A stretch of DNA of 64,000 nt, from NCBI GenBank assembly GCA_000934665.2, contig JYFJ02001477.1, positions 1 to 64,000 on the forward strand, read 5' to 3'. The translations under genes and the position numbers were made by a program. A model generated the notes under the pieces. The model saw nothing but the letters and a program-made list of their open reading frames with translations. It did no database searches and was not told the origin of the DNA. The stretch is from Catajapyx aquilonaris (taxonomy: Eukaryota). Shown here one piece after another: positions 1 to 64,000 of this stretch (within the stretch, counting starts at the first letter, position 1; every line of letters begins with the position of its first letter).

Positions 1-43
1 GTATTTTGAGTGGAGTGTCCCTTTAACCAAACAATCCAGGGAA

Positions 44-3000
44 ATGGCATCAGCAGTAGAAGAGAAGGACAGGAAGAGCGAGCTGCACGTAGCAGCAGAA
101 GGAGGGGATTTCAAGATGGTGGAGTTGCTCCTCCAACGAGGTGAAGACGTGAACATCCGAACGGATTTCCTTCGCCGGACCCCACTCATTTTGGCTGCGA
201 GGGCTCCCTACCTCGGGGTCTGCGAGATGCTGCTGTCACACTCTCAGTGTGACGCCAATGCCCAAGACGAGTTGGGCAGATCGGCTCTGCACGAAGCGGC
301 GGAGAAAGGCAGCGTGCACATATGCCGTCTCCTCCTGGACCGTGGTGCACAGGTGGACATCCGAACCAACGATGGGTTCATTCCCTTACACCTAGCGGCC
401 AGGGCTGGTCATCTGATGGTGGCCAAACTCCTGGCCCAGAAGGGAGCTGACCTTTTGGCCAAGACTAAGGATGGAAAGACCCCCTCATACTTTTCTGTCG
501 AGGAAAGGCATTATGATATGTCCATGTACCTGAACAGCGAAATGGACAAACATGGGATTCCATCAGAAGCCAGGTAATTCCTTCACACACTTTGCACTTA
601 ATGTTCATTTAAGATTAAAGACTAACACCGACTAATGCTGATGAATTCGAACTTTTTAACTTTGATATCTTGTGGCCAAAAAAAATCATATCACCAGAAA
701 GTCAAATTAATTTGCCCACTCAGCCAGCGTAAGAATGAATTTTGAGTAGAACCCTGAAAACATTCAGGCCCTTCTTAACTCTAAAGGGTAGGGGTGAAGG
801 TCATGCTTATTTTATTGTCGCATGTTTTGCCATGCCACCAACAGATCAACTGTGTCTTATTTCATATATTAGATTCCCCATTTATGTTATTCTTTATTTT
901 AATTACTTTCTCTGCATGCATTTCAGGTCGAATGAGAGTGAAACATCCGTAGACACTGATCAAGATCAGCAGTCGACTCAGCAGGTATTTATCATCTTTC
1001 TTCTCCCTTATGGCTAATTAAACTGGCCAGCAATAATTTTGTTACATGAACAATAATTTTAGCTAGGCCTAGGCTGCTTCTTATGCATTCATAAGCACTA
1101 ATTCTGAATGTGAAATAGTATGGAATCAGTCTTTAAATTTCAAGCCAGTAAAGAGGGGAATCGTTTTGATGTGTCTATGTCTGTTTTGAAATCCAATTCT
1201 TGAGTTGGAAGTGATTAATAAATCAGACGGTTGGTTATTTGTTACATTTTAATGAAGATGTACAGCTAACGCGAAGTAGTGAAGACATCCACTTGCCTCT
1301 TTCAGGTCCCGATTATGTCTCCACAGGATGCGCATATGGTCACAGGTGACCATGGAGGAGGATCATCAAGTGAGGCCACTGCAGGACTCAAGCTGGACAG
1401 CCCCGAAACGTGTAGGACAAGACGCAGGGTAGGAAAAGGACAGGGAAGCACACATGTGGACAAGGACACAGTTGACGAGACTGACACGTCATCCGGAAGA
1501 AGTGACGGTATTGGACACAAGGAAGCAGCAAAGGGGATGGACGATTCGAAGGGTAGTCATCGTGGGTCGAGTGGAGCTGGGCAGGAAGGAGCTGGGGATG
1601 CAAGTGGGACACACTCCTCAGGGCAGCATCATGATCAGTTGAGGGCATGGAAGGAGATGCTCGATTCTGCCAACTCCCTAAGTGAAGAAGGCAAATGGAC
1701 AGAGGCTTTACCAGTCTGCAGGATGGTGTTGGTAAAAGAGGAAAAAGTGTTAGGTTACGACCATACGGACACTCTTCAGACAAAGCATGACGTGGCCTGC
1801 ATGCTACTGAACCTAGGGAAGAACGAGGAAGCCTTGTGGGTTCACAAGGATGTTTTGGATAAGAGGGGAAATGTGTTGGGTCATGACCATCCGGAGACTC
1901 TTTGCACAAAGATGAACATGGCAGGGGTGCTACGGAATCAAGGAAAGTACAAGGAAGCCTTGCGTGTTTACAGACAGGTTTTGGATAAGCAGGAAAAAGT
2001 GTTGGGTCATGACCATCTGGACACTCTCAGGGTAAACAGTAACATAGCATTGGTGCTACGGGATCAAGGAAATTACAACGAAGCCTTGCGTGTTTACAGG
2101 GAGGTTGTGGGTAAGCTGGAAAAAGTGTTGGGTCATGACCATCACGACACTCTTTGGACAAAGCATAACATGGCAGGGGTGATAGAGAATCAAGGAAATT
2201 ACGACGAAGCCTTGCATGTTTACGGAGAGGTTTTGGAGAAGAGGGAAAGAGTGTTCGGTCCTGACCATCCGGACACTCTTATGACAGAGATGAACATAGC
2301 GATGGTGCTAAGGGATCAAGGAAATTACGAGGAAGCCTTGCGGGCATACAGGGAGGTTTTGAATAAGCAGGAAACAGTGTTGGGTCATGACCATCCGTAC
2401 ACTCTTGGCACAAAGATGAACATGGCTGAAGTGCTACAGAATCAAGGACATTACGACGAAGCCTTGTGGGCATACAGGGAGGTTTTGAATAAGCAGGAAA
2501 CAGTGTTGGGTCATGCCCATCCGTACACTCTTTTGACAAAGATGAACATGGCTGAAGTGCTACAGAATCAAGGACATTACGACGAAGCCTTGTGGGCATA
2601 CAAGGATGTTTTGGATAAGAGGGAAAAAGCGTTGGGTCATGACCATCCGGAAGCTCTTGAGACAAAGCGTAACATGGCAGGGGTGCTACATAAGCAAGGG
2701 AAGTATGAGGAAGCCTTCCGGACATACAGGGTTGTTTTGAAGAAGCAGGAAAAAGTGTTGGGTCATGACCATCCGGACCCTCTTACGACAAAGAATAACA
2801 TAGCAGGGGTGCTACGGAATCAAGGAAATTACGAGGAAGCCTTGCGTGTTTACAGGGATGTTTTGGAGAAGCAGGAAAAAGTATTGGTTCATGACCGTCC
2901 AGACACTCTTAGGACAAAGCATAACATGGCCCTAGTGTTAGATAATCAAGGCAGGTACGACGAAGCCTTGCGTGTTTACAGGGAGGTATTGGATAAGAAG

Positions 3001-3324
3001 GAAAAAGTGTTGGGCCATGACCATCCAGACACTCTTAGGACAAAGCATGACATAGCAGGGGTGCTACAGAATCAAGGAAATTATGGGGAAGCCTTGCGGT
3101 TATTAACGGAGGTTTTGAATAAGCAGGAAAAAGTGTTGGGTCATGACCATCCGGACACTCTTGTGACAAAGCATAATATGGAAGTCGCACAATTCAGGAG
3201 TAGCAGATTTATACCCAGAATGCTTATGTTATTATTATTTTTATTAGGCCTATTATTATCTTTATTATTATTAAGTGGTTATTTAGAAGGTAACATCTTT
3301 AATTTTTATTTACATGTCATTTAA
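44..3324 (+). CDS. Ankyrin-repeat + 42-aa TPR-repeat (kinesin-light-chain/TPR_12-like) protein, copy A; exons 44-573, 927-984, 1306-3324 (~868 aa), hydrophobic C-terminal tail
   Basis: Exon 1 encodes about 4 ankyrin repeats (ELHVAAEGG, TPLILAAR, SALHEAAEKG, IPLHLAARAGH). GT-AG introns are phase-compatible. The last exon has a low-complexity linker, then 11 full LGHDHPDTLxTKxNxAxVLxxQGxYxEAL repeats plus a capping unit, and a Leu-rich tail (MLMLLLFLLGLLLSLLLLSGYL). Confidence 0.85.
1750..3180 (+). repeat. Coding tandem array of 126-bp (42-codon) TPR units, 11 full + 1 partial
   Basis: LG(Y/H)DH units recur at exact 126-bp spacing from 1750 to 3136. Confidence 0.95.
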
Positions 3325-3949
3325 TGGGATATAGTAACATTAATTTATAATTACCTGAATGATATTCTGCACAAAAGGTGGCGAGAGTGATCGTAAAGGT
3401 ACTCGCCTGTACACTACTTCATACGTAACTAATGCAAGCAACAATGAGAAAATAACAACTTAATCCAGCCAGCCCCACTTTGTGAGAAGGTGGACATGTA
3501 TTTGTGCAAATAACACTGGCGCGCTGCCACAGTGGCAGTTCGACATGTTTGCCCGAGAGCAACATTACCAAGAGACATTCGTGTGCCATTTATACTAATA
3601 ACAGGAGAATCTCCCTCATAATTTTCAGCAACTTGATTATTATCTGAGTGCAGCTGCTGTGCTCATGAAACTCATGTGGTCACAATTAATTAAATGAATT
3701 TTTATGTAAAATATCTGTAAAGGAAAATTTTTTAAACGGTGATATTAGAAAATTATTCTGCGTCGAACTTGGCGTCGAACCATTATAGGCCTACGTTACA
3801 GTAATTCTTATGATTTACCTTGTGAATCTCTTTCCGATGCGATGAAAGGGCGGTAATGATGTCCACTGCATAATCATGTTGTACTTGCAATTTAAATGTA
3901 ATAAATGTGATGAAAACCTGCATATTTTTTTAATTAAAATCTTCCACAG

Positions 3950-4262
3950 TAACGACTAGCGAATAACATGTCAGAGTAGCGGTTCTTCCAGGGTAACAGC
4001 TTACTACGATAGCGCTTAATAACTTCAGATCCTACGCAGGCGTCCGAATGCACCTCTGACGAAATCCAAGATGGCCGCGAAGTAACAGCTTACTACGATA
4101 GCGCTTAACAACTTCCGATTCAATTCGGGCGTCCGAATGCACCTTGTGACGCATTCCAAGATGGCCGCCGATTTTTCTCATCATCATTTGGGAGTTATTA
4201 ATTTTTGCTGATTTTGAGCTCGTTTTGAGGCCTGTCTGGGATGGAATCGGCTGAAGGGTGAG
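3950..4262 (+). promoter_or_regulatory. ZNF-type promoter (two copies of CAGGCGTCCGAATGCACC...CAAGATGGCCGC) and non-coding first exon ending at a GG|GTGAGT donor
   Basis: Motif at 4037-4078 and ~4126-4169, preceded by TAGCG/TAACAG repeats; near-identical to 17205-17520. Confidence 0.65.
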
Positions 4263-4449
4263 TGGGTCGGAGGTCAAAGGTTGTGACCTCCGTACAGGTC
4301 ATGCTATTAGAGCAGGTGGTACAGAAACAATAATGAAATGATCAAAGTAATAATTGATATCACGACCATTGCAAACGTTGTTGCACATTGTTAGTTCAGT
4401 GGTTCATTACTTGCAATTGTAGTAATTCATGGTAAATTTCAGGACGCCA

Positions 4450-5400
4450 ATGCCGATCAAGCAGGAAGTGCAGGACGTGGATGACGACAGCGACGGTTCT
4501 GACGTGTGCAACTTACCGCTGAAAGTTGAGATATCGTCATGCTTAGGCGATGGACCCGCTATTGTTGAACTAGACTGTGAGGTAAAGCAGGAGGTACCGG
4601 AGGCACTCTCAGCATGCTTGGGTGACGGACCGACCATTGTCGAACATGACGAGACGAAGACGTCGCCGGAAGAGGAAATTCTGGTTGCCATACCGGATGT
4701 TGAAAGTGATACAGATGATCCCTTGGCTTCTAATTCATTAGGGAACAGTCAGGTATCAGTCATGCATTATAAATATATGATATCCGATGCGACTAAATAC
4801 GTGTTTCAGGTAGAGGATACGCAAGTGAAACAACAAAAGCCGCATCAAACCGGGAGGAAATCGTTTTGTTGTCATATTTGTCAGAAGAGGTTCAACGAGT
4901 CAGGTGATTTGAAACGCCACGTTAGGACACATACTGGCGAGAAGCTCGTCCAATGTCCGCTTTGCCAGAAAGAGTTTTGCCAGGCGTCCTACATGAAGAC
5001 TCACATGCGTGTGCACACGTTGCACGTTGCACGTTGCGACGTCACCTCGGTACGCATACCGGGGAGAAGCCAGTCAGTTGTCAAGTCTGCCTGAAAAGCT
5101 TCAGTCAGACTAGTGCGTTGAAACGTCACCTGAGGACACACACGGGGGAGAAGATCTACAGCTGTAAAGTGTGCCAGAAGTCATACAGCCAGTCGTCCTA
5201 CCTGAAAATTCACTTGCGGGTGCACACGGGTGAGAAGCCATTCAGCTGCGAGATTTGCCAGAAGAACTTCAGTGAGATGGGCATTCTGAAGCGTCACCTG
5301 GGTACGCACACCGGGGAAAAACCGTTCAGCTGTGAAGTCTGCCGGAAATGGTTCAGCCGCGCAAGCGCACTGAAAACACATTTAAAGACACACCCGCAAG
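4450..5400 (+). pseudogene. Broken duplicate of the C2H2 ZNF gene at 17713-18772 (exons 4450-4752, 4810-~5400)
   Basis: Near-identical to the 17.7-18.8 kb gene. A net 43-nt deletion with a GCACGTT tandem filler at 5019-5033 removes finger 3 and shifts the frame. The 3' end is fused to ankyrin-gene sequence at ~5400. Confidence 0.85.
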
Positions 5401-7166
5401 ACCAAGGATGGAAAGACCGCCTCGTATTTTGCTGTCGAGGAAAGGCATCTTGATATGTCCGTGTACCTGAAAGGCGAGATGGACAATTGTGGGATTCAGT
5501 CAGAAGCTAGGTAATCCATTCGCACACTTTGCACATAATGTTAATTTAAGATTGAAGACTAACACCTCCTAACGCTGATGAGATTGAACTTTTTTGCTTA
5601 TTTTATATCTTCTGGGCAAAAAAAAGATCAATCACCTCTAAGTCAAATTTATATGCCCACTGAGCCAGCGTAAGAATGAATTTTGAGTTGAACCCTGAAA
5701 CATTCAGCCTCTCCCTAACTCTAGGGTAGGGGTGAAGGTCATGCTTATTTTATTGTCGCATGTTTTGCCATGCCACCAACAGATCAACTGTGTCTTATTT
5801 AATGTTAGATTCCCCATTTATGCTATTCTTTATTTTAATTCCTTTCAATGTGTGCATTTCAGGCTGAACGAGAGTAAAACATCTGTAGACACTGATCAAG
5901 ATCAGCAGTCGACTCAGGTATTTATCGTCTTTCTTCTCCCTTCTGGAAAATTTAACTGGCCAGTAATAATTTTGTTAAATGGCCAATAATTTTAGCTAGG
6001 CTGCTTCTTATGCATTCATAGGCGCTAATTCTGAATATGAAATCAGAATTTATATTGGCATCAATTTTCGTGTAACAAGCTACCTTACTTTCCCGGCAGT
6101 AGGCCCTTCTAAGCAGGGCTCAATGTCACACCATCATTTAGGCAAGTTCAATGGCTTAATTTAATAATTTTTGCTGTTTATCTACTGCTATCACAATAGG
6201 GGCAACAGGATTAATCTATTAATTAAGCCATATTAATTATTGCGTACTCACAAATTACAAATTATGTGGGATTTCAAACATGCCTATTGCTCAAAGACTG
6301 TGAGCAATTGAAATAATTTGCAAACATTTCCTTTGAAATCAGCGTTGTTTCCAACCTAGATTGCTAATAATGTGATTTCACGTCATTTTAAAGAGGATTA
6401 TGGATTCAGTCTTTAAATTTCAAGCCAGTAAACAGGGGAATCATGTTCATGTGACTATGGCTGTTTTGAAATCCAATTCTTGAGTTGGAAGTGATAAATA
6501 AATCGGATGGTTGACTGTTACTTGTTACATTTTAACAAACATTGATAGCTGACGCGAAGAAGTGAAGACGTGCACTTGCCTCTTTCAGGTCCCGATCATG
6601 TCTCCACAGAATGCGCATATTGTCACAGGTGAACAAGGAGGAGGATCATCAAGTGGGGCCACTGCAGGACTCAAGCTGGACAGCCCCGAAACTAGTAGGA
6701 GAAGACTAGGGGTAGGAAAAGAACAGGGCAGCACTCACCTGGACAAGGACACACGTGACGAGACTGACACGTCATCCGGAAGTGACGGTATTGGACGCAA
6801 GGAAGTAGCAAAGGGGATGGATGATTCGAAGGGTAGTCATCGCGGGTCAAGTGGAGGTGGGCAGGAAGGAGCTGAGGATGCAAGTGGGACAGGCTCCACG
6901 AAGCATCATCACGATCAGATGAGGGCATGGAAGGAAGTGCTCGATTCTGCTCACTCCCTATGTGAAGAAGGCAAATGGAATGAGGCTTCACCAACACTAT
7001 CTTGTAGACTGCTAAAGTCTACAAGATAGTGTTGGTGAAGGAGGAGGAAGTGTTAGGTTACGACCATCCGGACACTCTTCGGACAAAGCGTAATATGGAA
7101 TCCGCACAAGCCAGGAGTAGCATATTTATACACGCACCGGTACTGCTGAGATTATTTAAAAAGTAG
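5397..7166 (+). pseudogene. ANK-TPR copy B remnant: 3' end of ankyrin exon (to 5510), exon 5863-5917, last exon from 6589 with collapsed TPR array
   Basis: Colinear with copies A and C including introns. The 5' part is missing, there is a frameshifting foldback insertion at ~6986-7015, and the first TPR unit is joined directly to the capping unit (LGYDHPDTLRTK-RNMESAQARSS). Confidence 0.85.
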
Positions 7167-8084
7167 CATCTTTAATTTTCATATCCTTTGCGGCATAGTG
7201 AGCTTGCAATTGCAAACACCTGGAAATATATTTTCCCGCCATAACGGATGGTCTTTGCAAAATAAAAACGCCGTGGATGTCTGCTAGGCTCTATGAGGGA
7301 CAAACTCGAAACTGCCGAAGTATAAGCAGCTCTGCAAAATGGAAACGGGCAGTCATCTAGCTTATGTAAAGCCAACAACTTGTAATATTACGGGTGTTTC
7401 CATTTGGATGTTTCCAGCTGCTCACCTGTTCTTTACATGGTATGAGTGTATGTTTTGTGTGTGTTCATGTCATTGATATCATATTCATCCCATTCATTAA
7501 CTCTTATTTGCGTGACCTGACCAGAGGCTTCATTTTGTCGGTCATACCAGGAGGACAGGTGTAACCTGGACTCCTCTGGATACTGGATTTATGTCGTGAA
7601 GTAAATGATGATGATGACGTTTCCATTGTTGTGAGACAATAATGCCACAGTTATTGTGCACGCAGATGCAGGTGGCCATGCTCTACACTTCTACAGGCAA
7701 TGTTGCACTCTGCCGGTGAAAATTATAATTTTTTAAAAGTTAGTGTGCTTCAGAGTCAACTAAATAATTTTGGGAGTGGCAGTTCTTCACTATTGTTACT
7801 GTTACTGTTTTCAAAGCTCCGCTCAATGTGCCATGGTAGTGGCAAGATGAAAACAACCTCATAACTATGTATAAGTATGTATGAGGCATCACTTTTATGT
7901 TACATTTTTGACTCATTGTGAATCTCTGGCCCGTTCTGTCTCTATAGCTCAAGCTGGCTCTGGCCGATGCAAGGGCGCTACTGTCTGTAATGATGTTCAC
8001 TGCATAATAATGTTGTACTTGCAATTTAAATGTAATAAATGTGATGAAAACCTGCATATTTATTAATATTAAAATCTTCCGCAG

Positions 8085-8320
8085 TAACGACTAGCGAATA
8101 ACACGTCGGAGTAACGGTTCTTTCAGGGTAACAGCTTACTGCGATAGCGCTTAATCCAATCAGATCCGATTCAGGCGTCCGAATGCACCTTGTGACGTAA
8201 TCCAAGATGGCCGCCGATTTATCATTTGCACGTGATCGTTTGGGAGTAATTAATTATATTTTGCTGATTTCCAGCTCGTTTTTTGAGGCCTGTTCGGGAT
8301 GGAATGGACTGAAGGGTGAG
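8085..8320 (+). promoter_or_regulatory. Copy of the ZNF-type promoter and first non-coding exon, here upstream of ANK-TPR copy C
   Basis: CAGGCGTCCGAATGCACCTTGTGACGTAATCCAAGATGGCCGCC at 8172-8215 and a GAAGG|GTGAGT donor at 8315/8316. No ZNF coding exon follows; a candidate acceptor TTTTGTGCAG lies at 9486, before the ankyrin ATG. Confidence 0.6.
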
Positions 8321-9565
8321 TGGGTAGCAGGTCAAAGGTTGTCACCGCCGATTATTGACCAGCAGTGGGATGAGGCGATATAAACCCTAAGTGGTATCTT
8401 AGATAATTGTTATTTTCAACCTGGAAACACTTGAGAAGCATTTTCAAGGACATCCTCAAAGAAGCACAGCCATTGCTACGACCAGGTCAAAGCCTTTCAT
8501 CACGAATTATATTTATCTCTTCAGACCTAATCCACTTAAATTAACTTAGAGGTAATTTTCATACAGAACTTCCCAGAATAACTTTCTTGTTCCACTTTGG
8601 TGTCACAAACTCACTGTAAATCAAAATAAAATATATGCAATTGGGTGTTACGTAGGAACCTTTTCTTGGTAATCAATATTCACAAGGGGTTCAAGCTGTC
8701 ATACTGTGCCCAGAAGGCTGAGAGTATATTGCACAATGTCACCTTGCGATGAGCCACAGTGAATGGAGACCGATTAACACTTGCAGTGTATCTTATCTGA
8801 TTGTTTGCACGGATTGAAGCCAGTCTAATGCCAGATGTATGAAGCGCAATTTAAGGTGCGTACACTTGATAAAAAAAAATTGTAATCAAATGTTTAAGTG
8901 CTTGTGCATGACGTCACACCTTGGACTCGAGCAGAAATGCCTGGCAGGAATTTCACATGATCAACACACGATTATCCGATATGAAAGGAACACAAACCGT
9001 ATACACATCTTTAATTTGCAACGAGCAATCTTTGAGTGCACATCGTTTCTTTCTGCGCGGAAGATCAGGATATTTTCAACTCAACCCTACAAATCTGCAT
9101 AGAGCAGGTGAGAGGTTATTATTTTATCCTTACGTCTTGTCTTGCTCGTACATAGGTCCATATACCCATCACTAGGAGGGGGAAACACAATTATTAGGAT
9201 TTACAAAGAGATTGTGACATATTCTACAATTTCGTGAATGATTTATTTAGAACTGGCTTTGAATATTATTGCGGTTTTGAGGAGGATTACGTGAAGCAAT
9301 TCCTATTGGCATGTAAAATATTTGATAGTGTGCGTGATTCTACATTTGTGAGGAATTGATTTAGGATTGAGATATGCAACAATCAGAATTTACTCCGCAC
9401 CTTGTACTGTACAGTACATGTGCCACATTTGTGACACTGTTTCCACCTCCCATCGGAATCAATGATTTTTTAATCATTTTGTGCAGGGCAGCTGTGTAGC
9501 GTGTAGCCATCTCCAGGTGGACTGGAAGTGTCCCTGCTGCAGTCTTATCCACACAATCCAGGGAA

Positions 9566-12500
9566 ATGGCATCAGCAGTAGAAGAGAAGGACAGGAAGAG
9601 CGAGCTGCACGTAGCAGCAGAAGGAGGGGATTTCAAGATGGTGGAGTTGCTCCTCCAACGAGGTGAAGACGTGAACATCCGAACGGATCTCCTTCCCCGG
9701 ACCCCACTCATTTTGGCTTCGAGGGCTTCCTACGTCGGGGTCTGTGAGATGCTGCTGTCCCACTCTCAATGTGATGCCGATGTCCAAGACGAGTTAGGCA
9801 GATCTGCTCTGCACGAAGCGGCGGAGAAAGGCAGCGTGCAAATATGCCGTCTCCTGCTAGACAATGGTGCACAGGTGGACATCCGAACCAGCGATGGGTT
9901 CACTCCCTTGCACCTAGCGGCCAGGGCTGGTCATCTGATGGTGGCCAAGCTCCTGGTCCAGAAGGGAGCTGACATTCTGGCTAAGACCAAGGATGAAAAG
10001 ACCGCCTCGAATTTTGCTGTCGAGGGAAGGCATTTTTATCTGCACATGTACCTGAGAGATGAGATGGACAAACGTGGGGTTCCATCAGAAGCCAGGTAAT
10101 TCCTTCACACACTTTGCGCTTAATGTTAATTTAAGATTAAACACGAACATGACTAATGCTGATGAATTTGAACTTTTTATCTTTGATATCTTCTGGGCAA
10201 AAAGAAATGTCATCTCAAAGTCAAATTTATTTGCCCACTGAGCCAGTGTAAGAATGAATAGTTTTGAGTTGAACCCTGAAGCATTCAGCCCCTCCCTAAC
10301 TCTAGGGTAGGGGTGAAGGTCATGCTTATTTTGTCTCATGTTTTGCCATGCCACCAACAGATCAACTGTGTCTTATTTAATGTTATATTCCCCATTTATG
10401 TTATTCTTTATTTTAATTCCTTTCTGTGCGTGCATTTCAGGTCGAATGAGAGTAAAACATCCGTAGACACTGATCAAGATCAGCAGTCGACTCAGGTATT
10501 TATCATCTCTCTTCTCCGTTCTGGAAAATTAAACTGGCCAGCAATAATTTTGATACATAAACAATTTCAGCTAATTCTTATGCATTCATAGGCGCTAATT
10601 CTGAATGTGAAATCAGAATTTCTAATGGCATCAATTTTCTTGTGGCAGACCTTACTGTCCCGGCAGTAGGCCCTTCTACTCACGGCTCAATGTCACTATC
10701 ATGTAGGCAGCAATTCCTTTATTTAACCATTTTCGCTGTTTATCTACTGCTACCACAATAGGGGCAACATAATATTAATCCATTAATTAAGCCATATTAA
10801 TCATTGCTTACTCACAAATTACAAATTATGTGGGATTTCAAACATGCCTATTGCTCAAAAACTGTGAGCGATAGAAATAATTTCCAAACATTTAATTTGA
10901 AATTAGCATCGTTTCCAACCGAGATTGATAATAATATGATTTCACCTCATTTTAACCCTGGAACTGTGCCGTGTGGTCTTTTCGGACCCCAAAGCAATTA
11001 ACCCTGTAGCGGGCATTGTTGCCTGAGGGCAACAATTAATTTGCGCAGGCGCCATAAGCTTCAACATTGGTCCTGGAAACCACAGTGTGGCTTGATGTCA
11101 CAGTTAGTTTGTTAGCTTCCGCTGGATGACATGCAATGTCGACAATGTTACGATCGGGATATGGTATGAAGCGGAGAAAAGCCAAGGTCGTTGAAAATGG
11201 CACGAAATTTTGAATTTGCTGAAGCAGCAATTGTTTCTGGAGCTGATTAGATATAGGTGCAGATATTAAATAGCCAATTGCATGTGTAACACTGCAAGAG
11301 TAGCTCTCTCGTCGCCATTTGAGGCCATTCTAATTTTGCCAGCACAAATTCATTACAATTTTTTGGCAGCGCAGGCACAGTATTGCTTGAGGTTTGAGTC
11401 CTAAGTCATTGTACGTATTTTTATTCAAAAACGGAACCATGTACAGACATGACTATGTTTTTAAGGTCCGGCGATTACAATTTGGACTGGAATATAGATG
11501 GCCCCTAGATCTCAAGGGGAGCCGGTAAACGAAAGGGGATCGTGACCCCCACACCCCGAGCTGCATGAGACGGTGGAAGGGTGGGGGTTATGATCGCCTT
11601 TATTTTCTGGACCCCCTTGCGATATGGATGCCATCTATTTATCAGATGAAATTGTAATCACCGGACCTTCAAAACTTAGCAAAGGTCACCTCTGTGTGTG
11701 TTACCATTTTTGAATAAAAAAATACTCGCCATGACTTTTGACTGTCCTGGTGTAACTTCAAAGTCATTGGGTCAGAGATGACCAAAACATAATAAAAACC
11801 ATCCTTACGTCGCATATGATGAGAAAAAGGCGTTAGATTTTTTAATTCCCACAATCCTAAATGTGTGCAGTACAGGGTTAAAATGCATTAAAATTTCCAT
11901 TACAATGAACTGTTTGGCAATTTTTAAAAGTATATAACAGGAAGTTCACGTTTATTTTGAATTAGCGATCATTTTAGGCATGATTGCATATAGTCAATAC
12001 ATTGAAAAGTATTATATACAAATTTTGAACAATTAAAATATGGCGTAGGGTCCTAGAAGACCCCGCGGCACAGTTAACGTAACTGTCAGGCACGGCACGG
12101 TTCCAGGGTTAAAGAGGATTGTTGCTCATCTGATTTCACACGTTGATGAATGTTGTTGGTCATGTCGGAATCTCGTGATTTGCTGTCACCATAATTATTC
12201 ATCCACCTGTTGAAGGGCAATCAGTTGAAGAGCAATACTGGCCCGCTTGCAACAAAATGTACATGCTAATTTATCTTTCCTTGTACGATGAGCTATCTTG
12301 TCTTCCTGAAATATTTGAAAAAGATGATTCAAGGACGTACTATGGATTCAGTCTTTAAATTTCAAGCCAGTAAAGAGAGGAATCGTTTTGATGTAACTAT
12401 GGCTGTTTTGAAATCCAATTCTTGAGTTGGAAGTGATAAATAAATCAGACGGTTGGTTATTTGTTACATTTTAATGAAGATGTATAGCTAATGCAAAGAA

Positions 12501-13814
12501 GTGAAGACGTTCACTTGCCTCTTTCAGGTCACGATCATGTTTCCACAGAATGCGCAGATTGTCTCAGGTGAACACGAAGGAGGATCACTGAGTGAGGCCA
12601 CTGCAGGACTCAAGCTGGACAGCCCCAAACCTAGTAGGAGAAGACTCGTGGTAGTAAAAATTCAGGGCAGCACTCAAGTGGACAAGGACACAGGTGACGA
12701 GACAATACCGTCATCCGGAAGAAGTGACGGTATTGGACGCAAGGGAGCAGCAAAGGGGATGGACGATTCGAAGGGTAGTCATCGCGCGTCGAGTGGAGGT
12801 GGGCAGGAAGGAGCTGGGGATGCAAGTGGGACACACTCCTCAGGGCAGCAGCATCAACAGATGAGGGCATGGAAGGAAGTGGTAGATTCTGCTCACTCCC
12901 TACATAAAGCGGGCAAATATAATGAGGCTTTAGCATTCTACAGGAGAGTGTTGGTGGAGGAGGAGGAAGTGTTAGGTTACGACCATCCAGACACTCTTCG
13001 GACAAAGCATGACGTGGCCTGCGTGCTACAGTACCAAGGGAAGTACGACCAAGCCTTGTGGGCATACAGGGAGGTTTTGAATATGCAGGAAAAAGTGTTG
13101 GGTCATGACCATCCGGACACTCTAAGGACAAAGATGAACATAGCCAACGTGTTACATGACCAAGGGAAGCCCTCAGAAGCCTTGCGGATTTACAGGGAAG
13201 TTTTGGCTAAGCAGGAACAAGTGTTGGGTCATGACCATCCGGACACTCTTCGGACAAAGCATAACATGGCAGGGGTGCTACGGAATCTAGGAGATTATGA
13301 CGGAGCATTGCGGATTTACAGGGAAGTTTTGGAAAATATGGAAAAAGTGTTGGGCCATGACCATCCGGACACTCTTGGGTCAAAGGTGAACATAGCCAGC
13401 GTGTTAGATGACCAAGGGAAGTACGAGGAAGCCTTGCGGGCATACAGGGAGGTTTTGGATAAGCAGGAACAAGTGTTGGGTCATGACCATCCCAACACTC
13501 TTAAGACAAAGAATAACATGGCAGGGGTGTTATGGAATCAAGGCAATTATGACGAAACCTTGCGGTTATTAAGGGAGGTTTTGGATAAGAGGGAAAAGGT
13601 TTTGGGCCGTGACCATCCGGACACTCTTGCAACAAAGATGAACATGGCCTTAGTGTTAGATGACCAAGGGAAGTACGAGGAAGCCTTGCTGATTTACGGG
13701 GAGGTTTTGAATAAGCAAGAAAGAGTGTTGGGTCATGAACACCCAGACACTCTTATGACAAAGCGTAATATGAAAGCTGCACAAGTCAGGAGTAGCATTA
13801 CCCTGAATGCTTAG
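9566..13814 (+). CDS. Ankyrin + 42-aa TPR protein, copy C; exons 9566-10095, 10441-10495, 12528-13814 (~623 aa)
   Basis: Same exon structure as copy A with an open frame across the splices; 6 full TPR units (12972-13727) plus cap; no hydrophobic tail. Confidence 0.85.
10956..12108. mobile_element. Non-autonomous piggyBac-like element (TTAA TSD) in intron 2 of ANK-TPR copy C
   Basis: TTAA|CCCTGGAACTGTGCCGTG ... CACGGCACGGTTCCAGGG|TTAA (17/18 TIR match). The paralogous intron at ~6385-6400 has the empty site CATTTTAAAGAGGATT. Confidence 0.9.
11463..11669. repeat. Imperfect ~200-bp inverted repeat (MITE-like) inside the piggyBac-like element
   Basis: AAGGTCCGGCGATTACAATTT pairs with AAATTGTAATCACCGGACCTT, with further internal complementarity. 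Confidence 0.6.
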
Positions 13815-14726
13815 GAGGTAATTTAGAAGGTAACCTCTTTAATTCTTATTTACATATCACTTAATGGGATAGAGTAGCATAAATTTTTAATTACCTGAAT
13901 GATCTTTTGCACTAAACATGGCCAGATCGATCGTAAAGTCACTCGCCTGTACACACGGGTGTAACCCGTAGCGTGGGTTGCCAGTGCCCGGGGCAAGGCA
14001 AGTATTGCGCCCCCCTAAACATGTATTGTCTTTTAAGAAAATACTGATGTAAAATCAAAGAAAACGCCTTTAAAGGGACACTCCACTCAAAAGACAAGTT
14101 GATGGTCTCTAAAGATTGGGCAAAAAATTCTGAATCCGAAGGTGCAATCCGTTTTTCGCTACGCGGAACGGTAATCCCAGGGCGAGTGGTCAAAGTGGGG
14201 AAATTCAAATAGTGCGCTAGAAGCTGGCCGTCCGTATATGCTCCCTGGTTATGTTGCAAAGATGTTGGGTCTCATGTTGCTTATTCTAAATCTGGTGACC
14301 ATGTTTAAATTCGATGATATTTGGATTAAGAAGTGTAATAAACATGACTGATCATCTTGCAAAGATATTGATTAATTTGCTTTTGTAATGGGGGTTTTGA
14401 GTAGGGCTGTCACAGAGCAGGTAATTCCAATCCTGGCTGTAAATTGTGCTAGCGGAGGATGTGCGGAGTAGTCACTTCTCCAGCCGAGTGCTTCAAGTCT
14501 GGAAGCTCAGTTTGTTTCCGTCTGCATCTTAGTACTTGGGACAACAGAAACAGCTTGGATTTTATCCCTAGCAGCATGGGAAGTGAGGATTCATCAGGAT
14601 TCATAAGTGGCGGAGAAAGATGCAAGCAAACCAACCGGTGGATATCTAGGATTTGGAGTACAATAATTAGTGTGCAAGTCATGTAAAACGAATTTACAGT
14701 CATTGATTCATTCCTTTTCATTTCAG

Positions 14727-14856
14727 GCTCCACCCATGACCTTTTCTGACTTCCCACCTTAGATTAAACTGACAGTGAGTGTGTTCTCATGCTTGTCGCA
14801 AGATGATGTCATCCTGGGAGCAGGCTTGGTGTGCAAAGAATGGCTGAGGTTGCGGC
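14727..14856 (+). pseudogene. Decayed F-box exon fragment
   Basis: After a TTTCAG acceptor, ATG 14736 reads MTFSDFPP*IKLTVSVFSCLSQDDVILGAGLVCKEWLRL, which fits the F-box pattern (LPxE...F..L...D......VCKxW) with TAG at the conserved Glu. Confidence 0.6.
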
Positions 14857-15061
14857 ATGCCGGTGTAGCCAAGGTCGACCAGTTTTTATCAATACACAAT
14901 CTGGTGGCAATACCAGCATGCCGGTATAGGGCGAGGTATGCCGGTAAGGCGAGGTTTTCACATAAGTTACATTGAACTTGACATTTGCCTGAAAAAAAAA
15001 TCACATAAAGGTTATCGAAAAGGCACATTTTTCAGAATCTTTTGTTTTCAATTGCAGTGTA

Positions 15062-15223
15062 CAGTGCTGGCCATATATCGAGGCAACCGCCAGCGACATT
15101 TGTCCGAAGCGGCAGAAGCAGGAATGTTGCTCGCCCGGCTTGTAGCATGCTTATCTTCGATTCCTTCTTCTGCCGCTTCGGAAAAATGTCGCTGGCGGTT
15201 GCCTCAATATATGGCCAGCACTG
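15062..15223. mobile_element. Tc1/mariner-type MITE, 162 bp, TA TSD
   Basis: TA|CAGTGCTGGCCATAT...ATATGGCCAGCACTG|TA with ~58-bp near-perfect arms. Confidence 0.85.
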
Positions 15224-15906
15224 TACCTGGCAATAATAATCTCTATTTAAAACCAGGCTGGCTATGGGATTGGACACGCAATCTACATTTTTTATATGCA
15301 CTGTGCAACAGAACTCGCATATTCTCAGAGCCTGTACACTCGCCCATTATCATCATAACATAATTTCAGGCAAACCGAGCGTTACAGAAAAGAGATACGG
15401 TCAGGGGCTGTCATGAAGATCGATTAACACTCGCAGTGTATCTTATCTGCTAATCCCAGATGTATTTGACCCCAAAGAATTGTAATCAAATGCGTAAGTG
15501 ATCAACACAATCCGATATAAAAGGAACTCAAACCGTATACACATCTTTAATTTGCAACGAGCAATCTTTGAGTGCACATCGTTTTTTTCTTCGCGGAAGA
15601 TCCGGATATTTTCAACTCAAACCTACTAATCTGCATAGAGCAGTTGATAGGTTATTATTTTGCCATTATTAGGTTTTACAACGGGATTCTGACATGTGCG
15701 GGATATTCTACAATTTTGTGAATGATTTATTTAGAACTGACGGAGGCTTTTAATGTTATTGCGGTTTTAAGGAGGATTATATGAAGCAATTCCTATTGGC
15801 ATGTAAAATATTTGATAATGTGCGTGATTCTACATAGGGTTTGTGAGGAATGGGTTTAGGATTGATATAGGGCCTACGTAACAATCCGAATTAACTCCAC
15901 CTTGTA

Positions 15907-16068
15907 CAGTGTTGGTCATTAATCGATTCATACTGCTAGAGACATTTTCCAAAGCGGCAGAAGAACGAATCAAAGATATGGATAGTGCAAGCCGTGCGAG
16001 CAAGATTTGTTATTCTGCCACTTTGGAAAATGTCGCTAGCAGTATGACTCTATTAATGTCCAACACTG
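15907..16068. mobile_element. Tc1/mariner-type MITE, 162 bp, TA TSD (diverged relative of 15062-15223)
   Basis: TA|CAGTGTTGGTCATTAAT...ATTAATGTCCAACACTG|TA; absent from the paralogous site at ~9405. Confidence 0.85.
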
Positions 16069-16199
16069 TATGTAGAGTATACAGCATGTTCCACATTTGT
16101 GAATCTGCTTGAATCTCCTATTGAAGAACAATACTGGCCTGCTTAGCAACAAAATACATATAATTATGTTAATTTATTTTTCTTTGTAAGTATGACCTA

Positions 16200-16354
16200 C
16201 AGTGCGGAAAACGAAACGACGATCTGACGTCATCGTTTCTGACCACTTTCTTACTTTGTTCTTTTTTGTTGACATTGTTTACTCATGCTGTTGTATGAGG
16301 GTATCTCCATGGAAACCTTGATGACTTTAGATCGCCGTTTCATTTTCCACATTG
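16200..16354. mobile_element. TA-flanked MITE
   Basis: TA|CAGTGCGGAAAACGAAACGACGATCT...AGATCGCCGTTTCATTTTCCACATTG|TA; the paralogous empty site is GAGCTATCTTGTCTTCC at ~12290-12306. Confidence 0.8.
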
Positions 16355-17204
16355 TATCTCTTCTTCCTGAAATATTCGAAAAAGAGCATTCAAGGAGGTC
16401 CTATGGATTCAGTCTTTAAATTTCAAGCCAGTAAAGAGGGCAATCGTTTTGATGTAACTATGTCTGTTTTGAAATCCTATTCTTGAGTTGGAAGTGCTAA
16501 ATAAATCAGACGGTTGGTTATTTGTTACATTTTAATGAAGATGTATAGCTAACGCGAAGAAGTGAAGATATGCACTTGCCTCTTTCAGGTCCCGATCAAT
16601 ATTAATCTAGCAAGCACCACTTGTGAGAAGGTGACATGCACTTTCCTTGTGATGATTACTCGCTTTATGTGCGTTGCTCAAAGGTACTGCCTTATAATAA
16701 GGAATACCCGGGTAAGTGGAACCCATGGCCACAATAATAAGTCACACTGAAAATAATATCCTGTCTGCCATTTGCCTGGAAACAATGCAAATAACTCTGG
16801 TGCGCTGCCACGACATGGTTGCCCGACAGCAACATTACCAAGAGACATACGTGTGCCATTTATACTCAATATAACATGAGAAAGCATCCTCATAATTTTC
16901 AGCAACTTGATTATTACCTGAGTGCAGCTGCTCATGAAGCTCGTGTGGTTACAATTAATTAAATGAATTTTTTTGTAAAATATCTTCAAATGAATATTTT
17001 TAAATGGTGATTTTAGAAAATTATTCTACGTCGAACCATTAGCCCTACGTTACAAGAACTCTTATTATTTACCTTGTGAATCTCTGGCCGATGCAAGGGC
17101 GGTAATGACTCCAATGATGTCCACTGAATAATCATGTTGTACTTGCAATTTAAATGTAATAAATGAGATGAAAACCTGTATATTTTTTAAATTAAAATCT
17201 TCCA

Positions 17205-17520
17205 CAGTAACGTGTAGCTAATAACATATTAGAGTAACGGTTCTTCCTGGGTAACAGCTTAATACGATAGCGCTTAATAACTTCAGGTCAGATTCAGGCG
17301 TCCGAATGCACCTCTGACGAAATCCAAGATGGCCGCCAAGTAACAGCTTACTAAGATAGCGCTTAATAACCTCCGATTCGATTCAGGCGTCCGAATGCAC
17401 CTTGTGACGAAATCCAAGATGGCCGCCGATTTTTCTCATCATCATTTGGGAGTTATTAATTTTTGCTGATTTTGAGCTCGTTTTGAGGCCTGTCCGGGAT
17501 GGAATCGGCTGCAGGGTGAG
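17205..17520 (+). promoter_or_regulatory. ZNF-type promoter (motif at 17295-17337 and 17384-17427) and non-coding exon, donor at 17515/17516
   Basis: Duplicated CAGGCGTCCGAATGCACC..AATCCAAGATGGCCGCC with a YY1-like CAAGATGGC core. Confidence 0.65.
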
Positions 17521-17712
17521 TGGGCCGTCGAAGGTCAAAGGTTGTGACCGCAGTACAGGCCATGCTATTAGAGAACAGGTTGTACAGAAACAATAATGAA
17601 ATGATCAAAGTAATAATTGATATCACGACCATTGCAAACGTTGTTGCACATTGTTAGTTCAGTGGTTCATTACTTGCAATTGTAGTAATTCATGGTAAAT
17701 TTCAGGACGCCA

Positions 17713-18772
17713 ATGCCGATCAAGCAGGAAGTGCAGGACGTGGATGACGACAGCGACGGTTCTGACGTGTGCAACTTACCGCTGAAAGTTGAGATATCGT
17801 CATGTTTAGGCGATGGACCCGCTATTGTTGAACAAGACTGTGAGGTAAAGCAGGAGGTACCAGAGGCACTCTCAGCATGCTTGGGTGACGGACCGACCAT
17901 TGTCGAACATGACGAGACGAAGACGCCGCCGGAAGAGGAAATTCTGGTTGCCATACCGGACGTTGAAAGTGATACAGATGATCCCTTGTCTTCTAATTCA
18001 ATAGGGAACAATCAGGTATCAAGTCATGTGATTTAAATATATGAGATCCGATGCGACTAAATATGTCTTTCAGGTAGAGGACATGCAAGCGAAACAACAA
18101 AAGCCGCATCACACCGGGAGGAAATCGTTTTGTTGTCATGTTTGTCAGAAGAGGTTCAACAAGTCAGGTGATTTGAAACGCCACATTAGGACACATACTG
18201 GCGAGAAGCTCGTCCAGTGTCCGCTTTGCCAGAAAGAGTTTTGCCAGGCGTCCTACATGAAGACTCACATGCGGGTGCACACAGGGGAGAAGCCGTTCAG
18301 TTGTCACATATGCCACAAAAACTTTGGTGAGATCGGCACATTGCGACGTCACCTCGGTACGCACACCGGGGAGAAGCCAGTCAGTTGTCAAGTCTGCCTG
18401 AAAAGCTTCAGTCAGACTAGTGCGTTGAAACGTCACCTGAGGACACACACGGGGGAGAAGATCTACAGCTGTAAAGTGTGCCAGAAGTCGTACAGCCAGT
18501 CGTCCTACCTGAAAATTCACTTGCGGGTGCACACAGGTGAGAAGCCATTCAGCTGCGAGATTTGCCAGAAGAACTTCAGTGAGATGGGTACTCTGAAGCG
18601 TCATCTGGGTACGCACACTGGGGAAAAACCCTTCAGCTGTGAAGTCTGCCAGAAATGGTTCAGCCGGGCAAGCGCACTGAAAACACACTTAAAGACACAC
18701 ACGAAAGAGACACACCCGCAAGGTGATGCGGATCCGGAAAGTGATAATAAAATGCCAAAGGAGATGCCGTGA
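17713..18772 (+). CDS. C2H2 zinc-finger protein A (7 fingers); exons 17713-18015, 18074-18772
   Basis: Acidic N-terminus with IKQE/LKVE/VKQE and DDPL, a phase-0 intron, then 7 C2H2 fingers with HTGEK linkers. Confidence 0.9.
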
Positions 18773-19097
18773 CAGGAAAAATTTAGACAAATTCACTCAA
18801 GTGTACAGTCATATTGATTCACAAAAGGTGCCGTCAAAGTCATTGTTTAACCCAGAAAAAAAGTTGAACGAGCGGCAACAATATGGACATGATTGTTCCT
18901 TCCGACAATTCTGAACTGGCCAACACTGTTGATTATCCTCATTATTTGGTGGACAAGCGTAAGCAATAAGTGTGATTAGTTGTGTACGTTTTAATGGAAC
19001 ATTATACGGCTTGAAATTACACTTAAATACAATTCAATAAATACCAAGGCCATGATTAAATAATAAAGTTTCAAATTGGGTTCAAAATTGTTTTATT

Positions 19098-19540
19098 GAA
19101 ATAGCGGTATTGAGTAGCCGTGACTGATAACTGCTAATTGGAATAACGTATAACGAATAACGGTTTTGATTAATAGTCTCTGGTAGCTGCTAATTAAAAT
19201 AGCGGATAGCGGTATTGAGTAGCTGGTGACTGATAACTGCTAATGTGAATAACGCATAATGAATAGCGGTCTCTAGTAGCTGCAAAATAAAATAGCGAAT
19301 AGCGGTAATGAGTAGCCGTGACTGGTAACTGCTAATTAGAATAACGAATAGCGGTCTCTAGTAGTTGCGAATTAAAATGGCGAATAGCGGTATTGAGTAG
19401 CCGTGACTGGTAACTGCTAATTGGAATAACACATAACGAATAGCGGTATTGACGAGAAGTCTGGTAGCTGCTAATTGGAATAACGAATAGCGTTATTGAG
19501 TAGCTGTGACTATTAGCTGCTAAAATATATAGCGTTTATG
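19098..19540. repeat. Degenerate tandem array (GAATAGCGGTATTGAGTAGCCGTGACTGRTAACTGCTAAT...) directly upstream of the ZNF B promoter
   Basis: At least five recognisable copies built from ATAGCG/TAAC/GTAGC words. Confidence 0.85.
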
Positions 19541-19556
19541 ACCATGGATCGGACGT

Positions 19557-19595
19557 CAGGCATCCGAATGCACCCGTGATTCCAAGATGGCGTCC
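19557..19595 (+). promoter_or_regulatory. ZNF-type promoter motif
   Basis: CAGGCATCCGAATGCACCCGTGATTCCAAGATGGCGTCC, ~280 bp before the ZNF B ATG. Confidence 0.65.
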
Positions 19596-19875
19596 ATTTT
19601 TTCCCTGGAAGTCTGTCAGTCTGTTAATTTTAATTAAATTTTGAGCCCGTACGGCTTCAGAGCGGGTTAAAAAGTATCGGACAACCTGGACGGGACATGG
19701 GCCGTCCCAGTTGTAGTGGACACACGATCGGAGAGGTGCGAAAACATGCTGGACAAGTAGAAATATCGGTATGACACTTCAATTAGTTACACATTTTTTC
19801 GCCATTTTTCAGCTTTCTCTTAGCACAGATGAGTTCACATTGGCGATGCTGTGCTACTGACAGCCTGGGGCGGTC

Positions 19876-20960
19876 ATGCCCGAAATGTCAGTAGAATGGG
19901 TGTCTGTTAAGCAGGAGACGGATGCGGCAGAATGGTTGGAAGAAGAGGAGACGACCGCTGATTGCTGTTCATACTCGATGGACCCATCAATTGTTGCAGA
20001 TGTACCACTGGTAAAGCCAGAAGCTGAAGAGGAAACAATGGTGGAAGTACAGCCGGATGTTCCGCAAAACTCAGATGATCCGTTAGATCTTACTGCTGGT
20101 ACAAGTTGGGTATGTCGATAATGAGCTGTATGTTCTTCCTGTACTGAACTTCACTTATTTGTCAGGATGGTCACATGCCGACATCTCAAAAAGGGAAGTC
20201 GTATTGCCCAGTTTGCCACAAATGCTTCAGTCAAGCCGGTGCCGTCAAACATCATTTGATGATACACAATGGGGAAAAGCCGTTCAGTTGCGACGTGTGC
20301 CATAAGAGCTTTACACAGCAAGGTGCGTTGAAGACTCACATGCGGACGCACACCAGGGAAAAGCCATTCACATGTCCGGACTGCCTGAAAACCTTCAGTC
20401 AATCCAGTGCTCTGAAGCGGCACCAGAGCATGCACTTTGGCGAAAAGGCGTTCAGCTGCAACTTGTGCCACAGAAAGTTCAGTCGTGCTTCGTACTTGAA
20501 AACTCATATGCTGAACCACACCGGGGAAAAGCCATTTGGTTGTCCGGTGTGCCGTAAAAAGTTCAGTCAGGCAAGCAACCTGAAGACCCACATCGGCACA
20601 CACGCTGGACAAAAGTCGTTTCGCTGTAGCGTTTGTGAAAAGACGTTCAGTCAAGCCGCGTCGCTCAAGAGTCACCAAATAACACACACCGGGGACAAGC
20701 CGTTTGCATGTGAAATTTGCCAGAAACTATTCACACAATCCAGTTCGCTGAACCGTCACCTGCAGATCCACATCGGGGAGAAGCGATTCAGCTGCGAGAC
20801 CTGCCTGAAGAAGTTCAGCCGCTCGTCTTACCTGAAGACTCACATGATGATACACACAGGCAAGAAGCCATACACCTGCCATGTGTGTCAGAAACAGTTT
20901 GTTCAGTCGGGTCATCTGAAACTTCACTTGGGGCTTCACATGCAGCCAACAGTCGCTTAA
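19876..20960 (+). CDS. C2H2 zinc-finger protein B (9 fingers); exons 19876-20109, 20166-20960
   Basis: N-terminus has VKQE, VKPE and DDPLDLT; phase-0 intron; 9 C2H2 fingers. Confidence 0.9.
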
Positions 20961-21259
20961 AAGTGAGATCGCAATTATCCCGATTTGTACATTGAAGATA
21001 GTGCAATTACTCTGGAAAGTGCTTCGCATTACCCGCAACATGCTGTGAAAAACACGAGTCATTAGAAATAAATCTAGTCATGCTACAAGTCACAATAGGT
21101 ACCTGCGCATAGTCATATCTGTGCCATAAAAATGTATTGTTGCTTATGAAAAGTATCGAGGCCCAGGAAATGTTTAAAAAGTACTGTACGGACCGATATA
21201 ATAATGTAATGTTGTTTTTTAAATGTGTATAGTAAATGTTCATGTGATAAGTATTCTAG

Positions 21260-21419
21260 AGGCCTGTTTTCACCGGCATAATGTTCGAGCACAAAATCAA
21301 TCAAACATTGTCGTTATTATTACTTTATTACTTTATTATTAATCGCCTAGCAACAAAAAAAAAAGTTCCGCGCCGTGCATTTTGTCCAGAACAAAAATTA
21401 TGCCGGTGGAAACAGGCCT
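21260..21419. mobile_element. PIF/Harbinger-like MITE
   Basis: TIRs AGGCCTGTTTTCACCGGCATAAT / ATTATGCCGGTGGAAACAGGCCT, flanked by TAG/TAA. Confidence 0.65.
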
Positions 21420-21643
21420 TAAGACAAGTATTAGTGCTGAAATAATTTTATTTGCAGATTTGTGTATGATACACTAATTTTTAGTTAAAATTTGCATTTT
21501 TAAAAATATCTTAATAGCATAATAACGAGTCGCCAATCACCTGTTATAAGCAGCAGTTCGTAATATAACAGGTTGTCTTTAATAGCGGTTCTTTATAAGT
21601 AACTGCTTGTTGATAATAGCGTTTAGTAGCCTCGTGTTGCAAA

Positions 21644-21681
21644 CAGGCGTCCGAATGCACCTCAAATCTAAGATGGCCGCC
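21644..21681 (+). promoter_or_regulatory. ZNF-type promoter motif
   Basis: CAGGCGTCCGAATGCACCTCAAATCTAAGATGGCCGCC; donor AAG|GTGAGT at ~21760 and acceptor at 21964. Confidence 0.65.
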
Positions 21682-21968
21682 CTCTTATCGATTTAAGGCA
21701 GATATGTCTTCATTATTTAATTAATTGCTAGCCAATTAACCCATGGAATCCGACGAAAGGTGAGTGGACAGGTAGGCTGACGGGACGGGCTGGGAATGGG
21801 ACGGGTCGGATGATCCTAATTATGATGCCGCTTGCTCCAGAAGGAAGAATATGACAAGGAAATGGTTAAAAAGGTGTCACCATAATGAGCCTTTTACCTT
21901 CTGATGCCAAATTAATGGTTCAAAGGGCTCGTTGCACATTTTTCTGACTATGGCCCACTTTCAGGAGC

Positions 21969-23063
21969 ATGTCGTTGGGACTGAGAGTCAAGAGGGACGT
22001 CGAGGAAGCCGGTACGACAATGATGCTGCAGGTGAAGCAAGAGAATCCATCATGCTTGGACAATGAGTCGGATGATTTCAACGAAGCTCTTCAGGAGGTG
22101 AAGCAGGAGGCAGAGGAAGAGATGGTTGTGGCCAACCCGGAGGTGGATGACGTGGACGATCCTTTAGACATATCGACAAACTGCAAAAATGGCAGGAAGA
22201 AGCAGTCATTCAGCTGCGATATTTGTAAGAAAAGTTTGAGAAACAGTTGGCAGTTGAAGCGCCACATGATGATCCACACGGGTGAGAAGCGGTACTGTTG
22301 TTACGTGTGCCAGAAAAGGTTTACAGACCAATACAACATGAAAGTTCATATCAGGACGCACACGGGAGAGAAGCCGCATTGTTGTCCCATCTGCAACAAA
22401 GAGTTTACACAGAAATCCAGGTTGAAAGTGCATGTAATGACGCACACCAATGAGAGACCGTTCAGTTGCGAGATCTGTCGAAAACGGTTTCCAGAAGCGT
22501 ACGTGCTGAAATGCCACATGAAAGTGCACACTAAAGAAAAGCGGTACTGTTGTCAAGTGTGCCAGAAAATGTTCACATGGTCATCCAGTCTAAAAACACA
22601 TGTCCGTGTACAACACAATAAGGGGGAAAAGCAGTTCAGTTGCCAAGTATGTCAGAAAACATTTTCTAACGCATACCACCTGAAACGTCACATGAGATCG
22701 CACACTGGCGATAAACCATTTCGTTGCGCCATTTGCCAGAAAAAGTTTGCCCAGGCGTACAACCTGAAAACTCACTTTAGGATACAGCATGTGGGTGAAA
22801 AGCTGTTTAGCTGCTCCGTGTGCCAGAAAACATTCACGAAGGAGTCCAACCTGAAGTGCCACTCCAGAGTCCACACTGGAGAAAGGCCGCATTGTTGCGA
22901 CTTGTGCCAGAAGACGTTTGCTCAGGCAGCCAACTTGAAGAGTCACATGAGATGTTGCGGAAGAAATGAGCCGTTTGTTAGTTGTCCCCAGTGCAACAAA
23001 ACCTTTGCTAGGTCGTGCGGGTTGAAAGTTCACATGCGGGTTCACGCTAGAGAAAAAGTTTGA
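21969..23063 (+). CDS. C2H2 zinc-finger protein C (10 fingers, one C2HC-like), single coding exon
   Basis: 364-aa ORF with VKQE x2, DDPLDIS and tandem fingers; an 11th intact finger lies in frame after the TGA. Confidence 0.9.
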   Translation: MSLGLRVKRDVEEAGTTMMLQVKQENPSCLDNESDDFNEALQEVKQEAEEEMVVANPEVDDVDDPLDISTNCKNGRKKQSFSCDICKKSLRNSWQLKRHMMIHTGEKRYCCYVCQKRFTDQYNMKVHIRTHTGEKPHCCPICNKEFTQKSRLKVHVMTHTNERPFSCEICRKRFPEAYVLKCHMKVHTKEKRYCCQVCQKMFTWSSSLKTHVRVQHNKGEKQFSCQVCQKTFSNAYHLKRHMRSHTGDKPFRCAICQKKFAQAYNLKTHFRIQHVGEKLFSCSVCQKTFTKESNLKCHSRVHTGERPHCCDLCQKTFAQAANLKSHMRCCGRNEPFVSCPQCNKTFARSCGLKVHMRVHAREKV

Positions 23064-23703
23064 TGCGACATGTGTCAGAGAGAGTTTACTCGCGCATCTA
23101 GTCTAACGCGGCACATGTCCGTGCATACTCAGAGGACGAGCCATTTACTCGTGAACAATGCCAGTTGTTAAAATGCACTTTTAATGAGTTGTTAATCTGT
23201 AGTGTCCATTTCAGCTAATTGTTTTACTGTCAATTTTGTCAATTATTATCATTAATATTTTGCTACATAATGTAGCTAATTGTTTGGTTTTTAATTTTAT
23301 TGTCAATAATTAATGATTTTTTTTGCTACGTAAGCTATGCATATAAGTTGTTCAATAATTGCTATGCCCATTGTAGCTAATTGTTTTATTATTGCTATTA
23401 TTGTCAATTTATTATTAATATTGTTTTGCTCATTTAATTGTGATGCCCATTGCAGGTAATTGTTATGTTATTAATTTTTCATCTCTCATCTACATAAGCC
23501 CATCATATATAACTTGTTCATTATATTATTGTGATGTGTATTGTAGCTAATTTTGTTATTAATCATTGCCGATTATTAATTTTTGCTACATAAGCTAATT
23601 TGTAGCTAATTTTCTTATTGTAATTATTTTTTGTCGATTTTGCTACACAAGCAGTTATTTTTAGTGTTACGTTTTGTTGCTAATATATAACTGCCAACCT
23701 TAA

Positions 23704-25149
23704 CCCTTTGATGACGGAGTTTTTTTTCCCTCTTTTCCGGAAATTTTATGACCTCGCCGATTTTCTTGAAATTCGGTGCATTGGTAGCCCACACCAAGGG
23801 ATGACAAACCCACCTATAGGTCCCTGCTCGACATGACCCTGTGACCCATATTGGAGGGGGACATATGTCAATGCGCCGAATTTCAAGAAAATTTGTGACT
23901 GGCACTTGCAAAGTCTCCCTTGTTATTCACTAAGGCGGGTAGTACGTGTACGCAAAAAATGTAAGTGTAGTAGGAATCAGATCATAATAAACTTTTGAAA
24001 AAGTGGAAGGGTTGTAAATTGCAACAGTGCAAGGTTTAGGACCGGACGGGAAAGAGGAGAGTCACTCTCAGATTAGGACGACCGGGTCCTCGCCTCGGGC
24101 TTGTACCAGCTGGGGAAGTGAGGCTCCGAAAATAAGCTGATGAATTTTTTATGGGTGACTCTTTTTGCATTTTTGACAGCAAATATGAATTCTAAGGCGT
24201 CTAAAACCTATATTTTCATACTTGATTCATATCAGACATGTCACAAATAGGAAATTCTTTCATCTGCACATCAAGTTTTTCTTTACATGCACGTGGCCTA
24301 TTTGTGACATGCCTGATACGAATCAAGTATGAAAATATGGGTTTTAGACGCCTTAGAATTCATATTTGCTGTCAAAAATGCAAAAAGAGTCACCCATAAA
24401 AAATTCATCAGCTTATTTTTGGAGCCTCACTTCCCCAGCTGGTACAAGCCCGAGGCGAGGACCCGGTCGTCCTAATCTGAGAGTGACTCTCCTCTTTCCC
24501 GTCCGGTCCTAAACCTTGCACTGTTGCAATTTACAACCCTTCCACTTTTTCAAAAGTTTATTATGATCTGATTCCTACTACACTTACATTTTTTGCGTAC
24601 ACGTACTACCCGCCTTAGTGAATAACAAGGGAGACTTTGCAAGTGCCAGTCACAAATTTTCTTGAAATTCGGCGCATTGACATATGTCCCCCTCCAATAT
24701 GGGTCACAGGGTCATGTCGAGCAGGGACCTATAGGTGGGTTTGTCATCCCTTGGTGTGGGCTACTAATGCACCGAATTTCAAGAAAATCAGTGAGGTCGA
24801 AATTTTATGATTTGACCTCTGCCCCCCTCAAAATTGGGTCACTTGGTCATTTTGATCAGGTAACTATAGGTGCGTTTTTCATCCCTTGGGGTGGACTACC
24901 AATGCACCAAATTTCAAGAAAATCGGTGAGGTCGAAATTTTATGATTTGACCTCTGCCCCCCTCAAAATTGGGTCATGAGGTCATTTTGATCAGGTAACT
25001 ATAGGTGCGTTTTTCATCCCTTGGGGTGGGCTACCAATGCACCGAATTTCAAGAAAATCGGTGAGGTTGAAATTTTTTGCGTTGAAAAATGACCCAAGTT
25101 GGCAGGCCAAATCTCCGGAAATCATATGATGGACGTAGGCAGCAAAAGG
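23704..25149. mobile_element. TTAA-flanked piggyBac-like non-autonomous element containing a ~1.05-kb palindrome and 135-bp tandem repeats
   Basis: TTAA|CCCTTTGATGAC...GGCAGCAAAAGG|TTAA. Arms 23750-24251 and 24297-24798 are near-perfect reverse complements; 135-bp units start at 24781, 24916 and 25051. Confidence 0.7.
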
Positions 25150-25641
25150 TTAATGAACATTACAATTAATTGAAACATTAATATGTGTGTAGTTATTAGA
25201 AAACTGTTAACTTTGCAGACTTGTATAAATTTTATAAATTGCACATGTATCTATGGATTTCATTATTTATTATTGTAGTTATCATCACCATGTTTTAGTC
25301 CTAAAGCACTTTTACAGCTTGCTAATATCCCACGTTATTGTAAAAATGCCAAAGTTTGTTTGTTTGTCCACACGCATGGTTACCGTGGCTACTGCATGGT
25401 TGCGATGGTATCAGCAATTTGTTGTTCGTGCAATAAAAATAATGCATTTCTCCGGGTTGCAAGTGAGATAATTAACCATTAACCTATTGGAAAACGTGTT
25501 TAAAATAATATCGAATAATTTTTTTTAAAAAAAAGAGCGAGTAGCGACTCGCTGATAACGTGCAAGGTAGCGGTTACTATCACTAGCAGCGATTGTGACG
25601 GCTACTTGTTAATAGCGCTTACTAACAATCCGGTTTTTGAG

Positions 25642-25681
25642 CAGCCGTCCGAATGCACCTTTGAAATCCAAGATGGCCGCC
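25642..25681 (+). promoter_or_regulatory. ZNF-type promoter motif
   Basis: CAGCCGTCCGAATGCACCTTTGAAATCCAAGATGGCCGCC, preceded by TAGCG-rich words. Confidence 0.65.
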
Positions 25682-25818
25682 CTTTTCACATTTGGTTTTC
25701 GTTTCTGTCACAATTTATTTTGATTTTAAGATTTTATTCGGTTAAAATTTGTTTAAAAAGTGAGTGGGCATATTGTATTGGAGGATTGGGAGGACATTTA
25801 AGCCGCATTTAGAGAACA

Positions 25819-27149
25819 ATGTCGTTGGGAGTGAGGGTCAAGGAGGAGTTGAATGAAGCGGAGGATGAGAGCTTCACAGTGGAAGAGGATTGGAAGGTGC
25901 GGATCAAGGAAGAGACGCCTTCGTTCCTGGACAACCATTCGACCTTTGACACGGAGACCCTACAGGAGGTCAAGCAGGAGGAAGAGATGGTAGTGATCAA
26001 GCCGGAAGTGGACGACGCAGAAGACCCTTTAGGTTACATGCTGTCCGCACCGGAATGTCAGGTACGTTTAATGCCGTTTATACCATTGCATGTGTATTGC
26101 ACAATGTTTCATGTGGATATGCGTAACATATGCTGCAGAGTTGCCATGGACATGTTGCCGCAGTAGGGACAAACAAGCATTGCCTTTTTAAAAAAATATT
26201 ATAATAGCGATGATGTGCATTTCAGAGGACGGAAGAGAAAGCTGAACGTGAAGAGAGGAAACAGCTGGAGACCAGGAAACAACAGGCTGAAAGGAACGTG
26301 TTAAAGCGCAATGCTGATCGCACTAAAAATATGGCAACGCATGCAAATGAGACGTCAATTACCTGCCCGGTGTGTCAGAAACGGTTTAAGGACAGCTGGA
26401 AACTGAAGCGTCACGCCGGAGTACACGCTGCTGTCCGCACCACGCGGAAGCGACATTGTTGCGGTGTATGCCAGAAGCCATTTATGTCAATGTCCAAATT
26501 GGATGCTCATATGCGGACGCACACTGGGGAAAGACCGTTTGATTGCAGTGTGTGCGGAAGACAGTTGAAAGACGCAGCTTCATTGCGATATCATATGAGG
26601 ACGCACACGGGGGAGAAACCATTTGGTTGTCACACTTGCAACAAAAAGTTTGTGAAGATTTCACAGTTGAATGCTCACGTCAGGACGCACACGGGAGAGA
26701 GCCTCACATGCCGCATCTGCCAGAAAAAGTTTACAGGCATGTCCATACTGAAAGTTCATATCCGAACACACACCGGGGAGAGGCCATTCAATTGCAACAT
26801 CTGTGAGAAACGGTTCAATGAACCGAGTCATCTGAAGAGCCACATGCGAACTCACACTGGAGAAAAGCCGTACTGTTGCGACGTTTGCCAAATGAAGTTT
26901 GCTCAGTCCTCCAACTTAAAAACTCATGTTAGTACGCAACACACGGGTCGGAAGATGTGTAGTTGTCCGGTGTGCCAGAAGACGTTCACCGCATCGTCCA
27001 GCTTGAAGTCCCACATGAGAACTCACACTGGGGAGAAGCCGTTTGGTTGCGACACGTGCCAGAGACGGTTTGCTCAGCCGTCCACTTTGAAACGTCACAT
27101 GTCTACTCACTTTCAAAGTACGAACAATTCATCTGCCGAGCATGACTAG
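25819..27149 (+). CDS. C2H2 zinc-finger protein D (9 fingers); exons 25819-26061, 26226-27149
   Basis: N-terminus MSLGVRVKEE..IKEE..VKQE..IKPE..EDPL is paralogous to ZNF C; phase-0 intron; 9 fingers. Confidence 0.9.
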
Positions 27150-27557
27150 TAATTGGCAACTAATCTGTAAGTACGTATTTATCAGTTAGCATTAAACGTC
27201 ATTGAAAATTCCGACACAGTATGTTTTATTGGGTACGTTCCTCGCCTGTTTTCATGCTAATGTAATCAACAGCCAATTGTTTTTTGATGCAATGCGAACT
27301 CGTTGCCATGGACAACTCATGGATAACTCGTTGCCATGGAAAAACAATCAAGCAAGTAAACTATCCCTTTGGACACCCAAATAATATTGTGCAGATCCGA
27401 ATTTATGGCATGGCAACCTACTTCCATGCCACGGCAACCTGGACAAACAAACGAACTTTACCTGATATGTACGATTTTTCGCCAATGAAATGACTTGTGG
27501 TGGTGCGGCATTAATTTATTATGATAATATAAAGTGTGTTCATTTGCATTCTTCCTT

Positions 27558-29293
27558 TCACTCTTTGGGCGGCGCGTTTGCGGCTATCTTTTTGAGTTCC
27601 GACTGAGTTACGTCTCGATCCCAGGCCACCAGTTTGGAGTTGAGGGACGCGGTCAGCTGATGGTAGGCCTGCAGCAGTTGCTGGGTCTGCTCCGCCACCC
27701 GCTGCTGCCTCTCGGCCTGAGCCGCCTGGACGCTCGCGTTCTCCTTGAGCCGTCCGGTCAGACTCGGAGTGCCCCGCAGATGCTCGCTCTCAAGCACGGG
27801 GCTCAGAGCGGTCAGCCGCTCCAGACAGTCCACCTGATGGCGCAGTCTGGGCTCAGCCTCCAGCACCAGCGCAAGCTGCGCATCCGGATCCGGATCGCCA
27901 GGCCCGGCTCCTAGCGAGGCAGCCAGGCACCGGTCGATCTCCTCGATGCGGCGCATGGCAACCTCAGTCCGGTCACGCCCAGACACGAGGTTGGCCAGTC
28001 TGCTGCCGTAACTGGACAACCATCCCGACACCTGGAAAAGCAAACAACGATCATCAGCAATCTCGCATTTACATACATGAAAGTCAAGGTTTGTTGAAGT
28101 TTTTCCATGTCAACAGGGTTTCATGGCAACTGGTTACCACGCATAATATTATCTATATAATTATGAAAGGCAAAGGTTGTTTGTTCACAGCAACAGTTAC
28201 ATGACAGCTGGGTGACTACATCGCAACAGGGTTACATGGCAACCAGTTGCCATACATATAAACATCAACAATGAAAAGGACGATGTGTGTTTGCCCATGA
28301 CGACAGAGTAACATGGCAACCAGTTACCATCAGTAACATAATCTACATAGTTATAAAAGGCTAAGTTTGTTCATCCACAGCAAGTTACATGACAACTGAG
28401 TTACATGGCAACCGGTAACCATATGTAACATCAACAATGAATAAGGCAACGTTTGTTTGTCCATGGCAACAGGGTTTTACGGCAATGGATTTACACGGCA
28501 ACCGGTTACCATAACATCGACAATGAATACGGCAAAGCTTGTCTGTCCATGGCAACAGGTTGCCACAATATAAAAACATCTACATAATTATATAAAAGGT
28601 GAAGTTTGTGTGTTTGTCCACGTCAACAGGGTTTCATGGCAACTGGTTACGATAACATCAACAATGAATACGGAAAAGTTCGTCCGTCCATGGCGACTGG
28701 TTGCTACGATATAAAAACATCTACATAATTATAAAGAAGGTAAAGAGTTTGCGTGTTTGTCCACATCAGCAGGGTTTCACGGCAATGGATTTACACTGCA
28801 ACCGGTTACGATGTCATCAACAAGGAATACGGCAAAGTTTGTCCGTCCATGGCGACTGGTTGCTGTGATATCAACAACTTTTAAAAACCCAAAAATCTGC
28901 ATGCTGAACCTGCTGTGAAATGCGAGTGGTTCAGAACATGGGATTCTGAATGCGTACATATTTTTTTGTGTACATGACATACTGCACATGTCTAAAAGGC
29001 AAAGTTCGTTTGTATGTTTGTCTATGGCAACAGAGTTATACATGGCAACCCGTTGCTAATATGATGTCGACAATTTCTTTTAAATACAACAAACTTCCAC
29101 ATACTGAACCGCTTTACAGCAACTACAGTCTTTACTTTAGCGGCGGTTCGCGTAATTAGTCTGCAATTAGCCCAGGGTGTGTCATTACGTCGTAGTTGAT
29201 GTCGAAGTTGGCCTGGCCGCCTGTTCCGTACACCTTCCGCTCCAGCTGCTCCAGCCGCTCCTCCAGGATCTCTAGGGACGTCCTGGAATCCAT
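27558..29293 (-). CDS. DCTN3: Dynactin subunit 3 (p22/p24); exons 29293-29189, 28031-27558 (192 aa)
   Basis: MDSRTSLEILEERLEQLERKVYGTGG...LSPVLESEHL...LLQAYHQLTASLNSKLVAWD matches the DCTN3 pattern (LERWVYG, LVPMLDSAHI, LLEEYN..LSKQFVQWD); GT-AG phase-0 intron. Confidence 0.88.
28100..29060. repeat. Degenerate tandem repeat rich in CATGGCAAC / GTTTGTCCA filling the DCTN3 intron
   Basis: More than 10 recurrences of (C)ATGGCAAC-type words and TCAACAATGAA / TCTACATAATTATA blocks; related pieces at 26140, 27300-27450, 32510-32740 and 33850-34290. Confidence 0.75.
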
Positions 29294-29349
29294 CTGGGAC
29301 TTAAAATTGAGCCGGAAATTAAAAGCCTAATTAAAAACGAGAGAATCGA

Positions 29350-30150
29350 ACAAGTACTTTCCAGGCCTAATTACAAAATCACGTCGCGGGTTGGACAGTC
29401 GCCGCTACTTTTCCGGGGTAGCAGTTCGAATCGCGGCTACTTTTGTAACAGCTCAAATCAAATACGCTCCCTCCAAAATCGAAGTAATGCTGTGACTGGA
29501 ATCGCTCCAAACATGGCTGGAAAATTAAGCTTAATTTACAAGTTAATGGAACAGTACATGCCTAATAATTACACATTCCATCCGTGCTTTGGAATCACCG
29601 CGCTACTTGTGTGAAATAACGTTCAAATCACATTATTCCGCGCTCCAGGCTGTCCAGCCGCTTCAGAATCTCCAGGAAAGTACTGGAATCGCCCCCAAAA
29701 ATGACCTAAAATGCTTACATCCTACAGTAATGTACTCTCCGGGCCTATAATTACAATAAATCTCAAATCTCGTCACGGTTTATGCGATCATCAACCGCTA
29801 CTTGCGAGATATAACAGTTCAAATCACCCACTGCTCCAGGCGGTGGCACAGGATGTCCAGGCGCTGTTCCCGGAAAGTCCTGGAATTCCATTATTTAAAA
29901 AATGTCTGGAGAAGCTTAATTGCAAGTAAATCCGTGCTGGCCTAATTACAATAATCACACGTGCTTTACACTGACTTTATCCATTCCAGGCGCTTTTCCA
30001 GAATTTCCAGGGAAGTCCTGGAATCCATTTGAATGGAAAACAGTGCAATTCCAGGCCTAATTACTAATTTCATCGCTGTTTAGACTCGCCGCTACGCAGT
30101 TCAAATCACCGTTACTTGTTGAGGTAACCGCTACTAAGACTGCTATTAGT
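29350..30150 (-). promoter_or_regulatory. DCTN3 upstream region made of about 5 degenerate repeats (GGCCTAATTAC...CCGCTACT...GTTCAAATCAC)
   Basis: Units start near 29361, 29560, 29741, 29938 and 30051; on the minus strand they read AGTAGCGG, as in the ZNF promoters. Confidence 0.5.
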
Positions 30151-30169
30151 AATTGCATGTAATACCGTC

Positions 30170-30350
30170 CCAGCTGGCCATCTGCTGGTCACTCCTGCCA
30201 TCTAGTGACAGATTCGCTAACTATTAATGGTGCTGCTACCTAGCGTGTGCTTGGCTAACTACAGGACACGACTGGACCGGTGCTGCCACCTAGCCTCGAC
30301 TTGGCTGAACACTCGACGGTCCTGCCACCTGTCGCGGGACGGCCGAACTA
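30170..30350 (-). promoter_or_regulatory. Array of five co-oriented CTCF-like motifs (putative insulator)
   Basis: Minus-strand cores CCAGCAGATGGCCAG, CACTAGATGGCAGG, CGCTAGGTAGCAGC, GGCTAGGTGGCAGC and CGACAGGTGGCAGG, resembling the CTCF core CCASYAGRKGGCRS. Confidence 0.65.
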
Positions 30351-30979
30351 TATGAAACGAAAGTGGCGCAAGCGCGGGGCATAGGAAAAAATCAACCGGG
30401 CGAGTCTCTGGCCCGCCTAGTGTAGTCGTAGTGCTGCTCTCACCAGGCAGGCAGGCAGAGGCAGGGCGTGGTGGAGCTAGGGGCAGAGCTAGGGGCAAGA
30501 CTCCTGGGAGGGGGCCGCCCCGGGGCCAAAACCGGCTCTTTGGGAACTGGAAAGGAAGAGTGTCCCCCACCCCTGCAGCTGTGGTTTGAAAAAAAGGGTA
30601 GGTGCTGGCCTGTCAAAAAGGAAAGGGGCGTCGCCGACGTCGATGGCGCCGACGTCTAAGCCCAAAATAGATCTATGGGGAAAAGAGGGGGGAAGGACCC
30701 CTTCGGCTTTCGGGAGGGGGCGGACGGGGGAATAATCAAGCCGTAAAGGTAACAACTCTCTTATTGCTCCGACATGTACACACAGTTTGTACAGACAACA
30801 TAAACACTGCTGGAATCACACACAAAAAACATTAGACAGACGTCGCTATAATAATAGAATAACAACAATTCCAATAGATAAGTCAATAAATAAACCCAGA
30901 CGCTCAGAATAAGTATTATCAACATTTGTATACGTTTTTATTCATATGCCGTCGTATATGTGCGTATACAAGGAAATGT

Positions 30980-31875
30980 AATGCATTTATCCATTACTTA
31001 TTTATTTGGTTACTTATCTATTTAACCACTTCGTTAGTTCTTTAGTTACCTCTTTGCTTATTTAGTAAGCTAACTGTTCATTTATTTAGTCACTTTGCTG
31101 TTTATTCAGGTTATTTAGTAGCGTGCAAGGAAATGTAATGCATTTGTCGATTAATTATTTAGTTATTTAATTAGTTGGTTATTTACTTACTGCATATGGA
31201 TTTAGCAATTTAATGAGTCAGCCATTTATTCATTTAGCCATTTAGTTAGCTAGCTACTTATTTATTTATTTAGGCAGTTAACTATTCATTTATTTGGTCA
31301 GCTATTTAGTTATTATGGCTGTTTATTTAGTTATTTGGGTGGCTAGTTATTTAGGTATTTATTTAATTAGTTATTTATTTATTTAATTAGTTATTTATTT
31401 GGCTATTTATTTATTTAGTTATTTATTTGGTTGGCAAGTTATTTAGTTATTTATTGAGTTATTTATTTAATTCGTTATTTATTTAATTAGTTATTTATTT
31501 AATTATTTACTTATATGTATGTATTTAGCCATTTAGTGAGTTAGCTATTTATTTATTCATTCAGCCATTAAGTGAGTTAGCTATTTGCTATTTATTCATT
31601 CGGCCATTTAGTTAGCTGTAGATACTTATTTTTATTTATTTATTTAATTAGTCAGTCAGTTAGCTATTTATTTATGTAGTTATTTAGTTAGTTACCTATC
31701 TCTTTCTTTAGTTATCTAGTTATTTAGTCAGCCAGTTAGTTATCCATTTATTTATATATAGTTATTTAGTCAGCCAGTTAGTTATCCATTTATTTATATA
31801 TAGTTATTTAGTTAGCATGTTACCTATAGCTGTTTATTTAGTTATTTAGCGATTTAATTTGTTTGTTTGTTTGTG
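30980..31875. repeat. AT-rich low-complexity (TATT/TAGT)n tract
   Basis: Continuous TTATTTAGT/TTATTTATT-type degenerate tetramers. Confidence 0.9.
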
Positions 31876-33689
31876 ATTTCATATCAGAGGAATATGAATA
31901 AGGGACTGTTTGTGCCACATGTTTAACTGTGTTATCGCAGTTAAATATATTGTTATTCAGAGACGTTGACGGACGTTGCCAAACTTTATACGCACCGTGT
32001 AAATCCCCTGTGACGTCACCCGATTTAAACAGCCAAGTGTAAAGTTATAAACTGCCTGACTTAAATATCTTTCTCGACTTGCTGTTAGTATAACAGTGTT
32101 TAAAGAATAATTTATTTTGGCGGGATGTGCGAATAATTATTTGTGTCAGGAGATGAGACAATTATTTTGCGGATCGTAATTAAATCTGGAAAAATCGGGG
32201 CGGAGAAAGAGAGCCCGTTAAAAATAGTTATACTTACGCCTCATTTAATGCCGCAAATGAACAGCTAAAAATAAGCCGTTGAGGGCTTATTTAACGCCCT
32301 TTAATTAAAAATAGGAAACGCGACTAAAAGATGCGGTCGCCATGGGAATAATTGCGGCCGTGATTAAATTTAATGGCAGTTCACTTAAAAATGGTAGGCA
32401 CTGCAGCAACAATGCAAGGTGTCCATTAAAATTAATTAATAAAGCGTCATTTTCATTTGAAATTAGATTAATTATAGTTACAAATATTGTTGACGCGATA
32501 GAAACAGCTTGCCATGTACGGGATCATGGACAAACAAACAGACGAACTTCACATTTTTTATAACAATAGAGCTAGGTACAGACTCTGTTCCGTCTTGATC
32601 TGTTATATTAATATTTATTAATTATAATCATTGCTGCACCTTGGAAACATAGGTTGCCATGAAAACCAAATCTGGACAGATAGACAGACAAACAAACAAA
32701 CAAACAGACAGACATTGCCTTTTATAATAGTACAGAGTAGCCTACAGAAAACCATTACTTAAATATAAGTAATGATTTTCTGTGTAGCCTACTAATTAAT
32801 ATAACAAATAAATATAGATATGAAAATAAATATTAAAAATATTGAATTAAAATCAATACAAATCCAATCAGTAATTATTAGTATTGGATTTGTATGATTT
32901 CATTCGATTTTAATTAATATTTAATGCCAGCAAGTTTTATGAAAGAAATTTCGGGAAAAATGTTCCCGATTATAATCGGAGATTATCTCTTTAATTTGAG
33001 TTGATGCAACCGCCTGCACTAGTTTAATGTCGATTAAGCTGTCAAAAACTCCTGCTTGGGTCCACCCACAGTAATGATATTAAGCAGCCGATAACCAGAT
33101 TAAACATGGCTGTGGCTATATATGGCTTACCTTTTTCTGGGACCGTGGTTTTTAATTAACGGGACTTTGAATAGTGGTCTTAAATTATTGCTTTAAAAAG
33201 AGGTGCTGCGGTGTTGCTGTACTGTCGTGTGTGTACCGGTGTGCATAATGCAACACCGCAATTATTCATTGCGGCAATTAATTAGTCAGTGTGGCCTAGC
33301 GCATATAGAATAAACGTAGAGGGAGGGGGGGATGTAATTAAAATGAGTTAATTAGGATCAGACGCCTTATCAGTGGGCTGGCCTGATTATTGTCGTGCTA
33401 ACCGGCCATTAAGTCCGTCTTAACACGAGACGCCCGCCTCTCAATCGCACCCTCTTCTAACACGACTTCTTTTTTTTTTTGTATGCTGAGAGTCGTGCCA
33501 CAGGAGAAAAGAAACCTCGACCGTGACCTCGTGACCTCTCTGGTGAGGCATGCCTGGAATTAATGCAGTGGAAGAACCTTATAAGCCGAAGAATGTTTGT
33601 GCGTTTGTTTGTCCAGGTTTTGGTTGTACAGTTGACAAAAAAAACTGAATTTGCCAAAAGAGTAACTTGTGAAGTCGCAAAAAATTTAG

Positions 33690-36600
33690 GTCATGCCTGT
33701 ACGTCATCTCATCGTGTGACGTCATGTGGCAGCCATCTTGAATAGATGACGTCACAAAGCTGAGATAAAGTACAGGCACGGCCTAAATTATTTGCGACTT
33801 TGCAATAAAAATTCTGCCACCATTGACGCCATCAATGTCCAGCACTGTTCGTTCGTTTGTTTGTCCAGGTTTGCCATCGCAACCGTGCCTGTTTCCATTG
33901 CAACAGGGAAGTTGGCCTTTAGGGGCGACCAAACTCTTTTCTCTCTCTTCTTTTACTGCCCGGAACGCCTGGAATTAATGCCGAGGAAGATCCTAGCTTG
34001 TACTGTTGTTTGTTTGGCCAGGTTTTTGATCAATTGTGCTGGACATTTAATGGTGTCAATTATTAATGGCGGCAGAAAAAATTATGGCATAACTGTACTT
34101 GACCTCATCGTGTGACGTCATCTATTCAATATGGCTGCCACCTTCCGATGACGTCACACGATGAGATGCAGTACAGTTATGCCATAAATTATCTGCCACC
34201 ATTGACACCTGCCCAGCACTGTGCATTTGTTTGTTTGTCCAGGTTTGCCATCGCAACCGCGCCATGGCAACCTGTTTCCATTGCAACAGTGAAGTTTGGC
34301 CTTTAGGCGACCCAACTTTTTCTTTCCGTCCTTTTCTCTTCTCTTCTTTTACTGCCAGTGCTCCTTGGGGGGACGGTCCCTCTCTTCTTTTTTTTGTGTA
34401 GGGGGTGGTGTCTGGCCCGGAATAGAGTTTCTTCCCCCCTCTTCCACCCACCATTTTTTTTCTTCATCTTCTTTCTCCATCCCTCTCTCGGCCCCCATCC
34501 ACCCCCGCGGTTTATTTGCCTCGTCTGGCTCCTTACAGAGGATGGGTTACCTTTCTAAGGTCATAAACCAATCCGGCCTCTTCCCTTTGGGGAAGGACTG
34601 GCACTGCACACTAGGCACCTTTCAAGTCCTCACCAAACCCGAAAAAAAGAGGGCCAAGTGCAGTAAAATGTGCCTATATAGGGTATGTGCCTCTGTTTGT
34701 CCTGCCCTCAATGGTAGAGTTGTAAATAAGTGAATACATCCACTGTTATTCATAATTCCAACCCTGCATTCTGCGCGAACTGTGGTGCGCACTCGTAATC
34801 GGAATGATGCGCCATCTATGTGAGGCATATGGCACTACGTGATTTGGCAGTGTTGCCAAGTTTTTGCATAAAAGTTAGGCAAATTATGTCTTTTCGCGTC
34901 TAAACGTTTGTGGGGCAGATTTTTTTCTTGAAAATGTGTGGTGACGTAGCTGTTGAGCAGTGAGCCAAAATGAAGCTGGCAAACCAGAGCTGAGATGTGT
35001 TCGTTTTCAAGGCAACTTACAGACGTCACCGCGCGTATAAATCGCTGTTCAGAAATGATGTTTTTGAGCTGGGTATCCAAAATAGATCCCGGCCTAAGCA
35101 CATATGTCACCGTCGCGAATTGCATTTCCCCCCCCCCNCCCCCACACACACACACACTCCCCTTGGGCATCATGTAAACACTATTGCTCTGTATACACAC
35201 ACGCAACGATCAGTACTCGCAGGGTAAATTATTCTGCCCACATAAAATATTGATAATAATTATCCCCTGCGCCAACATTCGCAATAACAATAGAGAACTT
35301 GCAAAGTCGCACTAAATTTAGGACATGTCTGTACAACACGTGTGACGTCATCTGAAGGTGGCGGCCATCTTGAATTAATGACGTCACACGATGAGATGAA
35401 GTACAGGCATGCCCTAAATTTCTTGCAACAATTTCGTGCGGAAGTATAGAAATGTTGGCTGTGCCTCTGTTTGTCCGGGAGGTGTGATGCCTGACTCTTT
35501 CTAGTGGCGACAGGTCAACGTATCCGCCGGCTATTAATCGAGTAGTGCCATCATTTGAAACCTGTGGTGTGTATTAAATTCCATATGGGGTGTAATTTAG
35601 GCTCGTGATTATTTCTGTGGTGACGTCACCGATTGATGTTCGTGTCGCTATAAATTGATAGCCATCAATTCGCAGGCTTGCCCCTCTTCAAAACATATAT
35701 TCCCGTCGCGTTTCAATTCATCTCGCGGCGTCCATCAATCGCTCATTAATTCAGCGATGATGGATTATTTTATTGTTGCTTTCAACTCTTTGCTGTTCGC
35801 CTGTTCCGCACATTATTATCATGTACAGGGTATGCCAATTCACTTTTTTTGGCTTATTTTTAATCAGCTTCTTTGTAGTAACTACAAAACATCAATATTT
35901 ATTACGGTGTGTAGTAGCTACAAAATTTAGCAGTTACTTCGTGTCAGTTACCAAATTAATCAGTCACATTGTAGCAGTTACAAAACATATCAGCTACGGT
36001 GTAGTGGCTACAAAATATACCAGTTACATATAGCAGTTACGAAATTTATCAGTTACTTTGTACGAGTAGTGCAACTTCAAAAATTTAGCAAGTTATTTTG
36101 TAGTAGCTGCAAAATGTAGCAGTTACTTTGTAGTAGCTACAAAATGTAGCAGTTACTTTGTAGTAGCTACAAAAATTTATCAGTTACTTTGTATCAGATA
36201 CAAAAATGTATCCGTTACTTTGTATCAGATACAAAAATGTATCCGTTACTTTGTATCAGATACAAAAATGTATCCGTTACTTTGTATCAGTTAAAAATGC
36301 ATCAGTTACTTTGTATGTTACAAAAATGTATCAGTTACGAAATTTCTGTTACTTTGTACGAGTTAGAGTGTAATTACAAAAATTTAGCAAGTTATTTTGT
36401 AGTAGCTGCAAAATGTAGCAGTTACTTTGTAGTAGCTACAAAAATTTATCAGTTACTTTGTATCAGTTAAAAATGCATCAGTTACTTTGTATGTTACAAA
36501 AATGCATCAGTTACGAAATTTCTGTTACTTTGTACGAGTTAGAGTGTAATATTACAAAAATTTAGCAAGTTATTTTGTATAGTAGCTGCAAAATGTAGGA

Positions 36601-37820
36601 GTTACTTTGTAGCAGCTACAAAAATTTATCAGTTACAGTTATCAGTTATCATCAGTTATCAGTTACTTTGTAGCTACTACAAAGTATAACTGCTACATTT
36701 TGCTTTTGCAGCTACTACAATATGACTTGCTAAATTTTTGTAGTTACACTAACTCGTACAAAGTAACAGAAATTTTGTAACTGATACATTTTTGTAACAT
36801 ACAAAGTAACTGATATCAGATACAAAAATGTATCGGTTACAGAATTTCTGTTACTTTGTACGAGTATAGTGAAACTACAAAAAATTATCAAGTTATCGTT
36901 TTTAGTAGCGATATATAAATTGTATCAGTTACTTTGTAGTATAGCTACAAAAATATAGCAGTTTGTAGTAGTGATAAAGATATTAATAGCTTCGTAGTCG
37001 TAATAATTATTAAATGATTTAATGTTATTATTTGGGTGGCCATTACGCATGTTTGCTACTAATTATCGTCATGTACACGCAGTGTGTCGTTAAAATAATA
37101 TTGGAGGCAATGGTATGCAATTAACAGTTTCACGCTTAATTAAGCAATAATATATATTCCCGTGTGCCGATAAGCCGTGTTTTTTTTTTCAGACCTCATC
37201 ACTCCCTAATGGCAGTTTCTCTCAATCCGGTAGCGTGTACCGGGTGTACTTGAAACTAATTACATCTTAGCCCTGAAATAGGAGAAAGAAAAAGAGTGCA
37301 CGCAACACTCTGTCTCTGTCAAAGTATATTTCTCTTTCTCTCTCTTTTTTTAAAGGTTCCTGGAAATAGAGCACAAAACAGATACGGATTATTAGAGTCA
37401 CGTTACTGCGGCTAAGTAGCATTAAATCCAATTAAATAGAGAGAGGGAAATGCGGCCGCCCTCTGGCTTGATACATAAGGATTAGCCTGGGTGACATGTT
37501 AATTACGCAGTGCATGTCATTCCACCCACCCACCCACCCGCCTCTACCGTACAGTGTATGCCTAAATGGATTTTGACACACCATAGTGCTGGGATGATTA
37601 ATTCCTCCTCATTCTTGGTAATAATTATTATCCCTTGCTTGCGCCAACCTTCTTCGCCGAGCGCTACCAACTTTCGCAATAATAACACCAACAATACAGA
37701 ACTTGTCGGAAAAAAGGGGTCTAGGCCATGCCTGTACTTCATATCCTGTGACGTCATCTACCCAATATGGCTGACATCATAGATGACGTCACAAAATGAG
37801 ATGATGTACAGGCATGTCCA
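33690..37820. repeat. Dispersed ~100-bp palindromic repeat family (copies ~33690-33790, 34095-34190, 35335-35420, 37725-37820)
   Basis: CATGCCTGTAC..ATCTCATCGTGTGACGTCAT...ATGACGTCAC(A)..ATGAGATG..GTACAGGCATG around a GGCRGCCATCTTG-like core. The coordinates span the four separate copies. Confidence 0.7.
35870..36970. repeat. ~30-bp minisatellite (CAGTTACTTTGTAGTAGCTACAAAAATKTAT) with an internal inverted block
   Basis: Many tandem 30-31-bp units; ~36670-36815 is in the opposite orientation. Confidence 0.9.
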
Positions 37821-38601
37821 GAAAAAATGCGACTTGGCAAGTTTGATTATCTCGTGACCTCATACCTATTCAAAAATGGCTGTCACACGGGGTTATAGGT
37901 ACAACTAATACAGTTTAGTTGGATGGCACTCAAAAAGCTGTCAGTTTCAGCACTATTTTAAAGTAAGTGCAGGCCCATCAATTATGCCGAAGCCATTTTT
38001 TCTGGCGATGAAATTGGTAGGCCTATTAATGAATTATGACGTCAATATGGCTTACTTGTTAGTGGTGAGCTAATTATCGCTGCTAATATTGTTAGCCTAT
38101 TTTTTTAAAAATTAGCAACGAATAAGGGTACAATGAAGTCCAACCCTGATCTTTTGAATACAACAATCACTCTGTTGACATATTTTGAGTATGTCTGTAC
38201 TAACTATAGCTATATAATAATATTGAATTGTAGATTTTGGGCAGTTGATTTATTCGCGATGCTTTACTCAATGTATACACACTTTAGAAGCAAGTGGCAA
38301 GTCTCCTCCGGAATTGTGCGAATTCAGGGGGCGGCTGCAGCAGTCATTTTGGTGCAAATATTTACTCGCGGTGTTGGCAAATTTGCAAGGCAGGCCCATT
38401 TGTTATTTGTGCAGATCCACGGGAATATTCCACTGGACTTGTTGCCTGCATATTTAAATACCCCTGCAGTTGGCAGAAATTATGGTAGACTATACAGACT
38501 CTTTAGAGAGAGACGAGCTTTGTGGAATGGTGTCGTACTTTGGGCGAATTGTTTTCGTCCGAATTTTTGCGACTAATTTCGCCCACTGCAATCTCACCCT
38601 C

Positions 38602-38768
38602 AGGGAATGTGGTTGCCGCTTCGGCGCTGGTGTAGTCCCCAAGGCCCTGGCGGACGATTCTGCCTTTAGTAGAAGCACTTCGTATCGATATCGATTCTAC
38701 TAAAGTCAGAATCGTCCGCCAGGGCCTTGGGGACTATACACCAGCGCCGAAGTGGCAACCTACTCCCT
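38602..38768. mobile_element. Palindromic MITE-like element
   Basis: ~64-bp arms GGTTGCCGCTTCGGCGCTGGTG...TTTAGTAGAA / TTCTACTAAA...CACCAGCGCCGAAGTGGCAACC with AGGGA..TCCCT ends. Confidence 0.7.
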
Positions 38769-39016
38769 ACGGGTGGGAATAACTAAGCTCACAGGGGTCT
38801 CCATAAGGCTGGGGTAGGAGGTACCCCGGACATCCCAACGGCTGCTACGACTAAAAACAAGGACAACGACAGCCGTGTGAACCCAACCAATAAGAATTTC
38901 ATCTGATTGTCGCAGGTTGACGCAAAATGACGTCGACGACAAGGCGGAAGAGGACGTCGAGACATGTGGTCAGCAACTGAGCAGAATGAGGATGAGAAGC
39001 GATGGATAGAAGGAGA

Positions 39017-42000
39017 ATGATGGCGACGCTGGTGACGACCACGACGCTTCTGGTGCTGACGGCGTCGGCGGTCATGGGAGGCGGGACTGGGGCTGGAGTC
39101 GGGATAACAACAGGAACGGCCGTTCAAGTCCACGAAGATGTCGGTATGTCCTCACATGTATAGTTACATGCCTTCTTACTTGAGAGAAAACATTATTGAC
39201 TGACACATGTGATTCCAGCGTCATTCTACGGCGACAGCCACATTCGACTGGGTCTCCAGGAGGCCAAAAGCACGACCCAGATCCAGTTCAGGTTTAGAAC
39301 CAGGCGTCCCGACGCCCTTCTGCTGTTGGCCGCCGGTAGGACCGACTATTGCCTCGTTTTGCTCAGCGCCGCGGCTCTCAAGGTACAGCTGGCTCCTCTG
39401 CTAGTCATTGATAATTCCAACCGTGCTAGCTGCGCGAATAGTGGTGCGCACTCGGTTGCGCTCGTATTATCACGTTGATATTAATTAACTGCTGCTAAAA
39501 TTAATTATTGATTATTAATTGGATTGAACTACTGTGCAGGTTCACATCAACCTGGGAGCTGGAGAGACGGAGGTGGCGTCTCCGAAAGGTTTGCGTCTGG
39601 ATGACCTCCTTTGGCATGAGGTCAACATCACAAGGGTCGACGCTGACTTCACCCTGCTCATCGACGGCGTCCACACCACCAGGTACTGACCGTGACCTCT
39701 GACTTTGACCTTTGACGACCTATGATTCTTTCCAGGGCTAAACTACCAGGTCGTTTCCACGAGCTGAACATCCAGTATGGTGTGATGGTTGGCGGCTTGG
39801 GCGACTTTTCCGAGCTGTTTCTTGGCATCTTGGAGAGCTTTAGAGGATGCCTGGCGTCGCTTAGGTACAACAGCGTCGCGGTGCTGGAGCGGGCTAGACG
39901 CGGTGCGCCGGCAGCATCAGGTGGAAGCTCCAAGGGCGTCTCGGCCGTCGCGGTTACATGGGACTGCGCGGCTGAGTTTGAGCTGCCAGCCGACGCCACA
40001 GTGTCGTTCTGGCCGCGACGCCCGTTTTCAGACAATAATGAGGCTGATGACGTTGCGGACGACGCCGGCGACGCTTTGCTGCAACTGGCTGTGTCGGTGC
40101 CACGAGCGAATGTGGCTTTGGCTTTGGCTCTCAGGCTGCATCCGGACGCCCGCGACGGCATGGTTCTGTACGCGTCTGGTGCGTCGTCTCGCCCAGATTT
40201 CTTTGCCCTAGAGATGATCGGAGGGCGTCTCCGATTGGTGGTGGACAAAGGCGGCGGCGTCTGGGAGCTGCGTCATAATGGAAGCAGCGTCGCTGACGGA
40301 TCATGGCATTTAGTGACTGCGTTGGTGGCGCCGACCTATCTGGAGCTAGGCGTCGACGGGGAAGCGTCGGCATCAAGGCCCGCGACGCCCGGCGTCGCTG
40401 CCTCCAAATTCCTGGATCTAGCAGACGGCCTGTTTGTAGGTGGCTTAGACGCTTCCAGGCGTCCCCGCGCGGCGTCGCAAGGACTGAAAGCGGCCCAGAA
40501 GAGCCTTCGAGGCTGCATGAGAGGATTGCAACTAGATGGGCGTCTTCTTGGCTTACCACACGCCAGGCTAACCAAAGGGATACGTCCAGGTTGCTTCTTA
40601 GACGGCGACACCGACGCTGATCATGGTTCGACGGACTCCTCTCTCTCATCACAGGTTAGGTTTAAGTTACGTTAACTTTGAACGTACATTAAGTTGCCGA
40701 CATTGCAGAGCGAACTGGTGGCGACAACTCCTGTCCGCGTGTCAGAAGGAGGAGTGACGACGCTGACGACGCAGCATCTGAGACTTCTGTTAGACCGAGA
40801 CAAGTTCGGCGTCCGAGAGTCAGGCGTCCTTTTCCGTGTCCTGCGTCCATTCCAGCACGGACGCCTTCAGTTGGACGGCGCTTCTTCCTCATCCGGCGCC
40901 TCTTCCTCCAGACTCATGTTCACCCTCCTGGACGTGGCGTCGGGACGCCTCAGATACGTGCACGACGGCTCGGAGACGCTTCACGACGCCGCCACTCTCG
41001 AGACCGAACTGGCGCCGGGTATAGGTTTTATCCTGCCAGACTATCTCCAGGTAAATCAGCTGATCTTTACTACACGACGAAATTGCGGGAGTCGGGATGG
41101 AGGGGCAGTGGCAAAGCCACAATAACGTTCGTTGGCCCATGGCGCCACAAAACGGACAGTAATTTTTGTGGTTAACTAAAAGCATCACTGCTAATGGACT
41201 GACCCTCCCTGGCAGGGCCACACTGGTACTGTCTCTCTGGACCTGCCAGGGAAAGTCCGTCCATTAGCATGATATAATTGCAGTTAATAAAATTGCTGAT
41301 CTAGGCGCTTATTGTGGGTAAGGTAAACCACAACTGCCTGTCTTGTGTCGCCACGAGCCAACGAACGCTATTGTGGCTTTGCCATGGCCAGATGCCCGCC
41401 CCTCCACCACGACTACCGCCTCTTCGTCGAGTATAGTAAGATCATCCGGATTATTTTTTTTACCTGATTAGCTTAATTTGTCTTGTACGGCGCTTAAATT
41501 TTGTGGGACGCCCACATAATTAGCTGGAAACATAATTAGCAGCACTTCCAGTCTGTGCATGAGCCGCTTCGATGCGCTGTGTAAAAACTATAAGTTTTAA
41601 TGCCATGCCAAGGGACCTTTTGCTTTTGTAAATGTTGCGTGAAAGTTTGTGAGCCTTTCAAATTTCGACTTTCAGCCTGTCGAGTTGTTGCGAAAATTTC
41701 TACGCAAAATTAAGTACGGTAACTCTGCAAAATGTTTGTGCAAATAAGTAATTAATGAAGCGTACGGTATACTGTTTACTTGCATACTCTTTAATGCGCA
41801 GGTTTTCTAGAATGAGAATCAATTTCGGACTCTTTATTTTCTAGGGAAAAGGACGTGATGGGCGTCGTTTCCGGCTGGAAGTGGAAGTGACGCCTGTGAA
41901 CGACGCTCCTGAGCTGCGTTTAGGAGGCGACAAAGTGCTGCGGTTGGCGTCCGGAACGCGTCGGAGGCTGACCCCGGAGATATTATGGGCTGAGGATCCT

Positions 42001-45000
42001 GATAGCCCTCAGGACTCCCTAGTGTTTTCGGTGGTGGCTTTGGAGGGTTCAGGAGGCGTCGGGGGCGTCGGGACGTCTTACGTCGAAAACGCGCGTGAGC
42101 CTGGACGCGCTGTGACGTCCTTTTCTGCTCAGGAGGTTGAAGAAGCGCTGATTTGGTTCGTCCACGGAGGACGCTCATCGGCGCCGTCGCTGCGACTGGC
42201 CGTCCGCGTGTCAGACGGCGTCCAATCCGGCGCCGCTGGCGTCCTCCGCGTCGAGACGTTCCCGCTGCAGCTTCAAATGGCCAACAACACTGGATTGACC
42301 CTCCAACCTTTTTCATCCGCTCTGATGACCACAGCCAATCTCAGCTTTACGTCCAACGCTGTGGTGGCAACCGACGCTGCCGACGCTGCTCATCTACCGG
42401 CGCCTGACATACGCTACGACGTAACCCGACCGCCTGATTGCGGACAGGTAGAACGACGTCGCGACGACGGCTCATGGACGCCCGTGACGCAATTTTGGCA
42501 ACGGCAACTCCGCGACGAGTCACTCCGATACACCCACACAGGCGGCGCCTGCGACGCCGACGCCGATTCCTTAAAGTTCCAGGTGTCTGTCCTCGGGGCA
42601 CGTCACCCATCCACTTTCGACTTTCGGTTCCGATTGGTCCAGGTCAGCCTCAGCGCACTTAGAGATCAGGTGTTGCGACTTAGGGCACAATTGAGAGGCG
42701 TCGTGACGGAGACGAGTCTGTTGTACCAGACGGCTCCGTTTGCGTCGCCACATAGAGAGGTAGTGTACAAGATTCTGCGACTCCCAAGATACGGGTTGTT
42801 GGAAATGGCCCTGGAGGAAACGACGCCTCCGACGCGCAAGCTGGACACCGGCGCCACATTCTCTCAGCAGGATGTGTTGGATGGACGCCTTCGGTACAGG
42901 TTGTTACAGACGGCGTACTCCAGCATCCAAGACAGCTTCCAGTTCCAGGTACAGTGTAAAGGCCTGCTGTTTGCGCCCAGTTGCACGACCAAATATTTTT
43001 GTCGGTCGCAAAGCGTCTGGTCGTGCGACCAGATATCATTGGTAATTCCAACCCTGCCAGCTGCGCGAACTGTGATGCGCACTCGTTTACACTTGTAAAA
43101 CGTACTCATGACCTCTCTTTCTTGATAGGTGACCTCTGCTAACGGCAGCGCTGGTCCGTCCGAGTACCGTATAGACTACGAGCCTGGTGAGGACCTGGCG
43201 TCGCGGCTGAAGTCGCCTCCGACGCCTCTAGACGTCGAGGAAGGCGGTAGGGCGACCCTAGGGGACAAGCACCTGGGCCTCCTAGAAGCGTCGGTACCAC
43301 TCTTGATCATTAACATCACGACGCCACCAAAGCATGGTCGCATCGACATCCTCGATCCGACGTTGACGGAGGTGAAGCGTCGCGACGCTACAGAGTTTAC
43401 GTCGGCTGAGCTGGATGCAGACAGAGTAGTGTATCTGCACGACGACTCTGAGGACCATCGAGACAACATAACTTTCCTGGCGTTGGCGTCGACTGATGCT
43501 GACGGTGGGTTTATGTACGTCGGTACCGTCGAGGTGCTGGTACGGGGCGTTAATGACCAGCCGCCGCGACGCACAGGCGACGCCCCTCTTGAAGTGCGTC
43601 GGGGTGGACATCGCCGACTCTCACCAACAGTCCTCCGGTTCGAAGATGCAGACTCCCCATCCGGCGCCCCCGACGCTATTATAATCACCCACCGAGGCGT
43701 GCCGCATGGAAATATAATGCGTCGCGACGCCACCGACGCCCAGCCAGTATTTCAGTTCACCCAAGCTGACGTGGACGCCGGGCTGCTCGATTTTAGACAC
43801 ATACCTGGCGACGACGACGAACCTGTTGATGATATACAGATGGCAATATGGGCGTCGGATGGCGTCCATGTCGTCACTGATGAACTGACAGTACATGTCG
43901 CTCTTCCTTGGGTCCGCATTGAGGGATCCAGGTTGATTAAGGTGCGTCGGGGCAGCTGGGCGTCTATTGGTGTTGGAAACCTCAGCGCCGTCACAAACGC
44001 TGACGACGCCGACGACGCCCTGGCTTTCACAGTGACGCAACCGCCGCGTCACGGCGCCCTTCTGATAGACTCACTTCCGGCTCATTCGTTCACTCAAACT
44101 GACCTTCTTGCTCAACGATTGGTGTACCGTCACCACGACGACGACTCCGACGCCTCTGGTCTAGGCACTGACTCTTTCCACTTCCGGCTGTCGGACACCG
44201 GCGCTCCCGACGCCACAGCCCATTCGCGGATGGACATACGAATATTTCCGGCCAGTTATTGGGAGCCATTGCAGGTGACAGCCAACGCGACGCTGGAGGT
44301 AGCAGAGGGCGGGTACGTCATTATCGACGCCGGCGTCCTGAGCGTCGCCCATCCGCATGTTCCACCAACCGACGTCGTCTATGAAGTAATCCAAGGACCG
44401 CACTTTGGCCGGCTGGAGCTTGAATCTGAAAGCAGCCCAGCGCCATCAGCGTCGCCGGCGTCGCAACGAAAGTTCGACCAGGACACACTCAATTCCGGAT
44501 TGTTACGTTACATCCAGACGGAGCCGGACGTCGCCGGCGATTGGTTTTCATTCCGAGTGGGCAACGGCGTCGTGATGCTGGAGTCGCGACGCCTGGTGCT
44601 GGTGGTGATACCGAAAGTTCTGGCTCTTTCCACAACCGATCTGAGCGTCCTCGAAGGCGCCGTGACATCCGTGACGCTCAAGCATCTTCATGTAGCGACG
44701 CCTTACTACGCTGACCGTGTTGAGGAGTTCAGGGTGACCCGAGCGCCGCGTCGTGGGCGTCTCCAGCTGGCGACGTCCCCTGGACGCTCTGTGCGGAAGT
44801 TTGCAGCCAAGCAGTTGTCAGAAGGACGTGTCCAGTATGTGCACGACGGCTCAGAAGACGCCGAAGACGACTCCTTCTGGGTGGTGGCACACGCAGGGGA
44901 CAAGGCGTCGGCAGCGACGCAGGTCAACATCCACGTCATTCCGGTCAACGATTGTCCTCCAGCTCTACTAAACCTCAGCACAGTCGACCTCTGGGAAGGC

Positions 45001-48000
45001 GCCGCCGCCGTCGTCACGTCCAAACATCTCAGTAAGGACAACAAGATTGACAAGTCACCCAGCGTGATATGAGTATACTTTTTTTCTCATTGCCAAGGAA
45101 ATTCAAATAGGACAATAATGACATCGAATCAGGGAGCATATACGGAAAGTCTATCGTTTATCCGCACCTAGCGCATATACCAAATAAGAGGCGAAAACAT
45201 TCGATTTCCGCGTCTCTCTGTTTGGGGCCGTTGCCAAGGCTGGCAGCCATTTTGAAGAGTGGGCAACGCCAACGAGGTGTAAATAGGGTACAGGCAAAAA
45301 TAGGGTCCGCCATCTTTGATTCGCGGGTGTTCTATCCTGCCATGGCTGCCAAAATCATCAAAGATGGCGGACCCTATTTTGCCTGTACCCTATTTATACC
45401 TCGTTGGCGTTGGCGCGTTGCCCACACTTCAAAATGGCCGCCAGCCTTGGCAACGGCCCCAAACAGAGAGACGCGAACATAAAAGGCGCCGACAGAAGTT
45501 TGCGCCTCTTATGTAGTATATGCTCCCTGATCGAATGTTGTCAGTCTCATTTCCCTCTGCCCAATGAGAAAAAGTCTACTCGAATCACGCTCGTGTCTTG
45601 TTTTCGATGAGAAAAAGTTGGTGCCGAAACTATAATGTCTTTAATATCTTTCCAGGCGTGGTAGATGAGGACACTCCCTCGCAGAACATTACCTATATGG
45701 TGATGGACAGCAAAGGAGGTCACTTTGTTCGAGGGCCTTTCACCGACGAGGAAGGTCACTCCCCGCTGACCTCCTTCACTCAGGCTGACGTCGACGCTGG
45801 TCATGTTCTGTTCCTGCACACCGAGGGGACCAGCGTCAGTGCTCACTTGACGGCGACGGACGGCGTCCAGACGCTCCAGTCAATCCCGATGGAGTTTAGG
45901 GTCCAGGAGGTGACCCTGACCGTGACCTCCCCACAGACGCTGAGAGTGTTTCCGCTGACCCGCACCACTTTGACTCCATCGCATCTTCTGGCCATCACAT
46001 CCGACGGCGACGCGTCCCGACGTGTGACGTTTATTCTGCGACATAGACCTAGGCTGGGGCGTCTTCTGGTTCGGCAGGAGGGGGACGACGACCGGGACGC
46101 CTGGGACGCCGGCGGGTTTTCACAGCGGGATGTCAACGACTCTCGGGTTGCGTACGAGCACACGGCGCCGCTGACGTCGCTGTCTGGAGAGGACGTTCTG
46201 GAACTTGAAGCGGCGACGCCATGGGCGCCTCCAGTCAAAGGCGTCCGTGTGGAGGTTCATGTGACGCTGTCGGCGGCTGGGGACTCTGGCGACGCCGGTT
46301 TGGCTCATCTCATGCAGGTGACGCCCCTGACGGTGGAAGAAGGAGCGTCGGCCACTCTTACCAACAAGAATCTGGATCTCAGGTATAGTCGAAAGCCTGA
46401 TTACTTCAGATTATTCCGTACACAACTGCCAACGACCAAATGACCAAAGACGACCGTGTGAACCTTCCGTACATTTCCAGCGAACTTGAAGGCTTCCTGG
46501 CGTCCAGAGGTCTCCGATTGCGCCTCAGCGTCCGACTCGGATCGACGCCCGTCCATGGTGACCTGATCCTAGACGGACGTCGGTTGAAGGACGGCGCCGA
46601 GGTGCCTTTGTCGGCGCTGGCTGCGTCCAAGATCCAGTACCGTCACGATGACTCCGACACCTCCAGAGACAGCGTCGAGCTCTCCTTGTGGTTGTCACCC
46701 CCACCAGACGCCGCATCCAGCACCGAAGTGTCGTTGATGAACGCGACGCTCCCGATACACATCAAGCCAGTCAACGATCAGCCCTTCAGACTGGTGACCC
46801 TTCACCCCCAGATGGAGGTCGTGCAGGGTCACTGGAGGACAATCACGGAGACGGAGCTTCTGGCTGAAGACGCCGACTCAACTCCGGAGCAGCTGGTGTA
46901 CGACGTCGTTAGCGGACCGACGCTCGGGAGGCTCATACTGGTGCGGGAAGGGACACCAGGGGCGGTCCGGGGGCAGCCTGCCCTCAGGTTCACCCAGGCC
47001 GACATCGCCCTGGGTCGCGTCAGGTACGGAGTTATTTACTAAGGGTATACGTATAGTCCGATGCATACCATACAATACCTTTTTTCATTACAGGTACCAG
47101 CACGACGGACCGGTTGCGGGCGCCAACTTCCACTTTCGGGTATGGGACGGACGCTTCCCACCGTCGTACGCCGTCTTCTCCGTCGATGTCATACCGGCGA
47201 CGCTCTCGACGCCTAACAACGCAGCGGTCTCGCTCAAGCTTCCTCAAGGGTCAGCATCGGTGCCCATGACCCCTGACATGCTGCCTGTCGCCACCAACGG
47301 CGATCCTGGACGCGTCGCCTTCAACGTCACCGTTACCCCTCGGTACGGACACATACTGCTCAACGACACGGCGTCGACATCCTTCTCAGCCGCTGATGTG
47401 CGTCGCCGTGCTGTCAACTACGTTCAGCGGAACATGACAGCATCAAACGACACCTTCAAGGTAGTGGCCTGGATCCGAGGCGTCCAGGGCGTCACACTGC
47501 CGCCCAGACGCGTCGATGTCACTGTTATACCTCTGCTACGTCCCGCCCCGCCTGGAACCCCGCCGTTCGCGCCCAAACGCGGCCGACGCACCCAGCTGCC
47601 TCTGAGCGCGTTGGACGCGACGCCACTAGCTCAACTGACGAGGACCAACCCTGTGTTCGAGGTAGTTGAGAAGCCAAAGTTCGGGCGTCTCCGGAAGCTG
47701 GTGCCGTCCAGGCACGTACGGGCCGCTCCGGACGCTCCCGACGCTCCGCCACTGCCTCCGCGCGAAAAGGAAGCGGCGCGGTTCACGCTGGCAGAGCTGC
47801 GCAACGGAATGGTGGTGTACGTAGCGCGCGATGTTCGTGAAGCTCATGATTCGTTTACGTACCGGTTGACGGCGCCGGGAGTGCAGCCGGCGTATGGGCG
47901 ACTACAATTCGCGCTGCTACCGCCGGATGGGGACGTCGAGACGCCCCCTACGCTTCCGACGCTGCCAACGACCATTGTTGCAGTGGTGCCAACCGCGGCG

Positions 48001-48462
48001 ACGCCTCCGACGCGTGCAGTGTCGAGCCCGAACTTGAGCGGCGACTCGGCTCTGATCGCCGGGGTCGTCATAGGCGTCGTGGCGCTAGCGGCGGCTATAG
48101 TGCTGCTGGTCAAGTGCAACGCGCGTCGTCGACGTCGCGGTGAGGCTACCAAGGACATTGATAAGGTGCCGCCGCCGTCGCAGCCTGAGAAGGGAACTAA
48201 AGTGCTGCGACCCCCGCTTCCGCCTCCGACGCTGACGTCCCTGGCGCCTCCAGACCAGCTTCAGGCGCCGCCGTCTGTGCCCCACTGTCGCGTCACCCCC
48301 TTGGACGCCCCCGACGTCGCCCTTCCCCCATCCGACCCCTCACCTTTTCCGCCAGCTCCGTTCCCATACGGCTCCGACAACGCCATGGACGCCCCCGACG
48401 CCGCCACATTCGCCGCCAGGACCAACAATCCTCTTCTTCGCAAGAACCAATACTGGGTCTAA
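39017..48462 (+). CDS. CSPG4: Chondroitin sulfate proteoglycan 4 / NG2 (kon-tiki/perdido orthologue); exons 39017-39143, 39219-39382, 39540-39682, 39736-40654, 40709-41050, 41845-42948, 43129-45031, 45656-46382, 46481-47023, 47094-48462 (~2446 aa; alternative ATG 39002)
   Basis: Signal peptide, two laminin-G domains (ASFYGDS.., FRGCLASL, LRGCMRGL), many CSPG repeats (YVHDGSE, PVNDxP, FTQAD), one TM helix and the C-terminal PDZ ligand KNQYWV. All splices are phase-compatible. Confidence 0.95.
41060..41445. mobile_element. MITE-like inverted-repeat element in a CSPG4 intron
   Basis: GATCTTTACTACACGACGAA...TGGCAAAGCCACAATAACGTTCGTTGGC pairs with GCCAACGAACGCTATTGTGGCTTTGCCA...TTCGTCGAGTATAGTAAGATC. 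Confidence 0.7.
45130..45529. mobile_element. 400-bp palindromic MITE with 7-bp TSD (P/Galileo-like ends)
   Basis: ATCGAAT|CAGGGAGCATATAC...GTATATGCTCCCTG|ATCGAAT with a long internal inverted repeat; relatives at 49380-49720 and a terminus at ~14234-14247. Confidence 0.85.
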
Positions 48463-48900
48463 AAACTAAATTCGGGTGCAAATTTTTTGATAACGACTTT
48501 TATTTAATTTAAAAAAAAGGACGCTACAATCGACTTACAAGTTGGACGTCCAACTTTTCACATGTCCCAGCGAACAGTTAAGTGTGTGTGATAGCCTAAA
48601 TAGTGAGTGACACTTTTGGTATTTACATACCCTCCTTTTTATTACGGGCTGGTCGTCGTTTTTTCAATAGCGCCGTTGGTCGTCGCGACGGCGTGTAAGT
48701 AGGACGGTATACACTTTGTGTGTGAAGGACAACGCTGTATTTATGTTACAGAGGCAGCAAAAATGACGTAACACGGGTATAAAGTTGGGAACAACACCAG
48801 AGCCAGGCTGGCACGATTAAGGTCACAATATGTACAGTCATGCCAGCTTGGTGCTTGTGTCCTTTTTCTTTGGGTACACCCTCATAATTTATAGTCTTAA

Positions 48901-51900
48901 TCACTGCTTGAGAGGTACGTCGGGTCCTGGTGCAGCGTCGCCTCCTGACGTCAACACGTCGGTGCTAGCCTCGTCCTCCAGGATGCCAAACTCCTCTTCA
49001 GCCTGTGCTTCGTTCTTCAGTAGTTGCAACTGGTCCCTCTGTTGCCTCCTGAAGAACCCAGCCTTGACCAGAGCCAGAACCACCAGTAGAAGCAGAAGAA
49101 CTCCGCCAGCCACCGACACCCAGATGATCCAGGAGTCCAGGCTGCGTTGCGGCGCGGCCAGAACGCGCGCGAACCCAACGGTCGCATCCGGTGAGTCCCC
49201 AGTCTGCACCACACCTACAGGAAGCGACACTAGGGACACACCAGTCGTGCCAAGTATCAGCAGGTCCTTTTCCTTCCCGAGAATCGGACCTGAAAAGAAG
49301 TTGGGCTCATTTACACCTGCCGCGAACTAACTCAACAGCTGATCTTTCCTATACGCGACGAAATAACATAAGGCTAGGGCAGGGAGCATATATACTACAC
49401 AAGAGGCGCAAACTTCGGTCAGCGCCATTGATTTCCGCGTCTCTCTGTTTGGGGCCGTTGCCAAGGCTGGCGGCCATTTTGAAAAGTGGGGGCGACGCCA
49501 ACGAGGTGTAAATATAGGGTACAGGCAAAAATAGAGTTCGCCATCTTCGATGGTCTTGGCGGCCATGGGCAACTATACACGGCAAGAACACGCGTGAATC
49601 AAAGATGGCGGACCCTATTTTTGCCTGTACCATATTTACACCTCGTTGGCGATGCCCCCACTTCAAAATGGCCGCCAGCCTTGGCAACGCTCCAAACAGG
49701 GAGACGCGGAAATCGAATATTTCCACCTCTTCCCATTCGGACGCGCTCCAGCCACGTCGTCGCGTAGTAAAGATCAGCCGTTTAGACCCGGTCCCACTTA
49801 CGTATGACTGTGGCGTTGAGTCTGAGTCTGAAGGTTAGGATGGCCCTTGAGTCCTTACGAAGCGGTCCACCCTGACAGGTGACATCGGCGCAGACGGCAT
49901 CGGTGGACCTGGTGCAGTTGAGCAGAACAGTACGATTCAGCGGTATGTCTCTCAAGATAGGCTGCAACCAGCTGTCGTCGCGGACATCCCGTCGCTTCCG
50001 TCGTTCGTCCCCAAGGTCGCTGCTGTCTCCATCTCCTGATCCGCCTCTTTCTGACTTAAATGGCCCGTCACATTGTATGGACTGTCCGTCCAGAAAGGAC
50101 TGGTGTCCCACCAACTCTCCGAACACTATCTCCTCTTTGTTGATCCGGAATCCGATAGGAAACCTAAACACCATGGTTGCCTGCTCGATCGGGGTTGGCT
50201 CGACGTTGCGGACCTCGAACCTTTGAGTCACTGTCACCAGCTGGCTCGGTACACTGGCGGCGTCCTTGGCGTCTTCAGGCGGCGGCTTCGGAAGGTTCAC
50301 CTCTGGAGTTGCAGCACTGTGCGGACCAACATGTGAGACGATGTAAAAGATTCGTGTGGTGTCCGCGACGTTTTGTTTACCGGCCGCAAGGGTCGTTGCC
50401 GGATGTCGGGCAGACCCTTGCGGCAGGAGGGCAAACAAAAAGTCGCGAACGCCACTCGAATACTGTGCGACAATCTTTTTGTGTGTTATAGTACATCACA
50501 AAGAATTATTGAGATACTCACGAGCTTATGGTGATGTCGATTGCGGTCTTTAGAGGCAGGGTCATTGTCAGGTTGTTGTCTTTGAGAAGCTCTGGCTTTT
50601 CAACCGACGACGACGACGACACTAGATGGACCGATACTTCTCTGAGCAAAGCAGGGATTCTGGTGACGTCCAGGTCCAGCTCGACTGTTCCGGCGTCGTC
50701 TTGCCCCAGCGGGTTTCCAATGTCGCACTCGAGCGTCTCCCATGTCTGCGTCTGTCCCGACGGCGTCGCTGATGATCTCTGGCAGCTGGACGGCTGGCGT
50801 CGGAAGCTGAGGGGCGGCTGGATGCTGACCAGCACCTTTGCCAGAAACGCATTCTCGCCACGGTTGCCCACTGTCACCGTCAATGGCAAACTGCTGCGTG
50901 ATCCGATCACCAATGGAATCTGGCCGAACTCGCCCGAGACGTACAGATCGGCGTTGCAGACGTCGTCGCCGTCGGTGTCGCATCCGGTCGCGAACGGGAT
51001 GGCCCGCTGGACCCCTTCAGACATCGACGGTTCAGTCACAGGACATTGAGGACAGAAGCCATCGTCGCCGCCCATACGTCGACGCAGCCACACAGGCTCG
51101 GGCCCCAACGTCGGCGTCGTGGTCTGACGTAAATGCGACGTCAGCTCCAAAACAATGGGGTGGACCTTGTCGATGTTTCCTTGCCTGATCTGTATCTGGA
51201 ATGATCTGCAGGACTTCTCCCTGGCTCTAAGCTGCTGCTTGTACTTGTAGTCCGACGACTCCTGACCTTCGACCGTCGTGTGAACCCTGGGATGAAGCAC
51301 CAGGAGGTCCATCTGAAGACGTATCTCCACATCTGGATGACAAAGACAATCAGCAAACTTTGTACACAATTACTTAATTGTTAAGAACTGACCTAGCATT
51401 TCCGGCAATCCTTTCCCGTTGTAGCTGACACATGCCTCGACGTCGAATCCGGTAGCGTCGATGGGCAGTCGGATCGCCGAGGAGGTCAAAATGTGGTCGA
51501 TGACCACGACTGGTTTGGTCCTGAACACGACGGCATGTCCGGAGTCGTAGGCGCCGACGACCAGGTCAGGGTATGTGTTACCGTCGATGTCCTCGGCGCC
51601 TGACACCGAGACGCCGAACCCTCTCAGTAATGGGGACAGCTCCGACGCCGACAGACGCTGCGATTCCTTAAGCCCCCCAGCGACGCTACCGATGTACAAG
51701 TACACCGCGCCTGCACCGTCGTCTTCATACGGAGCACCGACAGCTACGTCAGCAATTCCATCGCCATTGACGTCCCCTACGCCCGACACAGACGTGCCAA
51801 ACCGGGCTCCAAGACGCTGGCCGCCCAAAAGCGACGCCGTCTCCATCAGCAAACCGGCGCCCTTGCTGAGGTACACATACACTTTGCCATGATCACCACC

Positions 51901-53970
51901 ACCCGACGCCGATTGCAGCGAATGCATAGGGGCGCCGACCAGTATGTCATCGAGGCCATCACCGTCGACGTCAACGACGGCCAACGACGCTCCGAATCCT
52001 TCGCCTAGTTGGCCTCCACGACGCGTCGCCCGTACAACCAACCGTGTGTTTTCAGCCTCTCCTTGCTCATCATTCGTGTACTCAACCACCAAAATCTGCA
52101 ACATAACCAATGTACTTGTGGCGCCACGAACTGAGACGGCAAAAGAGGGAATGGAAATTTTCCCTGGCCGTATGACCACCTTCATTGATCATTAAATTAT
52201 TTATGTATTTGTCGTGGGAACATTTTCTTTTGCCGCCATTGGCTCAAGGCGCTACCAGTACGACTCCATTATTGACCCACCTTTCCGAACAGGTCCGATC
52301 CTCTGGGTGCCCCGGTGACGAAATGTGTTTTTGTTCTAGATATAATCCTTCCAGATGCGACGGAGTACCCGACGTAGTCCGAGTATTGTATTTCAGAGTT
52401 GAAATAAGTGTTGGGAACCCACAGTTGGCTCAAAGGTTCTATAGAGGTGTCGCGACGCCTTCTCTTGTTGTCTCCGCCTGCAAAGTCGTCGCTGGCGTCC
52501 TTGTACCTCAAGACGCTTCCTTTCCACTCGATAATACCCGGTGCGCCCAACACCAACTGTTTACCATCCGGTGTGAACTGTGCTGAGAAACCAGCCTGTC
52601 CATACGCATAGTAGAAGAGAAGTCGAGATGCCCCTGGGTCACCTGCCATCTCATGACTCGGCGGATTGTATCCCTGATCACCTGTCAAAAAAAAATGTCA
52701 AAAAGGTCAAAACCGACTTCACAGACACACTTTTTTAAAAAATGTACTGACCGAACGACGAAAGCGGCACGATTTTATTGGCCTCTGCTTCTGGCGGACT
52801 ATCGCTCCACATCCAATAGCAAACACCGTTCATCAGATAGTATTTCTTAGACTTCTGGTTCACCCATCTGTACCCACATGTCTATAAGAAAAAATTGCGG
52901 AACATGTGTGATAAAAGGTCTATAGTTATCGCTCTCAAGATAAGACACGTTGGCGCCCGGTGTGATTCGGAAACGTGTGACGCACCAATATTCCTATTAA
53001 AAACTGCCAGTTTTCGCTTTCCCTTTTCAACAATTAAAGGACAAAAATAATGACGGTCAGAGAAGATGGGACACACTTCAAATTGAGGCGAGACACCCAG
53101 CTGGTGGACTTTGTCCGCGCGGTGACTCATCACCAACGTGCTTGCAGTGCCACTGTCGCCCTAAGCATGGCAGTGCAGTGACCTGTCCTCCAGTTGTTGA
53201 ATGGGGAAATTAGTGTTGGACTTTGTCCGCGCGGTGGCTCATCACCAACGTGCATGCAGTACTACTTTCCCCCTGAGAGTGGCAGTATATAGTGTACACT
53301 GTACAGAGGAAGAGCCTATACGCCAACTGGTAGGGGCCTATCGTACTACCGTCCAAGTTGGGGAGAAAGCACTGTTGCCAAATGAGTCCGCTACTATTAA
53401 TAGACAATTCTATAGTCAGTTGATGACAATGCCATAATATAGACAGGGTGCGGTGACTTGCGGGAAAAGTGTCGTCACTAGTTTTCATTGAATTTGTGAG
53501 CCAGAACAAGGAGAATATATGGGAACGTATATTGTCGCACTTACCGCAACCTTACGCTTTGACGGTGCGTCGCTTTGTGGCGGCGACACTGCGAGCGTCC
53601 CTCCAATCCAGGCGTCGTCCTTCTTATCGCAGTAGATCAGACTGGAAGAACACTTTTCTTCGGGGTTCTTCGGTGTGTTTCCGGTGTTTTCTAGGTACAT
53701 TGCCTTACAGGCGTCGCCCTGCGTCGCCTTGAGATTGCACCGGTACAGCACCCCAGGTTCATGCACGGACGCGTAGTCTTTGAGGCTCGAGTTGTCCTTG
53801 GGTGCACCGCAGTACAGCCACGACGACGTTCGTGTTTCGGACACCAACGCTACCGAGTACCCAAAATATGACTCTGGAGGACCCTCAGCAACCAACGGAA
53901 AGTGGACGTCCAGATTGAAAGCGGCGCACAGCGTCGGCACTAGAAGCAGGAGACGTCCAGTCGACGCCAT
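48901..53970 (-). CDS. Integrin alpha subunit (probably alphaPS3/scab-like); exons 53970-53545, 52881-52752, 52681-52281, 52095-51393, 51332-50522, 50316-49802, 49289-48901 (~1124 aa)
   Basis: Signal peptide then FNLD, FG-GAP repeats with DxDGDG cation-binding loops, RTKPVV, an RRKRR cleavage site, a TM helix and KAGFFRR. No I-domain. Splices are phase-compatible (alternative last acceptor at 49316). Confidence 0.93.
49337..49780. mobile_element. Nested MITEs in the last integrin intron
   Basis: Outer ends GCTGATCTTTCCTATACGCGACG / CGTCGCGTAGTAAAGATCAGC (same family as 41060-41445) enclose a one-ended copy of the CAGGGAGCATATA element. Confidence 0.7.
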
Positions 53971-55136
53971 CGCTAGTTCAGGACTGAGCCTCTCGTTATC
54001 TTCTCCGTACTGATAGTACCGTTGATACTACGAAAAGGTGGCGCCCGGTACAGTCCGAATGCGGTCCCTGCACTTCCGTCCTTGATTGGCCAGAAACAGC
54101 TGCTAACTTCCGCGGGCTTATCGCTGCTGTTTCCTGTTCCACATAGTTGCCCCCCCCCCNCCCCCCCCAAACGGGATGGGATGTCCCGAGGTACCCGCCG
54201 TACCGGTACGTCAAATGATCAACAAGCTCAAGATGACAACGAGACGAATCTCACAAGCTGATTCCCGGACCAACTTATCTCGATTGCTGTCTTTCCAACC
54301 GGTTGCTGGAGCGAACAATCCAGCCGGTTGCTCGACAGGTTGCTAGAAAGAACAATCCAACTTTTTCTTGAAGAGCCGCAGTGAACGTTCATGCTGTCGG
54401 AACCGGTACAACAGGTACTCTAACTGCACCGATTTCTTGCAAAGTGACACACATACAGTTGACGTCATGCGTTACGTACGTCGTATTATGTACATAAAAA
54501 TGTGCATACATTGTCCTTGCAACTTGGACTTGAAACCGGGCGCGGCTTCCATTCATAATTGAGTACTATCAGCGACTAAAATGTTGGGGATCTTGCGGTT
54601 CAAATTGGAGAGGAATTGTGGCAATATCGCGAATATTTTTTTGCACGTGACGTCAACTTCTGGGAACAACGGATTGTGACCTCTAGACTACAGCATAGGA
54701 AGTGATTGCTCATCGGTTTGATATTTGAGATGTAATGCCATTAGGATAATGCGTGGGTGGAGTCGTGGAAAGGTCTGTTTACCAAATGGGCGGCATCCAT
54801 ACTCATAATTATACGCAACGCAAAAAGAAATTATTTTGTTTAAATTACACGAATATATGATAATAATTTTATTGTAACTTACAACCAGGTTGCTGGAGCT
54901 AACAATCCTTCACTTTTCCGTCTGTTTTTATTTTCGCAAATTTTGGCACATATTTAGTTCCAGTGGTTCCGCGTCACAAATTTTTCGCCAATAATTTGGC
55001 GAAGATGACACCAGCTTGCGAATTGGCAAGCGGAGAAAGTTGGGCGACGAATTGAAAGTTGTTTTCAAGGTTAATGACTCGACAATTTTCTTAATTATTA
55101 TGATTTTATTAATGATTATGGGTTGAATAATTATAA

Positions 55137-55770
55137 TTACAAACGTGCGGATCTGCGAGGACGAAGGTACTCGTCTTCTTCGTGGTGATGAAAAGGTGCG
55201 ATCCGGACAGGGTACGGAATGGGTTGGATGATCGGAACTCGCTGGATGATCGGGACCTTCTGGAACACTGGAAACCTTTGGTACACTGGCACCTTCTGGT
55301 ACACAGGGTACCGCTGGATCACCGGAAACTTCTTGTAAACATTAACCTGCTTGTAGATCGGAACGTGCACCAACATCGGTACAAGCCGAAGCTGAGGCTT
55401 GTACTCCTGCTGTGGGTGTGGGCGGGGCTAAAGAACAAACAAGCAAGCAAACAAGCATCAGCACTCTGTCAAGGTGTATGAGTGGGGTGGAAAACACGGA
55501 CTTACCTTATCTCCATCGTCACCTCCATCGTCTGAATAGTTGTAGTCTTCGTGAAAGTTATAATATTCATGGGCAGCATTATTGTGGTCCATCTCTCTGT
55601 TGCCTTTGTAACCTCTTCCATTAGCAGTGGTCAGCATTACAACCGCTGTCAGGGTTGCAAACACCAGAATCTGCCGAGAGACCAATTGATGTGAATTTCG
55701 GGACCATTGGAACCAGCAGTGGTGCCAATTTTTGCTTTCTAAAAATTAGTCCCCGTAGTACCATATCCAT
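55137..55770 (-). CDS. Small secreted Pro/Val/Tyr-rich protein (low-complexity cuticle-protein-like); exons 55770-55762, 55670-55506, 55427-55137 (~154 aa)
   Basis: Hydrophobic signal (ILVFATLTAVVMLTTANG), an acidic/His segment and ~7 hexapeptide repeats (K/R)xP(V/I)(Y/F/I)Q, with phase-0 GT-AG introns. The 3-codon first exon is inferred. Confidence 0.65.
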
Positions 55771-56183
55771 CACATAAATGGCGCATACTCTGCACACTAC
55801 TGCCACTCTCAGGTCGTGTGAATTGTATAGTGGTACTACATGCAGACCTAAAGCTATAATAGATGATGACTCGCCCCGGACAAACAGTCACAGACTTACC
55901 AATTTTCTGTCCATTTTTTTGAGTTGCTCTGTCTCTGTAGCTTCTGCGCTAGTGAATGACTGAAAAATAGGAGACCTTGCGAATTTTTGTAGAGGTGAAA
56001 GGGGTGATGAGAAGTTCAACTAAAAAAGAGAAACTAGTGCGATTTCCTACAAGCACCTGCAGTATTGTCACTCTTCTGTAAACATAGTTAGGCGACAAGT
56101 GCTGGCCATTAGGGGGAAAAAATTGGGCCCAAAACTATTACACTGCAACAATAATTACACATGCTGATCTTTGTAGTACTGTA

Positions 56184-56213
56184 CAACAACAACGATGACG
56201 ATATAACAACAAC

Positions 56214-56266
<53 letters not shown>

Positions 56267-56287
56267 CAGTAGCAGCAGCAGGTACTA

Positions 56288-56330
<43 letters not shown>

Positions 56331-56424
56331 GCTGCTACTACTGCTGCTACTACTGCTACTGCTACTGCTACTGCTACTGCTACTACTACTACTACTACTA
56401 CTACTAATAATAATAATTATTATT

Positions 56425-56460
<36 letters not shown>
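56184..56460. repeat. Compound trinucleotide microsatellite (AAC)(AGT)n..(ACT/GCT)n(AAT)(TAT)(CAT)n
   Basis: Directly visible; the (AGT)n and (ACT)n blocks are mutual reverse complements. Confidence 0.95.
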
Positions 56461-56461
<1 letters not shown>

Positions 56462-56619
56462 CATGGTTCCATATAAAGGGTAGTCAGCGAATAACGAGGT
56501 CCTATATATTATAAAAATAGTTAAACAATAATTAATTAATTAATTAATGTTGACCTTGGAAGATACGGTACTGTACCAAGGCCGTACCGTTTACACTTAC
56601 TAGCTCCACATCATTTAGA

Positions 56620-56910
56620 ACTTGCAACCAATCACAAGACGTAATATAATAAAACTAGCCAATCGCTGCATGGGTGAAAGTTTGATACAAATCATGTAAA
56701 CACCCTTGATGCAGTTACACGTGCAAGTTGAGAGCCAATCGAATTTTAGAATTACATTGTGCGCATGCGTACTAGTTTGGCATGGAACATGTAAACACCA
56801 TTAATGCGGTTACACGTGCAAGTTAATATCAGCCAATCAAATGCTGGGATTGTATTTGGCGCATGCGTTCATTGTTTGTTGTTTATGCCTGTTCCAACAT
56901 GGCTGCCTGT
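56620..56910 (+). promoter_or_regulatory. CTC1 promoter with four CCAAT boxes, two GCGCATGCG (NRF1/ewg-like) sites and a duplicated CATGTAAACACC..TTACACGTGCAAGTT block
   Basis: RCCAATC at ~56627, 56658, 56733 and 56831; GCGCATGCG at ~56761 and 56859. Confidence 0.55.
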
Positions 56911-56990
56911 CAACTGCGTCTGTAGGACTAGATGATTATACAATCTATTGGTGTTCGATTCGAAGCCGCGTTCTCTTAGATTTCTGGACA

Positions 56991-59900
56991 ATGAAGCGAC
57001 GCATAGACGACGGCGACGCTTCCGACGCCCCCGGCGCCTCGAGGACCGCACCATCAAGGACCAGACCCAAAGGAAGAGTCACCGCAATCACCCACATCCT
57101 ACAGTTAGTACTTTATAGTAGGCACACGTGCCTTGGAATTTCAATATATGATTCCATTGCTAATAAATTCCATTTGCTAATTGCTCTTGATTAAATGTAT
57201 TTCAGCAGCGGATCTGGCCCCATCTTCGCCCTGGACTTGGACCAAGGCGGAGGGGTGAAGGCGACTATCGTGGTAGGAGACCCTAAGCAGCTGGAATGGC
57301 AGCCGAAGCTTCCGCTAGGAAAATGCTTCAGGTTCAAAGGTCTAGTGCCATGCACTCTTTATAAGGTAAAAAAAATTAATGAGGTGTAATTATTATGCTT
57401 AAATATTTACAAGATAACACACAAAATGTGGACGTTAACAACATTAGAATATACACTGGCGTAGAGTACGAATCATGTTAAGAAAGCAGTCTAATTAATT
57501 GTATGACTAAAGCTGCATTTACATGTAAGCGATTTATCAGCGATGTTTGGGGCGATAATATATTGTTGCTTTCGCCAGCTTTTGCTGAGCGATTGCTGCA
57601 ACGTCACTGATAAATCGCTGACATGTAAAGGTGCGTTTGCATGTGAGCGATTTGACAAGCGATAACAACGCTGAATAACCCGAGTAACCAATTATCGTTT
57701 GAGGCGAAACTCGATTACTACTTTCACCTCAAACAATATTGGTTACTCTGGTTATTCAGTGTTGTTATCGCTCGCTGAAGACTTGTGAGCGATTTAACGA
57801 GCGAATAGCCGAGCGATAGCAACGCTGATTAAATCAAGTAACCAGTATTGTTTGAGGTGAAAGTAACAATTGAGTTTCGCCTCAAACAGTACTGGTTACT
57901 TGATTTAATCAGCGTTGTTATCGCTCGGCGAAGACTTCGCTAGTTAAATCGCTCACATGTAATTGCACCTTGAATGGGGCTTTTGATGTGATATTGAAAG
58001 TATGTGGAGTCGTATTTTTTTTGGCGCAGATTGAACTTAATTTTTTTTAATTTTTTGTACTCCAGGACACACCAGGTGAGGTCAAATGCTTGAAGACAAG
58101 TCCTCAGTCAAGTTTTGAAGAAGTTCCAGACAAGGGAGAGTTTGGTCATGGGGAAAAGAAGCTTGTTTCGTACGAGGTGAGGCTTTGGAAAGATTGGCGG
58201 GGAAAGATTCCTTAGAAAACCACAATAATTTCTGGCATTTATATGTTTTATTAAAGCTTCCTTTTCTATTCGAATTATCCGACGTCTTTTGTTATCCCGG
58301 GCCCATGGGTGATGGATAATCAGGGTTCTACTGTAATTAATCAGAAAATATTAACTTATAAATATCTCCTCGTCGGGCGATAATATCACTTTTTATGACT
58401 CTGTTATTGTGATTTCAGGGCAAGGTGACAGACGTATCGTGGTCTTGGATGGGCCGATATGACCTCGATGGCAAGTTTGCCATGTGGACGACCTTTGTTG
58501 AGGATTTTACGGATATGCCTCCCCTCCATCCTGGTGTCAAGGTCCGACTGCATGAGGTCCACCTGGTCAAACATGGAGCGCAGAGGCACCTGGTGATGTG
58601 TGCGAGAAGTCTGCTGCAGGCTTGGGGGAAGCAGAGCGAGACGGACGACAGTCCTCTTGAGGGCCCGTTGGCCAGATATCTACTTCAACGCAGCTGGAGC
58701 TTTGAGGACTTGACATGGCTGCTTGCATGCCGTGAGGTTATCCGCAGGAAGTTTGAGCAGATGTTGACAGAGGAACATGGAAACAAGGTTCAGGATGTGC
58801 TGAACGACATAGTGATGTCAACAGTGAACACTTATGCGAACGAGGATAAACCAGCGATGCAGAGATCGTTACTTTCTGAGTTTGTATCTCGGCCTCATAC
58901 GTGCGTCCCTCTTGGAAAGGTTGGTTCAATGCAGAAGAGCTTGACATTGCCTATGATAATCTCACTTTATGACAGGGTAGTTTACGTGATTTTCTTATTT
59001 CAGAGCGGGCATCCAGATATGACTGTAATTACAATTGCAGACTTGCTAACAATGCTGCTCCAGTGCCTTTTTACGGACGACAAGGATTTCCCTGACGCCA
59101 ACTTTTGGCGGACAGTAACGTTGGACGAGGATGACCTCAAGTCGAAGGCTTTGCTTGGAGTTGTGGATGCATGCGGAGCCAGTGGATACATCTCGCTACG
59201 TGATGCGACAGGACGAGTCCCACTGCACGTTTTGGGCGAAGTTGATGTGACTAAAATTGAAGGACATGTGGTGCACCTGAAGAAGTACAGAGTGACTCGT
59301 GAAATGTTCCAGTTTGAACAAGGGCCGAGAAAGCCTGCTGTGTTTCGCAAGTATGTCCAGGTAGAAGCGGAAGACATTGTCATCTTGAAACGTGCTTACA
59401 ACCCCAACGCAATCCCACCGTTACGTATTAACGATCTGGTGCAGAAAGTGTACCTCCATTTTAAAACACCTCCGTTCTTGCTGCTGGAAAATGGTGTGTA
59501 CTCCCCTGTGTTTCTGTGTTACGTGTCCTTCTGCGGATTGGCCAGTGTTGCCCCTTCCAACCTGATTCTCGAGAGTGACTTTGTGTCAATGCGGGACGAT
59601 ACACGTAAGGGCTTGCTGCTGTTCAAGGAGCTCCGATTGTACCATCAGTTAGAGCACAACAATGGGTACCTGGTAGCCGTCCCTTACGCAGGCGACAATC
59701 GCGTGTTCTACAAAAAGAAGTGAGTGTCACTGCAAAAAAATGCAGACAGTGTTACTGATTGTTGCTTGTTTGGCAGGTTCCAGCTCCCGATTTTGGATTC
59801 ACTCGGAAGCATCCTGCAGACAAAGGAGGCTGCTGTTGTACCGACGAAGGCCAGGGTATTCCCTCTGAAAGGGGATGACGAAGAGTCTCGTCTCATGCGC

Positions 59901-61020
59901 GGCAAGGAGTTGCTCAGCGTTCATGACGCTATAACAAAAATGGGTGTGGACGAGATGGAATCTGTTGTGGGCGTCTTGCATGTAAGGAAGCACCAGCAGC
60001 CCAGGTACCCGTATGTGCACAGCGCGACCAGAAGCTGCATGAGTTCGGACGACCACTACGGGATTCCAGGGAAGAAGACCCTTATACTGAGCGTTCGCGA
60101 TGAAAACCTGACTTCCTCCGTCATCTGCTGCTACGTGTCTCACTGGGACAACACGCAGTATCCACTTGCGCTCTTGCCCGGTTCGAAAATCAGGTTGGAC
60201 CACGTGAAGAGAAAGCAAGGACGATCGCATCCGTACCTTCTGTCGACTCCTCTGACCCGGATTACTGTGCTGACCCTGCCTGTTGAGACCATCGTGGATA
60301 ACGCTTTTGACGATATGTTCAACTGGGGTCCTCACCGTTTCCTGAGCCAAGTGGAGAATATGGGCGCACGTTTTTGGTGTGTGGTGACGCCTACGAAGGT
60401 CATGAAACTGTACATTCGGGCCTTCTGTAAGAACTGTAAGAGCGCCGAAGTTAAAGGCGGGGCGTGCCGATATGTTGGGTGTCTCAAGCGGTACGACCTC
60501 AAGTACACAGTGAGATCAAAGTAAGTGTTTATTTTTTAACTACAATGTCGAGGATAATTTTTAAAAAAACGATTTGTGCTGCAGGGTCCAAGCACAGGAT
60601 GGAACCAGGGAGGTTTCATTGTATTTTCGTGGCGATGCTGTTCGCGTGGTTCTCAACATGACCCAGCAGAACTGGACTCGAGTGCTGTCCCTTGCAAACG
60701 ATACAGGAGAATTCTGCTTCCTCATGCCTGTGAGTGCCTTTCTCTGCATAGTGTAAATTTAGCACGTACATATTTATGTGATGTTTCAGGCTGCTGCGGA
60801 TCGTCCCTCGTTGTCCCAGGCAGGGGCCGTCTTCTTAAAGTACACTGAATGCGGGGCAATATGGCATCCCATTGTCGTGGTGGCAACCAAGATGGAACAT
60901 GGGGAGGGCACCAGTCGGGCAGGCAGTGGCGGACACCCTCTCCTGTCCGTCCTACATGCGGAAGCGCACAACCCAAGGAAGCAAGTTAAATTCCTACTCG
61001 CACAGCGCAAGAGCACTTGA
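56991..61020 (+). CDS. CTC1: CST complex subunit CTC1; exons 56991-57103, 57206-57365, 58066-58176, 58419-58919, 59004-59719, 59777-60520, 60585-60729, 60790-61020 (~906 aa)
   Basis: Colinear CTC1 motifs: LVSYEGKVT...GRYDLDG...LHPGVKVRLHEVHL; LLGV...GYISLRDATG; PLALLPGSKIRL; CKNC..C...C zinc ribbon; QDGTREV...VLNMTQQNW. The start codon is uncertain. Confidence 0.82.
57510..57972. mobile_element. Inverted-repeat (Harbinger-like MITE) sequences in CTC1 intron 2
   Basis: AAGGTGCGTTTGCATGTGAGCGATTT pairs with AAATCGCTCACATGTAATTGCACCTT, with nested internal inverted repeats. Confidence 0.6.
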
Positions 61021-62071
61021 AACGCACACTGGGCGATTCACTCAGCTCAACAAGGAGCTCCAATAATAATTGAGATGAACGAATCAGATTTTTATGTAAG
61101 AATTTTCTATTTTTTGATAAAAATATATTGAGTTCTGTGATATATTTGCCGTCGAGGAAATATATATTTATTAGTTTATTATTTATGAATGTAGTGTCTA
61201 AGACAAGGGGGAGTGAATATGAAGTTGTTTGTGAAGTCTGTGTCAGGTCAACTTGACGGCTCCTGTAAATGCAATAATTGTTATGAATCAATCAGCATTA
61301 AAAGTATTATTTATTTATTTATTTATTTAATTACCCCATTCTCTGACCTAAGGCCATTTTTAAAGTTTGTATTGTTCATGATGAAAAGTGTGTATAGGTG
61401 CTGGATATGATGGGTCTTTACAGTTTTCACGGCACACAGTTCAAGGTACATGACCAATTACTTGTACGGTTACGGATGGCATTGACTTTCCCCCCAATTG
61501 CAGTTCAACCAGCCCGCCCTCTGCATCAACCCTGTGGGCTCCAACTGGACCTGCACGCTGGGCTCCCAGAAGGTCCGCATCCAGGAGACTCCGGCCGGGG
61601 TGCCAAGGGGATGCATTCCGAGAAGGTGGCCACTCATGCACTATTTACTATTGACAATAACTAATTACTACAGTCCGGATTTTTAGGCAAATGCCTATTT
61701 AGTTCCTTTGCCAGTTGGGATGGTTTTGTGAAGAGATCTATCTGTTTCATAAAGTGCAGGATGTGGAAAATGTAGTGTCTAAAATGGCCTATTTCGTGGT
61801 TTTGGGAACTATTTTGCCTATTGGGCCTTTTTGCGACTTTTCATGCCTATTTGGCCTTTTGGGGGATAGTTTTTGAACTTTTTGAAGCAATTTCGGGACT
61901 CTTTGGGCCTATTCCGTCAGGGGCATGTTCAGTGCAAGTCACCGAGACTTGGGGGATACACACAAAAAAATTATGCAGATGTACAGTATGTTAATGACAA
62001 CGATGAATTAAATTTTTGTGGAAAAACAACGCAGTTGAATAGGTGTCTTTCAAAAGTATCTCTGTTTCCAG

Positions 62072-63760
62072 ATTTTCCACGTAGCCCGGTTTCTGGATAA
62101 ATCCGTGCACGTGGTCCCTGACGCATGGGTCAGCAAAGCCAATATAAAGAGTGCAAATTAATTTCCACCGGATGATTGGACAGGCCTGGATGTTACCAAG
62201 GCGATTTTGGCGCCCAAACCACCTGCTGACAAACGCTTACTATCGAAGTGGTATTTACCCGTGGTATGTATGGCTCTGCACTTATCTTATTTGGACCTGG
62301 GGCTGTAACTGTGTAGATTGCATGCACGTCGCTCATTACTTTTCAAACAATCACTTCTAGCGATTATGAAGAATATAAAACTGCCAGTAAGCACACACTT
62401 GGTCCTTGATGTGAGAGTTATTCATTTACTGGCACCTTTTCAAAACCTTATAGGCCTGCATTAGTTCAAAAGGAATGAGCCCATTCACCGTAGCAGAGTA
62501 CTTGCAGCTAATGCTGTGTTTAAATTACCTTTAAAAGTAGCGATTCCAGAGTAAATGCAGAGTAAATGCAGAGAAAATACGTCACTTGCGCACTATATTT
62601 CTATCACCTGGTTTTTAATGAAATTGTTTCCGCTTGTGCACATATTACTTATTCTGTCCTCAGAATTTCAAGTCCAGATAATCAAGACTCTCACCAATCT
62701 GCAGAAGGACATAGCAGAAATAAAGCTCATGATGAATGACAGTTCTGCAAGGATGCCTACCATCAGTCATAATGCGAAGGACATATTTTTGGGAATACTT
62801 CCCATTAACAGTGACAGCTCACTGGAGAGTGTAGAGGGCTACCTGGGAGAATCTCCTGACAACGTTGAAAGGATGGTATGCCTGTTTGTAAATTTTTTCA
62901 CTTTAACTTAATATGTGATCGTACAAGGAACACTGCTACGTGACTTGTAATGCGGAGAAATCCCGTACAAAAATTTTGGGCCCGAAGTTATTCTTAAGCG
63001 TGTGATTGAATATTTCCTCACTTCACAGTGTCCTATTTTTCAACACCTTTCAGGTTTTGTATCTGTCCACGGGTGGACGTGACGACGCCCGAGAATTTCT
63101 ATCTCCATGAATAATTAAAAGTGCTCTAACAATTGTTTTGAGAAAATCATGTATCAACGGTTCAAAAAGAATTGTCCCTCGCGTCGAGCGGGCAGCCACG
63201 CGTCAGGATGAAAGCAACCAGTTAACTGGTTCCTTTCATCCTGACGCGTGGCTTCCCGCTCGACTGATGATTTGGACTGATGATACACCATTAGATACAG
63301 CTCATTTTATATATCAGAAATATCGGGAATATGTTACTAACGAGAAATTCATTTTTAGATTTTTTTTTTTTTTTTCAATGAGCCCCTTCAATTATGCTTC
63401 TTTAGTGTAATTTTCTAAAGTTTTTATTTCAAAGTAAATGCAAGGGAGGTTTTTTTTTCTTAAATAGGATGAGTAAATATGTCATAAAGTACTAGCTTGT
63501 ACTGTGTATTATTTTATACCAATGTCACCCGCAGAGATAAGTGTCCCTGCACGTGTCCAGGTTTTTTAAAGTGGACTTCGCATGCCAGCTCCACATTTAA
63601 TTCAAAAAGTTAATTGAGGTTCCATTTCAGAGGTAGTGCGGAAGCTCTTTCCGGGCGTAAAGGATCGGGATGTTGAGCTGGACACGGCCAATTATCTCAG
63701 GTACAGAGGCCATCAATGTGTAAACCATTCCCAAGCCATGTTTGCCACTGTTTACATGAA
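62072..63760 (+). pseudogene. Decayed DUF4806-like gene
   Basis: Exon-like pieces FHVARFLDKSVHVVPDAWV...*FPP (in-frame TAA 62159), LPINSDSSLESVEGYL...ERM|, VLYLSTGGRDDAREFLSP* and VVRKLFPGVKDRDVELDTANYLRY resemble, in order, the arthropod DUF4806 protein layout as I recall it. Confidence 0.45.
63183..63264. repeat. 82-bp spacerless near-perfect palindrome
   Basis: GTCGAGCGGG...CCAGTT|AACTGG...CCCGCTCGAC with 2 mismatched pairs. Confidence 0.9.
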
Positions 63761-63987
63761 AGTTACGGAGTATAACTTTTAACATGATTGTATGATATAA
63801 CCATTGTGAATAACATTTTATAACAGTTAAATTATATTATTATGATGTAATATAGTAAACTAGGTATAGCGTATATTGCAATAGCTTTCATTGCATTTTG
63901 TTGCAGCAGCGAGTAGCAGTGACGCAGGTAGCAGCTACTTTTCAATCGCGCATATTCACCTCCCACTCAGTCTGTTGTTCTTCTTTC

Positions 63988-64000
63988 CAGGCGTCCGAAT
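63988..64000 (+). promoter_or_regulatory. Start of another ZNF-type promoter motif, cut by the window edge
   Basis: CAGGCGTCCGAAT is an exact 13-nt match and is preceded by TAGCG/GTAGCAG words. Confidence 0.5.

What the first reader, a model, noticed from the sequence alone, without database searches (positions are those of the whole stretch)
44..16600. Hypervariable ankyrin-TPR gene family with a shuffling 126-bp repeat array (candidate immune or recognition receptor system)
Seen: four tandem paralogues carry 11, 0, 6 and no TPR units, while the ankyrin exon is highly conserved between copies A and C. Within the 42-aa repeat the scaffold is nearly fixed, but a few positions vary freely: after TL (Q,C,R,W,M,G,L,E,T,R,R,V in copy A; R,R,R,G,K,A,M in copy C), after TK, after A, and the two residues before QG. 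Their spacing (i, i+3, i+7, i+10/11) places them on one helix face. Established: helix A lines the concave ligand groove of TPR solenoids, and high-identity repeats with hypervariable surface residues are the hallmark of fungal NLR sensor domains. Inference: this is a modular, recombination-diversified binding protein, possibly with a repeat-by-repeat recognition code, but with an ankyrin module and no NTPase domain.
Basis: partly seen in the sequence, partly recalled or inferred. Interest (0 to 1): 0.8.

Follow-up and report, generated by a model that had tools for sequence, protein, structure and literature searches.

The report
Fast-evolving ankyrin-TPR binder gene cluster
Two neighbouring genes of an unidentified, arthropod-like animal encode proteins whose long TPR repeat groove changes its lining residues faster than silent sites change, the mark of a binding protein being retuned, but what it binds and whether it serves immunity is not known.

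Summary
Window 44-16600 contains two intact paralogous genes. A is predicted at 868 aa and C at 623 aa. Each has an exon with four ankyrin repeats, a micro-exon, and one large exon. That exon encodes an orphan, probably disordered linker and a kinesin-light-chain-type 42-residue TPR array of 11.5 (A) or 6.5 (C) units. Two further copies are remnants that lack exactly the array.

Across the 17 full units, 22 of 42 columns are nearly fixed. Unit positions 11, 14, 18 and 21 (canonical TPR positions 2, 5, 9 and 12) lie on one face of helix A. They evolve at omega about 4 (M2a vs M1a LRT 29.7 to 38.8). None of 59 null simulations with extreme recombination, and none of 21 without, reached the observed LRT. 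Four helix-B sites (27, 32, 38, 40) also score. Units show exchange (PHI p = 0.002; unit A7 is a mosaic).

No NTPase domain was found in the 62 ORFs scanned. The linker has no relative among 1.84 billion cluster representatives.

Not supported or untested:
- The repeats are only 78% identical in DNA, below the fungal "high internal conservation" standard.
- The ankyrin exon is no better conserved than its introns.
- Expression, polymorphism, ligand and any immune role are untested.

Verdict: a real, fast-diversifying binder family and a new variant of a known evolutionary pattern. Interest is moderate.

The parts
44..573 (+). Gene A exon 1: start codon and four ankyrin repeats plus a cap (176 codons + 2 nt), donor GT at 574
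   Evidence: ORF and sequence; Pfam Ank/Ank_2 E 2e-33 to 4.5e-36; the donor context is identical in copy C. The splice site is predicted only.
927..984 (+). Gene A exon 2: 58-nt micro-exon (completes an R codon, then SNESETSVDTDQDQQSTQQ)
   Evidence: AG/GT boundaries keep the frame. It is conserved in copy C at 10441-10495, which is 3 nt shorter. Predicted only.
1306..3324 (+). Gene A exon 3: linker (1306-1746), TPR array and tail, stop at 3322-3324
   Evidence: Open frame of 672 codons. The linker has 1 hit among 1.84 billion representatives, and that hit covers only its TPR-like cap.
1747..3180 (+). TPR array A: 11 full 126-bp units plus a 48-nt half unit
   Evidence: TRF; in-frame units; Pfam TPR_12 E 8.6e-130; AlphaFold2 all-helical solenoid, pLDDT 93.8.
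3181..3324 (+). Tail of A, including a hydrophobic stretch (Kyte-Doolittle 19-residue mean 2.84) encoded by T/A-rich low-complexity DNA; absent from C
   Evidence: A 5-nt indel relative to C lies just after the half unit.
5397..6043 (+). Remnant B, part 1: last ~115 nt of an ankyrin exon plus intron sequence
   Evidence: Self-BLAST: 460-1116 matches 5397-6043 at 86.7%.
6399..7029 (+). Remnant B, part 2: linker exon only; the frame stops where the array should start
   Evidence: Self-BLAST: 1119-1713 matches 6399-6993 at 88.3%; ORF 6553-7029 has no Pfam family.
9566..10095 (+). Gene C exon 1: ankyrin repeats
   Evidence: Pfam Ank E 5.4e-35; 91.1% nt identity to A with no gaps.
10441..10495 (+). 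Gene C exon 2: micro-exon (55 nt)
12528..13814 (+). Gene C exon 3: linker, TPR array and short tail
12969..13772 (+). TPR array C: 6 full units plus a half unit, with a two-unit (252-bp) higher-order period
   Evidence: TRF: period 252 gives 82% matches against 74% for period 126; identity matrix shows C2/C4/C6 against C3/C5; Pfam TPR_10 E 5e-84.
16355..16598 (+). Remnant D: 244 bp spanning the acceptor and the first codons of the linker exon
   Evidence: Self-BLAST: 12294-12537 matches 16355-16598 at 92.6%. It is followed from 16811 by the copy of the zinc-finger gene segment.

Best explanation
The cluster is young and evolves by gene birth and death. It encodes intracellular two-module binding proteins.

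Architecture. Each intact gene makes an N-terminal ankyrin module of four repeats plus a cap. A lineage-specific linker of about 165 residues follows; it is rich in Ser, Gly, Asp and Lys and is probably disordered. The C-terminal module is a solenoid of 42-residue TPR repeats of the kinesin-light-chain type.

Binding surface. Helix A of every repeat lines the concave groove. A conserved Asn (unit position 15, TPR position 6) runs down that groove. Around it sit four positions per repeat (unit 11, 14, 18, 21; TPR 2, 5, 9, 12) that have been replaced faster than silent sites. I read the groove as the ligand-binding surface, most likely for an extended peptide. Its specificity has been retuned repeatedly.

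Sources of new arrays. Units duplicate and are lost (11.5 against 6.5 units; total loss in remnants B and D). Units also exchange sequence.

Shown here: the architecture, the fold class, site-specific omega above 1, exchange between units, maintenance of the reading frames, and the absence of an NTPase domain nearby.

Inferred: that the ligand is a peptide, that the proteins are cytosolic (no N-terminal hydrophobic stretch), that they take part in some evolutionary conflict or recognition task, and that they are expressed.
For: Domains and fold:
- Pfam finds the ankyrin and TPR_12/TPR_10 families.
- The closest solved sequences are KLC1/2 TPR domains (E 1.6e-41) and the 42-residue-repeat proteins 4Y6W and 4Y6C (E 1e-21).
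- The AlphaFold2 model has pLDDT 93.8 and pTM 0.90, with alternating 16- and 19-residue helices.
- Foldseek finds TPR superhelices: OGT, APPBP2 and KLC.

Selection:
- M0 omega is 0.85-1.02 although 22 of 42 columns are nearly fixed.
- The M2a vs M1a LRT is 29.7 (p 3.6e-7). A class of 19% of sites has omega 3.9. Posterior above 0.95 at positions 11, 14, 18, 21 and 32.
- On a tree built from the other 34 codons the LRT is 38.8 and omega 4.5 at the same sites, with 27, 38 and 40 added.
- In a faster pipeline the real LRT is 32.95. Null M1a simulations reached it in 0 of 21 runs without recombination (maximum 5.97). They reached it in 0 of 59 runs with six independently shuffled blocks (maximum 24.41).
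- In six non-overlapping nearest-neighbour unit pairs, non-synonymous change at the four sites was 4.5 times the synonymous change of all sites (Fisher p 1.6e-5).
- Site-11 codons keep the third base (mostly NNG) while the first two vary.

Position of the sites:
- Helix A spans unit positions 7-22.
- The motif register puts the sites at TPR positions 2, 5, 9 and 12. These are reported as concave-face ligand positions (passages of PMC1261162).
- In KLC, helix A lines the groove (passages of PMC5642895).

Exchange between units:
- PHI p is 0.0025 and 0.002 for windows of 5 and 10 sites.
- A7 matches A6 at 95 of 99 nt (codons 1-33) and matches A1 at 25 of 27 nt (codons 34-42).

Genes kept intact:
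- There are 0 gap events in 971 aligned exon nt (ankyrin exon plus linker), against 7 in 342 nt of intron 1.
- No stop codon or indel occurs in any of the 19 units.
Against: - No RNA evidence exists. Exon junctions are predicted from sequence alone.
- The material is 17 units of two genes from one genome, and the sites were picked on the same data.
- Recombination is present. It inflates the LRT: nulls reached 24.4.
- Outside the selected sites constraint is weak. Omega is 0.52 in the ankyrin exon and 0.70-1.16 in the linker. It is 1.04 for the other 34 codons in the six young pairs.
- Whole-unit omega in those pairs (1.37) does not differ significantly from 1 (p 0.24).
- Four selected sites lie in helix B, so the signal is not confined to one face. 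I had no model coordinates to check their orientation.
- The tree-free count (27 minimum changes against 11.8 expected) is post hoc. By my own rough estimate, the four most variable of 42 neutral sites could give a similar sum.
- Two of the four copies are dead.
- My codon-model code is home-made. It was checked only against the IQ-TREE M0 estimate.
Confidence: 0.6

Rival explanations
1. It is an immune or non-self recognition receptor family. The variable TPR groove senses pathogen, symbiont or mobile-element proteins. The ankyrin module signals or recruits an effector. This would work like a fungal NLR sensor domain or an IFIT-type protein without a NOD switch. It is a more specific version of the best explanation.
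For: - Site-specific omega of about 4 on the groove face.
- Unit exchange and copy-number change.
- Tandem birth and death of copies.
- The same pattern is documented for TPR sensor domains of fungal NLRs and proposed for brown-algal NB-ARC-TPR genes.
- Word depth in the DNA runs is 10-15 times baseline over ankyrin exon A and 3-10 times over the later units. This hints at more near-identical copies elsewhere (a hint only, since depths of contigs are summed).
Against: - No NACHT, NB-ARC, TIR, Death or other signalling domain in the 62 ORFs scanned.
- No expression, infection-response or polymorphism data.
- Fast-evolving binders also arise in reproduction, in the control of selfish elements, and in plain subfunctionalisation after duplication.
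- Internal repeat identity is far below that of the fungal sensors.
Confidence: 0.2
2. It is neutral or nearly neutral turnover of a weakly constrained repeat protein. On this view the groove positions vary only because they are exposed and structurally free. The omega above 1 would be an artefact of gene conversion, a small sample and choosing sites after seeing the data.
For: - Magliery and Regan find the same positions to be the most variable across all TPRs.
- Recombination is demonstrated and inflated null LRTs up to 24.4.
- A neutral class holds 42-43% of sites.
- Omega is about 1 for the other 34 codons in young pairs.
- Omega is 0.5-1.2 in the non-repeat parts.
Against: - Relaxation gives an omega of at most 1, not about 4.
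- The observed LRT (32.95) exceeded all 59 extreme-recombination nulls and all 21 non-recombinant nulls.
- The result holds on a tree built without the candidate codons.
- Reading frames and the 126-nt register are strictly kept, whereas introns collect indels.
Confidence: 0.15
3. It is a gene captured from an intracellular bacterium or a virus, where ankyrin- and TPR-rich effector-like proteins are common. It would then have been domesticated, given introns and amplified.
For: - I saw no ankyrin family among the 120 listed relatives of the TPR exon. Those relatives are mostly fungal and bacterial, and one is a Wolbachia protein at 43% identity.
- A Wolbachia ankyrin protein is among the ankyrin-exon hits at 39% identity.
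- The linker is an orphan.
Against: - All hits are only 30-51% identical. That level is expected between any consensus-like TPR_12 arrays, so no donor stands out.
- The gene has two GT-AG introns conserved between the paralogues.
- It sits among ordinary animal genes: C2H2 zinc fingers, dynactin p22, a CSPG4-like gene and integrin alpha.
- Length limits and crowding in the searches make the absence of animal relatives weak evidence.
Confidence: 0.05

Closest known systems
TPR sensor domains with high internal conservation in fungal NOD-like receptors (Podospora anserina; Dyrka et al. 2014, PMC4986451, passages read)
   Same: - Kinesin-light-chain-type TPR motifs.
- A conserved scaffold with a few positively selected sites that map to the concave side.
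- Change in repeat number.
- Evidence of exchange between repeats.
   Different: - No NACHT or NB-ARC domain here; an ankyrin module sits at the N-terminus instead.
- Repeats are 78% identical in DNA on average, against more than 85% in the fungal class.
- The host is an animal.
- Polymorphism between individuals has not been shown.
NB-ARC-TPR genes of the brown alga Ectocarpus with 42-aa TPR exons (Zambounis et al. 2012, PMC3341825, passages read)
   Same: - A 42-residue TPR unit.
- Clustered genes with birth and death of copies.
- Reshuffling of units that obscures paralogy.
- A candidate recognition role inferred from evolution alone.
   Different: - There each unit is a separate exon and shuffling is by exon; here the whole array lies in one exon.
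- There the genes have an NB-ARC domain.
- There positive selection on the TPR units was weak (5 of 245 lineages); here the site signal is strong.
Kinesin light chain TPR domain and the 42-residue ('42PR') class of TPR-like repeats (PDB 7AI4, 3NF1, 3ZFW; 4Y6C and 4Y6W; nomenclature as quoted in PMC5642895)
   Same: - Best sequence matches among solved structures.
- 42-residue period with lengthened helices A and B.
- Helix A lines a peptide-binding groove.
   Different: - KLC has six repeats, a non-TPR insert and an N-terminal coiled coil that binds the kinesin heavy chain. It is conserved and single-copy in function.
- Here there are 6.5-11.5 near-consensus repeats, an ankyrin head and rapid change.
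IFIT proteins of vertebrates (recalled from memory; no call made)
   Same: They are TPR-only immune effectors without an NTPase. They are encoded in tandem clusters that evolve by duplication, gene conversion and positive selection. This is a precedent for a recognition role of a TPR protein without a NOD switch.
   Different: - They are not homologous in sequence.
- IFITs bind RNA 5' ends in a pocket between TPR subdomains.
- They have no ankyrin module and no near-identical repeat array.

Membership tests
NLR / STAND receptor with a TPR sensor (fungal type) | Central NACHT or NB-ARC NTPase domain | tested here: not met
   Pfam found only ankyrin, TPR and zinc-finger families in 7 ORFs. It found nothing in 55 further ORFs. 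That is 62 of the 147 ORFs of at least 45 aa in 1-17 kb; 85 were not scanned. Gene A's 5' flank lies outside the window. For gene C, the scanned plus-strand ORFs in the 4 kb upstream had no family.
NLR / STAND receptor with a TPR sensor (fungal type) | High internal repeat conservation (more than 85% in Dyrka et al.) | tested here: not met
   Mean identity is 78% nt and 64% aa. 8 of 136 unit pairs reach 85% nt and 0 of 136 reach 85% aa.
NLR / STAND receptor with a TPR sensor (fungal type) | Positive selection at concave-face repeat positions | tested here: met
   The register places the sites at TPR positions 2, 5, 9 and 12. Four extra helix-B sites were not placed.
NLR / STAND receptor with a TPR sensor (fungal type) | Repeat-number polymorphism between individuals | not testable with these tools
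   The only DNA runs found are four runs of one sample. Paralogues differ (11.5 against 6.5 units), but that is not allelic variation.
Kinesin light chain | N-terminal heptad-repeat region, six TPRs and a non-TPR insert between TPR5 and TPR6 | tested here: not met
   The N-terminus is ankyrin. The arrays have 11.5 and 6.5 uninterrupted units. Similarity is confined to the TPR motif.
42-residue TPR-like repeat class (42PR); Pfam TPR_12 / TPR_10 | 42-residue period with lengthened helices A and B and the TPR_10/TPR_12 sequence signature | tested here: met
   The period is exactly 126 nt with no indels. Pfam TPR_10 gives 11 stretches matching profile positions 1-42 of 42. Helices are 16 and 19 residues long. 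4Y6W and 4Y6C hit at E 1e-21.
Ankyrin repeat proteins (Pfam Ank clan) | Tandem 33-residue ankyrin repeats | tested here: met
   Four stretches of PF00023, at E 2e-33 (A) and 5.4e-35 (C).

The most novel reading that the evidence does not exclude
An animal, apparently an arthropod-like lineage with no known NLR of this kind, has built a germline-encoded recognition repertoire from NOD-less ankyrin-TPR proteins. Each 42-residue unit would present a conserved backbone-gripping Asn plus a variable quartet (TPR 2, 5, 9, 12). Unit order and number, reshuffled by recombination, would then spell out the specificity for an extended peptide, unit by unit. That would be a natural modular peptide-reading code, analogous to designed repeat-peptide binders. 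The raised read depth over ankyrin exon A and over many units would mean that dozens of such genes exist.
Probability: 0.1. Interest if true: 0.8.

Novelty: new variant of a known kind. Interest (0 to 1): 0.5.

Why it matters
The pattern of a fixed repeat scaffold with a fast-changing binding face and reshuffled units is the evolutionary signature of recognition proteins. It is known from fungal NLRs, VLRs, plant LRRs and designed DARPins or TPRs. It has hardly been described for TPR arrays in animals. I know of no case fused to an ankyrin module without a nucleotide-binding switch, though I made no literature search dedicated to that architecture.

If the family is expressed and polymorphic, it would be a candidate for a new type of intracellular recognition or restriction factor in an invertebrate. 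It would also be a natural library of groove variants useful for engineering peptide-binding TPRs. If it is not expressed, it remains a clean example of how tandem coding repeats diversify.

Tried and rejected
- Whole-genome search: no genome is held for this window, so the family size could not be counted.
- Homologue searches. The TPR exon gave 2430 hits among 7999 scored candidates, and the 120 listed were generic TPR_12 proteins at 28-51% identity. The ankyrin exon with longer targets was swamped by ankyrin-1/2/3. Neither search found an orthologue or a fused form. Length limits and crowding make this weak evidence of absence.
- The ESM Atlas returned only generic TPR clusters, and its recognition value was below the tool's reliability mark.
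- Sequencing runs: no RNA holder was listed. The runs found were four DNA runs of one sample, plus run X5 of unknown kind from another study.
- Laying the runs:
  - X5 carries a GT..AG joint at 4256>4442 inside the neighbouring zinc-finger gene, so it may hold spliced RNA.
  - X5 contigs lie on 3133-3866, 12656-12850 and 13660-14186.
  - No joint linking the ankyrin, micro- and TPR exons was listed.
  - No joint inside either array appeared among the 15 joints listed; 2 more were not shown.
  I draw no conclusion on expression or array polymorphism from this.
- Tree-free minimum-change count: the ratio was 2.3 and the binomial p 0.0015. I do not rely on it, because the four sites were chosen after seeing the data.
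- CpG hypermutability as the cause of variation at Arg codons. Arrays have a CpG observed/expected ratio of 0.56. However, most site-11 codons are AGG or other NNG codons rather than CGN, and the Arg sites 31 and 34 are much less variable. Rejected as the main cause.
- The long antisense ORFs through the arrays (212, 167 and 191 aa) have no Pfam family. An array whose unit lacks a stop in that frame is expected to give them.
- Marold et al. 2015 (PMC4811334) is not held. I know it only from its citation and summary in PMC5642895 and from recall.
- Literature searches for an ankyrin plus TPR_12 family in animals found nothing specific. They were two keyword searches and are no proof that none is in print.
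- Earlier findings of this scan: there are none for this genome and no look-alike stretches. The word search returned only ankyrin arrays of phages, giant viruses and an alga.

Full report
WHAT IS THERE

The window is eukaryotic. No genome is held for it. A neighbouring CSPG4-like gene has its best named relatives in arthropods at 32-39% identity, with Schistocerca at 39%. The source is therefore probably an arthropod-like animal whose proteins are not in the databases.

Tandem Repeats Finder reports two coding arrays of period 126 bp without indels. They lie at 1739-3171 (11.4 copies) and 12967-13763 (6.3 copies). Self-BLAST shows the region is a nest of segmental duplications:
- Copy A has an ankyrin exon at 44-573, a micro-exon at 927-984 and a large exon at 1306-3324.
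- Copy C has the same three exons at 9566-10095, 10441-10495 and 12528-13814.
- Remnant B keeps the end of the ankyrin exon, the introns and the linker exon. Its frame stops where the array should start (5397-6043, 6399-7029).
- Remnant D is 244 bp (16355-16598).

C2H2 zinc-finger genes are duplicated along with these copies (3541-5401 and 16811-18708). In both remnants the array is the part that is missing.

Exon borders are predicted from GT/AG sites that keep the frame and are conserved between A and C. The predicted proteins are 868 aa (A) and 623 aa (C).

DOMAINS AND FOLD

Pfam finds four ankyrin repeats in exon 1, at E 2e-33 (A) and 5e-35 (C). The large exons match TPR_12 and TPR_10 at E 1e-126 to 1e-130 in A and 1e-81 to 1e-84 in C.

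The 147-residue linker has a single hit among 1.84 billion cluster representatives (E 3e-6). That hit covers only its TPR-like cap.

Among solved structures the best sequence matches are the kinesin light chain TPR domains (E 1.6e-41). The 42-residue-repeat proteins 4Y6W and 4Y6C follow at E 1e-21.

I folded the TPR domain of A with AlphaFold2, using an alignment of 30 sequences. The model is confident, with pLDDT 93.8 and pTM 0.90. It consists only of alternating helices of 16 and 19 residues. Foldseek finds TPR superhelices: OGT, APPBP2 and KLC.

In unit numbering (V1 L2 G3 H4 ...), helix A spans positions 7-22. Helix B runs from position 26 to position 2 of the next unit.

No NACHT, NB-ARC, TIR or death-fold domain was found. 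I scanned 62 of the 147 ORFs of at least 45 aa in 1-17 kb. The 5' flank of gene A lies outside the window.

THE REPEAT UNITS

There are 17 full units, 11 in A and 6 in C, and each gene ends in a half unit.
- Mean pairwise identity is 78% in DNA (range 68-92%) and 64% in protein.
- 8 of 136 pairs reach 85% in DNA.
- 4 of 42 columns are invariant, and 22 carry one residue in at least 15 of 17 units.

Entropy peaks at position 11 (3.06 bits, 11 residue types). Positions 21, 18, 38, 14, 32, 27 and 25 follow.

The TPR signature fits at every anchor: M/I16, A17, L20, G24, Y26, A29, Y33 and V36 correspond to canonical positions 7, 8, 11, 15, 17, 20, 24 and 27. This register places positions 11, 14, 18, 21 and 22 at canonical TPR positions 2, 5, 9, 12 and 13.

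Magliery and Regan report positions 2, 5, 9, 12, 13, 33 and 34 as the most variable positions of TPRs, all on the concave face. They report that positions 2, 5, 6, 9, 12 and 13 contact the ligands of HOP (passages). In KLC, helix A lines the groove (passages).

On a helical wheel positions 11, 14, 18 and 21 fall within about 80 degrees. The conserved Asn15 (14 of 17 units; canonical position 6) sits next to them (my arithmetic).

SELECTION

- A one-ratio codon model gives omega 0.85-0.98 in IQ-TREE and 1.02 in my own implementation. This is very high for a unit in which half the columns are nearly fixed.
- With all branch lengths optimised, M1a has lnL -1167.92 and M2a has lnL -1153.08. The LRT is 29.7 (p 3.6e-7). 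19% of sites fall in a class with omega 3.9. Posterior is above 0.95 at positions 11, 14, 18, 21 and 32, and about 0.8 at 27, 38 and 40. Position 22 is not selected.
- On a topology inferred from the other 34 codons only, the LRT is 38.8 with omega 4.5 at the same eight sites.
- The youngest unit pairs have whole-unit omega of 2.0-4.5 (A2-A4, A3-A9, A6-A7, A1-C1), but each rests on only 1-2.5 synonymous differences.
- In six non-overlapping nearest pairs, whole-unit omega is 1.37 (not significant) and the 34 other codons give 1.04. Replacement change at the four helix-A sites is 4.5 times the synonymous change of all sites (p 1.6e-5).

Recombination can create false positives, and it is present here. 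PHI p is 0.0025 and 0.002 for windows of 5 and 10 sites and 0.035 for 15. A7 equals A6 at 95 of 99 nt and then equals A1 at 25 of 27 nt.

I therefore simulated the fitted M1a null and analysed each data set with the same fast pipeline. That pipeline gives LRT 32.95 for the real data.
- Without recombination, 0 of 21 simulations reached the observed value (maximum 5.97).
- With six blocks each placed on an independently shuffled tree, 0 of 59 reached it (maximum 24.41).

The signal therefore survives an extreme recombination null at roughly p < 0.02. The nominal chi-square p-values should not be quoted as such.

A tree-free minimum-change count points the same way but is post hoc. CpG decay of Arg codons is not the main cause.

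This approach aligns the units of an array and tests sites. Dyrka et al. and Zambounis et al. used the same approach. It shows that units diverged adaptively from each other. It does not show allelic hypervariability.

ARE THE GENES ALIVE?

Between A and C the ankyrin exon is 91.1% identical. That is no more than intron 1 (91.5%) or the 3' part of intron 2 (93.1%). The 'conserved ankyrin exon' therefore reflects a recent duplication (dS 0.15, omega 0.52) and not strong constraint. The linker is more diverged (84.6%; omega 0.70-1.16 among A, B and C).

Exons are protected from frame damage:
- There are 0 gap events in 971 aligned coding nucleotides, against 7 in 342 intron nucleotides.
- All 19 units keep the 126-nt register without a stop.

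I conclude that A and C are, or recently were, functional, and that B and D are dead.

Expression could not be tested, and what was tried is listed under Tried and rejected. In the DNA runs, summed word depth is 10-15 times baseline over ankyrin exon A and 3-10 times over the later units of A and the units of C. This hints that more near-identical copies lie elsewhere in the genome. The tool warns that such depths are not copy numbers.

HOW IT MOST LIKELY WORKS

- The N-terminus has no hydrophobic stretch, so the proteins are probably intracellular.
- The TPR solenoid offers a long concave groove. A ladder of conserved Asn side chains runs along it, flanked in every repeat by four fast-changing residues.
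- This is the layout expected for binding an extended peptide. The backbone would be held by the conserved residues and the side chains read by the variable ones.
- The ankyrin module would provide a second, more slowly changing contact, for a partner or an effector.
- New specificities arise by point substitution at the four sites, by duplication or loss of units, and by exchange between units. Array C also has a two-unit higher-order period.
- The ligand, the pathway and any link to immunity are inference.

COMPARISON WITH WHAT IS KNOWN

The evolutionary pattern is that of the TPR, ANK and WD sensor domains of fungal NLRs. There, three TPR positions on the concave side are under positive selection and repeat number is polymorphic. 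It also resembles the 42-aa TPR units of brown-algal NB-ARC-TPR genes.

Membership in that class fails on two defining features. There is no NOD domain, and repeat identity is below the 85% criterion.

Structurally the array belongs to the 42-residue KLC-type TPR class, but the gene is not a kinesin light chain.

The combination of an ankyrin head, an orphan linker and a KLC-type TPR array did not turn up in any search here:
- I saw no ankyrin Pfam family in the 120 rows listed.
- Two keyword literature searches found nothing specific.
These searches are limited, so the combination may still be in print or in databases.

Earlier follow-ups in this scan found the same 'fixed scaffold, variable face' pattern in ankyrin arrays of phages, giant viruses and an alga. 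The pattern as such is therefore recurrent.

VERDICT

The immune-receptor reading is possible but unsupported by any direct evidence. I rate it a new variant of a known kind, of moderate interest.

Noticed in passing
window 3541-5453 and 16811-18772; also 20148-20960, 21948-23063, 26214-27149: A cluster of C2H2 zinc-finger genes is interleaved with the ankyrin-TPR copies and duplicated along with them (92-96% identity). In the first copy the finger region is split over two overlapping frames (4426-5094 and 4926-5453). It lacks a stretch that is present in the second copy. All laid runs show a joint at 5018>5029.
   Followed up: partly
window 4256-4442: Run X5, of unknown kind, has a contig that skips 185 nt with GT..AG ends. 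This is probably an intron of the zinc-finger gene and a sign that X5 holds spliced RNA.
   Followed up: no
window 38000-54000: A G+C-rich block (50-62% against about 40% around it) holds two genes. One is CSPG4-like on the plus strand, with a laminin G domain, CSPG/Cadherin_3 repeats and a C-terminal QYWV. The other is an integrin alpha gene on the minus strand, with FG-GAP repeats and Integrin_A_Ig_2. Both have unusually long exons of up to 647 codons.
   Followed up: partly
window 10527-12188, 13851-14404, 14959-16600: Stretches inside intron 2 of gene C and downstream of it have summed word depths of 1000-18000 in the DNA runs, against a baseline of 20-80. They are high-copy dispersed repeats, presumably transposable elements. 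None of the scanned ORFs there had a Pfam family.
   Followed up: partly
window 3181-3324: Gene A, but not gene C, reads on after the last half unit into T/A-rich low-complexity DNA. This encodes a Leu-rich hydrophobic stretch (19-residue hydropathy mean 2.84). It could be an accidental extension after a 5-nt indel or a tail anchor.
   Followed up: partly
window 1388-2026, 2279-2782, 12631-13206 (minus strand): Long antisense open frames (212, 167 and 191 aa) run through both TPR arrays. None has a Pfam family. A repeat unit without a stop in that frame is expected to give them.
   Followed up: yes
window 27558-28109 (minus) and 58413-60524 (plus): A dynactin p22 homologue (E 6e-21). Two adjacent ORFs have weak, sub-threshold matches to the telomere protein CTC1 (E 4e-5 and 2e-6).
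   Followed up: partly
window 3993-4168 and 17251-17427; 24677-25076; 31151-31848; 35910-36738: Non-coding tandem repeats. An 89-bp doublet is duplicated along with the zinc-finger segment. There is a 135-bp triplet, a TTAT-rich microsatellite field, and a 31-bp minisatellite of about 25 copies.
   Followed up: no
window 8467-9747: In the DNA runs of one sample, a contig at single-copy depth joins 8467 to 9747 (inside ankyrin exon C) with 12 other letters in between. It could be another haplotype or another paralogous locus with a differently broken ankyrin exon.
   Followed up: no
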